From an uncultured virus (IMG/VR IMGVR_UViG_3300047678_000102) (lineage: Duplodnaviria > Heunggongvirae > Uroviricota > Caudoviricetes), in IMG/VR virus record IMGVR_UViG_3300047678_000102: 64,000 bases of DNA; one strand, 5' to 3'. Under the pieces are notes generated by a model that saw nothing but the letters and a program-made list of their open reading frames with translations, did no database searches and was not told the DNA's origin. A program made the translations under genes and the position numbers. Shown in pieces: positions 1-64,000 of the stretch. The number at the start of each line of letters is the position of its first letter. The stretch's first letter is position 1.

Positions 1-1
1 T

Positions 2-331
2 GAGGTAATCAAAGACCTCTCGGTCTTCGTCGGATTTCATTCCCACCTTGTCGTCTTCACCAAGACGGGATACCCGTTCAGTCATCTTTTTGTTATCCCA
101 TCCCTCAGCGGACTTGAATCCTGCCGAAAGATAGATTCTCTTCATTTGATCTGCAGAAACACTCAGGACGCCGTCTGTGACGGTGCCTTGAGTCACTTCT
201 GGAGTGCCATTCTTCTCCACCTTCTCGTTGGTGTCAACGGAAGTAGTAGCTTCGACGGGTGCTTCAACGGTTGCGGTTGCGTTCGATTCGGTAGCCATTT
301 CTGGTGTCTCCACTGTGTTAACTTCTGACAT
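2..331 (-). CDS. Hypothetical protein, partial (runs off window start), acidic T/E-rich N-terminus
   Basis: ATG at 331 preceded by GGAGGAG; open frame MSEVNTVETPEMATES... to the window edge; absent from the ORF track because it is truncated. Confidence 0.7.
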   Translation of the reverse strand, partial: MSEVNTVETPEMATESNATATVEAPVEATTSVDTNEKVEKNGTPEVTQGTVTDGVLSVSADQMKRIYLSAGFKSAEGWDNKKMTERVSRLGEDDKVGMKSDEDREVFDYL

Positions 332-411
332 TTCCTTGCTCCTCCACTAAACTTATTTTAGAAACGAAACACGAAAAAGTAAATTACCTATTAAAAATTT
401 CATAAAAAGTT

Positions 412-906
412 TTACACTAATACAAAGTATTTTCCATCTTTAACTTGGATGTGTGGCCCAATCCCCCTTCCTTTCTTTTTCCAATAATTGAAATGATCTA
501 ACACTCTGTCCGGGTCTTCGTCACATTCCTTACCAATTTGAGCCAATGTTTTAGGTGTTGAAGTAACCACTGCGTTAATGTTCGCAGGAGATCTTCCTAT
601 CAAACACCCAAATCTATCCCTTGTACTTACTTTATCCAATCCTGCTTTTTCATTACCTGATTTGGTAGCTTTCTCTCGTTTAACTTCATCAATAATGACG
701 TGGGTATACTTAGTGTACTCCTCAGTAGAAATTGATTCCACCATAGTCATGTTAGACCACCAAATATACTCTACTTTCGATCCTTTCTGTAGTTTAACCT
801 TGGCCCCTGAATCATTACAATCAATCAACATCCCATAGATTGGTGTAATGGCAGGTAGTTTGAAAGGACTATTTAACGGAAGAAATTTCAACGCTACTAA
901 CTTCAT
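412..906 (-). CDS. Hypothetical phage protein
   Basis: 164-aa ORF, AGGAG RBS, downstream of the conserved promoter motif at 948-978. Confidence 0.7.
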   Translation of the reverse strand: MKLVALKFLPLNSPFKLPAITPIYGMLIDCNDSGAKVKLQKGSKVEYIWWSNMTMVESISTEEYTKYTHVIIDEVKREKATKSGNEKAGLDKVSTRDRFGCLIGRSPANINAVVTSTPKTLAQIGKECDEDPDRVLDHFNYWKKKGRGIGPHIQVKDGKYFVLV

Positions 907-947
907 TGGTTCTCCTACTGTATTGTTTTGGCCTCTTCCGTTAAATG

Positions 948-978
948 TTTGACGTTCCTAATAATCTTAGGGCTCTTG
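948..978 (-). promoter_or_regulatory. Phage promoter-like motif CAAGAGCCCT-N14-CGTCAAA, copy 1
   Basis: Reverse complement reads caagagccct aagattattaggaa cgtcaaa; intergenic and oriented with the downstream gene. Confidence 0.75.
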
Positions 979-979
979 A

Positions 980-1459
980 TTAACCATTTAATTCATCACC
1001 GAAAATAACTTTAGAAGGTGCGCAGTTAAACATCCATTCATCTGCCCATTCTTTAAGACCATTACGGAACTCCGTTCTTCCACCTTCGTAACAATTAAAC
1101 AAAGTGGAATAATCTAAGTAGTTACCGAAGTCAATCTTGATTGAACTATCAGAGATGCCGACGTTCTTATCACCAGGAAGGTATACCGTAGCGGTTAGAT
1201 TAGTATTCTTGGGTGCTGATACCACTCCAGTATCCTCTTCAAGGATCTTCTCAGCTGCTTCCTTACACACCTTCAAAGTTCCTGTAATATTGAATGGACG
1301 AGGATTGAAATCCTTCTTCTCTTTGTCTAGCTTTCTTAGATGAAATCTACCAGACATACCTATGGGGAAGATCTTGAAATCTCCCAGGTCGCTTTCATAA
1401 ATGCTACCACGAGGTGCCTTGTGAACTGCCTTCCACTTGATCATGTTGCATTTCTCCAA
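980..1459 (-). CDS. Hypothetical protein
   Basis: ORF co-oriented in the cluster; real start probably the internal ATG (MIKWK). Confidence 0.6.
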   Translation of the reverse strand: MEKCNMIKWKAVHKAPRGSIYESDLGDFKIFPIGMSGRFHLRKLDKEKKDFNPRPFNITGTLKVCKEAAEKILEEDTGVVSAPKNTNLTATVYLPGDKNVGISDSSIKIDFGNYLDYSTLFNCYEGGRTEFRNGLKEWADEWMFNCAPSKVIFGDELNG

Positions 1460-1466
1460 AAAAGTG

Positions 1467-1691
1467 TTAAGATTTGGAACGTCTTCTCCAACCTACTTGT
1501 TGATTTGTTAAGTTAACATCTAAGTCTAGCAAAGCATCGAAGATGGTTTTTCCATACCTTTTAATATCAATTCCTGCATAACCATCTTCTGCTTCTAATT
1601 CAGCTTGGTATCCATCAACCACATACATAATTTGGACTCGTTCGTGAAGCCCTAAGCATTGTTCAATTTCGTCTAATTTAGTGTCTTCCAT
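1467..1691 (-). CDS. Hypothetical protein
   Basis: 74-aa ORF starting 6 nt after promoter motif copy 2 (possibly leaderless). Confidence 0.6.
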   Translation of the reverse strand: MEDTKLDEIEQCLGLHERVQIMYVVDGYQAELEAEDGYAGIDIKRYGKTIFDALLDLDVNLTNQQVGWRRRSKS

Positions 1692-1696
1692 ATTAG

Positions 1697-1727
1697 TTTG
1701 ACGCTCCTAATAATCTTAGGGCTCTTG
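1697..1727 (-). promoter_or_regulatory. Phage promoter-like motif, copy 2
   Basis: rc: caagagccct aagattattaggag cgtcaaa. Confidence 0.75.
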
Positions 1728-1732
1728 TATTA

Positions 1733-2188
1733 TCAAGAGTTTAACCATTTAATCCACGTCCAAAACATTGGTCTTACAGAGACCAATAGGATAGCAATCC
1801 CGCAAAACAAAGAGGCAAAGGTAATAGTATACCCCCAAGAATCGTACTGACAGTCCCCATATATTGGTAATGTTTCATATACCATATACCCATATTTTGT
1901 TACTTTAACAGTTTCATATTTAACGATCGGAGCTTTCATATCTACAAACTTACCTATTGATCCACCTAGGAATACCCCACCGACAACAAATAATACAGAG
2001 TATAGATAGTTTGATTCACCTAGGAATACCCCACCGACAACAAATAATACAGAGTATAGATAGTTTGATTCACCTAGTTTGATAAAAGATGTCAACAGAG
2101 ACTGTCCTATCTTTACAAGTAACAGCAATGAAAAAAGACATCCTGCCACATTCCATACTGAAAGTTCAATCTGCATATTTTCTAACAT
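1733..2188 (-). CDS. Membrane protein with internal 18-aa tandem duplication
   Basis: Hydrophobic segments; LGESNYLYSVLFVVGGVF occurs twice. Confidence 0.65.
   Translation of the reverse strand: MLENMQIELSVWNVAGCLFSLLLLVKIGQSLLTSFIKLGESNYLYSVLFVVGGVFLGESNYLYSVLFVVGGVFLGGSIGKFVDMKAPIVKYETVKVTKYGYMVYETLPIYGDCQYDSWGYTITFASLFCGIAILLVSVRPMFWTWIKWLNS
1963..2077. repeat. 54-bp perfect tandem duplication (in frame)
   Basis: cacctaggaataccccaccgacaacaaataatacagagtatagatagtttgatt twice, followed by cacctag. Confidence 0.95.
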
Positions 2189-2200
2189 TAAGACTCCTGT

Positions 2201-3340
2201 TTAGTATTCTGGATTGATGATCTTAAATTTAACTCTTCCTACTCGTTCATCCCATCGTTCCTTGATTGGATGTACAACCACACCCTCTCGAATATGATCT
2301 CCAACTAAGCTTCTTCCCTCACCAAATTTAACCATAGTATCAAAGTCAAAAGGAATGGCTTCGTGAATGACTGGGCAATATGGAATAGCATACTTCCTTA
2401 CAGTATCAAGGTACTCCGGGAAGTCCATCCACATACCATCTGGTTTCAGAATATCAAATGCGCGGAACTTGTGGTTACCATTAGTATCATAGGGGAATCC
2501 CTTTTGATTACCATAAGTTTCACCATAAACAGCAAAATCGGGATTCTCTTGTAGATACTTCTTTAATGTTGGGACGCTATCAAAAGACTTCCACCACAAG
2601 TTACGGGTGGGTTTCCAACTCTCCACCTTACTCCAGACATACTTCGCTTTCTCTTCATTACCCTCAAAATGTTCTAGAATCTGTTCATAGGTAGTGGTTG
2701 GTTTGGTTGGATATTCCCTCTTCCATTCCCCACGAGAACCTACGTGGATTTCACCGTTCTTCATGACAAATCTACTGCTGGACCCATGTATCTTCTCTGT
2801 AAGTGCTACGATCTCATCAGGAAGGAAAACCAATCTTCCATAAGCCATAAAGGCGTCTACATCGTAAACCGGATAGAAACCCTCTGGGGGCTTAGCTGCT
2901 TCTCCTCCAGTAACGTTGGGACCCTTTCTTCGGGTAAATCCCGGTATTCCCATATCGGAGATATCTGGGTCGTAATGGAGGACTCCCATAAGGTCGGCAA
3001 CATTATCCCCAACTTTAGATCCCGATGGTGCGTGTACAAGTAAACCATAAGATACAATACCCCGTAGCTTTTCTGTTCTAATACGGACCATAGGACTACT
3101 TTTTGCTTTCTTCGCAAGAAAAGCAAACTCTGGCCGGGTGGTGTCTACAAGGTTATCCGGTGGAATCCAAGCGGCTAGATCTCCTACCTTCCAATCGGCA
3201 GTCCTGATAATAGATGTGTAATCTGCTACCTTTACCTTGGATAGAGCATCTGCATTTTCATGCTTCAGAATTTCCTTGATCTCTATGACATCAACTTTAT
3301 GGGTGGATTTCTCCACAACCATTGTGCTTGGTCCGTCCAT
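2201..3340 (-). CDS. RNA ligase, DRB0094/Rnl5-like (N-terminal OB/tRNA-binding domain plus adenylation domain)
   Basis: KHENADALS and KLRGIVSYGLL N-terminal motifs; motif I TEKIHGSS; YGE; FDI; REGVVV; FKII. Confidence 0.85.
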   Translation of the reverse strand: MDGPSTMVVEKSTHKVDVIEIKEILKHENADALSKVKVADYTSIIRTADWKVGDLAAWIPPDNLVDTTRPEFAFLAKKAKSSPMVRIRTEKLRGIVSYGLLVHAPSGSKVGDNVADLMGVLHYDPDISDMGIPGFTRRKGPNVTGGEAAKPPEGFYPVYDVDAFMAYGRLVFLPDEIVALTEKIHGSSSRFVMKNGEIHVGSRGEWKREYPTKPTTTYEQILEHFEGNEEKAKYVWSKVESWKPTRNLWWKSFDSVPTLKKYLQENPDFAVYGETYGNQKGFPYDTNGNHKFRAFDILKPDGMWMDFPEYLDTVRKYAIPYCPVIHEAIPFDFDTMVKFGEGRSLVGDHIREGVVVHPIKERWDERVGRVKFKIINPEY

Positions 3341-3354
3341 GTTATCCCTCTCAG

Positions 3355-4456
3355 TTAAAGTTCAACTACTGATTGTCTTTCTATGGCAGATTTAAGAATA
3401 GCAACTTGTTGACAATCATCTTCATTACTAAATAAGATTCCACTTACACCATTACCAGAATGATAAGGATGACCATCATCTTCTAATACTGAAACACGAG
3501 TCCAATACTCCCCAAATTCTATTCCAACAACAAATTTGTATTTACCATTGTGTTTAATCCACATTAGTATTTCCTTAAACTCTTGGTGAGTCTACAAATT
3601 GATTAGACCACTTCAAATACTTCTTCTTACACCATAGGTAAAATGGATATCCGTAGTATCCACCTAAAGAAGAACAGATAGCAAACCCAAAAGAGGCTAC
3701 TGCTAAGACTAACAAATAATGACGTTGTAGTAACAGTCCAAAGATTCCGAAACAATATGATAACCCCAACAAAATAATACCTATCTTGTTTAGAAAATGC
3801 ATTTGATTCCTCTTAACGAAAGTACATTAAGTATACAAGAACACCAAAAGACAAACCCATTACTACCTGCATGATCAAACATCCAAGAGCCGCTTTTTTA
3901 CCTGCTTTTTCAAGGCAATCATTGCAATACAAAGGTAAGCCAATATCTGGAGCATACAGTGTGTTAAAATTACCACATTGATCACAATGACCTTCTTGAC
4001 TATATTGTAGAAATGGATCGTCTGAGAAAGTATCATCACTCATACTATTTGATCCTTACGAAGTCATTTCGCCAGCTTTAAAATGATTCTGAATCTGTTG
4101 CAAAAACCCTCTGTAAGATACATTATGTTTTGGCATTGTTTTGGCATTGTTTTAACATATTGAACAACTTTATTATGTAGTTTACAGTGATCTTCTCCGA
4201 AGTCTAAATCCATATCTAAGTCATCAGGAGAGATCACTCCTACCCTAAACCATTTCTTACCACCAAAATCCATAACAGAACTGACGAATACAAGCCCTTG
4301 TTGTATACCATAATTGAATTCGTCGACTGTCAGTCCTAACGGGAAGTGTAAAGACTTTCCACCTTCTTCTTTAAACCATTTACCAATCATAGCAATACGT
4401 TGATCTTCCGGGAGAGCATAAAAAGTATATACACTTTTTAAGATGAGAGTTTTCAT
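3355..4456 (-). other. Run of four small hypothetical ORFs (3355-3564, 3575-3802 membrane, 3813-4043 CxxC plus TM, 4064-4456)
   Basis: Tightly packed co-oriented ORFs with 10-20 nt gaps. Confidence 0.6.
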
Positions 4457-4470
4457 TTATTACAACTCTT

Positions 4471-5430
4471 CTACAAAGTGGTTTTGAATGCTTCAAATGC
4501 TCCCACTGCCGCCAATATGAGATTTTCTTTCAAACAGATTTCATCGCACAATAAGAACTTTCTATATCCATGTTCGTAAAGCCAAGCAAGTTCTAGAAAA
4601 TCACAGCACTCTGGTACTTCATCTTTCACTACTGATAAGAAGATTCTGGAACCTACCATAGCTTCTGGATCAGCTTCAATAATAGTTTTCAATCCGGCTA
4701 TGATGTCATGAGGTTTATCTACTTCAACGTAGAGGTCTCCTCTAGCCGCCATCAAAGTTAGATTGTCTTTCTTCTTGAATTTACGAGTATACTCTAATCC
4801 CTTTTTGGATTCAATCTTGAGTATCACTTCCGCTTCTTTACCAACTAACTCTCTGAACTCATCAACGTCTTTTTGACATTCAACATAAGAGAGGTAATAC
4901 TTTCGTATACCTGCTCTTAATGCTTTGATGATCTTCTTCTTTTCAAAGTCTGTGAAAGTGGAGCCATAAACTTGAAGACTGTTATCTCTAATGTGTAGAG
5001 ATTCACCTACTCTGACTCGGAAGTTAGGACCACCCTCAAAGATGAGTCTACGATTTCCCTTTAGTTGTTTCAACAAACAATGATCAGACCCTGCTTTGAA
5101 CAACACTGGGGTAGGGATATCAACCATAATTGGATGATTGATTTCCAACTCTAGATGATCAGGATACTCAAACACGTCGGTAACACGTAACTGTCTACCT
5201 TTGATGTCAAACCATAAAGGAACGGAGTTAGGAATCTTTGTTGCTAACTGAAACTCATTGTCTAAACTATCTATATCAACCATTGCCGTATTCATACGAA
5301 TACCAGCAATGTTCTTCATAGTAGCAAGACGCTTGAAGTGAGGAAAAGAAGGCCAGAGTGTTACCGATAACTCTGGCCTTCTAGTATCCTCTAATTTAGA
5401 ACTTCTGTCAAACAGTTTGAAGATGTTCAT
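4471..5430 (-). CDS. Pyruvate kinase-like barrel protein (no C-terminal allosteric domain)
   Basis: GIRMNT, DIKGRQLR, LSYVE, KIESKKG and MAARGDLYVE match the pyruvate kinase barrel motifs. Confidence 0.8.
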   Translation of the reverse strand: MNIFKLFDRSSKLEDTRRPELSVTLWPSFPHFKRLATMKNIAGIRMNTAMVDIDSLDNEFQLATKIPNSVPLWFDIKGRQLRVTDVFEYPDHLELEINHPIMVDIPTPVLFKAGSDHCLLKQLKGNRRLIFEGGPNFRVRVGESLHIRDNSLQVYGSTFTDFEKKKIIKALRAGIRKYYLSYVECQKDVDEFRELVGKEAEVILKIESKKGLEYTRKFKKKDNLTLMAARGDLYVEVDKPHDIIAGLKTIIEADPEAMVGSRIFLSVVKDEVPECCDFLELAWLYEHGYRKFLLCDEICLKENLILAAVGAFEAFKTTL

Positions 5431-5431
5431 G

Positions 5432-6403
5432 TTAGATCAACGACTTAGTGGGTTTAGCATCATCTTCTTCATCACCCTTCTTACGTCTAGTAATACTCTT
5501 CATTTCGAGTTTCTTCATGGATGCGGGTGCGGCAAGTTTACCATGAACTGTCTTCAAAGATGTCATAACAACATTAACTTGTTCTGGCTTTTGTCGACCT
5601 TCAATTTCCTTATGGAAGTAATCAACTCGACCAGTTTCTTTGGCTAGAATACCAAAGATAACATCCACAACTCGTTGAGCATCTTGCAATGCACAAACGT
5701 GATCTTCACCAAGAAGCTTAATCCATTGCCCCTTAATTTCCTTTTCTCGTGTCCCAGGATAAGTCTTACGCACCAAATACACCGAGTATCTCTTCTGAAG
5801 ATCTTCAATGATTTCATCAATCTTGAGGTGGTCTTCAAGAGACACCTTGGCAAACTTAGCATTCTCTTTCTTCAACTTGTCGTACAACCCTTCATCGCCA
5901 ATGAAGATGAAGATTGGCTTACGAACTGCATTGGGCATCTCTACATTGTCAGTGTAATACTTAGCGGCCAGATCGTAAGACTCTTGGGTGCTTCCACCGC
6001 CACCACCTTCAATGATCAATGCCTTGAGTTCTTTCTCAAGATCAGTACCGCTTACGAATTCTCTTACCTGAAGAGGATACTTATCGGAGAAGCAATCTCC
6101 GATAGCACAGAAAGAAATCTCTGCCTTGTCACCAAGGTATTCCTTACCTTCTTTGTCTAGGTAAGGGAGCTTGCTAAAGATCGTAGCAGGCCATTCCCCC
6201 ATACTACCAGTTACATCGCAAGCAATAACCAAAGGGGATTCACTCTTGGTGGTAAGCTTGTCTGGAAGCATGTCCAGAGCTTTCTTACCAGCAGATATTG
6301 CTTCGGTGTAGCTACGGCCAGCATGACGATCATATGCCTTACGAGCATCGTCAAATACGTGACCCTTCCACGGACCTGGATCATAATCAGAGGTTTCTGC
6401 CAT
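5432..6403 (-). CDS. von Willebrand factor A (vWA) domain protein
   Basis: MIDAS motif DVTGSMG; GGGG..ESY; FIFIGDE. Confidence 0.85.
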   Translation of the reverse strand: MAETSDYDPGPWKGHVFDDARKAYDRHAGRSYTEAISAGKKALDMLPDKLTTKSESPLVIACDVTGSMGEWPATIFSKLPYLDKEGKEYLGDKAEISFCAIGDCFSDKYPLQVREFVSGTDLEKELKALIIEGGGGGSTQESYDLAAKYYTDNVEMPNAVRKPIFIFIGDEGLYDKLKKENAKFAKVSLEDHLKIDEIIEDLQKRYSVYLVRKTYPGTREKEIKGQWIKLLGEDHVCALQDAQRVVDVIFGILAKETGRVDYFHKEIEGRQKPEQVNVVMTSLKTVHGKLAAPASMKKLEMKSITRRKKGDEEDDAKPTKSLI

Positions 6404-7374
6404 TACTTTCTACTCCTTAAAGGTTTCATACTGGTGTATTTACGACCAAATGCTTTCTGTCTTACATTCTGGATTTCTTCACAGAGATTCTTCTTTTCCC
6501 AATTAGGTCTTGAGAGGACTTCCACTCTAATCATATCTTTAATGAACTGACACATAACATCTGGGACTTTGGCGGGGACCTTTTTGTCATTAAGATCTCC
6601 ACCCAAAGCATAAACCATAGTCATTCCAAGACCATAAAAATCAGTCTCTGGAATAACTGGCCCACCATCAATTTGCTCTGGAGCACCAAAGTAAGGAGTG
6701 AATCCTTTATTACAATCCTTACCAGATGGTCGGATCGAAGCCAAACCATAGTCAACAAGCACGACCATATGCTTGTCTTCTTGGATGATAATGTTCTGAG
6801 GTTTTACATCTCCATGACACACACCATTCTTATGGAGGTAAAGAAGGATGTTTAGCACTCTTTCGGTAATCCAAGCCACATCTTCAGGATCTAAATAGTT
6901 TGTATCTTTAACGATATTAGCTAAAGTCTCTCCTGGAATGTAGCTCATAACCAAAGCTAAGGCGTCTTCAATCTTAATGATATCTCTCATAGCAGGGATA
7001 CCATAATGCCTCATATCCCAAATAGCTCTGGCTTCTTCCAGAAGGATTTCTTCATCATAAGCGCTGATCTTATGTGCATGCTTGATACAAACCGGAAGGC
7101 CACTAATAACCTGTTCTGCTTGGTAAGTACGTCCAAATCCACCTTCGGCAATAACATTTAGGATCTTATACCCATTAACGATCTTACCTTTGATCTCCCT
7201 CTTCTTGTCGTACTCTGTTCTCTTCTTTTCATTACAGAGTACCTCATGTGCTTCGTTTAGATCAACCATTCTCTTGTGATCTAATTGATGCATCTTTACC
7301 AAAGCTCTATAAGAGGCTTTAAGCACCTCTTGAGGTGCTTTTGGATGAACTTCCAGTATGTTGTACAGATCCAT
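6403..7374 (-). CDS. Degenerate J-domain fused to Hanks-type Ser/Thr protein kinase
   Basis: N-terminal DLYNILEV...LKASYRAL...LNEAHEVL (HPD replaced by HQL); kinase motifs EGGFGRTY, IK, HGDVKPQN, DYG, APE, D.YGLG. Confidence 0.85.
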   Translation of the reverse strand: MDLYNILEVHPKAPQEVLKASYRALVKMHQLDHKRMVDLNEAHEVLCNEKKRTEYDKKREIKGKIVNGYKILNVIAEGGFGRTYQAEQVISGLPVCIKHAHKISAYDEEILLEEARAIWDMRHYGIPAMRDIIKIEDALALVMSYIPGETLANIVKDTNYLDPEDVAWITERVLNILLYLHKNGVCHGDVKPQNIIIQEDKHMVVLVDYGLASIRPSGKDCNKGFTPYFGAPEQIDGGPVIPETDFYGLGMTMVYALGGDLNDKKVPAKVPDVMCQFIKDMIRVEVLSRPNWEKKNLCEEIQNVRQKAFGRKYTSMKPLRSRK

Positions 7375-7415
7375 TTTTGTTTTGCCTTTTCCTAAGAGCT
7401 TTTACCGCCTAAGAG

Positions 7416-7446
7416 TTTGACGGGTTTAACATTACTGGGGCTCTTC
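7416..7446 (-). promoter_or_regulatory. Phage promoter-like motif, copy 3
   Basis: rc: gaagagcccc agtaatgttaaacc cgtcaaa, upstream of the kinase operon. Confidence 0.7.
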
Positions 7447-7707
7447 TTTTTCATAAAATTGCCCAAGTGGAATAACTAATTCATCAAGAGGAATTTGATC
7501 AAATGTGGTAATGTATCTAACATTAGTTTGTATCCCTTCGCTGTTTAACTTATCAATAAACTTCTGTCTGTTTCTCACGGCTTTCGTATGTTCTATTCTT
7601 TCTTTTTCTCTCTTTCTATCAACCGATGCCTTCTTCTCTGGATTACATGGTAATCCATAATGATAACTATTCTCTTCGCAATCTGCACAATATTCATGGT
7701 TACCCAT
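7432..7707 (-). CDS. Hypothetical protein
   Basis: Likely start MGNHEYC at 7707, just after the ligase stop; avoids the long overlap of the track call. Confidence 0.55.
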   Translation of the reverse strand: MGNHEYCADCEENSYHYGLPCNPEKKASVDRKREKERIEHTKAVRNRQKFIDKLNSEGIQTNVRYITTFDQIPLDELVIPLGQFYEKEEPQ

Positions 7708-7709
7708 TG

Positions 7710-8366
7710 TTATTCTCCGTATTGTTCCCAACCAGTGCCAAATCTCTTTTTGAGATCTTCTAAATATGCTAACGTCTTGATCTTTCTCATCCAAATACCA
7801 TGAGGGGGTGGACCTTCACATCCTTTTGCTACAACACCTTCCACAACCCCCCACTCTAAATACTGCCCACCCTTTACTTCGTTTATGAATTCTTGATTCA
7901 GGATGCCTTCATAAACTACTTCTGCTACAGGAAGTCCTTCAAAAGTATTGACAAACTGTCTTGGTGTGAGTAAACCTTTCTTATGTACATTTACATCAAA
8001 TAACACCACATCTTTTGGATCATTACTTTCTACATTAAGAACTGGATTCTTAGGGTCGTGTTGCCCACCAAAACTATGTGGACCAAAGAACTCACAGTAG
8101 CAAATCACTTCTCTTACACTACGGAAGTGTTTATCTTTTTTGATAATCTTTTCAAGATCATCCGCATACTTCTTCAAGAAGATATCAATAGCACATCCGT
8201 ACTCTGGATCGGTTCTATCAAACAACCTTCTCCGAGTGCCAAATAGATGCCATCCCTTCTTCCTTTCCCACTCAAACCTTAAATTGCTCCCATCATACTT
8301 TTTAAATGCTATACAAGGAAGGTTAGGTGCTCCATTGGGTCCAAGTATTGATGGGTACTCCTTCAT
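7710..8366 (-). CDS. RNA ligase (Rnl2-like nucleotidyltransferase domain only)
   Basis: KYDGSN motif I; CEFFG; LFDV; EGVVAK; KIK. Confidence 0.75.
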   Translation of the reverse strand: MKEYPSILGPNGAPNLPCIAFKKYDGSNLRFEWERKKGWHLFGTRRRLFDRTDPEYGCAIDIFLKKYADDLEKIIKKDKHFRSVREVICYCEFFGPHSFGGQHDPKNPVLNVESNDPKDVVLFDVNVHKKGLLTPRQFVNTFEGLPVAEVVYEGILNQEFINEVKGGQYLEWGVVEGVVAKGCEGPPPHGIWMRKIKTLAYLEDLKKRFGTGWEQYGE

Positions 8367-8371
8367 ACCAT

Positions 8372-8668
8372 TTACCTTCCTGTCAACATTGCTGCTACTT
8401 CCAAAAGTAGCTCACGTTGTTTTCCTCTGCATAGATTGTGAAATTCAACCCCAGTAATAGCACATAGTGCTTTGGCTCTTTCCATTACATCAGAGACATT
8501 TTCCAACGTCTCCATATCACAACCACAAATTTCACAATCTAATCTAACGCCAACTCTATTTACCGTCATTACTCCAACACAAGCATGAGACATGTGTTTT
8601 CTCTCACAATGAGATTGCCGTAGCATTTCTGCTTCTAAGTCTTGTTCTTGTGACATGCTTTTCCTCAC
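8372..8668 (-). CDS. Hypothetical protein with CxxC
   Basis: Co-oriented ORF overlapping the upstream stop codon. Confidence 0.55.
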   Translation of the reverse strand: MRKSMSQEQDLEAEMLRQSHCERKHMSHACVGVMTVNRVGVRLDCEICGCDMETLENVSDVMERAKALCAITGVEFHNLCRGKQRELLLEVAAMLTGR

Positions 8669-9348
8669 TCTGGATATTCCTTCACTTCACACTTATCATC
8701 ATCAAATAACACATAATGGCAAGGATGTTCAACCCACGATCCCCCATTAACAAACCTGATTCCATCTACCAACGAATCTTCTGTGTAGTGGGTGTGTCCG
8801 GTTATGACACCAACATACCCTTCGGTTTTGGCATACTTTACGGAACTATTTTTGAGCAGTTCTATTACACCACCTAATTGTTTTGCTTGTCTTTTCAACC
8901 ACTTAGCACTGTCTCTGTTAATCTTTTGCACCGTTTGATAACACCAATCTGCCACATCTGTAATTATTGGCCAGTTGAGTGTAGGATCAAACTTATGTCC
9001 GTGTAGAACTAGGAAATTACCTTGCCTGTTACTCAATGTATATTCATCTAAGAAATCTGTGTTCAATATGTTAGGGAGTATGTCAAAATCGTTTGGGGGA
9101 TTACCTTTTTTGGTCTGTTCATCATGATTGCCACGAATTAAAACCAACTTACGTTCTAAAGATATCTTCTTTAGTAATGAGATGATTCTCCAATGTCTTG
9201 GCTTGAACTTTTTGAAATTCAAACTATCTATGGTGTCACCATTTAGAATCAATTTATCAAAGTTGGTTTCAGTCAGGAACTTCTCTAGATACATGGTCAT
9301 ACTTGACTTAGTGCCGAGATGAATGTCGCTAATAATTATGTTTTTCAA
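8665..9348 (-). CDS. Calcineurin-like metallophosphoesterase (LpxH-like)
   Basis: SDIHLG, NGD, GNHD, HGH and GHTH motifs. Confidence 0.85.
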   Translation of the reverse strand: MKNIIISDIHLGTKSSMTMYLEKFLTETNFDKLILNGDTIDSLNFKKFKPRHWRIISLLKKISLERKLVLIRGNHDEQTKKGNPPNDFDILPNILNTDFLDEYTLSNRQGNFLVLHGHKFDPTLNWPIITDVADWCYQTVQKINRDSAKWLKRQAKQLGGVIELLKNSSVKYAKTEGYVGVITGHTHYTEDSLVDGIRFVNGGSWVEHPCHYVLFDDDKCEVKEYPE

Positions 9349-9452
9349 CTTTTGTTTTCTCTTGAAGGTAGTTGTGTAGGTGAACTGCCTTCTATTCTAA
9401 AACAATCGCATAATTGGTTTGAAAAGTTAACCATTTGTTAGTGATTTCTTTA

Positions 9453-9683
9453 TCAATCCCACTTATCTTTGACTCTCTTTCGTAACTCTTTCACAATTTC
9501 AATGGCTTCATCCAAAGTATGAAAATCATACGATCCCATATCACACTTCCAATCAAATCCAAACCTTATTGTTCCAGCATTACCATAAGTCAAATTGAGA
9601 TCCACATGAATAAATTGTTGACCCATATTAGTAGAAATCCGAGAAAGGTCTTGTAGTTGTTGTAATTTTTCAATGTCAAACAT
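9453..9683 (-). CDS. Hypothetical protein
   Basis: Likely start MFDIEK after AGAAGAG; downstream of two stem-loop units. Confidence 0.5.
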   Translation of the reverse strand: MFDIEKLQQLQDLSRISTNMGQQFIHVDLNLTYGNAGTIRFGFDWKCDMGSYDFHTLDEAIEIVKELRKRVKDKWD

Positions 9684-9707
9684 TTGGTTTACTCTTCTTA
9701 TATACAA

Positions 9708-9839
9708 AGTAGTGTGTAGTGCTACGTCATCTTTCGTTTTTAAGATAGCCGATCTGCACTACACACTACTATAACAAAGAAATGGTTGAGATAAAGTGCC
9801 GACACGGTTTACAAATCTGATCCCGCCCCAACCATTTCT
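9708..9839 (-). ncRNA. Two stem-loop dual-guide units downstream of the Nop-domain gene (9708-9770, 9778-9839)
   Basis: 15-bp and 11-bp stems; loops AGA-TCGGCTATC-TTAAAAAC-GA-AAGATGACG-TA and GGA-TCAGATTTG-TAAACC-GT-GTCGGCACT-TT. Confidence 0.75.
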
Positions 9840-10663
9840 CTTAGTTCTTCTTGAGTCTTCACCAACGTCGGATTCCATTCCATCCACATATTTTTGAATA
9901 GTAGTTTTGTCGCCAATAACATTGAATGTCGATGAATGTGGGTCCCTGGTAGACCCTTTTCATTTAGCCAATCGGGATGTTTGATAATTGCAGCTTGTTT
10001 AACAGAATTATAATGGGTTCTATAGGGACCATCGCCATTTTGCTTAATTAGATTCTCTCCAATAATGAAGCTGACACTCCTCCTACGGGGAGAATATCCA
10101 AACTCTTCCCACTCTGCCGATTCCAACTCATGGTCTCTATAATATCTATTCTTCCAACTAGATCCCATATGAGTGACGCCATTACTTGTAAAAGGCACTA
10201 ACCCCATTCTCTTACAAACTTTACCTGGACAAGAATAGTTTGCCAAATCTCCGCACTCTCCAACCACCTTTGCCAAGGAATCTAATCCAAAACCCTTCTG
10301 CTCTTTTTCTTCCACCCAATCTGCAACTGAAAGTCGCTTAACTAAAGCCAGCATCTGCTTCTTGTAGTCTTTTTCTTTTACACTAAAAGCTTTGATACAT
10401 GTGTTTGTAATTAGAATCATTTCTTTAATTGGAAAGTCCATCTCGCCAGCCACAACCTTCTCAATAATTTCATCTGCTTCCTCAAACATTTCCTTACGCC
10501 TCTTCTCAGTGATCTTATCTGCTCTTACATCGTGATACCCCGTATGAGCAGTTACAGCTGCTCTCAGTCTATTTTCATTCATAATCCGGGTTTTGGTGTA
10601 CCAGTTCCTAAGTTTTTGATTCTCTTGTAGTTCCTTACAAACAGTTGTCTGATCCATTAACAA
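9809..10663 (-). CDS. Nop/IS110-C-terminal-like RNA-binding protein without RuvC or HNH; TIGR-associated TasA-like
   Basis: N-terminal coiled coil (LRNWYTKTRIMNENRLRA), then GFGLDSLAKVVGECGDLANYSCPGKVCKRMGLVP, GYSPRRRS, PYRTHY and HIHRHSMLLATKLLFKNMW; no DEDD/RuvC N-terminal domain; flanked by a guide-like array. Confidence 0.8.
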   Translation of the reverse strand: MLMDQTTVCKELQENQKLRNWYTKTRIMNENRLRAAVTAHTGYHDVRADKITEKRRKEMFEEADEIIEKVVAGEMDFPIKEMILITNTCIKAFSVKEKDYKKQMLALVKRLSVADWVEEKEQKGFGLDSLAKVVGECGDLANYSCPGKVCKRMGLVPFTSNGVTHMGSSWKNRYYRDHELESAEWEEFGYSPRRRSVSFIIGENLIKQNGDGPYRTHYNSVKQAAIIKHPDWLNEKGLPGTHIHRHSMLLATKLLFKNMWMEWNPTLVKTQEELREMVGAGSDL

Positions 10664-10691
10664 AGCTCCTTTTCGGTTACAGGGATGGATG

Positions 10692-11307
10692 AAATGGGTG
10701 GTGGTACAATTACGTACTTGGTTTTACAGCTTGACTCATACCACCACCCATTTATTAAATAGTCTAGGGATGGTTATTATGGTTGGTCCCATTTTTAAAC
10801 GGCTTCCTATATACTATCCTTAGACTAAAGTTTGTGTGGGGATGTTAAAGCTCAAGCTTCGGTTTTAGTGGCTGTCTCAAACATCACCACATGTTTAAAA
10901 TGTATAGGGTGAGATATCGGACCGATCATCTTAGAAGTCATCTTTTCACTCACCCTATACAAAGTTTAGTGGTGGTAAGATATATTCGCTCTCTAGTTTT
11001 ACACATCCTCGTTTAATTCCTACCACCACGTTTATGTATTGGTGTTTTAAATGGCTAGATTATGGGCGGACTTCTTGTATTAAATACACCAATATGATTC
11101 AAGTTAGAAGATAAAGCCGAATCTCAGGTTTTATCACCCAAATCATCTTTCTAACTTGTAAGAATAAAATGGGTTGGGGATGCTAACAGCCTTGCTCTAT
11201 ACAATGTCGGATATCTGCTATCCCCAACCCATTTTAAGATTGTTAGGTATAGATGATACATGGGCATCTTCAGATTTAACAGCTGTAATCGTATCATCTA
11301 CACCTAA
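10692..11307 (-). ncRNA. Array of nine tandem stem-loops with bipartite 9-nt variable segments (TIGR-like stem-loop guide array)
   Basis: Hairpins at 10692-10753, 10760-10827, 10835-10891, 10901-10961, 10969-11029, 11037-11094, 11100-11158, 11165-11236 and 11243-11307; stems about 12-17 bp, each different; loops about 29-38 nt, most with a central TAAAAC-like motif. Confidence 0.85.
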
Positions 11308-11309
11308 TT

Positions 11310-11870
11310 TTAAACACCAGATACAACAAGATTATTATCTTCTGCATACTTGGTTAATTCTTTAGCCGAAACTGCGTACCTAACCATTTTATCATCTGGA
11401 ACAAGTGGTTGCAAGTACGTAAGGATCTTGGTGTTTCTTGCATAATGGTTTTTGTGTCCTTGGAAAACCTTCTCTTCCATCTCAATCAATCCTTCAATTT
11501 CTCTACCATAGACATCCCCAAGACACTTTCCTGCGATAAACCATTCGTCAAACAGTTGTTTCCTAGCAACTGCATTTACAGTAGTGCCTTTGCCAGGAAT
11601 AACTTTAGCGGTACCAGTGTTTTGATTAACTTTCTTTGGTTTGGTTAGAATAGAACTACCTTGTTGTACCGCTTTAGTTGATTGCATTCTTGTGGTTTGA
11701 ACCAAATTTGAAATGGCATCACAAATTAAAGTACTTACAAACTGCATGTAGTTTGGCAGCTTCTTGATTTTTACTTCTGCTTCATGAATGGATGCTGGCA
11801 CATCTGAGGGGTGGTTTTTAATTGCATTTCTAACAATTTCAACCACTTCATCTGGATACTTAAACAACAT
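11310..11870 (-). CDS. Hypothetical protein embedded in the stem-loop/Nop locus (candidate accessory factor)
   Basis: 186-aa ORF between a lone upstream unit and the nine-unit array; C-terminal GKCLGDVYGREIE...LVPDDKMVR block. Confidence 0.7.
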   Translation of the reverse strand: MLFKYPDEVVEIVRNAIKNHPSDVPASIHEAEVKIKKLPNYMQFVSTLICDAISNLVQTTRMQSTKAVQQGSSILTKPKKVNQNTGTAKVIPGKGTTVNAVARKQLFDEWFIAGKCLGDVYGREIEGLIEMEEKVFQGHKNHYARNTKILTYLQPLVPDDKMVRYAVSAKELTKYAEDNNLVVSGV

Positions 11871-11896
11871 GAACAGTTACCCCCAGTTAAAGAAAA

Positions 11897-11959
11897 GTTG
11901 TTGGGTTGCTTTAGAGCTGTCTGTCGTTTTACACAGCCTCAATCTATCAACCCACCAAC
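11897..11959 (-). ncRNA. Single upstream stem-loop dual-guide unit
   Basis: Stem gttgttgggttg/caacccaccaac; loop (rc) AGA-TTGAGGCTG-TGTAAAAC-GA-CAGACAGCT-CT. Confidence 0.7.
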
Positions 11960-12004
11960 CAAGTTCAAACATTGAATAAAAATTAGTTGGGATGGAACCA
12001 TTTC

Positions 12005-15000
12005 TTATTTGGTTGGGAAAAGATTGGGGAATCTATTTTTTAATTGTCCAGAATATTTTTGGAGGAGTCCTAACATCGCACGACATTCCGATTCAGTGTT
12101 TAGATTATGCCCAAGCCACCTCGAGATGTAGCTGTCCGGCTTGTTAAAGCCGATCCCATTAAGTTCAGACGCATAATCAGGATCGTTTGCTACCATCGCA
12201 TTAAAAGCATTTCTAATACTTTCAGTCAGTTCTGGAGTAAGAGGTTGCTCAATCCATTTACCAATCTTACTCTTGAACTTCTCTGCGATTTGCTCAACCT
12301 TAGTTCTAACTTCTTTAGTTGAATTCTCCTTTTCAACTTTCTCTGCATCTTCTCTTGCCTTCTTAACCAATTCCATACGTTGAGCAAACTGCTCCGAAGT
12401 TTCACCTTGTAGAATATTATCGGCTGTATTGACTGGAATAATTGGTTTTACAAGTTTTTCTACACTGCCTTCAATCATCCTCATTTTCTTAAGAATGAGA
12501 TTGTTCACATGTTGATCCATAACATGTGAACTCATCATCGTAACAATTTCGATTTTGTCTGAAGTCTGACCAATACGGCAGATTCTATCATGGCATTGCA
12601 TATTACAGCTCGGCGTCCAATCCAAATCTACCATCAACATCTTCCAAGCACGTGTCAGATTAATACCGATACCACCTGCCTGGATGGTTAGTGCAACACC
12701 CTTCAACTTTCCTGATTGGAACTGTTCTTGAATCTGAGTTCGCATTTCTGGGGGAGTGCTACCAGTAATAGCAGCCCACCCTTCCCTACCTCCTACTTCG
12801 TCGATGCAGTGTCGGTGAGCACTAGCTACTACAAGGGGCGTATTTTGCTCTTCACAGTCTTCCACGTACTCTAGCACGTCCGCAAGACGAGATGCCGCCA
12901 GTTCTGCTCGAATAGCCGAGAACTGTTCGAAAGGTGGCAATTCTCCAGTAGTGTCAACATAATCTCCCCACTCTGCTTCAAGATCATCCAACTTCTTCTT
13001 GAGAGAATCAGGAATATTGTTGACCGTGATAGTAGTATACGTCTTCCTAGGAAGATCAGGAAGAACCTCTTCTCGCTTTCTTCGTAGCATCACCCTTCGC
13101 AGTAGTTCGGGAACTTCTGGTGATGGGTCGCCCCAGATAATACCAAAACGTCCCTTTTCCGCATTGAACAACCGCATGAACTTACCCCAATGGCCAAACG
13201 TCATTTCGGCCATGTTGATCGAGTCCAACATGTTATAGAGTTGTTCAGCGTGGTTTAGAACTGGTGTTCCCGTAAGGCCCGTAACTGCCTTACACAATCC
13301 TGACAACACCCTTACCTTACGAGATCTTTGGGACGTACGATTACTGCATCGGTGAATCTCATCACCAATGAAGTGAGTTTGTGCCAACACCAATCTGAGG
13401 GGCTCTGGAACTTTCGCAACACCTCTGGTTTTTGAATTGGTTCCTTTATTCTTACAAGCATAACAACCACTTCTGTTGCATTTCCAACAGAAGTAATCAT
13501 CGCCAATTAGATAGATATTACCATTTTCAAGGAAGAGATTCTTTCCTCCCTTAGCTTCTGGAAGATTTTCATATTCAGAGATCTTTCCGCCACCCAAAAG
13601 AATCTTATCTTGAGGTAGGAAATAATCTGGAATAGATTCGTAATTGGTGATTACGATCTCTCTTTGATTTGGCCCGCGAAAAGAATCCTTGCCTTTAACA
13701 ACTGTTGCGGTGAATTCTGGCGTCCACTTAGCAATTTCATTCCTCCAGTTGTACATTACAACTGCTGGGCAAATCACCAATGCTCGACCATTTTGAGGAA
13801 GGGCACAAAGCGCTTGTACAGTCTTGCCACAATTATGAACTACAATACCATTAGCAACAAAGTTACGATAAGGGTCTTTACAAACAATATCATAAACATG
13901 TGCAGTGCCATCTAATTCTATAGATTTAACATAATCAATTTTGGGAACAAAACATATTTGTCCGCCTTTACCGCCAATTCCTCCCTGTATGTTCTTATAT
14001 CCCCCAGCTTTTCCATGAAGGATCATATGCTTAGATTTACTAAGAACTTCTAGGTTCTCTAATCTGTTATCGTCTTTAATCCTATTTTTGTGATGTACTT
14101 CTTCATCGTCTGTTAAATACCTACCTAAAGATTCTTCCATTACCAATATATGTTCACCAATTCCCCACTGTGAAAACTTGGGATGTTTTCTTGCTTTTCC
14201 AGAACGGACCATAACATAACCGTCTTTATCAGTATATTTTCCACCTTTAAAATTGCCAACTTTCCGTTTGGTTTCATACATACACTGTTTACAATAACCT
14301 GGAAATTTTGCAAATTCATAGCTGATCACCTGTTTAAATTCACCACATCCCTTACAAACAGCTTGTCCATTAGTTAGAACTATATCACCAATTGCAAGCC
14401 TATCTGCTCTAACCCATTCTTTAGTCAGTCTATCTTCTCCCAACGAACAAATTTCATGATCTGAAGTAAGTCTGATTGATTTTCCAGATTCCAAAATCAC
14501 TTTTAGAACTGGTTTTACACCTTTATCCAATACCCTTTCGATTTCCTGAAGACGAAACTCCTCTCCACACAATGCCCGGACACGAGTTGGTATGTTTGGG
14601 TCCCAATATTTGCCGCCAGTTATTCTTCCACCATTAAATTTATGGTAAAGGTCTTTCAACTTTATTTTGAATCCCTTTCCACCAATTCCAGCCCCTCTGT
14701 TTACATTAATAATTGCTTCGCCGTCAATACATCCCATGTCATCGCCCAGGAGACGATGGGTACCAGAAGCTAGGAATCTGACTCCTTGAACCTGGAACGG
14801 GTATAGGTTCTTATTGAGAGCTACTTCTTCTTGTTGAGTCTTAGCTACGGTTCTGAGTTCTGGAGCAACTTCAAGAGCCAACTTGTCCGCAATCTCCAGA
14901 ACACGGATACGGTCATGGGGTGAGGTAGATACAGTAGTGAACCAGGAACCATCTGGCTTCTTTACATTACTATACCCTGGAAACGAACGAAGCAATGGCA

Positions 15001-15235
15001 TATTGGCAGCTTCGTAGGGCATAATAACTTGCCCTTCAGCAGTCAACTTACGAGGAGAGTTTCTAACCTTGGGATTGTCAATCAGTTCAGGACAACAGGT
15101 GGAACAATATGAGACCCACCTGTTGTTTTGACGAACTGCATAGCCAACTCCGGGTTGAAGTCCACCATATCGGTTTCTCTTCTCCGGGCAAACCGGGTTA
15201 TTGCATCTTCCAACGAACCTATTTGGGATGGCCAT
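12005..15235 (-). CDS. SNF2/SWI2-family helicase (HARP/SMARCAL1-like) interrupted by an intein
   Basis: LYPFQ Q-motif; DDMG|intein|CGKT Walker A; DEIH; LTGTP; GGIGINLT; DRICRIGQ. Confidence 0.9.
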   Translation of the reverse strand: MAIPNRFVGRCNNPVCPEKRNRYGGLQPGVGYAVRQNNRWVSYCSTCCPELIDNPKVRNSPRKLTAEGQVIMPYEAANMPLLRSFPGYSNVKKPDGSWFTTVSTSPHDRIRVLEIADKLALEVAPELRTVAKTQQEEVALNKNLYPFQVQGVRFLASGTHRLLGDDMGCIDGEAIINVNRGAGIGGKGFKIKLKDLYHKFNGGRITGGKYWDPNIPTRVRALCGEEFRLQEIERVLDKGVKPVLKVILESGKSIRLTSDHEICSLGEDRLTKEWVRADRLAIGDIVLTNGQAVCKGCGEFKQVISYEFAKFPGYCKQCMYETKRKVGNFKGGKYTDKDGYVMVRSGKARKHPKFSQWGIGEHILVMEESLGRYLTDDEEVHHKNRIKDDNRLENLEVLSKSKHMILHGKAGGYKNIQGGIGGKGGQICFVPKIDYVKSIELDGTAHVYDIVCKDPYRNFVANGIVVHNCGKTVQALCALPQNGRALVICPAVVMYNWRNEIAKWTPEFTATVVKGKDSFRGPNQREIVITNYESIPDYFLPQDKILLGGGKISEYENLPEAKGGKNLFLENGNIYLIGDDYFCWKCNRSGCYACKNKGTNSKTRGVAKVPEPLRLVLAQTHFIGDEIHRCSNRTSQRSRKVRVLSGLCKAVTGLTGTPVLNHAEQLYNMLDSINMAEMTFGHWGKFMRLFNAEKGRFGIIWGDPSPEVPELLRRVMLRRKREEVLPDLPRKTYTTITVNNIPDSLKKKLDDLEAEWGDYVDTTGELPPFEQFSAIRAELAASRLADVLEYVEDCEEQNTPLVVASAHRHCIDEVGGREGWAAITGSTPPEMRTQIQEQFQSGKLKGVALTIQAGGIGINLTRAWKMLMVDLDWTPSCNMQCHDRICRIGQTSDKIEIVTMMSSHVMDQHVNNLILKKMRMIEGSVEKLVKPIIPVNTADNILQGETSEQFAQRMELVKKAREDAEKVEKENSTKEVRTKVEQIAEKFKSKIGKWIEQPLTPELTESIRNAFNAMVANDPDYASELNGIGFNKPDSYISRWLGHNLNTESECRAMLGLLQKYSGQLKNRFPNLFPTK
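13832..14731 (-). mobile_element. Intein (300 aa) carrying an HNH homing endonuclease
   Basis: Starts CIDGEA, block B LTSDH, HNH EHILVME...VHHKNRIKDDNRLENL, ends VYDI...NFVANGIVVHN followed by Cys. Confidence 0.9.
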
Positions 15236-15284
15236 TTTTGATCTCCTTACAACAACCCTTACTTAAACTTCCCCGGCCTAATAA

Positions 15285-15315
15285 TTTGACGGTTTAATCA
15301 TTGAGTAGGCTCTTG
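15285..15315 (-). promoter_or_regulatory. Phage promoter-like motif, copy 4 (upstream of the helicase and guide locus)
   Basis: rc: caagagccta ctcaatgattaaac cgtcaaa. Confidence 0.7.
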
Positions 15316-15343
15316 ACTTTTTAATTTAACACTATATAAACCA

Positions 15344-16068
15344 TTACGGTTTCTTCTCATGCAATGGGTTCCAGAAGTGTTCACACTCCTCACATTCATG
15401 AATCTCTGGATGAGATGGATTTAGAATGTAGAACTTATTGTGGTCGCACTTTGGGCATTTCCCATCGTAGGTGATAAGACCAGGATACTTAACTTTCTTC
15501 TTTTCGGGTAACTTCTTGTTACTGTTCATTCGTCTTCCTCCTTGGGAAAATCTTTGATTAGATCAACAACTCTCACACCAATCAATGTTGCAGGCGTTTT
15601 GTCTGGATACCTATGGGTCCAGAATGTTAGTTGAAGATAGGTATTCTTATCCTCACCATTATACTTCCATACACAAGGTTCTTTATACTTTCTTGATGTA
15701 CCGCCTACATCATCTGGCGGTCCGAGTAACTCTTGAATCTGAGCTTTCGTCATCTCAAGTTCGATTTTAGTTGGCTCATCCATCGTGAAAAACCCTCTGA
15801 AAAACGGCCTATTATAATAAGGCTAAATTCACAAAAAACGCCTTTGTTAACCGTTATTTTTCATTTCGTTCATTTCCATTAGGATCACGTTTTTAGCACA
15901 CAGAATGCTAGTCATCAATCCCATAGTGCAAATATAGATGATAAGTCTCAGTAACTCTCCTTCTTTTGGCCCAACCAAATCAACAGCCATCGAAGCACCC
16001 AACATTACAACAAGAAGGACTAATTGTCCTGTCGCATAAAATTTGTAACTGTTAAAGAATTTCGACAT
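15344..16068 (-). other. Three small hypothetical ORFs (15344-15529 Zn-ribbon, 15526-15783, 15847-16068 two TM)
   Basis: CPKC...CEEC; MTKAQIQELLGPPD SmpA-like motif; hydrophobic helices. Confidence 0.55.
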
Positions 16069-16111
16069 TCCAACCCCAACAAGAAGTGTGTGCTCTCCGC
16101 GCCGCTAATAA

Positions 16112-16142
16112 TTTGACGGGGAAAACAGTGTTAAGGCTCCTG
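16112..16142 (-). promoter_or_regulatory. Phage promoter-like motif, copy 5 (leftward member of divergent pair)
   Basis: rc: caggagcctt aacactgttttccc cgtcaaa. Confidence 0.65.
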
Positions 16143-16170
16143 GTTTTATTATCGCTAAGGTAAATGTATT

Positions 16171-16201
16171 CAAGAGCCCTGAGAATGACTAACCCGTCAA
16201 A
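16171..16201 (+). promoter_or_regulatory. Phage promoter-like motif, copy 6 (rightward member of divergent pair)
   Basis: caagagccct gagaatgactaacc cgtcaaa. Confidence 0.75.
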
Positions 16202-16238
16202 CCTCTAACGGAAAAGGTGATAATAAAGGAGGAAACGA

Positions 16239-16505
16239 GTGCTAGAACTTTGGAACGCTAAGTATACAATGGAGTTAGGTAGCGGTAGAGACACGTGGCG
16301 TTTAAAGGGATATTGCCCAAATCATCCGAGGTTGGAACCTGGGGAATTGATGCCGTCTACTCCGGTTTCATTTGATGAAGAAAATGAAACTTTTACTACT
16401 CTTAGTGGTAGTACGTATAAGATCGTTAGTTACGATGGAAAGAAAGAAGAAGTTATTGAACAGATAAAGAAAGACATTTCTAATGGCGGTTATGAGAAAC
16501 ACTAA
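16239..16505 (+). CDS. Hypothetical phage protein
   Basis: GTG start with AAGGAGG RBS. Confidence 0.7.
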   Translation: MLELWNAKYTMELGSGRDTWRLKGYCPNHPRLEPGELMPSTPVSFDEENETFTTLSGSTYKIVSYDGKKEEVIEQIKKDISNGGYEKH

Positions 16506-16526
16506 TATGAATTTGAAAGCACTTTA

Positions 16527-17135
16527 ATGACAGACATAGAATACTTTCGAGCAACCTACGGATTAAGGGAAGAAGATGTTCTCTTAATCCCTTACGGTTC
16601 TAGGGTATATGGAACCCACAAAGATAACTCAGATCATGATTTCATTGGTATTGTACCAGCTAATAGAATGGCAGATACTGGCACTGAATACCGTTGGAAT
16701 TCTCTGAATGTTCATATCTACAATAGATATGATTTCCAGAATCAACTTCTCAGACACAAGATTCAGACTTTAGAAGCATATTTTCTTCCTGAGAGTCAAG
16801 TATCAACTCAATTCAAATTTGAATTAGATTTGGTAAAACTTAGATGTGAACTCTCTGAAAAGTCATCACATAGTTTTGTGAAAGCTAAAAAGAAGATTGA
16901 TAAGGAAAAAGATTTCTATGTAGGATGGAAGTCTTTGTTCCACTCAATGAGGATTCTGATTTTTGGTACTCAGATAGCGTCTAAAGGTAAGATTTATGAT
17001 TACAGCGCCGCAAATTACCTTTGGGATGAAATAATACAAGCACAACAGTATTCATGGGATTATTTTAAGACTAGATATCAACCAATATATAATAATCTTG
17101 CCACTGAGTTCAGGAAATTAGCTCCAAAAGAGTAA
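16527..17135 (+). CDS. Pol-beta-superfamily nucleotidyltransferase
   Basis: YGSRVYGT...SDHDF motif; helical C-terminal domain KSLFHSMRIL. Confidence 0.8.
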   Translation: MTDIEYFRATYGLREEDVLLIPYGSRVYGTHKDNSDHDFIGIVPANRMADTGTEYRWNSLNVHIYNRYDFQNQLLRHKIQTLEAYFLPESQVSTQFKFELDLVKLRCELSEKSSHSFVKAKKKIDKEKDFYVGWKSLFHSMRILIFGTQIASKGKIYDYSAANYLWDEIIQAQQYSWDYFKTRYQPIYNNLATEFRKLAPKE

Positions 17136-17140
17136 TTTCA

Positions 17141-17641
17141 ATGAAGACAAAAAACACTGAACACAAACGTAGAATCTGGAGGAAATTGTATGGACTTCCA
17201 CAAGGATTTGGAAAATCGAAAGGAAATTGTTATTGGTGTAAAGATCCGTTGTCATTTGAAGTCGCTACAGTAGATCATGTGGTGCCGCTAGGGTTAAATG
17301 GAAGACATCATGAGACTAATATGGTTATATCATGTTACGATTGTAACATTGATAGATGTTCTCTACAAAATCTAGCGCTATCCGTAGTACTGTGGGAGAA
17401 AAGCGGAGATAGTAAATATGAGAAATCAATACGGAGGCTTTCGCAAAGGTACTGGGATGTACTTTCTGAGTGGAAAGAAATGTTCAACGTGTTATTAAAC
17501 TTGACAAGAGAAAAGCATAAAAATTCTGTAATTGATGATATGTTACATAAAAAGCATAACAACCCTTATCAAATTGAAAAATTGCGATATGATTTTGTAC
17601 TAGGAAAACCTATCATTTTCTATCCAGAGGAGAACTACTAA
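17141..17641 (+). CDS. HNH endonuclease
   Basis: CYWC...ATVDHVVP...N...SCYDCN. Confidence 0.8.
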   Translation: MKTKNTEHKRRIWRKLYGLPQGFGKSKGNCYWCKDPLSFEVATVDHVVPLGLNGRHHETNMVISCYDCNIDRCSLQNLALSVVLWEKSGDSKYEKSIRRLSQRYWDVLSEWKEMFNVLLNLTREKHKNSVIDDMLHKKHNNPYQIEKLRYDFVLGKPIIFYPEENY

Positions 17642-17660
17642 CAAAGAAAGAGGAAGTACA

Positions 17661-18848
17661 ATGAAGACTAACGTCAAATTTTGCAATCTGCGGTATGCTC
17701 TAAAAATGGCAGAAAGTTTAGGAGCGTCTAAAACACTTTCTACCAAAGACGGAATTCATAAATGGACTAATGGCAAACAGGATATCTTGTTTGTTCCAGA
17801 TCATGTTTATACCAAGTCTGGAACACTTACGATTTCTGTGGTTAAGTAAGGGGTGTTGCAATGAAGAAAAAAGATTTAGATGAGATCCTTAATTACGATC
17901 CTTTGGCAGAAGCAGAGAAGCTCACTGGTAAATCTTACAAAGAAGACAAAAGGACTATGTCTTTAGGATTTATTGAACATATTCGACACACTGCAGATAA
18001 AAGAAAGACCTTGCATAATCTTGACGATACTTCTTATTCGGAAGATATCGAACGTTGGACCAGAATCACCAAGGATCTTGGGTTTGAAGAAGTTCTTCAT
18101 GCCCCTTTTGAAGGAACCAAATATAGAGAAGATCAAGATGCTCCAAAAGAATATCTTTCTATTTGTTGGCATCCTTGTGGAATTTTGATGAAATGGGATA
18201 CATACAGAGGCAATAGAAACTCTGCTAGTATTTATTTCAACTGGACTGCTAACGATCAAAGTAAACCGTGGGGTCCAGATCTACCTATTAGTGGGGGTAT
18301 GGTAAATCCTCCAGAAGGAAAAGAAGATATATGCACTCTGTGTGCACATATTGATATCCGTGAAGCATTTCGGCACACTATGAAAAAACTGTTTCATTAT
18401 GGTAAGTTTGAAACACCATGGATTGAACAACCCCATCTCTGGTTACTACATCATGAAGACGAACAAAAGATTGAAAAAGATTCTGGTGGAGATTGGAAAG
18501 TAAGTAGTGAAATGTATAAAAACGTGAATCTAGAACGTATATCTCAACTTCCAGAACATGTTAGAAATGTGATTTGTCCTAACATGAAAGAGAATGTAAA
18601 TGAGTAGATTACAAAAATGGGACGCGATTTTAGGTGGAAAGGTTGGGTTATTTGATGTGGTGTTAAACCTACATGGAATGTATTGTGGTTCCGGTGAAGA
18701 GTTTAGTTATGAAGAAGAAGCAAAGATGAGATTAGCTCTACAACAACGGTTGGAAAATTGGAGTCCTTCTACGTATTGTTCAGAAAAGTTTGATGATATT
18801 GTTAAATCTTTGGTGGTGTGTGTTCTTAATGAACGTGAAGATGGGTGA
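17661..18848 (+). other. Three hypothetical ORFs (17661-17849, 17861-18607, 18600-18848)
   Basis: Co-oriented, abutting or overlapping starts and stops. Confidence 0.6.
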
Positions 18849-18860
18849 ACAGTTTTATAA

Positions 18861-18891
18861 CAAGAGCCCTCTCAATACCTAAACCGTCAAA
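18861..18891 (+). promoter_or_regulatory. Phage promoter-like motif, copy 7
   Basis: caagagccct ctcaatacctaaac cgtcaaa. Confidence 0.75.
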
Positions 18892-18931
18892 TAAGTTAGG
18901 AAAGTCGCCCGGTTTTCAAAGGAGTCAAGTT

Positions 18932-19927
18932 ATGCGGTGGGTCAAACACCCGTTGGTGGAACAGAATTTGCGGTCGATGGACGTTAAGTTTGAGATTGAA
19001 ACAAACATCCCAATGTCCAAAGTTGATTTGGAAGAGGGTAAGAGACACCAAGTCCGGTTGGAAGTTGATCCAGACACTGCTCTGCGGTATGGAATGAAAA
19101 TGGAGCAGGAACCGGATTGTGTGTTTAACATGGTCATCTTGCAGAAGGAAAAGAACCGTTATTGGCCTTGGTCTGGTAACCAACGCCTTCAAGGTTTTAC
19201 GGTCGCGGCAGTGTCAGACACGCTTGACGCTGCTTATGTCGTTCAAATCCACGATCCTGCTATGATGGATTTGCTTCCTCGTGTAGTCAACACCTGGGAA
19301 GCAGTCTCTGGTATGACTAAGTCTGAGTCGATTCATAACGCCAGACATATGGTGGAAAAGCACGGTATGTCTGTTGTAGAAGCAGCAAGGCTTTTTAGTT
19401 TGAAGCCAGATCAGGTTTATAAGCAAGGTAGGGTTGATGAATCCAAGAAGTTCCTTCAGAACTTGGGAATCTCGAGTTCCCAGTTTTCTCCGACCACTTT
19501 GGATGCTCTTGGCAGAATTGAAAACCTTAATGCACGAAGGCGTACTGCCAAGTTGCTACACGAGTATAAAGTGAAAGGTACAGATGCTTTGAACGTCATT
19601 AACGACGTTCGAGAAAGTAACACTGAAGCCCAACAAATTGTCACTTTGGAAAAGTGGGAAAGTGCTTTCCAACTTCGGATTTCCACCAAGACAAGAACCA
19701 AAACCGTTAAGACCTCTGGAATTGTTGGTTCTGTCAACAAACTCCCATACAAGGAAATGAACCGAGAACGTCTCGTGAAATGTGTTACAAGCTTGGCACG
19801 TCTTTGTGAGCAGTGCCGAACTGTAACTCAAGCTCAACTCACCGATCCAGCCCATCGTGAAGTCGTTGCCAAATTGTGGAATACTACCATTGTTCCTACC
19901 ATGAACAACATTTTGGGAGGTAAGTAG
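18932..19927 (+). CDS. ParB/Srx-like N-terminal domain protein with HTH
   Basis: Start reassigned to ATG 18932 (AAGGAG RBS, downstream of the promoter motif); SGNQRL resembles the ParB GxxR motif; GMSVVEAARLFSL is HTH-like. Confidence 0.55.
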   Translation: MRWVKHPLVEQNLRSMDVKFEIETNIPMSKVDLEEGKRHQVRLEVDPDTALRYGMKMEQEPDCVFNMVILQKEKNRYWPWSGNQRLQGFTVAAVSDTLDAAYVVQIHDPAMMDLLPRVVNTWEAVSGMTKSESIHNARHMVEKHGMSVVEAARLFSLKPDQVYKQGRVDESKKFLQNLGISSSQFSPTTLDALGRIENLNARRRTAKLLHEYKVKGTDALNVINDVRESNTEAQQIVTLEKWESAFQLRISTKTRTKTVKTSGIVGSVNKLPYKEMNRERLVKCVTSLARLCEQCRTVTQAQLTDPAHREVVAKLWNTTIVPTMNNILGGK

Positions 19928-19931
19928 AGTT

Positions 19932-21090
19932 ATGGCAGTAAGAAACTCCAAGGTTCCAGACGTTAAGAAGAGAGGGATTGCTGTTCGTTTGTATCTAATG
20001 TTGTTAGATCAAAAAGAACACATCTTCGATGAGTTTTACGATTGGGCTATTGAGTCTATTGAACCACAAATGGCTACAAGAGCTTACCAAAGAACTCACA
20101 AGAAGTTTGATGTAAATAGTGTTTCCTTGGAAGAGCAACTTGATGAAGGTAGGAGAATTATTGCTGTATGTACCCTACATCATATGATTAAGAGAAAGAC
20201 TCTTAAAGTCACGTTCCCAGAAAAGGAAGCTCCTAGACATGAAAAATCTAGGGGGTATTGGGATTTGAGAAAATGCACCCTACAACTTACTAAAGAAGGA
20301 TTGCAACAAGTATTGTTTGGATACGGAATTTTCACCAAGATGATGGCAGAATTACACACTGCATACCAAAGAGGTAGAGTTGGTTTTAACATCACATATT
20401 TGGGAAAACCAAATATGGTTGAGCCAACAGTTTTAGAAGTAGAAGAATCAGATAATGAATGTGTAGAAGATATCCTTTACGACGATAATATTGAAAGTGA
20501 AAACCACAAAGAAGTGGTAAAACAAGTTGAAAACGGAGATTTTGAAGTAAATTGGTGATTTAACTCAATAGTAAGGTTAGAATTATGAGTGTGGATATAA
20601 AAGATCATAATTGTCCAGTGTGTGGATATCGAACCGCCAACTTGAAGAAATGTAAATCTTGTTGTGATAAAGAGGATATTGAGAATAATAAATTACCGCT
20701 ATCAACGCATAAGTTCATATACCACGAACCAAAAAGGGATACATACCATAAAATCTACTCATCGGCTAACCAGCAATGTGGTGGCGGTCATAGAGTTATG
20801 AAAGGGAGTCAATCCGATTGATAGACACTCTTTGTAAACACTGTAATAGAAAGAAGAAGTTACATAGTCGTGGGCTATGTGGTAGATGTGGTAGTTACCT
20901 ACCAATTCGTAATATGTATCCTATACTTCCACGAGAAGAAGAACTCTACATTCCACCAGAACGTAAAGAAGGCGATGCTGAGAAGAAGTGTTTTTGGTGT
21001 GATACATGGAATGTAAACGAGATCTTTCAGGTATGTGATATATGTGAGATAGATTATCAAGCACGTTTAAAAACATGTCCAGAGACATAG
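19932..21090 (+). other. Three hypothetical ORFs (19932-20558, 20585-20821, 20818-21090; last two Cys-rich Zn-finger-like)
   Basis: Co-oriented ORFs; CxxC pairs. Confidence 0.6.
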
Positions 21091-21114
21091 TAGTTCTACC
21101 AAACAGGTGGAAAG

Positions 21115-21990
21115 ATGAATGAGAAAGAATGGCTATCATCAAATATCCCTAAGGACATGTATCATCATGTTATGTATGGACGCTCGTGCGATAATTCAGT
21201 TTACTGCCCTTCTGAAAGAAAGATACGGCTTTTTGCGTGTGCTTGTTGTCGTGATGTTTGGCATCAATTAAATGATGAAAGGTGGAGAAAAGCCGTAGAA
21301 GTTGGAGAAAGATTTGCAGACGGTAAGGCAACAAGACGAGAACTGCAAGAGGCTTGGGGCGGGGCCAACACTGCAAATAGGCCAGATCAAAAAGGATATA
21401 CTGTCGAGACCGTTTTAGCTTCTATTTGCGCATCAGACGATCCGGTTCTTCACATCCGTACATGGTTACACTACACAAGTCCTTGGCAAGCTCAATTATT
21501 TAGAGAGATTATTGGGAATCCATTCCGACCTATTTGGTCCGTTGAATGTACAAAATGTGATGGTCATGGTTTGATTGATCCTGAGACTAATAAAGGATTT
21601 CCTGAAGGGCATTTATGTACATACTGTAACGGTTGGGGTGAAACACCAAACTACCCTCCTTGGGCTACTGATATTTGTTCTAATTGCAATGGTAGTGGTA
21701 ATTCACCAATGGGGCTTAGTAACAAAGCTCCTTGCGGAGTATGTACCAATGGTCGTGAAGGAGACCCCCCTTCAGATGTTGTCAATCTTGCCAAAGCTGT
21801 ATGCAATGGTGAAAACTGCGCTTACGCTCTGCATGACGCCCTCCTAGAAGCAGATTGCCCACAATTAGCAAATCACTTCAACCCCATGCTATTAACCGAA
21901 GAAATCAGAGGTTTGTATACACTGAAAAATTTCCACAACCATCATCCCAAGGGTTGCTGGGTAATAGATTTATTATTGGGAAAGACTTAA
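21115..21990 (+). CDS. Gemmataceae-type expanded family protein (M.E.EWL...RK.RLFAC...GNPFRP...GCWV.DLLLGK) with inserted DnaJ-like CxxCxGxG zinc repeats
   Basis: ERKIRLFACACCR, REIIGNPFRP, LHDALLEADC and HPKGCWVIDLLLGK; four CxxCxGxG-like repeats. Confidence 0.75.
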   Translation: MNEKEWLSSNIPKDMYHHVMYGRSCDNSVYCPSERKIRLFACACCRDVWHQLNDERWRKAVEVGERFADGKATRRELQEAWGGANTANRPDQKGYTVETVLASICASDDPVLHIRTWLHYTSPWQAQLFREIIGNPFRPIWSVECTKCDGHGLIDPETNKGFPEGHLCTYCNGWGETPNYPPWATDICSNCNGSGNSPMGLSNKAPCGVCTNGREGDPPSDVVNLAKAVCNGENCAYALHDALLEADCPQLANHFNPMLLTEEIRGLYTLKNFHNHHPKGCWVIDLLLGKT

Positions 21991-22007
21991 CTACAAAGAG
22001 GTAGTAA

Positions 22008-23198
22008 ATGAAAACGTGTAATATTAAAGTAGGTGATAAAGTAAGAGTAGTATGTGAGAAGCCCTCAGATGCTAATGACATTAGTTCTCCGCCATGGTTT
22101 AATTGTATGGATTGCCTCCTTGGTCGCGAAGGTATTGTAGAAAAGGTTGATCCACAAACATCTGAAAATATATGGATTTTAGTTGGAAATATACCAGGAG
22201 AAATTTGTCAGTCTTTTTTCAAACCCGAATGGTTGATATCAGCTACTGCACCAGCCATATCTTGGGCAGAAGAAGAAGCTATTTTGAAAAAGAAAAGAGA
22301 TGATGTTTTTAGGTACATGTTTGAGATGGAGTAGGTTATGAGATTTGTAGTAGTCGTAAGGGATCCTCAGATTGATCTATATTTAGAAGATGATCTCATT
22401 GTATGTGAAGTAGTAGAAGCAGAAGATGAAAATGAAGCGTGTAAAAAAGTGTATTACAGCGAAGATTATGAACATATGGGATATTTAAAAATGGCATCTC
22501 AAGTTGAAGATGATATGCCATTAGGGGAATGTGAGTATGGATCGTGGTTCGTAAAAAGAGATGACTAATGCTAAAGAGATTGTGGAACTGGTGGTGTGGC
22601 ATCGAAGTTTACATAAGTGATGACGGCGAATGGGAAGTTGAGATTAAATAATGGCTCAAAACATTGAAAGCGTGGTTTATGTCAAAGGTAAACTACGGAT
22701 GAATAGAAAGAATGCCAATAAATTCTATTGGATGAATCAACATGCCATTCCAGAACAGTGTTTTTTAGAAGACGAAGACATGGATGAGGACGCAGATGCT
22801 CCTAAAATTATAACTATTGCTAATCCTTTATGGTGTGGGGAAGGGTCGGATTGGACTTTTGATGTGTTTAAAGAATCTTTGAAGTATACTACTGGGAAAG
22901 CAACGTTGCTTGTTACTTGGGAAGGGGGATTTCCAACTAAACATCTTAGAGTTGTTAATGGTGTCGTTACTGAAGTAAAACCAAAGATTAAACCGATATG
23001 AAATATAGGTTCTTTTATCATTATCGAAGATCTACTGATGGTGTTTCTGTTCATTTTAGGGGTAAGTGTATTCCTTGCGCAAATGTAAAATGTAATGTAC
23101 CTTGCGAATCAAAAAGAAATAAACAACAACCAAGATGGGTGATGCAAGGATTTTGTAAAGAAGTGCTATTGACTGATAGCATAGCAATCATACAATAA
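22008..23198 (+). other. Four small hypothetical ORFs (22008-22334, 22338-22568, 22651-23001, 22998-23198)
   Basis: Co-oriented, with RBS-like motifs or overlapping stop/start. Confidence 0.6.
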
Positions 23199-23240
23199 GA
23201 CTAAGTGTTTAGATCTTTGGGATGGGAATCTAAACACTTC

Positions 23241-23280
23241 AAGATAGGGAGGTATGGGAAGTACCTCCCTATCTTTTTAT
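23241..23280 (+). terminator. Intrinsic terminator (preceded by a second hairpin at 23203-23239)
   Basis: aagatagggaggta / tacctccctatctt stem followed by a T-run. Confidence 0.8.
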
Positions 23281-23282
23281 TT

Positions 23283-23313
23283 CAAGAGCCCTAACATTAC
23301 TTAAGCCGTCAAA
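23283..23313 (+). promoter_or_regulatory. Phage promoter-like motif, copy 8
   Basis: caagagccct aacattacttaagc cgtcaaa directly after the terminator. Confidence 0.8.
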
Positions 23314-23334
23314 TAATAAGGGGGGGGGGCAAAT

Positions 23335-24219
23335 ATGTCTGATACATGGTCAAAAGAATTTTGTCCTGCATGTAAATCCGGTAACTGGGTTAATTATGGA
23401 GACCCAGAAGATATTACTGGAGTAGACGTAGACGCACTTTGTTGTTGGAATTGTAGCCAAGTATTTTGGATTAGTGTTGAATCTGCTGAAGACATTTATT
23501 TTGGGAGGTATAACAAATACACTCCCGATGATGATGAGCCAGACTACAAATCTTTAGACGAAGTATTAATGAACGTAGCTAACATTGAAAACGGCCGTAA
23601 AAACCCTGATGATCCCTACGTTCATTATGAGGGGTAATATGAATTCTGATAAAAACTCTACACAAGAATGTATTGAATTGGTGAGGTTTCTAAAAAAGAT
23701 GCCTGGGTTTACTCTGGTTGATTTTAGCGAAGCACCTCATTGTGGCGCTATTTATGTTGGGTTTGAAGCCGATGAATCTACTTTAATAGAGATACTGACG
23801 CGGAATTTGTATTCTTATAGCCATGCCTATATTGGTGTTTGTTTACATAATGGGAAGATAATGTATTACATTAATTTTGGTATTGGGTGTGCTGGTCGTT
23901 TCGTCCGGGGAAAGGTAGAAGAATGAAGTCAAAGTCTGCTGCTGGGATGGAAGGGAAGTTGTTAATTTATCCCAGTGAGAATGACGGAAGGATTCTAGTT
24001 TATTTCAGAGTCTATGATAAAGATGAACATGGTAGAATAAAGAGAAATGAAGACGGAAAATGTCAGTACAAAGACTACAAGATTTGGCACCACGATCTAG
24101 AAATAAAACTACTTGATGGTCATTGTTACGAAACAGACGGCGGTAATTTCATTGATTACTCTTATCAAATCACCAAAGATAAGTATGAGAAACTAGACCA
24201 CTCAACAACTAAAGAGTAA
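23335..24219 (+). other. Three hypothetical ORFs (23335-23637 CxxC, about 23639-23926, about 23923-24219)
   Basis: Co-oriented; internal ATG starts fit better than the track starts. Confidence 0.55.
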
Positions 24220-24221
24220 CG

Positions 24222-24647
24222 ATGGTAAACACCTTCTTACCATATCCTGATTTCAACAGAACTGCGAGGTGTTTAGATTACAAAAGATTAGGAAAACAAC
24301 GTGTTGAGGTATTCCAGATATTACAAGCATTACTAGGGATTAAGAAAGGGTGGAGACACCATCCTGCCACTAAGATGTGGAAAGGATATGAATGGTGTTT
24401 ATTTGATTACAACTGCTCTATCTGTTTAGAATGGAGGAGCAGGGGATATCAAGATACCATTTATGACAAAATGGACTTACTCCCATTTCCTAATCAGGGA
24501 TGCCTCAAAAGATCATTTCCACCGTGGTTAGGTGATGAAAGATTACACCAAAGTCATAGAAGTAACTTGTTAAGAAAGAACAAAGAATATTATGGAAAGT
24601 TTGGATGGATGGAACCAGATAATTTACCTTACTACTGGCCGGTTTAA
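24222..24647 (+). CDS. Pyrimidine-dimer DNA glycosylase-like protein (MSMEG_6728/EndoV family)
   Basis: MVNTFLPYPDF...LDYKRLGKQRVE...HHPATKMWKG...HQSHRSNLLRK...Y.WP. Confidence 0.85.
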   Translation: MVNTFLPYPDFNRTARCLDYKRLGKQRVEVFQILQALLGIKKGWRHHPATKMWKGYEWCLFDYNCSICLEWRSRGYQDTIYDKMDLLPFPNQGCLKRSFPPWLGDERLHQSHRSNLLRKNKEYYGKFGWMEPDNLPYYWPV

Positions 24648-24656
24648 TAAGGGAGA

Positions 24657-25200
24657 ATGAATATGAAAGTTAAAGAACTACTTAAAAATCCCCAGAATTA
24701 TACTAAGGGATCGTTTGCTAGAAATCAAGATGGGGTAGCTTGTGATATGGCGGACGAACGAGCAAGTAGTTGGTGTGTAATGGGGATGATGTATAAGTGT
24801 TACAGCTACGGTACCGAAGAACTGATGGAGGCATTTGCAAAACTACGTACAGCCATAAAATTAAAATATGGTGTTTCCAGTCTGTTGATTTTCAACGATC
24901 TTCCTAATACCACACCTGAGATGTTATTAGAAATGGCAGAACAAGCAGACGTTTGAAAAGGGGATATTTAACATGGATATGGATGCAGATAAATTAGAAT
25001 ATATGGTAGTAGATTTACCTTTCAGGTTCGAACATTATATTCTATCTGGTAAGATCAAGGACAAACAAGAAATTGTAGTACTAGGCAAATTCCTAACTTG
25101 GGTGTTGGATGAGATTGAAGACGATTTACACGCTCCCAGAGGACCAGATAACACGAGTTTCTACGAAAGACGTTTGAAACAACAGAAACCCCCACCATGA
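24657..25200 (+). other. Two hypothetical ORFs (24657-24956, 24973-25200)
   Basis: Co-oriented ORFs with RBS. Confidence 0.55.
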
Positions 25201-25601
25201 AAAAATCTATTCTTGATGAAGCATTGGCTATTTCTAGGAGGAACAAATCTAAACACCCCGAACTGGAACACTTCCTTCACTACAGTTTTATCATTCAAGA
25301 AAATAAAATTGTTGAGTTTGGATTGAATAACAAGGGTGTTCCTCACCGTCACTACGGTTATCATGATCGTATTAAAGATCACCGGTATTCCCCCAAAACC
25401 CATAGTGAAATTGCTGCTTATAGGAAGGCACGTGGTATCTTAGATAAAAGGAAGAATTTTCAAATCGTGAATGTGAGGATAAACAAAGCGGGGGATGTTC
25501 GTAATAGTAAACCTTGTTCTTGTTGCTATGCCATAATGAAAGCACTTGGTTGTTCTCGATTCTTTTATTCTAGTGATGTTGGGTTTTTGAGTTGCACTTA
25601 A
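25197..25601 (+). CDS. Cytidine/dCMP deaminase-fold protein
   Basis: HSE (HxE) and SKPCSCC (PCxxC) zinc-binding motifs. Confidence 0.75.
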   Translation: MKKSILDEALAISRRNKSKHPELEHFLHYSFIIQENKIVEFGLNNKGVPHRHYGYHDRIKDHRYSPKTHSEIAAYRKARGILDKRKNFQIVNVRINKAGDVRNSKPCSCCYAIMKALGCSRFFYSSDVGFLSCT

Positions 25602-25614
25602 AAGGAAATAGACT

Positions 25615-26678
25615 ATGAGTTCTTTATGGCAAACAAGATTCCCTTCACAAGATATGGAATTTGATGGGTTTCCAGACACCAAAGGAGATTGGTTGTGGGT
25701 GGAAATGTGGGGATGTGGATGTTGTGTTCACAAATGTGGGGTGGCTTGGGTTCATGACGAAGTTGATTTAAATGATCCCCCACCAATCCATTATGCGCTT
25801 ACTAACACAGTATTAGGTATTTCTTGGGAAGGTAACAAACCTACTTTTGAAGATAAAGAAGAAAAGAATCCTATTATTACTGCTTGGATGAAAATCACAT
25901 TACCAAAGATGGAGGAATAATATGATTTGTCCAGATTGTAAAGGCACTAAACAAATGATAGCAGCATTTGTTAAGCATAGTGATGGAAGGACAACATGCG
26001 GCGACAAGTTTCCTTGTATTAGATGTTCATCTACTGGAGAAGTACCAGACGAAATGGCCGAATGGATGAAAGAAGGTAGGAAGATGAGGGATAAAAGAGT
26101 TAATGAAAATCCTTATAGAAGTGTTCAAGAAGAAGCTAAACGGCTCGGTATTAAACCTTCAACATTGTGTAAAATGGAACAGGGAAGGATGAATCCAACA
26201 TGTCCAATAAAAGAGGCTTAATGTCAAATGGGACGGCAAACTGTGAAATCTAATGAAAGATGTATGACACCAAAGTGTAATAGAAGTGTTGTTGCACGTG
26301 GATTATGCAAGAAGTGTTATTATTACGCCAGGGAGATTCTAAAAAGAGATAATTTAACTTGGACCCATCTGTGTAATATGGGTCTTTGTAGAAGTGTTGT
26401 GGTGAAAAACCCTTTCGTAAAAGCATATGAAGAGGCTAAAGCAAATATGTTTCCTTTTGTAGAAGCATATGAGGAAGCCAAGAATGCAAAAAAGAGGACT
26501 TAGAGCTGGTGATGATGTAGAGTGGGCAGTAGGATATACAGACTTCTACCATGGGTTCACTAAGGAACAATGCCCGTATGATGACAAGACCCAAGAACGA
26601 AATAGATGGAAAAATGGATTTGAATTTGCGGAAAAGGAACATCAGAAATGCCAAACGTCTCGCACTGGTGGCTCCTAA
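25615..26678 (+). other. Four small hypothetical ORFs (25615-25920, 25922-26221 Zn-finger plus HTH, 26228-26503, about 26484-26678)
   Basis: CPDCKG...CIRC and SVQEEAKRLGIKPSTLCKMEQG (xre-like HTH); others are only open frames. Confidence 0.55.
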
Positions 26679-26681
26679 TGA

Positions 26682-27342
26682 ATGAAAAAAGAGTGGTTGG
26701 AAAGTGTTGAGCCATGGAGAATGATGGATTGTCTACGTTTGGGTGGAGTTTATACGAATGCAGATAAACCAATTGGTTTTAGATTTGACTCACCATCTAA
26801 AAGAAAGCATAGATTATTCTGTTGTGAGTGTTGCAGTAAAGCCCATTTAACTACAGGCCAAGTTCTAAGTGTATATAGAGCAAAAGGTATTGGTATTGAT
26901 GACCTAGATTGGGCAGAAAATTGGTCAGCATCATGGGGAGACCCACAAACATTGAACTACTATGAGCAAAAAGGTCTTACAGATAAATACAGAGCAGATC
27001 TTCTCCGCCATATAATGGGCAATCCATTCCGACCATTTGGAAGTTTCTATTTGTGAAGGTTGTGATGGAAATGGAGAACGAGAATATACTTATGATTATC
27101 ATGCAATAAGATTGTGCAGACAATGTAACGGTAATGGATGGATGTCAAATCTCCCACCATTTTTTAGTTCTACCACAATTGAATTAGCAAAAGCATTAGA
27201 AAACGACGAAGATTGTTCTTTTGCTTTACATGACTCACTTCTAGACGAACATAAATTAGAGTTAGCTGAGCATTTTGCAGTTCCAAATGAAAAACATCCC
27301 ATGGGATGTTGGGCAATGGATTACATTTTAGGTCAACAATAA
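26682..27342 (+). pseudogene. Second Gemmataceae-type family paralogue, split by a +1 frameshift at about 27036
   Basis: MKKEWL...RKHRLFCC...GNPFRP in one frame; CEGCDG...LHDSL...HPMGCWAMDYILG in the next; removing one T of CCATTTGG fuses them. Confidence 0.75.
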
Positions 27343-29212
27343 TGTTTAACCTTCGTACCGCGATAATAACTACTGGTGCTCTTTTACTTTTGATTTGTAT
27401 AGGACAAACCGTTGCTCTAATACTTACATATCAAAATCAACAGAATGTCATAGATGATTATGAAAGCCAAATAGAACAGTTGGAAATACAACATAATGTT
27501 ACTTACGAACGATATTTAGAAACTGAAAGAAAACACGACAGAGTTAAAGGTAATTGGCAACATGTTCTAAAATATATCAAGTATTTAGAGACGTCTAGAG
27601 ATGAGGTTTCTTTAGAATTACAGATAGCAAATCTAGCATTATTGAAAACCCAAGATGCAATTATCATACCTGAAGATTTAAAAACCAAAGAAGAGAAAAC
27701 CAAGTTTGTTCAATCTGTTATCTTCAGATTGTTTGCGGTGTACAAAGAAGAAACAATCGCCTATATTGTAGAACTAGTTGAATCCAGTAAGAAAGGTATA
27801 AAGAAAGGGAAAGAATGACGACTAAAACAACTTGTGTAGTATTTTCAGGAGCAGTTTTGGTATTGTGCACTATATCTTTGGTGTATTCGCATCAAACACA
27901 CAAAAAGGATATAAGCAAATACGTTGACCGTGAGATCGATTATGGTGTCAAGATACTGAAACAAAAGAAAGAGATAGAGACGAAAAAAGACTACGTTAAA
28001 TTATTGACTGGAAGATTAAATCAAATACAAGAGCAATATGCACAAAAGACAACATCTATAAACGTAATTCAGACTAAATGTGCTTCCTGTCATAAAGATC
28101 TGCAACCACTTAAAGATGATTTGTTAGATCAACTTAGCGAAGGATATAAATACCGTAAAGCTTCTACTGAAAGACTTAATGCTGGGGAGCTCCCTGATGG
28201 ATATTACTATCCAAGCCAACCAGTAGTGCCAACTGCTTTAGCTATACCTGCATATCAATTTATGTACGTCCCTTCATTTGTTTACCCGTTCAATGATCCT
28301 CGGACTCCTTACTATCGTCGGTACTATACAATTAGAAGGTGAGATATGGGACATCCATTTAAACTGTTTTGTAAACACGCACAATATGAATTAGATAACA
28401 AGTTTACATATTCTAAAATAGAGTATCATGATTGTGGTGGATTATGTTGGAGATGTGATAAACCTTTGACTGAGTCTCAAATATATTCACAATATGAAGA
28501 CATCTCCGAAGTCAACATGTCTGATAACGATCGTAAAAGTATTGTAGAGAAAGGGCCAGATAAAGTTAAAGAGTTTTTATACTGGTTGAACAATCCTCCG
28601 ATGAGATATAAGTGTATCCCATGTTTTAAACAGATAATTGATGAACGTAGGAATTCAAATGATCATGTAAGCGCTGAAGAACTTCTTGAAGATTTAATGA
28701 ATCCTGCTGGACAATGGTATCAAGATATGGTACAATTAATTAAAGAAGTAGAAGAATGCGGTTCAGAATGCGTTTATTGGGATAGATTACCGATGTATAG
28801 AAAGAATATAGAATCAAGATTTGGTCCAAATAAGGAGTAAGTAATGTCTACCAAAAAGAAGAAAACCAAACCAGCTATAGACAAAACATATTACGTGTGT
28901 TGGGATACACAAGGCGGGGGATTTGCTCATGATGGGGAGTTTGCATTTAACGAAGAAGAGCTAAAATCTGCCATACTACAAACCTGGGAAAACAACGGAG
29001 ACAGCGATTACGAAGATGAAGAAGATAATATTGATGAAAGCGTTTGCATCTTTGAACTATCTAATTTAAAACCAAGTCAAGTTGTTGGTAAAGAATTAAA
29101 AGAAAAACAAGACACTCAAAGGTTATTAGAAACATTTGAGAATAGTTTGGATAAGGATCAACTAAAGATTTTCAATAAGTTAGTTGAAATATCAAAATCA
29201 AAGGGAGTGTAA
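27342..29212 (+). other. Four hypothetical ORFs (27342-27818 and 27815-28342 TM plus coiled coil; 28346-28840; 28844-29212)
   Basis: N-terminal hydrophobic helices and heptad-rich segments; abutting ORFs. Confidence 0.6.
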
Positions 29213-29213
29213 A

Positions 29214-29666
29214 ATGAAATCAAAACAATTCCCTTCTTGGTTTTACCCACATTCCCCACCAGTTAAACCTGTGGAACCATCTAAGACTCTCAAGAAGAGT
29301 GTGGTACTTGACCATATTGGCAATTATGATTCTATAAAAGTTGCGGATTTACCAGATGGTACCGAAGAAATTCATGTAGACGCAGATTGTGATCATGATC
29401 AAAGTTACTATTCGGAAGGAATACGAGTTAAAGTAAGTTTCATAAGATATGATGAGGTGGAAAATACAAGATACAAACATCAATTATCTCAATACAAAAA
29501 AGATATCAAGTTGTATGAGGAAAGATCTATACAATGGAAGGAGCTAAAAAAACAATGGAATGAGAAACAAAAAGAAGATAAAACAAAATCCAAAGAAGCT
29601 GAAGAACGTCGTGAAAGAAAGATGCTTGCGGAGCTGAAAAAGAAATACGAAAAGGAGATAAAATGA
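29214..29666 (+). CDS. Hypothetical protein, paralogue A
   Basis: Shares FP.WF...LP.GT..I.V.AD...EN..Y..Q with 29916-30365. Confidence 0.65.
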   Translation: MKSKQFPSWFYPHSPPVKPVEPSKTLKKSVVLDHIGNYDSIKVADLPDGTEEIHVDADCDHDQSYYSEGIRVKVSFIRYDEVENTRYKHQLSQYKKDIKLYEERSIQWKELKKQWNEKQKEDKTKSKEAEERRERKMLAELKKKYEKEIK

Positions 29667-29926
29667 TAAATTCTTATCCAGAACATGATAAACTAAAAGC
29701 AATCTCTGAATTTAGTGATTCTATTGGACATTTCATAGATTGGTTGTATACAAAGAATATAGATCTTGTTGATTTACATACAGGTATTCCAATCACAGAA
29801 TCTATAGATCAGTTACTGGCTAGGTATTATGGTATTGATCTTAAAAAGTTAGCAAAAGAAAAAGATGATATGGTACAAGAACTACGAGATGCAATCAATA
29901 AGAAGGAGAAATTAAATGGGGTATGA
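29663..29926 (+). CDS. Hypothetical protein
   Basis: Overlapping start/stop with both neighbours. Confidence 0.6.
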   Translation: MINSYPEHDKLKAISEFSDSIGHFIDWLYTKNIDLVDLHTGIPITESIDQLLARYYGIDLKKLAKEKDDMVQELRDAINKKEKLNGV

Positions 29927-30365
29927 ATTTCCAGATTGGTTCAAAGCATACCATAAACCTGTTCTTTACGTTCACCCACCAGATAAACAATTTGAGAGAT
30001 TTGAAACAATCCAAACGGTAGGTGGGTACAATTTCCATCATTTTAATCTTAGCAAACTACCAGAAGGTACAACCCATATATCTGTAGAAGCAGATTTGTC
30101 TGACTCAGATTGCGAATGTGATGATGAAATAGATGTGCAAATAAAGTTTGAAAAATGTGTTGGTGAAGATAATCCTTATTACGACAGACAGTATAAGGAT
30201 TATCTTAATGAAATGAAAGAACATGAAAATAAATTAGCAGAATGGGAAAGGCTATTAATGATTTGGAATGCAGAACAGGAAAAGAATAAAGAAGAAAGAG
30301 ATGTTAGAGAATACAAACGATTGAAGGAAAAGTATGAAGGGAATGAACACAAGCTTTCTGATTAG
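29916..30365 (+). CDS. Hypothetical protein, paralogue B
   Basis: Similar to 29214-29666. Confidence 0.65.
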   Translation: MGYEFPDWFKAYHKPVLYVHPPDKQFERFETIQTVGGYNFHHFNLSKLPEGTTHISVEADLSDSDCECDDEIDVQIKFEKCVGEDNPYYDRQYKDYLNEMKEHENKLAEWERLLMIWNAEQEKNKEERDVREYKRLKEKYEGNEHKLSD

Positions 30366-30399
30366 TTGATTTACACATCTATAGTCTCCACAATAGTTT

Positions 30400-30455
30400 A
30401 AACCGTCTATTTTCTAAGAATCGTAACACCTATTTTTAGGTATAATAGACGGTTT
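30400..30455 (+). promoter_or_regulatory. 12-bp inverted repeat overlapping a TATAAT box upstream of nrdJ
   Basis: aaaccgtctatt / aatagacggttt; TATAAT at 30441-30446. Confidence 0.4.
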
Positions 30456-30495
30456 GCGTTCTGTTTCGTATTATTGGTAATAGTAAGGGCAATCA

Positions 30496-33400
30496 ATGAA
30501 GATTTCGCGTATATTCACAACGGCTGGGCAATCTCCATATGCTTCTATTAAGTTCACCTCTCGTTCATCTAAAATAGTAAATCCAGATGGGTCCGTTGTT
30601 TTTGAGATGAAAGATATTCAGGCTCCAGAACACTGGTCTCAAGTGGCGGTGGATATTTTAGCTCAGAAGTATTTTAGAAAAGCTGGGGTGCCAAGGGTCC
30701 TGACTAGAGTAGTAGAACACTTGGTACCAGAATGGTTACAAAAGTCGGTACAAAGCATTGATTGTACACACACAGAATCAGAAACAGACGCAAAACAAGT
30801 TTTTCATAGAATGGCGGGATGTTGGACTTATTGGGGTTGGAAAGGAAATTATTTTGGAAGTCGTATGGGATTATATTATACCGAAGCAGAACGTAACGCT
30901 TCAGCTTTCTACGACGAAGTATGCTATATGCTTGCTATGCAAATGGCAGCACCTAATTCCCCTCAATGGTTCAACACTGGATTACACTGGGCTTATGGAA
31001 TTGATGGTCCAGCCCAAGGTCATTATTATGTAGACCCCTATTTATATGACACTGCTTCGATGGACGTTTCCGAACAATCTAGATTGGATTCGTGCACAAT
31101 AAAAAGCACTTCTGCTTACGAACGTCCACAACCACATGCTTGTTTTATACAAGGTATTAAAGACGACCTTGTAAATGACGGTGGTATCATGGACCTATGG
31201 GTCAAAGAAGCTAGAATCTTCAAATATGGTAGTGGTACAGGGACCAATTTCTCAAACCTTAGAGGAGAAGGGGAACCGCTATCAGGAGGCGGTAAATCTA
31301 GTGGGTTAATGAGTTGGTTGAAAATAGGAGATAGATCTGCAGGAGCAATCAAATCAGGAGGAACTACCCGCCGCGCTGCGAAGCTTGATTGTTTAGACTT
31401 AGACCATCCAGATATTGAACAATTTATCAATTGGAAAGTTGTAGAAGAGCAAAAAGTAGCAGAACTTGTCATTGGATCAAAATTACTTAAACATCATATT
31501 CAGAAAATATTTGATGCTATTAATTTACATTGTGCCTCAGCAGATATTGATTTTAGATGTGATGTTACTAAGAATTTTGCATTGAAAAAATCAGTAAAAG
31601 AAGCCAAGAAATCTTTAATTCCATCGAGTTATATCAATCGAGTCATTCAGTTATGTAGAATGGGATTCACTGATTTAGAAATCGAAGAATATGATACTGA
31701 TTGGAACTCAAAAGCATATCTTACGGTGTCAGGGCAAAATAGTAATAACTCAGTACGTGTTCCAAACGAGTTTATGGATCTGGTGGAAAAAAATGATTCT
31801 AAACAATGTGCAGAACATTGGTGCCCTTGGAATTTATACTGGAGAACAGAGAAGCAAAAATCGTTAAAAGAAGGTAGGAAACCAAAGCCGTGTAAAACCC
31901 TTGACGTAAGAGATCTATGGAACCAAATAGCTTCTGCAGCGTGGTCTTGTGCTGATCCAGGACTTCAATTCGATACCACTATAAATGAATGGCACACTTG
32001 CCCTGAAGGCGGTAGAATTGAAGCCGCAAACCCGTGCGCTGAATACAATTTCTTATCGGAAACCGCATGCAATCTAGCATCCCTAAACTTGATGAGATTC
32101 TATTCTTCAGAAACTGAAAAGTTTGATGTTGAGAAATTCAATCACGCAGTAAGAATCTGGACTCTAATCCTTGAAATCTCTGTCTACATGGCACAGTTTC
32201 CAAGTAAGGAGATTGCTCAGAAATCTTATGATTATAGAACATTAGGATTGGGATACGCCAATTTAGGTTCCTTGTTAATGGTGCAAGGGATCCCCTACGA
32301 TTCCGAAGAAGGTAGAGCTCAAGCTGGTGCTATTACTGCCATTATGCATTGTGGTGCATATGCTACTAGTGCTGAAATGGCTGGTGAATTAGGAGCATTC
32401 TCTAAGTATGAAGAAAATATAAAACATATGTCTAAAGTCATTCATAATCACGATAAAGCATTATACAATGCAATAGATGATTATGATAGCCTGTCAATAT
32501 TACCAGTTCCAGTTGATCCTAGATATTGCCCCCATTATTTATTAGAAGCTGCTAAAGACCGATCTACAAATATGATAATTTGGGGTAATACCCATGGTTA
32601 TCGTAATGCACAAGTTACGGTTATCGCTCCGACAGGATGTCTGATAGGTAACACTTTAGTTTCAACAGACAGGGGGTTAGTTCCTCTTAATACATTAGGA
32701 AACACAAATGGAAATCAATGGCAAGACGTTGACTTTAACGTTCTTACAGACATCGGAATTAAAAAAGCAACCAAGTTTTACATTAATGGAATTCAACAAA
32801 CCCGAATAATAAACACCGATAGTAGATATAGAATACAAGGGACATTACAACATAAAATAAAAGTAGTTAACCCATTATCTGGAGATTTACAGTGGAAATG
32901 CCTATCAGATGTTGTAGAAGGGGATATAGTCCCGTTGTCTATGAATAACATGGTAGGCGACCCAAAGAAAATAAAACTTCCAGATTTGGAAGAGATGTAT
33001 TGGAATAATAATTTTGATGTTAAAGTTCCAAGGGAAATGAATTCTGAGTTAGCTGAATTGTTAGGTTATTTTATGGGGGATGGTGCATACAAAAGTAAAG
33101 GTATTGGTTTTTGTGTAACCAAAGGTGATGATGACGTAATTGAAAGACTAAAATACTTGGGTAAAAGCTTATTCAATATAGAAGCTGGTACTGATGATAA
33201 TGGTGGGTATATCGGGGTTTATTACACATCTACTGGTCTTGCTAATTGGTGGGAATCGTGCGGGTTTAAAAAATTCTCTCCGTCTCCTACCCATAAGGGG
33301 AAAGGCTATACCCCGCATATTCCAAACGCTGTTTTGTATAGCAACGATCCTAAGTGCTATCAAAGTTTCTTAAAGGGATTATTTGAAGCAGATGGAACAG

Positions 33401-35298
33401 CTAGCGGAGGGTCTCTAGGATTTGGTACAGCGAGTGAGTATTTTAGAGATCAAGTAAAAGCTATGATGCTTACATTAGGGTTTCCAACCTCTTCAAGAGA
33501 GTGTATATCTGGGTGGGGCCAAGCTCCAATATATGGGGTTGGAATGAAAAGTAGAACGTATAACAAGAGATTTAAAGAAGAGATTGGGTTTATCAGTCAA
33601 AGGAAAAACGGCCAAATCTCAGAAAAAGAAGCATACCAACAACATAAAACAGATAGAGTATATTTGCCAAAATTATTAATTGATATGATTCATGAGTCTA
33701 AAATTTACCCCATTGCTGTGCAAAATTGTAAGAAAAGAGGGTATTTTTCAAGACAAGTATTGAATGAGATAAACAGTGTTCTTTTGAATAAAGATATAGA
33801 GCACTATTTGAATTTCTTTTATGATATTGTAAAATCTAATGAAGACGGTGGGGAACAACCCACATATGATTTATCTGTACCTGAAAATGTTACCTACATC
33901 GCTAACGGGTTTATAAGTCATAACACGATCGGCCTTATCATGGACTGCGATACTACAGGATGCGAGCCAGATTTTGCATTAGTTAAATTCAAGAAACTAG
34001 CTGGTGGTGGTTATTTCAATATCATCAATCAATGCGTACCTCAAGCATTAGTAAAACTAGGGTATACAGATAAAGAAATAGAAAAAATAACGAAATATGC
34101 GACCGGCCACCGAACTTTAACAGGATGTCCCCATAGAGGTATTTTAGAAGAGAACTACATAGATTTTGTAATACGAGACATAGAAAAGCAACTTCCAGGA
34201 GCTTTTCACATCTCATATGTTATTCCAGAAATGGACAAACATTTTACTAAAGAAGAAATAGATGAGATTAACACGTATGTTTGTGGCACTATGACTTTAG
34301 AAGGTGCACCCCATTTAAAAGAAGAACATTATCCTGTATTTGATTGCGCTAATAAATGTGGTAAGAACGGTAAGAGATTCCTTTCTGCTGAATCCCACAT
34401 TAGAATGATGGCAGCAGTACAGCCTTTCATATCAGGAGCTATTTCTAAAACCATCAATATGCCTAATGAGGCAACTATTCAAGATGTTAAGAACGCTTAC
34501 ATGCTAAGTTGGAAGTTAATGTTGAAAGCAATTGCTTTGTACAGAGACGGTTCAAAGTTAAGTCAACCTCTGAACACCATAATAGATGAAGTGGAAGAAA
34601 CACAAGAAGAGGAACCAAAGGAAAAGGTGATAGCAATGGCCGAAAAGGTTGTTCAACGATATATAGGAGAACGCAAACGACTTCCAGATCGTCGTAGTGG
34701 ATACACCCAAAAGGCTCACATTGGTGGTCATAAGTTATACCTACATACTGGAGAATACAAAGATGGCACACTAGGTGAAATCTTTGTAGATATGTCTAAA
34801 GACGGTGCCGCTTTTAGAAGCATGACTAACGCTTTCGCCATTGCCGTATCTATCGGACTTCAGTATGGTGTTCCTCTTGAAGAGTTTGTTGAAGCATTCA
34901 CCTTCACGAGATTTGAACCTAATGGTATTGTTCAAGGTAATGATCAAATTAAGATGGCCACTTCTATTGTTGATTACATCTTTAGGGAATTAGCCATTAC
35001 ATATCTTGATAGGCATGATTTAGGGCATGTTCAGGAAGAAGATCTACGAAGTGATGCTTTACATAAAGAGGAAGAAGTAGAACAAGATATTGTAGCCAAG
35101 GTGAATAAGAAAACAGAAGATGAATTAATCACCAAACAACAGTCTGTAAAAGTTAATGAAAGAAACAAACTATTGGAAATCGCACGTATTAGTGGATATG
35201 AAGGTGATCCGTGTAGAGAATGCGGTCAGTTAACAATGGTTAGAAATGGCGCTTGTTTGAAATGCACCACTTGTGGATCAACATCTGGATGTAGCTAA
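30496..35298 (+). CDS. nrdJ: Class II (B12-dependent) ribonucleotide reductase with intein and C-terminal TSCPD/Zn-ribbon domain
   Basis: [49 protein letters not shown]|intein|[17 protein letters not shown], terminal CRECG...CTTCG..SGCS. Confidence 0.95.
32638..33924 (+). mobile_element. Intein (429 aa) with LAGLIDADG homing endonuclease
   Basis: Starts [15 protein letters not shown] and [10 protein letters not shown] motifs, ends TYDLSV...[10 protein letters not shown] followed by Thr. Confidence 0.92.
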
Positions 35299-35300
35299 TC

Positions 35301-36857
35301 ATGAAATATACACAATGTTTGTTAGTAAATGGATCAAATTCTACAGTGTCATGGATAGAAGCTTCGTTAGCAAAAGTGGGAAATAAGATAAGAGTAAGAA
35401 GTGAAGGTGCAATTTGGGATAGTTGGAAAGTAAAAGAAGTCTGGACTACGGTTGAAGAAGATCAAATAAGTGAGTGGAGAAAATCTGACTGGAGATCTTA
35501 ATGATACTAGCACCAACAACTAAGAAAGATATGTACGCAAGGTGGAAGAACTTAGAGTTTGGGAATCGGATACGTATGTTTAATACGTATCAAGATTTGG
35601 TTGATAGTGATTACAGAGGTTGTGTAAGTATAAGGAGTAAAGAAGGATCAAGTAGATTTTGTAAATACTTGATTCCTTATGATAAAGTCTCAGAATGTGT
35701 TGACTCTTTTGTTAAAGAGGGAGCAGATAGATCTCTTTTCACATTTAATGAATCCGCTCCAGATGATGAATTAATCTTTCAAGGGGAATTAGGCCATTCT
35801 GCTTCAGGAGGATATTGCCTATTTGGATCAACTCTTCCACTTCCAATGAGGATCGCATTAGACAAGAATGGAAAACAATGGTATGGATTAGAAGCTATTG
35901 GAAGAGTGAAGTATTACTGTAATGACAATAGCTACGAAATGATTAAAGGATTAATAGATCTTTACTTACACGAAGATGTGGTTATTGAATTCGGTTGTTA
36001 TTCTAAAAATCTTGGAGTTATGCTTGGACATAACACCATCATCTGGGAAGTTAGGAAATATTGATGAAATATTTTACACAGGAATTATTAGACCAATATC
36101 AAAATGAGGAAACCTGTGAGCAATCACACGTGCAATGGGAAAAGAATTCTAAAGAGTATAATAGATACTTGTATAGTATTTATAGAGATCTCACCCCAGA
36201 CATAATGTACATGGCAATGGTATTGTGCTTACATGATGCTAAAATACTATACATCATACAAAATGGAAAACACCAATACATTGTAACTGTTAAATTAGAA
36301 TCTCCATTCAATGATATTGTTAATCTAAAATTCACCCTTTTAGGAGATGTAATTACCAACAAGAACCTGAGGTCTGAAGATTGGTGGGCATATGAAGAAC
36401 TTGAAAAAGTAAACAAAGGCTCTTATATCTACAGTATCTTATTGTCTTCTGGTACTGAAATAACTATTCCTTTTTCTGATGTAGAAGTAACTGTTACGCA
36501 ACCTCAACCTTTCGGAGACTTAGAAAAACTATGAAGATTCACATTTCAGATAAGAGACCATACTACAGATTGTATTTTATGTCTAAGAAACCAACTATGA
36601 TAAGGGGTAATCTCTACCTATACGATATCGTATGTGATAATGAGCCAGATAAATTATTTGTAGAACAGGAATTACACGATAAGATACAAAACCTACTACC
36701 AGACGAAGGTGGTGGATGGTTAGTAGCACAAGATGGGGAACATGGTGGGTTAGATATTTCTAGAGGGTATGTAAATTGGAAATACCTTAACAGTCTTTCA
36801 GAAGACGAAAAGACAGATATGTTTGATGATTTGAAACACAACTTTAAAAGAAATTAA
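35301..36857 (+). other. Four hypothetical ORFs (35301-35501, 35501-36064, about 36064-36534, 36531-36857)
   Basis: Abutting co-oriented ORFs; the third has an MKYFT...LHDAKI pattern. Confidence 0.6.
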
Positions 36858-36859
36858 AT

Positions 36860-36890
36860 CAAAAGCCCTAGCACTACCTAAACCGTCAAA
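36860..36890 (+). promoter_or_regulatory. Phage promoter-like motif, copy 9
   Basis: caaaagccct agcactacctaaac cgtcaaa followed by AGGAGG RBS. Confidence 0.75.
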
Positions 36891-36905
36891 TTTTAGGAGG
36901 ATTAA

Positions 36906-37386
36906 ATGACAAATAAGTTTAGACTTGAAAAAACATCTAACGGATGTCCAGAAGAATACAGTGTTTATCTAAACGGTAAGTATGTAGGTTTTCTCTATCT
37001 TAGATATGGAACGTTTTCAGTTGGAAACGCAAAAGGATACACCATTCTTGAAACCAAGGTTATTGATGACGGTGTGTTTTCCCCAGAACAAAGAAAGTTT
37101 TATCTCAATTTGGGATGTATATCTTTGTTTCATTCGCTTGAAAACACACCAGATGATGATCTTTACGAAATAACAGATAGGACAGGATATCGTGAGCCAT
37201 AATTTCACCACCATCGATGCGTTAGAAGCTATTTATTGTTATGCAAATCTAAGTTCTAGTTTGACAAAACGTCCGATTTGGGAGATTTGGGATAGGATTC
37301 CCAATGCATGGAAAGAAAAGATAAAAGAACTGAAAGCGGAAGACACTTTCAAACTGCGTGAGGATTACGTTAAATCATGGATATGA
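36906..37386 (+). other. Two hypothetical ORFs (36906-37202, 37192-37386)
   Basis: Strong RBS after the promoter motif; overlapping ORFs. Confidence 0.6.
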
Positions 37387-37389
37387 GAG

Positions 37390-37803
37390 ATGTGGTACGA
37401 GTCTGTAGGGAAGTTGGAATATGGACCAGGTATCAGAGCAGTGGTTTGGGTGGATAATGGAATACCCATCTTATACAGAAAACTACTTCCTAAATATTAC
37501 TATGCTCAACCTCAAATGTATCCACCACACATAACTGTGGTAAGATTGAATTTAGAGAAAGTAACCAACTTAGAACTCTGGGAAAAATACCAAGGAGAAG
37601 AAATACCCTTTTCTTATGAGAATGAAATCAGGTTTGATCAGAGATATTTTTATCTGAATGTACAATCGGAAAGAATTGGGGATATACGGGAAGGATTAGG
37701 ATTAAAGAGATTTAGATTTGGAGATCTCGGAGCCGAAAAACAGTGCTACCACATTACAATCGCTAATGTAAAACATGAAGGTTCAAAGAAGAAAGATGTT
37801 TAA
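37390..37803 (+). CDS. 2H phosphoesterase (two HxT motifs)
   Basis: PPHITVV and YHITIA about 77 aa apart in a 137-aa ORF. Confidence 0.75.
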   Translation: MWYESVGKLEYGPGIRAVVWVDNGIPILYRKLLPKYYYAQPQMYPPHITVVRLNLEKVTNLELWEKYQGEEIPFSYENEIRFDQRYFYLNVQSERIGDIREGLGLKRFRFGDLGAEKQCYHITIANVKHEGSKKKDV

Positions 37804-38226
37804 GACATTCTTCATTTGTTTGTGGGCCGAACTAAACAACAACCTGCAAGAAGATAAAATACTGGTATTGGAATTGTATGATTCCATATGTGCGGAATGG
37901 GTTAAATTTAATAGTTGGTTTGATAAATGTGATGCATCAGACCCTAAATGGGCTGTGTTTATCACTATAATGATGATGATTATGTTATGTACATTTGCTC
38001 TATTAGGATCTAAACTATAATGCAAAACAACAAGAAGAAAGAAAACCTTCAGCCAGAAATTCTATTAGAGAAGCGTATCTATAGTGGAAATAAAGTGAAA
38101 ATTCCAGAGGGAGCTACATATTTTAAAGTGGATTTTGATTATAGTAACTGTTACTACGACAATGATATACCAGAAATGATAGTTACTTTTTACAAGAAGT
38201 AGGTTAAAATAGATGTCTCAATAAAT

Positions 38227-38294
38227 GGGGTTGGCTGCGGGCAGCAGCGGTCCTTTGCAAGGACTGCATCTGGGTTCGACTCCCAGCGATTCCA
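38227..38294 (+). tRNA. tRNA-Ala(TGC), atypical D-arm
   Basis: Acceptor GGGGTTG/CGATTCC with G3-U70; anticodon arm GGTCC-TTTGCAA-GGACT; T-arm CTGGG-TTCGACT-CCCAG. Confidence 0.7.
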
Positions 38295-38320
38295 TTTCCC
38301 CTAACTTATTGGAGTATAAC

Positions 38321-38533
38321 ATGTTACGATATTTTATATTTGTATTGTTTTTATGTGGGTGTACTTGTCAAACACCTGTTCCTACCCAACACGGTTGTTG
38401 TGGTAACCCCAAAGAAGTGGCAAAAGGATGTGTTCTGCCAAATTGTAAATCTGATGAATGTGAATGTGTTCCTGGCGAATGTGTTTGTATAGGAAAGAAA
38501 GCACCTTGTGCAAAAGGATGTCCTTGTAAGTAG
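38321..38533 (+). CDS. Small secreted or lipoprotein-like Cys-rich protein
   Basis: GGAG RBS; MLRYFIFVLFLCGC signal followed by a metallothionein-like Cys pattern. Confidence 0.6.
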   Translation: MLRYFIFVLFLCGCTCQTPVPTQHGCCGNPKEVAKGCVLPNCKSDECECVPGECVCIGKKAPCAKGCPCK

Positions 38534-38540
38534 TTTGTAC

Positions 38541-38615
38541 CGGGCAGTAGCGCAGTTTGGTTAGCGTACCTGGTTCGGAGCCAGGGGGTCGTGGGTTCGA
38601 GTCCCACCTGCCCGA
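38541..38615 (+). tRNA. tRNA-Pro(CGG)
   Basis: CGGGCAG/CTGCCCG acceptor; CCTGG-TTCGGAG-CCAGG; GTGGG-TTCGAGT-CCCAC. Confidence 0.95.
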
Positions 38616-38636
38616 CTTCATTTTAAAGAAGTACTT

Positions 38637-39144
38637 ATGTTTGCTCTTCTCAAAACATTTTGGACTTGGGTTACAACTCCATCACTAGAAGAAGTTGAAC
38701 GGCAACGTAAATTTGATCAGTATATGGAACGAGCTGAAACGTGTAATCACAATTACACGTTAGTAAACAGAGGGTGTGGATTTGATGGATATATTTGTAC
38801 CACATGCTTAGGAATATTTGAGATCCCTTGTCCAGAAGATTTTGATGAGAAATTTCATCTTCCTACAACTGGCATAAAATCATCATGGTTTAACCATGAT
38901 TTGCAGACAAATCCGTTCAAAAAGAATACTGATAGAATTGTAATTAATGAACAACATACGTTGCGAAGAATGTAATAAACACCTCATCCCACTGACAAAG
39001 TGGGATGATTGGTCTTTATTAGCACATTATTTTGATATGATGTTTAATGAAGACTACATTACACAAGCAACTTATGATAGAATGATGAATGCCCTAATGT
39101 CTTTTAAAGGATTTGCTCTACAAGAGGACGTTAAACATGAGTGA
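38637..39144 (+). other. Two hypothetical ORFs (38637-38975, 38947-39144)
   Basis: Co-oriented overlapping ORFs. Confidence 0.55.
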
Positions 39145-39437
39145 GCAAAGAGTTCACTACTTACACTACCTAAACGGAGGACCAGAAAATGGAAATCTTT
39201 TCCCTGCTCAAAGACGTTATTTTAAACTCTCTGTTGGATTCTATCTTTATTGCGATAATGTAATAGATAAAAATGCGATCCCATGCGATTCTAATGGTTC
39301 TGTAGATTTTATTGACGACCCATTAAAACTAGACAAATTTTTACGCATTGATATGCATTGATATGCAGTATATTGGAATAAAAATCAATTGTATTTGTTC
39401 AGATTGCGGTGCTTTAAGTAATGAATGTAAATGTTAA
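39137..39437 (+). pseudogene. Hypothetical gene truncated by a 10-bp tandem duplication
   Basis: gcattgatat twice at 39345-39364; removing one copy extends the frame to LRIDMQYIGIKINCICSDCGALSNECKC-stop, overlapping the tnpB ATG. Confidence 0.6.
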
Positions 39438-40663
39438 TTCAACGTTCTTACAAGACTGAACTTGATCCTAATAATAAACAGAAAACACTGTTTGTTAAAG
39501 CATGTGGAGTGCGTAGGTTTGTATGGAATTGGGGATTATCCCAAAGAATTGAAGTATACAAAACCACTGGTAAATCAGATGGCGACCAAGACTTACGTAA
39601 GTCTTTAGGGAAAATAAAAGATGAAAAATTCCCGTGGGTAAGAGAAGTCAATTCTACTGTACCTACCTCCGCTCTACGTGATCTGGATAACACTTATAAA
39701 TACTTCTTTCGCAGATGTAAAAATGGTGAAAAACCAGGATTTCCTAAGTTCAAAAGCAAAAAGAATGGATTAGGTAGTTTTAGATTGTATAAGATCTACA
39801 ACCACCATGTAAAACATAATAAAATCAAATTGCCAAATATTGGTTGGGTGAAATTAAAAGAAAAAGGATATCTACCAACTTTTGGTGTTAAGATTAATTC
39901 AGTAACTATCAAAGAAAAAGCTGGCAGATGGTATTGTTCTCTCAAAATAGAAGAAAATGTTAATACAGAACAAATCCAGGGTGCAATTGTAGCATACGAC
40001 TTAGGTCTAAACTGTTTTACTTATGGTAGTGACACCACCCAAGAATTCGCACCAAAACCATTAAAGAAATCACTACGTAAGTTACAGAAACTGTCTAAGC
40101 AACATTCAAGAAAGAAGAAAGGATCTAACAATAGAAAGAAACACACAAAGAAATTAGCCAAACTTCATCTGCATATTGCTAATCAACGTAAAGATTATTT
40201 AGATAAACTTACTACAACACTAGCGAAAACCAAGTCAGTGATTGTGGTAGAAGATCTTAATGTTGAAGGAATGAAGAGAAATCATTGTTTAGCAAGATCT
40301 CTATTAGATGTAAGTTTTGGTACATTCATCTCGATGCTTCAATACAAAACCAAATGGTATGGTTCTACATTATTCAAAGTTGATCAATGGTATCCCTCAT
40401 CCCAAATATGTTCTAATTGTGGTATGAGATGTAAAGAGAAAATGAAATTGAATGATAGAACATTTAATTGTGAGTTTTGTAATTTAACATTGGATAGAGA
40501 TTTTAATGCGTCTCTTAATCTTTTGAATTACTATATTGATGAGTTGAGATGTGGAGTTAATCCAAATACCGTGAGATCTACGGGAATTAACGCTTCTGGA
40601 GATGACAACATTGGTTGTCTCGATGAAGGAAGAACCAATCAATCACAAGAAATTGTGGTGTAA
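39431..40663 (+). mobile_element. tnpB: IS200/IS605-family TnpB RNA-guided endonuclease, no tnpA nearby
   Basis: N-terminal HTH (RFVWNWGL), GFPKFK, RuvC-I YDLG, RuvC-II VVEDL, Zn finger CSNC/CEFC, RuvC-III DRDFNA; 3' end ccgtgagatctacgggaattaacgcttctggag typical of the omega-RNA/right-end region. Confidence 0.92.
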
Positions 40664-40812
40664 GTATTGGAGATCGGGCATATTTATCGCGATATGTATC
40701 TAGTAATTCCTGAATTATACTTATACTTGTGGTTCCTATTCTGGAGTACATTCTTGTTTTATGTATTGTTATTAATGGACACAAATATTATTGATCCCCC
40801 GAAAGAGAAGTA

Positions 40813-41103
40813 ATGACTGCGTTAGAACTTAAACTAAAATATGATGTAGACCTAAAGAAAATCCAAGACGAATGTAAGCATTTTCATCTTATCTGGTGTG
40901 CAGAAGAATGGCGGGATGGTAAATACACAAATTTAGATATCCTTTGTTGTAAATATTGTTGGAGAATATTCCAAGATCGTCCATCTATAATCCTCCCTAA
41001 AGCAACTGAATTTGTAAGAATTCAGAATCGCAAGCTCCTAATAAACGATAATAATCCTGTAGAGAGCACAAATCCTACGGAACCTATTTATGGAGATGGT
41101 TGA
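40813..41103 (+). CDS. Hypothetical protein
   Basis: ORF with RBS. Confidence 0.55.
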   Translation: MTALELKLKYDVDLKKIQDECKHFHLIWCAEEWRDGKYTNLDILCCKYCWRIFQDRPSIILPKATEFVRIQNRKLLINDNNPVESTNPTEPIYGDG

Positions 41104-41105
41104 TT

Positions 41106-41478
41106 ATGTCAAGTAGAGATTTTTGTTTTTGGTTAATGGGATACTTTGAGATTCACAATGCTGGATTAGAAGATCGTAAAGACGTTTGCCACGGTCTTCC
41201 TAGTGAAAAAGTCAAAATGATTGAGAAACATCTTGCATTAGTGTTTAAACATGAGATTGACCCTTCTTATGGTGATGAAAAACATCAAAAAAGTATTGAA
41301 TAAAATACATTCTGGTACAGAGAAGTGCATGTGTGCGGAAATGGGAGAGGGTTGTAACGATGGATGTCCTTGTGCCTATCCTGGTATGAAAGGTATCTGT
41401 GATTTGTGTAATCCACAACTCAAAAAGAAAGGTACAAACACTGGGCCGAAGTCTGGTCCAGATCTAATCAGATGTTAG
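41106..41478 (+). pseudogene. Hypothetical phage gene split by a frameshift in an A6 run at about 41287-41292
   Basis: MSSRDFCFWLMGYFEI...HEIDPSYGDEKHQK continues as VLNKIHSG in the +1 frame. Confidence 0.5.
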
Positions 41479-41541
41479 AACATTATGTACACAATGGTTT
41501 ATATACACGAAAGTCTATTCACCGAATGGTATAAATGATCT

Positions 41542-42441
41542 ATGGCGATAGAAAAGATTGTATATCATCACTTTCAAAAACATATTGACTACACATTAGA
41601 ATTGGACCCTGAGGTTACTTATATTTGCGGTGCTTCCAGAGCTGGTAAAAGTAGTGCTTTACGTGGGTTACGTTGGACGATGTTGAATCAACAACCTCGT
41701 AAAGTCAATTATGCTACTAGAGGTCAAGATAACTGTGAAACCATCTTATATTTTGATGGTGGTAATGAATTAACAAGAAAGAAAAGTAAATCTGAAAACT
41801 ACTATGAACTGAATGGACAAAAGTATGAAGTCCCAGGCCAAAACAAAACACCAGAAGTAGTAAAAAATGCATTGAATGTAGGGGAATTAAACTTCCAAAA
41901 ACAGATAGACTTACCATTCTGGTTTGATCTAACTCCGGGTCAAGTAAGTAAAGAACTGAATAGTATCATCAAGTTAGATGTCATTGATTCCTCATTAAGT
42001 AAAATAGGTTCGGTTGTTCGTAGTACCAAAGCAGAAGCTAATGTATGTAAAAAACGATTATCAGATGCTAAAAAGAGAAAGAAAGAACTTGATTGGGTTC
42101 TAGATCTTAATGAAGACCTAATCGAACTTGAGAACATGCAAAAAGAGTTAATAGATCTTCAGAATAAATCGTCTAGGATTAAGAAGTTTTTAGAAAACGG
42201 GACAAACTCTAAGGTTAAACTTAAACATCTGTCAGAGAGTCTGGTAGCGTCTGCAAACGTCGTCGCAAACTTCCCTATCGAGTTAGTGAAGGAAAAACTT
42301 AAGATAGAGAAATGTTTAAAAGGATTACAACAAGCAAAACAGAAGTTAGCCGAAGCTAAGATAGCAGAAGCCAAGGCCAAGAAAGAATTAGATGAAAAAA
42401 CAGGTGGGATGTGTCCCATCTGTGGTAAGGAGATAAAATGA
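41542..42441 (+). CDS. Rad50/SbcC-like ATPase, N-terminal half (Walker A, coiled coil, zinc hook)
   Basis: FQKH, GASRAGKSSALR, Q-loop region NFQKQID, ends CPICG. Confidence 0.85.
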   Translation: MAIEKIVYHHFQKHIDYTLELDPEVTYICGASRAGKSSALRGLRWTMLNQQPRKVNYATRGQDNCETILYFDGGNELTRKKSKSENYYELNGQKYEVPGQNKTPEVVKNALNVGELNFQKQIDLPFWFDLTPGQVSKELNSIIKLDVIDSSLSKIGSVVRSTKAEANVCKKRLSDAKKRKKELDWVLDLNEDLIELENMQKELIDLQNKSSRIKKFLENGTNSKVKLKHLSESLVASANVVANFPIELVKEKLKIEKCLKGLQQAKQKLAEAKIAEAKAKKELDEKTGGMCPICGKEIK

Positions 42442-42613
42442 CGTTTCAAGATCTTATACCTGGAGATCATTTTATTTTCAAAGGTGAAGACAACGCTGAT
42501 ATTCTTCAAGTAGAAGGTAAATTTGATGATCAATCTGGATTTGCTTTTAATACAAATACCAGAGAGTCTATAGATGTAATATCTATAGCACCAGTAATCA
42601 AGTTAAACGGTAG

Positions 42614-43096
42614 GTGGTAATGTATACTGCAGAAGAGCATTTGGACAATTTAGTTAGACACATTGATATGGTTCGTAGTGCTGGACTTTTGCTTGGTAAG
42701 AGATTGATGTGTCAAGGAAGGAAAGAATTTGGAAGAATCTTAATTGGTAATGTTTACGTTCATGATGCGAGTAAGTTTTCTGGTATAGAGTGGGATTATT
42801 TACATGCTGGGCCAGATTCCCCAAAAGAAAAGTTAGATCTTGCGGTAAAACAACACACTCATACTAACTCACATCACCCAGAATTCTGGGGTGGTGTAGA
42901 TAATATGCCTGAGATTTGTATTGCAGAGATGGTATGTGATTGGTATGCAAGAGGGATGGAATTTGGAACTGGTTTAAGAGATTGGATAAATGATGTGGCG
43001 ATTGAGAGGTATAACATTAATACTGAATCTTACAAGTATAAACAACTCGTTGGATTTGTAAACCTTTTGTTACAGGATTCTTTTGTAAGGGAATGA
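42614..43096 (+). CDS. HD-domain phosphohydrolase-like protein (DUF5662-like)
   Basis: H...HDASKF...NSHHPE...EMVCDW. Confidence 0.7.
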   Translation: MVMYTAEEHLDNLVRHIDMVRSAGLLLGKRLMCQGRKEFGRILIGNVYVHDASKFSGIEWDYLHAGPDSPKEKLDLAVKQHTHTNSHHPEFWGGVDNMPEICIAEMVCDWYARGMEFGTGLRDWINDVAIERYNINTESYKYKQLVGFVNLLLQDSFVRE

Positions 43097-43237
43097 GAGT
43101 ATGGAATTCGAATATAACTATCCACCAATAGAAACTCCAAAACATAGTTTTGCCAAACAATGGTTTTGGTTTATTGTATTCTGTTCGTTATGGATGCTAG
43201 TGGCATTCTTATGGGAATATTACAAATGGTAAGATTG

Positions 43238-43322
43238 GGAAGGTTTGGTACATTGGCTAAGTCCACCGCATTCGAAGTGCGACGCCGTAACTGGCTTCAG
43301 GGTTCAACTCCCTGACCTTCCG
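43238..43322 (+). tRNA. tRNA-Ser(CGA)
   Basis: GGAAGGT/ACCTTCC acceptor with discriminator G; CGCA-TTCGAAG-TGCG; long variable arm; CAGGG-TTCAACT-CCCTG. Confidence 0.85.
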
Positions 43323-43348
43323 CTGATTAATGTAAAAAGGAGAAATAA

Positions 43349-43785
43349 ATGAATAGGATTAGGATTCACATTCTTGGGATTTTCCTTATTCTTCCAATAG
43401 CATTCGGATGTTCTGGGTGTTTGATGGGACCAGCAAAATATGGAAAATGTCAAAGTTGTGGCAAATATTATGGGATCCGTGGTGGAAATCTTCCAGGTCA
43501 ACATAGTGTATGTAATAAATGTGGGGGACATATCTATTATCCCCCACATAAGAGTTCAGAATACTACGATTACAAACGAGTGTATGGAGGAACGGAAGAT
43601 TGAAAGTGAAATGCATTAATAATATGGGAAGTATAGATCTTACATTAGATAAAATGTATGAAATTGTAGATCTCTCATTTGAAAACGAAGACCGCACTGA
43701 TTCCTTTGGCTTGATTCGAATTGTTGATGATTCTGGAGAAGATTACTTATACCCTGCGTATTACTTTGAGGGATTAGAAAAATGA
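43349..43785 (+). other. Two small hypothetical ORFs (43349-43603 lipoprotein-like with CxxC; 43600-43785)
   Basis: AGGAG RBS; signal-like N-terminus; DDSGEDYLYP motif in the second. Confidence 0.6.
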
Positions 43786-44630
43786 TTAACCGTCGTTCGT
43801 TCTTTCAAAATGTGGTTGGTGGAATAGCAGGGTTACTTGGGTATACCCAAGTATCTAAAGCAATAGAACCAACCAATCCAGACTGCGTCCCTGGTACAGA
43901 ATTACCTGTCCCCAATAATTGGTACCATAGACCTCATAATGATATGTTTGAGGTATTAGAAAACGGAGAACCTGTTAGAAAAGATCGTCCAGGTTGGGGA
44001 TTGGTAAAGTTATTGGAGAATCCTAATCCAGAACAGACATTTTATGATTTGGTTGACGACACTAAAGATCAAATGTGGAACACTGGTATTGCTTTAATTT
44101 GGATGCCCCACAATTCCGTTGGAATTCCAAATGAATTGCATGTACTCCCAACCAATTGGTGTATTCCACACCCTGCCAGTGCAGATTATCCAGATGGGTG
44201 TTACAAAATTAAACCTGATTTCCCCTTTGCATTTCCCGATTTAACAGGAATTGCTGTTTCTGCTGAGAACATGATAAGGGTAACGTATCTCTATCCTAAA
44301 ATTCATTATTGTGGATTTCGTCCTCGCGAAACAATGCAGCAGTTGACTCTAATTGAATCAATTCCCATGAAAGAAAAAACATCTATGGTATTACCACAAG
44401 ATGAAATTGATAAAATTAGAAAAGAAATGGAAAGTACTTTCCAAGGTGCAGAAAACCAGGGGAGGTTCTATATTGCTACTCCAGGAGTAGGAGTAGAACC
44501 ATGGAGTGGAACTCCAAAGGATATGAATTATCGTTACAATATTGACCCTCTACACACAAAGATTGCAAGTGTATTAACTAGACATCTTGCCCCTAAGTTT
44601 GGTGAAAATCTTCAAGTTGTGATTAAATAG
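43782..44630 (+). CDS. Internally deleted HK97-type portal paralogue with twin-arginine-like leader
   Basis: RRSFF leader; LLENPNPEQTFYDL...TGIALIW...GIPNELHVLP; FQGAENQGR...TPKDMNY; IDPL..KIASVLTRHL. Confidence 0.65.
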   Translation: MINRRSFFQNVVGGIAGLLGYTQVSKAIEPTNPDCVPGTELPVPNNWYHRPHNDMFEVLENGEPVRKDRPGWGLVKLLENPNPEQTFYDLVDDTKDQMWNTGIALIWMPHNSVGIPNELHVLPTNWCIPHPASADYPDGCYKIKPDFPFAFPDLTGIAVSAENMIRVTYLYPKIHYCGFRPRETMQQLTLIESIPMKEKTSMVLPQDEIDKIRKEMESTFQGAENQGRFYIATPGVGVEPWSGTPKDMNYRYNIDPLHTKIASVLTRHLAPKFGENLQVVIK

Positions 44631-44638
44631 TTCAATGA

Positions 44639-44710
44639 TCCCCGGTAGCTCAATGGTAGAGCATCCCGCTGTTAACGGGACGGTTGTCCGTTCGAGTCGG
44701 ACCTGGGGAG
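44639..44710 (+). tRNA. tRNA-Asn(GTT)
   Basis: TCCCCGG/CTGGGGA; TCCCG-CTGTTAA-CGGGA; GTCCG-TTCGAGT-CGGAC. Confidence 0.95.
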
Positions 44711-44715
44711 TTTGA

Positions 44716-44786
44716 TGCTTTGTGGTGTAATGGTAGCACGCTTGGCTTTGACCCAAGAAGTCATCGTTCAAATCGATGCAAAGCAG
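44716..44786 (+). tRNA. tRNA-Gln(TTG)
   Basis: TGCTTTG/CAAAGCA; CTTGG-CTTTGAC-CCAAG; CATCG-TTCAAAT-CGATG. Confidence 0.92.
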
Positions 44787-44791
44787 GTAAA

Positions 44792-45130
44792 ATGTTAACT
44801 TTTCAAGTTCTTGAACACCAAACGGATCAATATGGAGGATATATTGAAGTCCCTCCAAACCACCCGTTAGTAGTTTTTCTTACCAATCCATTTCCAAAAA
44901 GAACGTTTGAAGATTTTATTGGGGTTTGTGAAAAGTTACTAAACTACACTCCAGATCCTATGCCAGAAATATACACCTTTTCAAAAGATGATAAAGAATT
45001 TTATGCCAAAAGAACTAAACAACAGACTTATAATTACATTGCTTCAGTATTAACTAAAAATCTTGCACCTAAATATGGACCCCGGTTAATTGTAATGATT
45101 AATGAAATCAAGAGCCCTGACATTACTTGA
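44792..45130 (+). CDS. Mini portal-derived protein
   Basis: Start reassigned to after tRNA-Gln; NHPLVVFLTNPFPKRTFEDF and IASVLTKNLAPKYG resemble 43782-44630. Confidence 0.55.
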   Translation: MLTFQVLEHQTDQYGGYIEVPPNHPLVVFLTNPFPKRTFEDFIGVCEKLLNYTPDPMPEIYTFSKDDKEFYAKRTKQQTYNYIASVLTKNLAPKYGPRLIVMINEIKSPDIT

Positions 45131-45139
45131 AACGTCAAA
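45109..45139 (+). promoter_or_regulatory. Phage promoter-like motif, copy 10
   Basis: caagagccct gacattacttgaaa cgtcaaa. Confidence 0.75.
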
Positions 45140-45167
45140 CTTGTAAGGAAGTTTAAAGGAGTCAAAT

Positions 45168-45554
45168 ATGGGATACATGGGATTGACATGTCCTTGCGAT
45201 AGCGACAACGCTTCTGAGCTCAAATTTTCTGTCATCAAAGGAATTGTTAAAAAGTTACGCAAAGGATTGAAGCAAAAGACCAATGAGTATAATACTCAAG
45301 GGCCAGTAAATGTTGTCTTGGTCTTTGAAGAGATTATCCTGCCTATCTCTAATCATCTCTGGGTTCATGAAGAGATGACAAAGCTTGCATCAGATACCAT
45401 AACTGAACTAGAAAAGTTGATTAAACAATCCAAAGAAGCAGAATGGTCAAATGAAGGCAACAGGCAGATGCACGTTAAAGCATATCAGAGAATGATAAAA
45501 AGTATGAACAAACATATCACCAACATGGAAAAGATCAGCGCAAGTATCAAATAA
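45168..45554 (+). CDS. Hypothetical protein
   Basis: AAGGAG RBS after the promoter motif. Confidence 0.65.
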   Translation: MGYMGLTCPCDSDNASELKFSVIKGIVKKLRKGLKQKTNEYNTQGPVNVVLVFEEIILPISNHLWVHEEMTKLASDTITELEKLIKQSKEAEWSNEGNRQMHVKAYQRMIKSMNKHITNMEKISASIK

Positions 45555-45575
45555 CCTATTTCAAAGGATAACACA

Positions 45576-46034
45576 ATGTCTACAAGGCGTTCGTTCTTCG
45601 GAAAATTAGCTGCTTCTACCCTAGCATTTCTAGGATTAAACACAACCGTAAAAGGTTGTTTGACACCATCAGAATTACGAAAACCTATACAGCAAGAATT
45701 AATAGACAGTGCGAAAAATAATCTTTCTGAGATAACAAACAAACATCAAATAACATGTTTTAATTTAGATCAAAAGATTGAATATGACAATGATTTGCGC
45801 AGAAAAAGAACAGTTATGGGTAAGATTTCAGGATACAATCTAGAGACAAGTCCAGCATTTATTATAATGCTGAACGCAATAAAACCTCTGCCTCGATTCA
45901 AAAGAGAAAGTTCTACGTATAAATTAGAACCTATTATTTCTACACTAGATGCCAAAGGTGAGGATATACTTTACTGGCAGAGTTTAAGTTTTATTGCTGT
46001 TGACAAAGAAATCGTTGTCGAAAAGGAGAGCTGA
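45576..46034 (+). CDS. Hypothetical protein with twin-arginine-like leader
   Basis: MSTRRSFFGKLAASTLAFLGL. Confidence 0.6.
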   Translation: MSTRRSFFGKLAASTLAFLGLNTTVKGCLTPSELRKPIQQELIDSAKNNLSEITNKHQITCFNLDQKIEYDNDLRRKRTVMGKISGYNLETSPAFIIMLNAIKPLPRFKRESSTYKLEPIISTLDAKGEDILYWQSLSFIAVDKEIVVEKES

Positions 46035-46036
46035 CC

Positions 46037-46882
46037 ATGAACGATGATCTGGGGGACCGTCAAAAAGAGTATGAAAATATAGAGGCAGATAGAAAGTTTA
46101 TTCCTACCTTGCCCGTTATGGCTCGTATTGATGGTAAATGTTTCTCATCGTTCACCAAAGGAATGCAAAGACCATTTGACCCTAACATGAGCGGTTTAAT
46201 GGTTGAAACCACTAAGAAATTGGTTGAAGAAACCAATGCTAGATGTGGCTACACTCAAAGTGATGAGATCTCTTTAGTTTGGCACGAACACGACTATAAA
46301 TCCCAGATCTTCTTTAATGGTCGAGTTCAGAAGATGTGTAGTGTATTAGCTTCTATGGCTACACTGTACTTTAATAATGAACTGCCAAACTTCTTCTATC
46401 ACAACTGTGATGTCCTTTTGAATAAATTTCCGATGTTTGATTGTCGTGTTTGGCAATTACCGACTCGTACAGAAGCGGTAAATTGCTTTGTGTGGAGAGA
46501 ACAAGATGCTACCAAGAATAGTATCAGTATGGCGGCAAGACACTACTATTCTCATAACGAACTGATGAACAAAAATGGTAAAGAAATGCAAGAGATGTTG
46601 TTCCAAAAGGGAGTGAACTGGAATGACTATCCTGTGTTTTTCAAACGTGGTACATATATACAAAAGAAAACCGTGATTAGAAAATTCACTACTGGTGAAT
46701 TAGGAAAACTACCTCCGATGCACGAAGCAAGAAAAAATCCAGATTTGGTTATTGAAAGATCTGAGATTAAAACCATTCAATTACCTGTTTTGACCACAAT
46801 CCAAAACAGGATTGATGTAATTTTAAACGGTGCTGATCCTATAGTAGCGGATAAGATTGTGATGGGTAACCAAAATGAATGA
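46037..46882 (+). CDS. tRNA(His) guanylyltransferase Thg1-like 3'-5' polymerase
   Basis: RIDGKCFSSFT, YTQSDEISL, FDCRV, WREQD...NS, KRG. Confidence 0.92.
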   Translation: MNDDLGDRQKEYENIEADRKFIPTLPVMARIDGKCFSSFTKGMQRPFDPNMSGLMVETTKKLVEETNARCGYTQSDEISLVWHEHDYKSQIFFNGRVQKMCSVLASMATLYFNNELPNFFYHNCDVLLNKFPMFDCRVWQLPTRTEAVNCFVWREQDATKNSISMAARHYYSHNELMNKNGKEMQEMLFQKGVNWNDYPVFFKRGTYIQKKTVIRKFTTGELGKLPPMHEARKNPDLVIERSEIKTIQLPVLTTIQNRIDVILNGADPIVADKIVMGNQNE

Positions 46883-47041
46883 AATCGAAAAGTTTGGAAG
46901 ATATCTCACTAATGATCTAATCAATGGTGATTTCTTTGCTTATGTGTGTTTCATAGCTATCTTTTTGGTAGCATTCCAAATTATTGGATGGTCTTACATA
47001 TTCTTTGAACAGATGTTGAAATCTACAAGAAGTAGCGACTA

Positions 47042-47560
47042 ATGAAAACCCTTCATTTTCTTAACCTCACTGATGGACTGGAATGGATTCCTTTGTTAGG
47101 AGATAATCCCTATCAATTTCTAAGGATTGAATCCACCAGTATTGAGAAGAATGATTGGATGGGATTGCTATTAAACTTAGACCATAATCTTCTGATTAAT
47201 TTAGCCATCGGAAATAAATGTATTGTGTACGATTGTGGTACACGTAGACCAATAAGCAAAACAATATCTAAAGGTATCCCATATATCAAATCATTTCTTA
47301 CAGATATGTGGATATCTAAGATCAATTTTAGAGCAGAAACCAAGTTGAAACAACTTGTAAAGAAGAAAATTCAATATTACAATAGATACTTAGCTACTGA
47401 AGAAGTGAATATTATTGGTAGATCGATGATGACTACCAATAATGGAAATAAAGATTATTATCGAGAGATCTTATTGAATGCCAACAGATCAAAGCAAAGA
47501 TCCAATTGTAGCAGCAACGACTTCGGATTGGCACCTATGGCCACGAGCGCCTTTATTTAG
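47042..47560 (+). CDS. Hypothetical phage protein
   Basis: 172-aa ORF. Confidence 0.55.
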   Translation: MKTLHFLNLTDGLEWIPLLGDNPYQFLRIESTSIEKNDWMGLLLNLDHNLLINLAIGNKCIVYDCGTRRPISKTISKGIPYIKSFLTDMWISKINFRAETKLKQLVKKKIQYYNRYLATEEVNIIGRSMMTTNNGNKDYYREILLNANRSKQRSNCSSNDFGLAPMATSAFI

Positions 47561-48422
47561 ATCTTCAGAAACAAATTGGTTAGAAGTTCAAGCAAATTAC
47601 TTACATCAATTGTATGATGTACTTCCTAAACCACCATCTGCTGTACCACTTATATTTGCAGGTGATTTAGCAGACAAAGCTGATCCTAGCTCTTCATTTC
47701 TATCCTGGTGTTGGGATCATATACCAGAATGTTATGTAATAGCCGGAAATCACGATTTACCACACCATAGACTGCAAGATTTAGATAAATCTATCTTAGG
47801 TGCTTTGATTAAACTTGGTAGATGTAAATTACTTCAACCAGAGACACCAACTTATTTTTTTGAGTCTAATTTATACGCTTATGGATTCTCTTGGGGACAG
47901 GATGTACAACCACCCAAGAATAAATCAAAAGATGCCATTCATTTAGCAGTAGTTCATGCGTATATTTGGACTAAGAAAACTGGCTATCCTGGAGCACCAG
48001 AAGAAAAAAGATTAGGGTCTTGGCAAGATAAATTGAAGGATTATAGCTGTGCTGTATTTGGCGATAATCACAAAGGGTTTCTATCAGAAAAAGATGGTTG
48101 TTGTTCAGTATTAAATCACGGTACAATGATGATCCGAAAATCTGATGAACATAATCATAAGCCGTGTGTGGGATTGATACATCAAAGTGGTAAAATTACA
48201 AGACATTATCTAGATACTAGTAAGGATAAATACATAGAAGTGGATGAGCTTAAAAACATCTTAGATTCTGAATCTAGTATTGACACTGATGCTTTCCTCA
48301 AAGAGTTGGAAGCACTAGGTGATAAAGGTCTTGATTATGTTGCTTCTGTAAAGAGATGGTGTGAAAATAATAAGATCAGTGAGAAAGCATACAAACTTGT
48401 GTTGGAAATTCTTCATCATTAA
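47478..48422 (+). CDS. Mre11/SbcD-like nuclease
   Basis: SDWHL, AGDL, GNHD, VVH and GDNH metallophosphoesterase motifs; near the Rad50 halves. Confidence 0.85.
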   Translation: MPTDQSKDPIVAATTSDWHLWPRAPLFRSSETNWLEVQANYLHQLYDVLPKPPSAVPLIFAGDLADKADPSSSFLSWCWDHIPECYVIAGNHDLPHHRLQDLDKSILGALIKLGRCKLLQPETPTYFFESNLYAYGFSWGQDVQPPKNKSKDAIHLAVVHAYIWTKKTGYPGAPEEKRLGSWQDKLKDYSCAVFGDNHKGFLSEKDGCCSVLNHGTMMIRKSDEHNHKPCVGLIHQSGKITRHYLDTSKDKYIEVDELKNILDSESSIDTDAFLKELEALGDKGLDYVASVKRWCENNKISEKAYKLVLEILHH

Positions 48423-48436
48423 CTAAGGAGATCTTT

Positions 48437-49344
48437 GTGCCTGAGAGTTTCTGGGCGTTTTTTCTGATTGGTACTGTCAGTACTGTTCTTATGTGGGATG
48501 AGGTCTATTATCTATTGTTCAAACAAATACCACACCAAACTTCTGATTTTAGAAATAAAATTGGTGGTTGGTTTAAAAAGTTTGGAAATGGAATTAAATT
48601 GTCCTTTATGTATGTAATAAACAAGATTATGGCGTGGTATCGGGGTGGGAAAAAGAAATGCTATCGTTAGACGAATATAATCAACATGTGAAAAACTACG
48701 AACGAATTCGTAGATTGACAGATCAAGCACAAGGTGCATATGATCAGTTTGTTGAGAATTTGAAGCAAGAAACAGGATGTGAGAACGAAGAAGAAGCTAG
48801 GAAACGGTTAGAAAAGTTAGATAAGAAAATAGAAGCAAAATTACCATTAGTGCAAAAAGCAGAAGAAGATTTTAACAAAAAGTGGAGTGGTAACATCCAA
48901 GGAGACTGAACAATGACAAAGCAAGAGTACTACAATAAACTTGTTAAGTGCGCATCAGACGGTACATTTCCTTCTGGAGGCGAGGGTGGATGCTGGTATA
49001 GAAATGGACCACATCAATGTGCTGTAGGTATACTGATTCCAGAATCAATGTATTTAAGCGCTTTTGAAGGATTACCTGTAGATTGTTTGTTTGTAAACGA
49101 AAAACTCCCTTATGATCTCATACCTGAATCAATGACACTCAGCGACTTATTAAACCTACAAAATGTACATGATACAAATGCGCGTGAAGGTTGGAATTCA
49201 AATAAATTCATACAATCAATTAATATAGCAGGGTGTTTTCAAGATGTGGTGCAGGTTCTATCACAATCTGAGGAAGATGAGATTAACAACCGAATTTGGG
49301 AAACCCACGATGCTATTTCACATCCTAGATTGAACGGTGGTTGA
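48437..49344 (+). other. Three ORFs (48437-48670 membrane; 48658-48909 short coiled coil, possible Rad50 spacer; 48913-49344 hypothetical)
   Basis: Co-oriented abutting ORFs. Confidence 0.55.
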
Positions 49345-49349
49345 TCTAC

Positions 49350-49380
49350 CAAGAGCCCTGACATTCTCTTAACCGTCAAA
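49350..49380 (+). promoter_or_regulatory. Phage promoter-like motif, copy 11
   Basis: caagagccct gacattctcttaac cgtcaaa. Confidence 0.75.
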
Positions 49381-49424
49381 TATGAAGGGAGATTTAGGTT
49401 TAACACAGCTAAGGAGAAAATACA

Positions 49425-50123
49425 ATGATGTATTGGATGGAGTTCACTCTCACGGGAGTTGGTGTTCTAATTGGTATTGGTGCTAGTTTTGCATTTTGGA
49501 TTTTGTTCAAAAAGAAGCCTCCTGTGGCCACACAAATAGTAACTCACAGATTAAGTGTTATTGACAAAGAAAGACATGATCTTGAAAACAATAGTGTAGA
49601 TAAAGATCTTCGTAGGGAACACAAAACCCTTTCTGTCAATCACATGATTATCAAAAAGGATATGGAATACTACAAGAGGTGTTCAGAACAATGCCGTAAA
49701 GATCTGGAAAAGTCTAAAGAAGAGTTGAAGATCACCAACGAGCTTTTAGAAGCTTACAAAGAAGAAAACAATGAACTTCAAGAATACAAACTACATTTAG
49801 AAGAGCTTATCCTTCCAGATCCACCAAAGGATCTAGATATTGATATTTCTTTGGAAGAAGCAGAAGGGTGGACAGCGTAAATGACATGCGAAGAATTTTT
49901 AGTTGTTTATGAAAAAAACCCTTTTCATGCTACAAGGGCCGAAAGAACTGCATTTCGTAATCATGCCAAGCAATGTGATTCTTGTCGAACAATTATGTTA
50001 GACGCTGCCAAAGAGATTTGGGGAAGTCTCTCCCCAAATGAAAGGCAAATTATTCTAGACAAAGCATTACCTCCCCTTAAAAATCTTTACGACCAAGACA
50101 CTTCAGATCCAGAATGCCAATGA
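49425..50123 (+). other. Two ORFs (49425-49880 TM plus coiled coil; 49881-50123 with HxxxCxxC anti-sigma-like zinc motif)
   Basis: MTCEEF...HAKQCDSC resembles zf-HC2. Confidence 0.55.
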
Positions 50124-50695
50124 TAGATTTAAAATCATTACGAAAAAAAACAGATAAATTGTTAGCTGATAGGGAATATGCGCTCAAGAAAGTAGTTGAA
50201 GAACGTGAAGCATTGGAAGAATCAAAAGAAGATCTGAAAGCAGCTCTGGAAGTTCAAGGAATCTTCCAGAGCCACGCCGAATTTATTCAAACACAAGTAC
50301 ACTCCCAAATTTCTTCAGTAGTGACTAGATGTTTGAAATCCGTTTTTGGACCTACTGGACCAGAGTTCAAAATAGATTTCAAACGAGCACGTGGTAAAAC
50401 CGAAGCCAGGCTAATCTTCACTAAAAATGGTGAAGAATTTGTTCCTACTGAAGAAGATGGTGGAGGTGTAGTTGATATAGCCGCTTTAGCCCTACGATTA
50501 ACATGTCTAAGGTTATCTACACCAACATTAAGAAGATTGATCGTTGCAGATGAACCTTTTAAATGGGTTAACGGAGAAGAATTTCAAGAGAGGGTGGGAG
50601 ATCTAATTAGAAACCTAGCTCATGAATTCAAAGTGCAGTTTGTTATTGTGAGTGACGATGCTTGGTTACGGCAAGGTAAAATAGTGGAGATGTAA
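50114..50695 (+). CDS. Rad50/SbcC-like ATPase, C-terminal half
   Basis: Coiled coil, degenerate signature EDGGGVVD, Walker B LIVADEPF, FVIVS. Confidence 0.8.
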   Translation: MPMIDLKSLRKKTDKLLADREYALKKVVEEREALEESKEDLKAALEVQGIFQSHAEFIQTQVHSQISSVVTRCLKSVFGPTGPEFKIDFKRARGKTEARLIFTKNGEEFVPTEEDGGGVVDIAALALRLTCLRLSTPTLRRLIVADEPFKWVNGEEFQERVGDLIRNLAHEFKVQFVIVSDDAWLRQGKIVEM

Positions 50696-50908
50696 ATGAG
50701 AGATAGAAATACTATAAATACATATGTTAAACCAACAATAGGAGTTATTCTTCTGTTGTTAGGATTTATTGTTTCAGTTTCTATCCAACTAGCTAATCCA
50801 GATATGACACCAACTAGATTGTGGTTGGAATATCCTTGGTATCTTGTTACCAGTCTTGTATCTGCAATAATTGGACTTTTTATGATCAAAGGTATTCTTG
50901 AATCTTAA
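50696..50908 (+). CDS. Small two-TM membrane protein
   Basis: Two hydrophobic helices. Confidence 0.55.
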   Translation: MRDRNTINTYVKPTIGVILLLLGFIVSVSIQLANPDMTPTRLWLEYPWYLVTSLVSAIIGLFMIKGILES

Positions 50909-51053
50909 TCTTCTATCTCACACTTCTTTAAAATTAATCCTCTTTTGTCCTAATCCCGTCATTTAAGTTATAATCAAGGTTAGTCGAACACAACGACTGA
51001 CTTTGATTATTTCTTCGTTGTCACATTTCATCCCTATGAAAGAGGATTATATT

Positions 51054-51365
51054 ATGAGTTTCTATTCTTATCCGTCAAGTCTACCAGTTGAAGAAGGTAA
51101 GTATTTGGCCCCAATTCTTCGTGGCACCGTCCCTGACGATCTACCAAAGGCTCTGCAGGCCGCTTGGGTAATCCAGGGTTACGCTATGAATGCGTTTATC
51201 CCAGTCCCTCCTCCAATCACTGTTATGTCTGAACTACAAGTTGCAGACGTTTTTGATGATCTTGGAAACCCAACCACATCAGCAAGTATTCCTTGGGATT
51301 TAATCCTTCCAATTATCAGTAATTTATTGATGGATTTCCTCAAGAAGAAGCTTGGAGGTAAGTAA
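51054..51365 (+). CDS. Hypothetical protein
   Basis: Start reassigned to ATG 51054 (AGAGG RBS). Confidence 0.6.
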   Translation: MSFYSYPSSLPVEEGKYLAPILRGTVPDDLPKALQAAWVIQGYAMNAFIPVPPPITVMSELQVADVFDDLGNPTTSASIPWDLILPIISNLLMDFLKKKLGGK

Positions 51366-51367
51366 AC

Positions 51368-52417
51368 ATGCCTACAGACGGGCCAATTTACCAACTCCCT
51401 CCATACATAGTAGAAGAAGGCTACGTTACCCTAACTCAAACTATTGACTGGGGTGTACAGATGCTCGGCGTCCCTTCCTTATGGGCCAAAACCAAAGGCA
51501 AGGGAATTACTATTGCAGTTATTGATACCGGAGCGTCTGTCAATCATCCAGATTTAGTTGGGGCAATTGCAGACGCACAAGACTTCACTGGAAGTCCTTA
51601 TGGTTCTGCAGATAAACAAGGGCACTCAACACACTGCTGTGGTATTATAGGTGCTAGAGATAACCAAATTGGCATAGTTGGTGTTGCTCCAGAAGCTACT
51701 GTTGTATGCGGTAAGGTATTAGGAGATAATGGTAGTGGTTCTGGTGTTAGTGTATCTAACGGTATTCTTTGGGCAGTTCAGAAGAAAGTAGACATCATCA
51801 GTATGAGTTTGGGTTCTCCTTACCCAGATCAACGAATTAAAGATGCTATTGATGTTGCTTTAGCAGCTGGAATTCCTGTAATTGCCGCAGCAGGTAATGA
51901 AGGGCCAAATCTCGATACTGTTGGCTATCCAGCTAGATTCCCTGGTGTAATTAGTGTTGGTAGCATCGACAGAAGTAAGCAAATTAGCCGATTCAGCTCA
52001 AGAGGCGATCGTGTTGATATTGCTGCTCCTGGAGATCAAATTACCAGTACATATCTTAACAATGGATATGCTACTTTAAGTGGCACGTCTATGGCAACAC
52101 CTTTCGTTGCTGGAGTATGTGCTTTGTTACTGGCAGTAAGAAAAGCTGCTGGAATGGAAAAACTTACTCCAGACAAATTAATTGATTTACTTCATCGTAC
52201 ATCAGTTGATTTAGGTAGTCCTGGAGTCGATACTGATTATGGATTTGGATTAGTCAATCCAGAGAAATTGTTAGTTGATGTCATTCCAGTTCCTCCTCCG
52301 GTAATAGTTCCAATTAAACAAATTGTATTAGGGCCATCTGATTTAACTTCAGAAGGTGCCGCTAAGATCCGCCAAGTGTTTGGCGGAGATATTGCACTCA
52401 CTCTAAGAACTGTCTAA
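51368..52417 (+). CDS. Subtilisin-like serine protease (S8)
   Basis: VIDTG, HSTHCCG, AAAGN, GTSMATP. Confidence 0.95.
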   Translation: MPTDGPIYQLPPYIVEEGYVTLTQTIDWGVQMLGVPSLWAKTKGKGITIAVIDTGASVNHPDLVGAIADAQDFTGSPYGSADKQGHSTHCCGIIGARDNQIGIVGVAPEATVVCGKVLGDNGSGSGVSVSNGILWAVQKKVDIISMSLGSPYPDQRIKDAIDVALAAGIPVIAAAGNEGPNLDTVGYPARFPGVISVGSIDRSKQISRFSSRGDRVDIAAPGDQITSTYLNNGYATLSGTSMATPFVAGVCALLLAVRKAAGMEKLTPDKLIDLLHRTSVDLGSPGVDTDYGFGLVNPEKLLVDVIPVPPPVIVPIKQIVLGPSDLTSEGAAKIRQVFGGDIALTLRTV

Positions 52418-52419
52418 AT

Positions 52420-52467
52420 AACAACACGGACGCAGAATAAACAATAATATTCTGCGTCCGTGTTGTT
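52420..52467. terminator. 20-bp perfect hairpin between convergent gene blocks (bidirectional terminator)
   Basis: aacaacacggacgcagaata / tattctgcgtccgtgttgtt. Confidence 0.8.
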
Positions 52468-52471
52468 TACA

Positions 52472-53559
52472 TTAGTTTGAATTTGAAAAACAATCTATTA
52501 TACCAACCACCTTATCTAGTACTATCCTACCTAAATCTTCATTAAAATAATTAATAAAACAATTATTTACCACTACTAATTCATACCCCTTTTGCCAACA
52601 CAAAGATTCTTTTATTTGATCAGACTGTTGGCATCTAATTAATCTATCTTGTCCATGTATAGGCTTATAATGAAACACCCCATTTAACTCTATTGCTAAT
52701 TTAATATCTACGACAAATATATCTATTTCTAAACCACCCAATAATTCTCTATTGTTATAGAGAATTTCCCTTTCTGGATAAATAATTGTTAGTTCTTTTC
52801 CAAAAATTCTTCTAATAAAGACCTCACACATCCAAAATCGCCATTTTTATTCCTGTATTTAGCATTACAAGATTGTGAACAAAATACATTTGTAGAAATA
52901 TTCTTTCTTCCTATTGGCACAATTAATTGTTTGTCACATTCTCGGCAATTTACTTGAATCCTTTCTGTTTCTGGCCCCTTACTTTTATTACTACAATTTC
53001 TACTGCAAAATCCAAATTTGTACCCGTTACTTGCAGATTTAAATATAGACCCCTTACTACGTAGAAATTGTGTATTACATCTACGGCAACGTATTTCAAT
53101 CTTATCTTTCATACGTAAATCTAAAAATTCAAATTTAGTTATTGTACTTATACTACTAATATTCTCATAAACAGAATCAATGTTGTATTTCTCAGTGTGC
53201 CCGCGATACTCTGGATTTTTCCTTTTTGTTAACCAAACATTCACACAATCTCTCGAGCATATAATTGGTTTTGCGGTAGTGATTCTCTTAGAAGAAGTTG
53301 TAAACATTTTGTTACATATATCGCATTTGATTTCAATTTGTTGGTACTTTTGATGACAAGGAGGTTTACATTTGATAGAACAAAAACTTGTTTTATTTCT
53401 TAATAATGTTCCTTTATTTCTTCTAAACTGTTTTAAACATTTAGGGCATTGAACATCAATCATCCTACGATTATTTGCGGATTCAAATTCTTGTTCTGAA
53501 GTAATAATTATAAGTTTCGATGAATTAATCATACAATAATTCAAACTTTCCTTTTTCAA
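52472..53559 (-). pseudogene. Zinc-finger-repeat PD-(D/E)xK/Vsr-like homing-type endonuclease split by a frameshift near 52795
   Basis: Repeated CxxC...CSxxC modules; RSLLEEFLEK continues as ELTIIYP...LEIDIF...AIELNGVFHY in the adjacent frame. Confidence 0.65.
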
Positions 53560-54473
53560 GAACAGACTTTATATCATTTGTTTTTTTACCAGTTCGATGG
53601 TCAACAACCAAACTGGTTATATAATTATATGTTCTTATTTTATCCCCCCTTCCTCTGTTTTTAAAGTCTTTCTCCTTAATTTTTACATAATTCGTATGAT
53701 TTTGTGTATTGTATAAGTTATTAACCTTGACTGAGAGGATCTTTCTTGCGTCTTTTCTATTATGAACTTGGTCCCTACCGTTAATAAACACACATAATCC
53801 AGTTGGTAGATGTTTAAGTCGCACCGCAGAATTTACGCAATTCGCATTCCTTCCACCTGCCTTTTGACTACCAGTTTGAAAAGACTCTTCCAGTTCGTTC
53901 TCATTCAGAGCCAGTAACGTCCTTTCTGGAGGAAGGGGCAAAATAGCGACTGAAACCAACGATGTCTGCCTGCGACCTTTATGTTCGGTTGGAGGCACTC
54001 TTTGTACGCAATGCTTCCCAGCTTCCATTAAGAAAGCCCTACCTGCATTATGTCCAGTCAGTTTTGCTACGACATGACCATTAGATTGGTCATAAATTTC
54101 AGATTTGATGTTGTGACGTGATGCATACTTGACGTATGCAGAGAATAGATCATCTACGAACAGTTTAGAATCTGTTCCACCCTCTCCGAATTGCAACTCC
54201 AGTATTATTTCTGTTGCATTCTCAAAGAGAGTCCCTCTGGTTATTTAGAGAAACATTACTCGAAACTTGTTGAATCTGATTCATGATACAATCTCCTATG
54301 GTAAGATGACTACTAAAACAATTAGACACAACTTGATCAACTTGAGACATTATTTGTTGTAAATACTTTTTCTTCTCTTCCCAATCATCACCTAAACCCA
54401 ATCCAACTAGTGGATGGTTATTGTTGTCACTATTAATACCTTTAGATTTCAGAATCCATTTTAGAGTTAGCAT
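53525..54473 (-). CDS. Class I peptide chain release factor homologue (RF1-like PxT, GGR instead of GGQ), probably made by +1 frameshift at CTT-TGA 54227-54222
   Basis: EIILELQFGEGG, EAGKHCVQRVPPTEHKGRRQTS, AGGRNAN..NSAVRLKHLPTG, KIRTYN; the upstream 83-aa ORF ends AGG GAC TCT CTT TGA G. Confidence 0.8.
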
Positions 54474-54512
54474 ACCTATATTATAGTTTGTAACTAATGA
54501 AAAGAAAATGTA

Positions 54513-54965
54513 TTATTCTACTGCCTTTTTGGGTTTGTAAGTGGTTGTCACCAATTTGTAAGGCATTGTATAAAAAGTAGCCCATACAAACTTTCCTTTA
54601 GAATGCGATTGAGCAAATGCTTTTGCGGTTCCCGGATCAATACCAGAATATAAACAAGTATACTTACCTCTGATGAACTTTATCTGAAGTTCTTGTTGTT
54701 GGGGCCAATACCTAAACCAAGCAACCCAAGAAGATCCTACGTGAAGAGTCATGTTTCCATCAACAAATGCGTTTACATCGTCTTCTTTTACTTGATCTAT
54801 AAGATCATCAATATCCATATCCTCAAAATTTTGAGGAGGTCCTTCTTCTTTCTCTTCTTCTGGTTGCTTCTTTGAAAAATATTTAGAAGGAACAGAAGAA
54901 TTCTTCTGTTGTCCTATTCTATTTTGAATCTGTTGTGATATATTTACCGGTCGATGTTTAGCCAT
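54513..54965 (-). CDS. KTSC-domain protein
   Basis: SSWVAWFRY...LQIKF..G...LYSGI...F..SHSKGKF. Confidence 0.7.
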   Translation of the reverse strand: MAKHRPVNISQQIQNRIGQQKNSSVPSKYFSKKQPEEEKEEGPPQNFEDMDIDDLIDQVKEDDVNAFVDGNMTLHVGSSWVAWFRYWPQQQELQIKFIRGKYTCLYSGIDPGTAKAFAQSHSKGKFVWATFYTMPYKLVTTTYKPKKAVE

Positions 54966-54971
54966 TGTATA

Positions 54972-55313
54972 TTACCAAGTAATATTCAAATACCCTTCAG
55001 AAAGCATTTGTGCTACACCGCTTCCTAATCTGCGAAATGTATACACTTGCGCGCCTTGCACTCCAGATGTTTGTGAAGATCTAATTTTAGTATTAACGAT
55101 CCCCAATCCTGAATCTAAGACTGTCATACCACTCACGCCATTTCCATATCCACTAGCACAACTAGTTACAATTAATCCGCTTACACCTCCAAAACGGTTT
55201 GTGTTTCGCCATTCTAGATTCCATTGGCTGATGCTAGTTGGTGGAACCAACGAAATAGTGATAGTGCCATCTACTTCAGGTTGTATCGTAATATCAGAAT
55301 AAATTACTGGCAT
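54972..55313 (-). CDS. Probable virion structural protein
   Basis: Beta-rich, G/S-rich; N-terminus duplicated in the upstream GIY-YIG ORF. Confidence 0.55.
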   Translation of the reverse strand: MPVIYSDITIQPEVDGTITISLVPPTSISQWNLEWRNTNRFGGVSGLIVTSCASGYGNGVSGMTVLDSGLGIVNTKIRSSQTSGVQGAQVYTFRRLGSGVAQMLSEGYLNITW

Positions 55314-55314
55314 C

Positions 55315-56442
55315 TTATACAGCTCCTCTTTTTATTTGTGCTAAAAATCGCTTTACTGTTGGTCCATACCATTTGCCTTTCCCTGTAACAGTGGGATATC
55401 CATTTTTATTTAATTGGTCTGCAATCTTCAGGTGGGAAAATCCTTGATTTGACAATATTTGGACTATTTCCTTCTCTTTAGATAAATCCCTTCTTTTTTC
55501 CAACCTAGATTTTACTGCAAGGTGATGTATTCTACTCATCCTTTCACTCAATTCTTGTTTGTGTTCCCGTGCATACTTTCTTCTACCTGCAGCCATTTTT
55601 CGTTTTGTTTCTTCATTTGGAATAGACGGTTTTATACGCCCTGATGCATATCCCTCTAATAAAGTCTTTATCATTTTATCTTTCTTTTCTTGAGTCCATT
55701 CCATTTCCCCGTTTTCATGCATCTGTTTAAGTTGAGATGCTCCCCGCTGTCTATATTCTTCAATGTGTTTTCGCACAAACTTCCTGAGATGTTCTCCGGC
55801 TGCTCGCCTTTGTCTTTCTGTTTTGGGAAGTTCACTGTTTTGTTTTGCAATTCGTTCCGAAGCTCTCTTCCTTTGTTCAGGAGTAGCCATTATTCCCAAT
55901 CTTGTCAGTTCTCTAATCCTTTGTGCAGATCTCATATTTTGCTCTGGGGTATTTAGTTTACCCTGTTTGTGTAATAATTTCATTCTTTCACTAGCTGCTC
56001 TAGCCATTTCTACAGTATGTGGAGGAGATCCGGCTATTTCATTACAATTGTAACCGTTATGATAAGAATCTAATTTTAAAATCCATTTATCTTCGGCAAC
56101 AATTAAATTTTCCTCTGTGCAAAATTCCAATACCCAAAATTCAAAGGAACTTTTTCCGTGTTTGTTCCAAGAGTTTTGTAACTTAATATTCTCGTGTTTT
56201 CCTTTTTCCAACTGCAGATAATGGCCCCGACACCTATCAACTACACTTTTTGATGACCCAACGTATCCCTTGTTGGATATAAAATTGTATACAATATATA
56301 TCCCTGGTTTTCGTAAATTTTTATATTCTATCGTGCCGATACGTGTAATCGGTATCAAAACAGAAGTCGGTGGAATTAGTGAAATAGTAATAGTTCCGTC
56401 TACTTCAGGTTGAATAGTTATATCTGCGTATATTGGAGGCAT
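55315..56442 (-). mobile_element. GIY-YIG homing endonuclease fused behind 27 aa of the target gene
   Basis: PGIYIVYN...YVGSS...R..H...LQNSWNKHG...E...GYN; C-terminal HTH IADQLNKNGY.T..G..W. Confidence 0.85.
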
Positions 56443-56460
56443 TATTTACTCCTTACTTTA

Positions 56461-57579
56461 TTATAATAATCCAGCCGTCGGAGACCCCATTGGACCACCA
56501 GACCAAACAGTAGGATCTACTCTAAAACAAACCGCACCGCTATTACTTACTATTCCCATTTTCTGTCCATAATCTCCAGAAGCGAATCCATTTGGATTAA
56601 ATAATCCACTAATAAGTGTAATTTGCCCACTTCTCCCTACCCACACTGGAGATCCTATAGATCCTGAAAATAATCCTAATCCACTAGTAAATTGAAGAAC
56701 CCCATCAGTATATACATTACATTGTATCCCACTTAATACATTATCCCAAACGACTCCTATAGCTGGCATTCTACCTGATACAGATGCCATAGCAATTCTA
56801 ATGTGCCCAGACTGAGTTATGTGAACCGCTCTGACACCAGAGATTATTTCTTGCGTCATATTGGTTACATTTGTCCCACTTGCATAAGTAGAAACATATT
56901 GAGATATAGAAGCAATGGTCCCACTACTAAGGTGATATGTGCTTAGTTGTCCAGATTGAACATTACCTGATACAATACTACCACTACCAACACCTATTAA
57001 AACTGCTTTATACCCACTCCCATCGGAGAATATTTGCACCCCCTGATTAGAAGGTAGTGTTAGAGAAGGCAGACTGTTTATTGACGATCCGCTAACTGGT
57101 GTTATTGTCAAACCGCTTTGGGAATTGTTGACTACTGTGGTCAACCAATGGGGGCCAAAACTAGCAGTGTCTCCATTCAATGCACCTAAAAGAATACCAG
57201 ATATTGATCCGCTTGCATAAAACGATACTAATGCTGCTCTGTCAACTTGACCAAATGTATAAAGATTGTTCCCTGATTGATTATTTACACCACCAACAAC
57301 ATTTGCAATTGCTTGAGGTGTAACTAGAGGAACAGCTGCGGCCCAATCGTTGTGAGCCATCTGCACACTATTTTCAGCACCCCTTGCAAGAATGTTAAAA
57401 GTAGGTCCAGATCCTCCTTGCAAAATTAAAACTTCTGCATCAATAATGGTGCGGAATTGACCAGAGATATCAGTTGGCCAATTATTAACACCAGATTGAA
57501 TAAGAAGAGTGGAAGCCCCAGATGTGAGTCTTCCACTCAGATTTGCAATAGCACCTAGTTTATACAGTTCAGCAGTCAT
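56461..57579 (-). CDS. Probable virion structural or fibre-associated protein
   Basis: G/S-rich beta-structure; C-terminal MPAIGVV...G.L...G.P.WVG..G capsid-decoration-like module. Confidence 0.55.
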   Translation of the reverse strand: MTAELYKLGAIANLSGRLTSGASTLLIQSGVNNWPTDISGQFRTIIDAEVLILQGGSGPTFNILARGAENSVQMAHNDWAAAVPLVTPQAIANVVGGVNNQSGNNLYTFGQVDRAALVSFYASGSISGILLGALNGDTASFGPHWLTTVVNNSQSGLTITPVSGSSINSLPSLTLPSNQGVQIFSDGSGYKAVLIGVGSGSIVSGNVQSGQLSTYHLSSGTIASISQYVSTYASGTNVTNMTQEIISGVRAVHITQSGHIRIAMASVSGRMPAIGVVWDNVLSGIQCNVYTDGVLQFTSGLGLFSGSIGSPVWVGRSGQITLISGLFNPNGFASGDYGQKMGIVSNSGAVCFRVDPTVWSGGPMGSPTAGLL

Positions 57580-57582
57580 TTA

Positions 57583-58259
57583 TTATATTCCAACAATGCC
57601 AAAACCAGATTCTTCCACTATAGTAGCAAACATTCTTTCCCATGCATGGGTCTTTGACGGTTCTTGAACATCTCCAAATTCTAATTCATCTGCAAATTTA
57701 ATTGGATTGTGTTTGGAAAAGAATTCTTTGAATATTTTAGCACGAACCACAAAAATTGTACCAGCTATATACTTCATTGGTCTGTTTTTGTCAAAATCAA
57801 ACATCTGACAATAGTTTCTATGTTCGTGGGTGCTTCCATTATACATCTCACAAAAAAGCCATTTACCACTCCCAATCATCCCTAATTTATCATATCCAAA
57901 CATACAATTTAATTTATCTTGATTAAGTAATGGTTTAAAAAGCTCATTTCTTCTTTTAGGAGTGTTGGATTTACTATGGCACTGAAAAATTATATCCCCA
58001 TTTCCTCCATTTTGTATCCACTCATTAATCAGTCTTAAATCAGTCTTAAATTACCACCACAATCTTTCCCTTGATTTGGACTTTTAATTACTTTGGCCGA
58101 TGGGAAATCTTTAAGAATAATATGATCAAACAAATCTGATTTATCATGCACAAGATTGAAATACATCTCATGAAACTGTAAACTATTCAAATACCCCCTG
58201 ATTTCATCCCATTGGTCTAAATAATATAAATGACAGAAACAAACTATTTGCATAATCAA
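57583..58259 (-). pseudogene. Rhamnan-synthesis RgpF-like glycosyltransferase split by an 11-bp duplication
   Basis: HLYYLDQW...NQGKDCGG; aatcagtctta twice at 58027-58048; removing one copy gives ...CHSKS...AGTIF...HAWERMF in one frame. Confidence 0.7.
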
Positions 58260-58756
58260 TTATTCTCTTTGTGGCCAATTGCATAAATATCTTGACCGTC
58301 CCTTATCTCAATTGTCGTCTTCTTAAATACAGACATCCAGTCTTTTAATATATTAGGATGGACGTTTTGATAATATTCGTTTTGTTTAAGAACATACCCA
58401 TCAGCACCGTGGGGTTGTCTACCTAATGTAGCAGCAGTAAGAATAAATACCCCATCGTCTTCTAATATATCAAAAGCCGTTTGACAGATTTCTTTCCCAT
58501 AAGATGTGTGTTCCAAACATTCTGTACTAATTACTGTATCAAATTTCTTTCCATCTTGGGGTCTCCAAGTTGCTCCATCTGCAATCAAATCAACACCATT
58601 TCCTGGTATAATATCTATGCCAAAATATAAAATTTCAGCAGTGAATAAATCTCTACAACTACCATTCACATTCTTTGAACCAATTTCTAATACACTCTTT
58701 CTCGGTTGAAGATGTTTTAATGTTCTTCTAACAAAATCGTAAGCTTCAATGTGCAT
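58256..58756 (-). CDS. Class I SAM-dependent methyltransferase
   Basis: VLEIGS.NVNGS, GID, FDTVISTECLEH. Confidence 0.85.
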   Translation of the reverse strand: MHIEAYDFVRRTLKHLQPRKSVLEIGSKNVNGSCRDLFTAEILYFGIDIIPGNGVDLIADGATWRPQDGKKFDTVISTECLEHTSYGKEICQTAFDILEDDGVFILTAATLGRQPHGADGYVLKQNEYYQNVHPNILKDWMSVFKKTTIEIRDGQDIYAIGHKENN

Positions 58757-58767
58757 TAAAATCTACC

Positions 58768-60585
58768 TTAAAAATCCTGGGTATTGTAACACAATCCTAA
58801 AGAAGAAGCAAATTCTTGATAATCTTTAGGATCAGATGTATCGTGCCATAAATGAGAATCTGATTTCACCCATTTACCCAATCCTGGAAATTCCCACAAA
58901 GCAACTCCGTTTTGATCTCCAACTCCCCATTTAAGTAATCCCAAACACTTATCATACATCAATTTTTCAACCCATAACCAAGAAGCATTTTTTGCCTCCT
59001 TTTCTAATTGGTCAACCAAGGCATACCATCTTGGGACATGCAAAGCTATACATTCTGTCCTCAGCCCCCAAGTCGGATCACATGTTCCTGAATAAGTAGC
59101 ATGCATAGTCGTTTTAATTATTTCCCGAAGGCTAGGTCTCCAATCTTTTTTAGGGACAAACCTTCTTGACATTTTAATTAAAACATCTAATTTCTTAGCT
59201 TTTGCCCATCTAAGCCCAGTAGCAAAAGCAGTAACATCTCCTCTAGTATGATTTAAATTAGACTCATTACAATAAAAATCAACCCCATATTTTTTACATA
59301 ACCCAAGCAAATCGTTTTTTTCAGGACTACAGTCATCAACAATCAGTGTTGGGACATCTTTGTAATATTTATTTCTAACTTCTAATGCCAAATGAATATA
59401 GGGTAAAGAACCATGCGTAGAAACCACCAATCCAAAACTAGGATTAAGAGACCAAAATTCTCTTTCTAATATTTGAGGACTTTGATGTTTGACAGTCAGT
59501 TCTGGGCACATTCTTTCAACTATTTCAACATTTTCTTTCAATCTACCGTCCCAAGGAGCTAACTCATATGCTTTACGGGCATATGCCAAACTCTCTGGTT
59601 TCAAGCCAATGTAATAAGCGGCAGTAGAAGTTAAATCATATGGGCCTTCGTTTTGCGCATATGGTGTAGAAATATAACTAGTGGCTTTGGTTTCAATTTG
59701 CATCGCTCTTTTAGCCATTGCATATCCCATAGGATATCTATTTCTATTGTTATAAAATTTGGCAGAATTTATAAAAGGCTCTCGTAAATGAATTGCTTCG
59801 GCACAAGCCCTAAAATGCCACCTCTCTGCTTCTAAATCGTTTTTTAGAGCTTCATAACATTTGGCTATCATTGACATACTCTGAGCACGCTCATCTTCCC
59901 AAGTAGCAGTAGGTAGTTTTACATGCCGAGTAAGTTCTTTAATAGCATCTGCCCATTTACTTTGAAAAAATAGCTCTCTACCATAATAATGAGCCATTCT
60001 ATCATTATTAGGATCTTCTTCAACTGCCAACTTCAATAATCCTAAATAATTACCTCTAGACTTGGTTCCATCTGGATAATGTCTTACAGTAATATCTAAT
60101 TCTGCCCAATTTTCATATCCAGGTTTGTCGCTTCTTCTTCTTAATATTTCATGGCAAGGAAGATACCATTCATAATTTTTGTCGTGTATTTTTTCATAAG
60201 TAAAAGAATGGCCATCAGATCCATCGGGTAGGATATTCCATACATACTTGTACCTAGCACGGTTATGATGGGGTTTCCAAACACTAAGGATTCTATCCTT
60301 CCAATCAGGTTCAGAAACTACTTCGTCTAAATCTAAAGAGAGAAATATATCAGGATCTAATATGCCACAAAGATTGATTGCTACATTTCTAGCAACATCA
60401 AACCTCCATGGTTTAATAATTTGTTGGTGTACTAATGCTCCTCTTGCTTTCAATTTCTCAACGGTTTTATCTGTACTTCCTGTATCTAATACAATAACTG
60501 AATCTGCTTGTTGAACACTATCCATAAAACGATCAACAAACAGTTCTTCGTTTTTAGAAATCGCATAAACACAGACTTTTGACAT
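58768..60585 (-). CDS. GT2 glycosyltransferase with TPR repeats and a second GT-like domain
   Basis: ISKNEE, VLDTGSTDKT, FDVARN, LDLDE; TPR helices; C-terminal IVDDCS. Confidence 0.85.
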   Translation of the reverse strand: MSKVCVYAISKNEELFVDRFMDSVQQADSVIVLDTGSTDKTVEKLKARGALVHQQIIKPWRFDVARNVAINLCGILDPDIFLSLDLDEVVSEPDWKDRILSVWKPHHNRARYKYVWNILPDGSDGHSFTYEKIHDKNYEWYLPCHEILRRRSDKPGYENWAELDITVRHYPDGTKSRGNYLGLLKLAVEEDPNNDRMAHYYGRELFFQSKWADAIKELTRHVKLPTATWEDERAQSMSMIAKCYEALKNDLEAERWHFRACAEAIHLREPFINSAKFYNNRNRYPMGYAMAKRAMQIETKATSYISTPYAQNEGPYDLTSTAAYYIGLKPESLAYARKAYELAPWDGRLKENVEIVERMCPELTVKHQSPQILEREFWSLNPSFGLVVSTHGSLPYIHLALEVRNKYYKDVPTLIVDDCSPEKNDLLGLCKKYGVDFYCNESNLNHTRGDVTAFATGLRWAKAKKLDVLIKMSRRFVPKKDWRPSLREIIKTTMHATYSGTCDPTWGLRTECIALHVPRWYALVDQLEKEAKNASWLWVEKLMYDKCLGLLKWGVGDQNGVALWEFPGLGKWVKSDSHLWHDTSDPKDYQEFASSLGLCYNTQDF

Positions 60586-60603
60586 TTTCCCCCCCCCTAA
60601 AAT

Positions 60604-61521
60604 TTAACATGTAATAAAGCCATATGTGACGGTGTACGAATAATCCCCTGCAAACGGTGTGGTTTTTAACTCTAATTTAACCCCCACAATAGGCCATACA
60701 ATTCCCCTCGACAATGGAGAAGTCAACGTACCGCCTGTTGTTCCAGTAAAAGGTTGTAGAGTATCGTTAAAATCCACTTGTGATCCCGCCCCTGTAGCTG
60801 TTTTTACCCAAGTTGAACCAGGTCTATCCGTATAAGTTATTTGATAATCAAAAGCAGGGGGTATGACGTAATGGGTAGGAATGTTTTTGATAATGTACGA
60901 ATCAATATTTTCTAATACATCACGCAATTTAGCTTGTGCCATTTTATGGTATTTCTCAAAACGCTCCACTCCTGTTGCACTGCGGCCAAGTGATGCTGCA
61001 GCACAAACAGTGGTTCCGGAACCACTAAATGGATCTAACACCATCCCATCAGATGGTACTAATTTTTTAATCCACCAAGCACATAGGTCAAACAACGAAT
61101 CGTTATTTTCACCATCATAATAACTTGGTTTTATCGTTGGTTTGTTTTTTTCAAACTTGTCAAACCATCTTTTAAGCTTGATAGGGTTTTCAATTACAAC
61201 ACATCTAAAATTACCACACGCCAAAACGTTACAAGAACCAATTAGATGTACTAAATCATTCATTGCTTCTTGTATAATTTTCGCGTGTTGGCTACTAGAC
61301 GGACAGAAAATGATTACAATTTTACATCCTGGCTTCACTATACGTTTACATTCAGTCAATACGTTTCCCATCAAATCTAACCATTCTTTTGTATTCCAAT
61401 GACCATATGGCCAGTCAAAATTAGGGCATGGGGGATCTGTCAAAACCAAATCAAATGAAGAATCCGCCATGCCCTTCATTTTTTGGAGACAATCTGCATA
61501 TATTAAGAAAAAGTCACTCAT
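60604..61521 (-). CDS. N4/N6 DNA methyltransferase-like domain fused to a virion-type C-terminal domain
   Basis: DLVLTDPPC (DPPY variant), VLDPFSGSGTT; last about 95 aa are T/G-rich beta-structure. Confidence 0.7.
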   Translation of the reverse strand: MSDFFLIYADCLQKMKGMADSSFDLVLTDPPCPNFDWPYGHWNTKEWLDLMGNVLTECKRIVKPGCKIVIIFCPSSSQHAKIIQEAMNDLVHLIGSCNVLACGNFRCVVIENPIKLKRWFDKFEKNKPTIKPSYYDGENNDSLFDLCAWWIKKLVPSDGMVLDPFSGSGTTVCAAASLGRSATGVERFEKYHKMAQAKLRDVLENIDSYIIKNIPTHYVIPPAFDYQITYTDRPGSTWVKTATGAGSQVDFNDTLQPFTGTTGGTLTSPLSRGIVWPIVGVKLELKTTPFAGDYSYTVTYGFITC

Positions 61522-61526
61522 TGTTA

Positions 61527-63860
<2,334 letters not shown>

Positions 63861-64000
63861 CCTTTCGCCGCGAGCTAGATTTATCCCATATGCTCTATCT
63901 GGATTAATCCAAGTGACCTGTCCCCCATTTGGATTTTTCTCTACAGTATTATCTTGCCCTCTAGCTACAATTCCTACCCCACGCCCACCTAATATACCTC

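Follow-up and report, generated by a model that had tools for sequence, protein, structure and literature searches.

The 186-aa open reading frame that lies inside a guide array of an uncultured Caudoviricetes virus (IMG/VR IMGVR_UViG_3300047678_000102) probably codes for an accessory protein dedicated to a clade of phage stem-loop TIGR-TasA systems. The protein family, here called the partner, is conserved, and its gene is almost always the one directly upstream of tasA. We likewise consider it probable that the partner gene and tasA, together with the guide hairpins scattered between and around them, constitute a self-contained module in a single orientation, and that this module passes between phages with very different genomes. 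On sequence grounds, the partner and TasA may be produced from one transcript and act jointly. The partner gene is what is new here; the stem-loop TIGR-TasA system itself is already known. In the following, the window is the whole stretch of viral DNA that was analyzed, 64,000 nt in length.

Guide hairpins and gene order in the window

Between 9.7 and 12.0 kb of the window, the minus strand carries, from 5' to 3', the end of an SNF2 helicase gene, a lone stem-loop unit, the partner gene, nine further units, tasA and another two units (Table 1). The first-pass annotation had placed the 186-aa gene between the lone unit and a nine-unit array, in the same orientation as the Nop-like gene (9809-10663). 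Its coordinates and the shared minus-strand orientation were confirmed. A GGGGG run is found approximately 9-13 nt upstream of the partner ATG.

Table 1. Positions of the partner gene, tasA and the guide units in the window.
Feature	Position	Strand	Remarks
Lone stem-loop guide (tigRNA-like) unit	11897..11959	-	inverted repeat; in the 134-nt spacer between the SNF2 stop and the partner start
Partner gene, 186 aa	11310..11870	-	ORF with ATG start; unnamed, mostly helical family of ~170 aa
Nine-unit stem-loop array	10692..11307	-	inverted repeats between the partner gene and tasA
tasA, nuclease-free Tas (Nop-domain) protein, 282 aa	9809..10657	-	ATG at 10657 with AAGGAG upstream
Stem-loop unit over the tasA 3' end and stop codon	9778..9839	-	inverted repeat
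Stem-loop unit downstream of tasA	9708..9770	-	inverted repeat; 15-bp perfect stem

The arms of the lone unit (11897-11908 and 11948-11959) are 12 nt long and 92% complementary, and they enclose a 39-nt loop with GTAAAAC at its center; CTT is present at both stem bases. This unit ends 26 nt 5' of the partner ATG. On the other side of the gene, the array starts 3 nt past the stop codon (11310-11312), as had been annotated, the first stem base at 11307 being the third base after it. Eight of the nine array units were recovered as inverted repeats, starting at 10692, 10760, 10901, 10969, 11037, 11100, 11165 and 11243, and the ninth (10835-10891) was found when one mismatch or G-U pair was allowed. 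The unit at the 3' end of tasA covers the last codons of the 282/284-aa gene.

Altogether, twelve hairpin units lie in tandem within 9708-11959, the arrangement by which stem-loop TIGR arrays are recognized. Their stems are 10-18 bp long and their loops 26-44 nt; every stem sequence is different, and the spacers differ among all units as well. By eye, a TAAA(A)C-like motif is central in 8 of the 12 loops, and CTT occurs at the base of several stems on the minus strand. The array hairpins are predicted to be stable (-10 to -34 kcal/mol). Hairpins are more abundant than expected by chance, because the 64-kb window contains eight perfect ones (stem of at least 11 bp, loop of 22-48 nt) against zero to one in five block shuffles; five of the eight fall in 9.7-11.3 kb. 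A scan for promoters and terminators gave site numbers no higher than in shuffled sequences, and no meaningful match was obtained in Rfam.

Outside this region, an isolated perfect hairpin with a 12-bp stem and a 37-nt loop is located at 23567-23627, within or between the small plus-strand ORFs 23335-23637 and 23585-23926 and 12 kb from the array. The center of its plus-strand loop reads GTAAAAAC, like the guide units, and it could represent an orphan guide unit. Two more perfect hairpins in this size class are located at 30400-30455, just upstream of a ribonucleotide reductase gene, and at 63298-63347, inside a collagen-repeat ORF.

Several other genes of the window were identified. The SNF2 helicase gene (12005-15235, minus strand) contains an intein and an HNH endonuclease, and the class II ribonucleotide reductase gene (30496-35298) an intein and a LAGLIDADG domain. 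A TnpB-like gene at 39431-40663 (OrfB_IS605, Cas12f1-like TNB and HTH domains) is the second gene of an RNA-guided-nuclease type in this phage window. Two RNA ligase-family genes and a gene for a Thg1-like tRNA-His guanylyltransferase (2201-3340, 7710-8366 and 46037-46882) suggest an RNA repair set. In addition, the window encodes a peptide chain release factor-like protein (53525-54196; PCRF and RF-1 domains) and a fusion of DnaJ with a protein kinase (6403-7374).

TasA and the partner protein family

The product of the gene downstream of the array is 282 aa long, or 284 aa from an alternative TTG start at 10663 (ORF 9809-10663). Pfam contains no family for the 282-aa protein at E <= 1, and PHROGs returned only an unnamed "transposase" family. 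The NCBIfam model NF052498 (TIGR_Tas_endo) matches it with an E-value of 4.9e-18 and 65.9 bits, under the 100-bit cut-off, and TasH ranks first in a profile search of the PDB (E 0.043). An AF2 model generated from an alignment of 59 TasA sequences (A3) has a pLDDT of 93.7. The top Foldseek match of this model is TIGR-TasR (9mty_B, E 4.3e-4, probability 1.00, TM 0.51), and TasH is found too. VIA-align gives Z-scores of 15.5 to TasR (188 aligned residues, rmsd 2.9), 14.7-15.3 to TasH, 12.5-13.0 to the IS110-family recombinases IS621/ISCro4 and about 7-7.7 to Nop5, Nop56/58 and Prp31. The alignment to Tas structures spans residues 1-277 of the model, nearly all of it, and there is no HNH or RuvC nuclease domain, which agrees with the nuclease-free Nop protein of the first-pass annotation. 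According to its predicted fold, the 282-aa neighbor is a nuclease-free Tas protein (TasA) that combines a coiled coil with a guide-binding domain of the Nop type. From the identity of TasA and the hairpin units together it follows that the locus is a stem-loop TIGR-TasA system, a known kind.

Some TasA relatives (P0157, P0158, P0179 and P0199, and those of loci L019, L026 and L101) contain, close to the C-terminus, a CxxC-rich insertion that resembles a zinc knuckle; they have weak matches to DnaJ_CXXCXGXG and carry the precomputed label PF27659.

For the partner, phmmer against 1.84 billion cluster representatives identified 335 matches at E <= 1e-3, including 61 at E <= 1e-10. The best 150 of the 335 are 141-241 aa long and align over nearly their full length at 27-42% identity. 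Because of these matches, the conserved alignment positions and an AF2 pLDDT of 85.5, the 186-aa partner is, as far as sequence can tell, a real and conserved protein and not an orphan. In an alignment of 69 family members (A1), only ~25-42% identical, the near-invariant positions are R61, L117, G118, G122, E132, G138, L153, V157, V163 and L172, and the motifs IAGxTLGxxxGxEL, GHxFNA and VPxDKxV can be discerned. The polar residues R61, E132, N146 and H139 are conserved in 99, 91, 88 and 86% of the members, respectively; the consensus residues H62 and N65 are replaced by M and T in the window protein.

The AF2 model of the partner (pTM 0.67) is mostly helical. Three helices form an N-terminal domain (residues 7-69), which a linker modeled at low confidence (~70-95) connects to a C-terminal helical domain with a short hairpin. 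Within the linker (residues 70-95), the window protein has five K/R and no D/E, and family members have a median pI of 8.75.

No catalytic motif had been recognized at first pass, and we likewise found no family for the window partner and no such motif in Pfam (to E <= 1), PHROGs or NCBIfam. Family searches of the 69 members, Pfam included, were equally without match, and no helix-turn-helix or other regulator family was detected among them. Neither the single protein nor the profile matched any PDB sequence. Foldseek of the whole model against PDB and BFVD yielded no match above unrelated helical proteins, and VIA-align of the same whole model against 48,161 chains reached a best Z of 5.2 (3.6 in a second look), the level of unrelated helical proteins. 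In the protein atlas, the matches are unnamed, mostly viral clusters. Searches of deposited phages by tblastn with the window partner and with P0010 returned nothing, a word-index homolog search found only the partner itself (three proteins with the profile), and single-protein scans for partner-related loci gave no match. That the partner is a split-off Tas domain was ruled out, as the partner and Tas profiles are unrelated.

Co-occurrence of the partner and tas genes

The association between the two genes was assessed from either side. Starting from Tas, a search with alignment A3 yielded 149 viral loci, and 80 of these were retained. The A1 partner profile, which is independent of these 80 loci, matches 53 of them at E <= 1e-3, and after four iterations the profile matches 66. 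Every positive locus contains a single partner match, without exception upstream of tas and in the same orientation. Of the 14 partner-less loci, six have less than 850 nt of contig upstream of tas, and in another four (L054, L039, L080 and L057) the top sub-threshold match (E 5e-6 to 0.69) is the ORF immediately upstream of tas. Two loci, L025 and L070, have room upstream of tas and yet no partner even at relaxed thresholds, which counts against the reading as a dedicated partner. The link between partner and tas persists down to ~23-30% TasA identity; in the partner-linked TasA branch, the C-terminal helix reads ...RAQRYMEKRLLRDLW.

Starting from the partner, a sub-alignment (A2) led to two viral loci, both with a Tas homolog directly downstream on the same strand; these Tas proteins are 40-41% identical to the window TasA (E 2e-71 and 4e-60). 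Beyond tas, both loci continue with genes for terminase and portal proteins. A DNA pattern back-translated from GHxFNA...VPxxKxV, which samples only the motif-bearing part of the family, has six matches in viral contigs, and tas is just downstream in all six, giving 8/8 viral loci for the two partner-first searches. The same pattern has 24 matches in metagenome contigs, one of which (L094) is a chance match, with the other 23 encoding the partner. A same-strand tas is present in 18/18 metagenomic partner contigs with at least 890 nt downstream, some of which duplicate one another, and the remaining five of the 23 end at most 239 nt past the partner gene. Most of the 335 partner clusters sit on short contigs, and the neighborhoods described here are those of the sampled loci. 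The first-pass annotation had proposed that the gene is a dedicated partner of the Nop effector and that its homologs should co-occur with Nop-domain genes and hairpin arrays; the co-occurrence was upheld in every informative locus, from either gene. This supports a partner role, and the activities suggested for it at first pass (effector, processing or guide acquisition) are putative.

No comparable association was found for other neighbors. All-against-all clustering of the flanking ORFs gave only three recurrent sets: 83 TasA sequences, a shadow ORF antisense to them, and the partner, which falls into one cluster of 31 loci and smaller divergent ones; no further gene family occurs in more than 8 loci. 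The SNF2 helicase had been suggested as an alternative source of the missing activity. Because homologs were present in the fetched flanks of only three distinct contigs (L034, L004=L086 and L049), it is not part of the partner-TasA module, and that suggestion is not supported. In L034, a close SNF2 homolog of that of the window (7431-9629, E 7e-144) lies downstream of tas, and this contig may derive from a relative of the phage of the window.

These counts also bear on the possibility that the partner is an unrelated phage gene lying by chance in a scattered guide array. Stem-loop units have been reported at flexible positions, inside genes too (Xu et al., 2026; 10.64898/2026.09.09.750476), and the SNF2 gene and an 84-aa ORF beside the module are indeed non-conserved neighbors. 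However, a chance position is contradicted by the co-occurrence in both directions (53 and 66 of 80; all 8 viral and all 18 metagenomic loci) and by the lack of any other conserved neighbor, and we regard it as hardly credible. A different caution is that the two genes could have stayed adjacent because they are inherited together as a mobile block, which argues against reading joint function from it.

The guide hairpins accompany the gene pair. The gap between partner and tas has a median of 331 nt and ranges from overlap to ~2 kb. Counting perfect stems of at least 10 bp with loops of 20-60 nt, the partner-tas gaps contain 59 hairpins in 28.1 kb, the 400 nt upstream of the partner 27 in 27.9 kb, the 1 kb downstream of tas 39 in 67.6 kb and the two coding regions 28 in 102.9 kb. 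The density is thus ~8-fold higher between partner and tas than within both genes. In three loci, the tas start overlaps the partner stop, by 14 nt (L047), 8 nt (L049) and 11 nt (L061), and ATGA/GTGA at the junction in L053 and L056 makes an overlap possible, with the frame uncertain. The overlapping frames indicate, at the sequence level, that partner and tas belong to one operon, possibly with coupled translation, and so suggest that both proteins are made in matched amounts.

The genomic setting of the pair is variable. On the high-GC phage contigs L001 and L002, it immediately precedes the genes for the small and large terminase subunits and the portal protein, whereas the window pair is surrounded by replication-type genes. 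Among 120 Tas homologs, a fusion with partner sequence was found only in P0270, a 231-aa protein from a bacterial MAG in which the N-terminal domain of the partner (profile 2-73) is fused to a C-terminal Tas half (profile 145-265) and which probably arose by deletion within a module of partner, array and tas. A pattern scan of bacterial genomes gave two chance matches, with neither gene present, and the profile found 0/401 in one phylum and 0/2 in the genomes behind L113 and L114.

Candidate roles of the partner and relation to known systems

Stem-loop TIGR-TasA systems have been described with units on either side of tas and within it and with CUU at the stem base (Faure et al., 2025; PMC12045711; Xu et al., 2026), and a further description is given in the preprint "Asymmetric DNA targeting" (10.64898/2026.08.11.744272). 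TasA acts in them as an RNA-guided transcriptional repressor (Faure et al., 2025; Xu et al., 2026). Similar to these systems, the window combines a nuclease-free Nop-domain Tas with tandem hairpins that have variable palindromic stems, two short spacers around a central linker and CUU at the stem bases; it is phage-borne, and its units lie upstream of, downstream of and over tas. In contrast to the published systems, for which no second protein is named, the clade of the window has a ~170-aa gene before tasA in nearly every related locus. The distinct subtype proposed at first pass would therefore be limited to the added partner gene, as the stem-loop array and nuclease-free TasA had already been described.

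A full-text search of the TIGR-Tas literature, largely of main texts, found no description of the partner family, and the only TasA-associated gene found in the accessible text is tasParB. The accessible text of Faure et al. (2025) reports no clear protein associations of TasA apart from tasParB, which argues against a dedicated accessory protein, and describes the PlTasA locus as three sub-arrays split by a "~450-nt intergenic region". Neighborhoods were clustered at 50% identity in the method given there, and the partner may have escaped such clustering since its members are only ~25-42% identical. The part of Table S1 of that paper that was available contains none of six contig ids of partner loci and no MLLATKL motif; GYSPRRR-motif proteins, similar to the partner-linked TasA branch, are present in it.

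TasParB, which is ParB-like by HHpred, accompanies dual-repeat arrays (Faure et al., 2025). Like in the tasParB-tasA operons, the partner is a second gene in operon-like order with a nuclease-free tasA, and in both cases arrays occur upstream, downstream or between the two genes. Unlike TasParB, the partner has a mostly helical model and stem-loop arrays, and ParB Pfam models match none of the 69 members at E <= 0.01 and not the window protein at E <= 1. At the sequence level, with neither a ParB-like domain nor dual-repeat arrays, the partner does not match TasParB. No counterpart of the partner is present in the solved complexes of TasR and TasH.

More distant systems offer functional analogies. 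In archaeal and eukaryotic box C/D RNPs, Nop5 or Nop56/58 acts together with L7Ae/15.5K and fibrillarin, and Prp31 with 15.5K. By analogy, a Nop-domain protein of the phage module might also work with a small partner protein on a guide RNA, but the partner is not similar to the L7Ae or fibrillarin families, whose Pfam domains are absent from the window protein and the 69 members. Nuclease-free CRISPR effectors have accessory proteins as well, such as TniQ for Cas12k and DinG for type IV systems. The pairing of a nuclease-free RNA-guided DNA binder with a dedicated output protein may be comparable, as a functional analogy only; there is no relation in sequence or fold.

We tentatively favor, at somewhat less than even confidence, the view that the partner assists the TasA-guide RNA complex as a cofactor that is not itself an enzyme. 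A basic, two-domain protein with a flexible K/R-rich linker could bind TasA and/or nucleic acid and, acting as adaptor or co-repressor, would stabilize, load or extend the RNA-guided binding of DNA, a role perhaps comparable to the role proposed for TasParB in dual-repeat TasA systems. This is favored because residues with a structural role (Gly, Leu, Val) make up most of the near-invariant positions, because the putative catalytic histidine H139 is kept in only 86% of the family and the window protein departs from the consensus at two further polar residues, and because the overlapping frames suggest matched protein amounts. Against a cofactor, the published TasA papers report, as far as their accessible text goes, that binding of guide RNA and DNA by PlTasA, MbTasA and BlTasA, and their repression or activation of reporters, did not depend on adding a partner, so the partner would be dispensable for core binding in those systems.

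The main alternative to the cofactor is a guide-RNA maturation factor, which would bind the precursor transcript that includes its own mRNA and would cut, or direct cutting, at the stem-base CUU, in place of the Y/H processing loop that is absent from stem-loop Tas proteins. Consistent with this, the gene is embedded among guide units (26 nt past one and with the array 3 nt after its stop), several minus-strand stem bases carry CTT, and the partner is basic, with the conserved polar residues R61, E132, H139 and N146. In the accessible text of Xu et al. (2026), stem-loop Tas proteins are likewise without a processing loop, CUU cleavage is attributed perhaps to "auxiliary factors", and longer flanking sequence sharpened the guide boundaries. 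However, the same text reports processing of stem-loop arrays in E. coli and favors a host RNase. No RNase family or fold, Cas6-like and HEPN-like included, was matched by the partner in Pfam or by its whole model in Foldseek and VIA-align. In addition, H139 is not invariant, H62 and N65 are M and T in the window protein, most near-invariant positions are Gly, Leu or Val, and several loci have abutting or overlapping genes with no array in between. Taken together, we consider maturation unlikely.

Less probable again is a DNA- or RNA-binding regulator that would control transcription of the array and tasA, for example read-through of the hairpins, from outside the effector complex. The partner is the first gene of the module and encodes a small, helical, basic protein, and stable hairpins (-10 to -34 kcal/mol) could hinder transcription. 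Nevertheless, none of the 69 members belongs to a helix-turn-helix or other regulator family, generic regulators usually swap between modules whereas the partner remains linked to a single Tas clade even where Tas identity falls to 23-30%, and the frame overlap suggests matched amounts of partner and TasA.

A factor for guide acquisition, building or renewing stem-loop units, would fit a conserved gene embedded in arrays in which all stems and spacers differ, and no adaptation machinery for TIGR arrays is known from the accessible text of Faure et al. (2025) and Xu et al. (2026). Yet Pfam, Foldseek and VIA-align revealed no integrase, nuclease, polymerase or reverse-transcriptase features in the partner, and a lone helical protein of 170 aa is an unlikely adaptation machine; we regard this role as very improbable.

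We also hold as doubtful the broader proposal of a system-encoded factor, one that would recognize the stem-base CUU, mature guides or load them onto TasA, or help to create units. If it were true, the clade would represent an RNA-guided system of two proteins that encodes a biogenesis component of its own, and the processing and adaptation questions of the TIGR-Tas papers would be addressed.

In the accessible parts of these papers, TIGR-Tas systems are presented as single-protein RNA-guided systems, and the maturation of stem-loop guides, the role of nuclease-free TasA in phages and the building of arrays are left as open questions. The partner family, which is encoded inside the guide array and goes with one TasA clade across widely divergent phages, is a concrete candidate for each of those questions, and it may matter for the use of TasA as a programmable repressor or activator.
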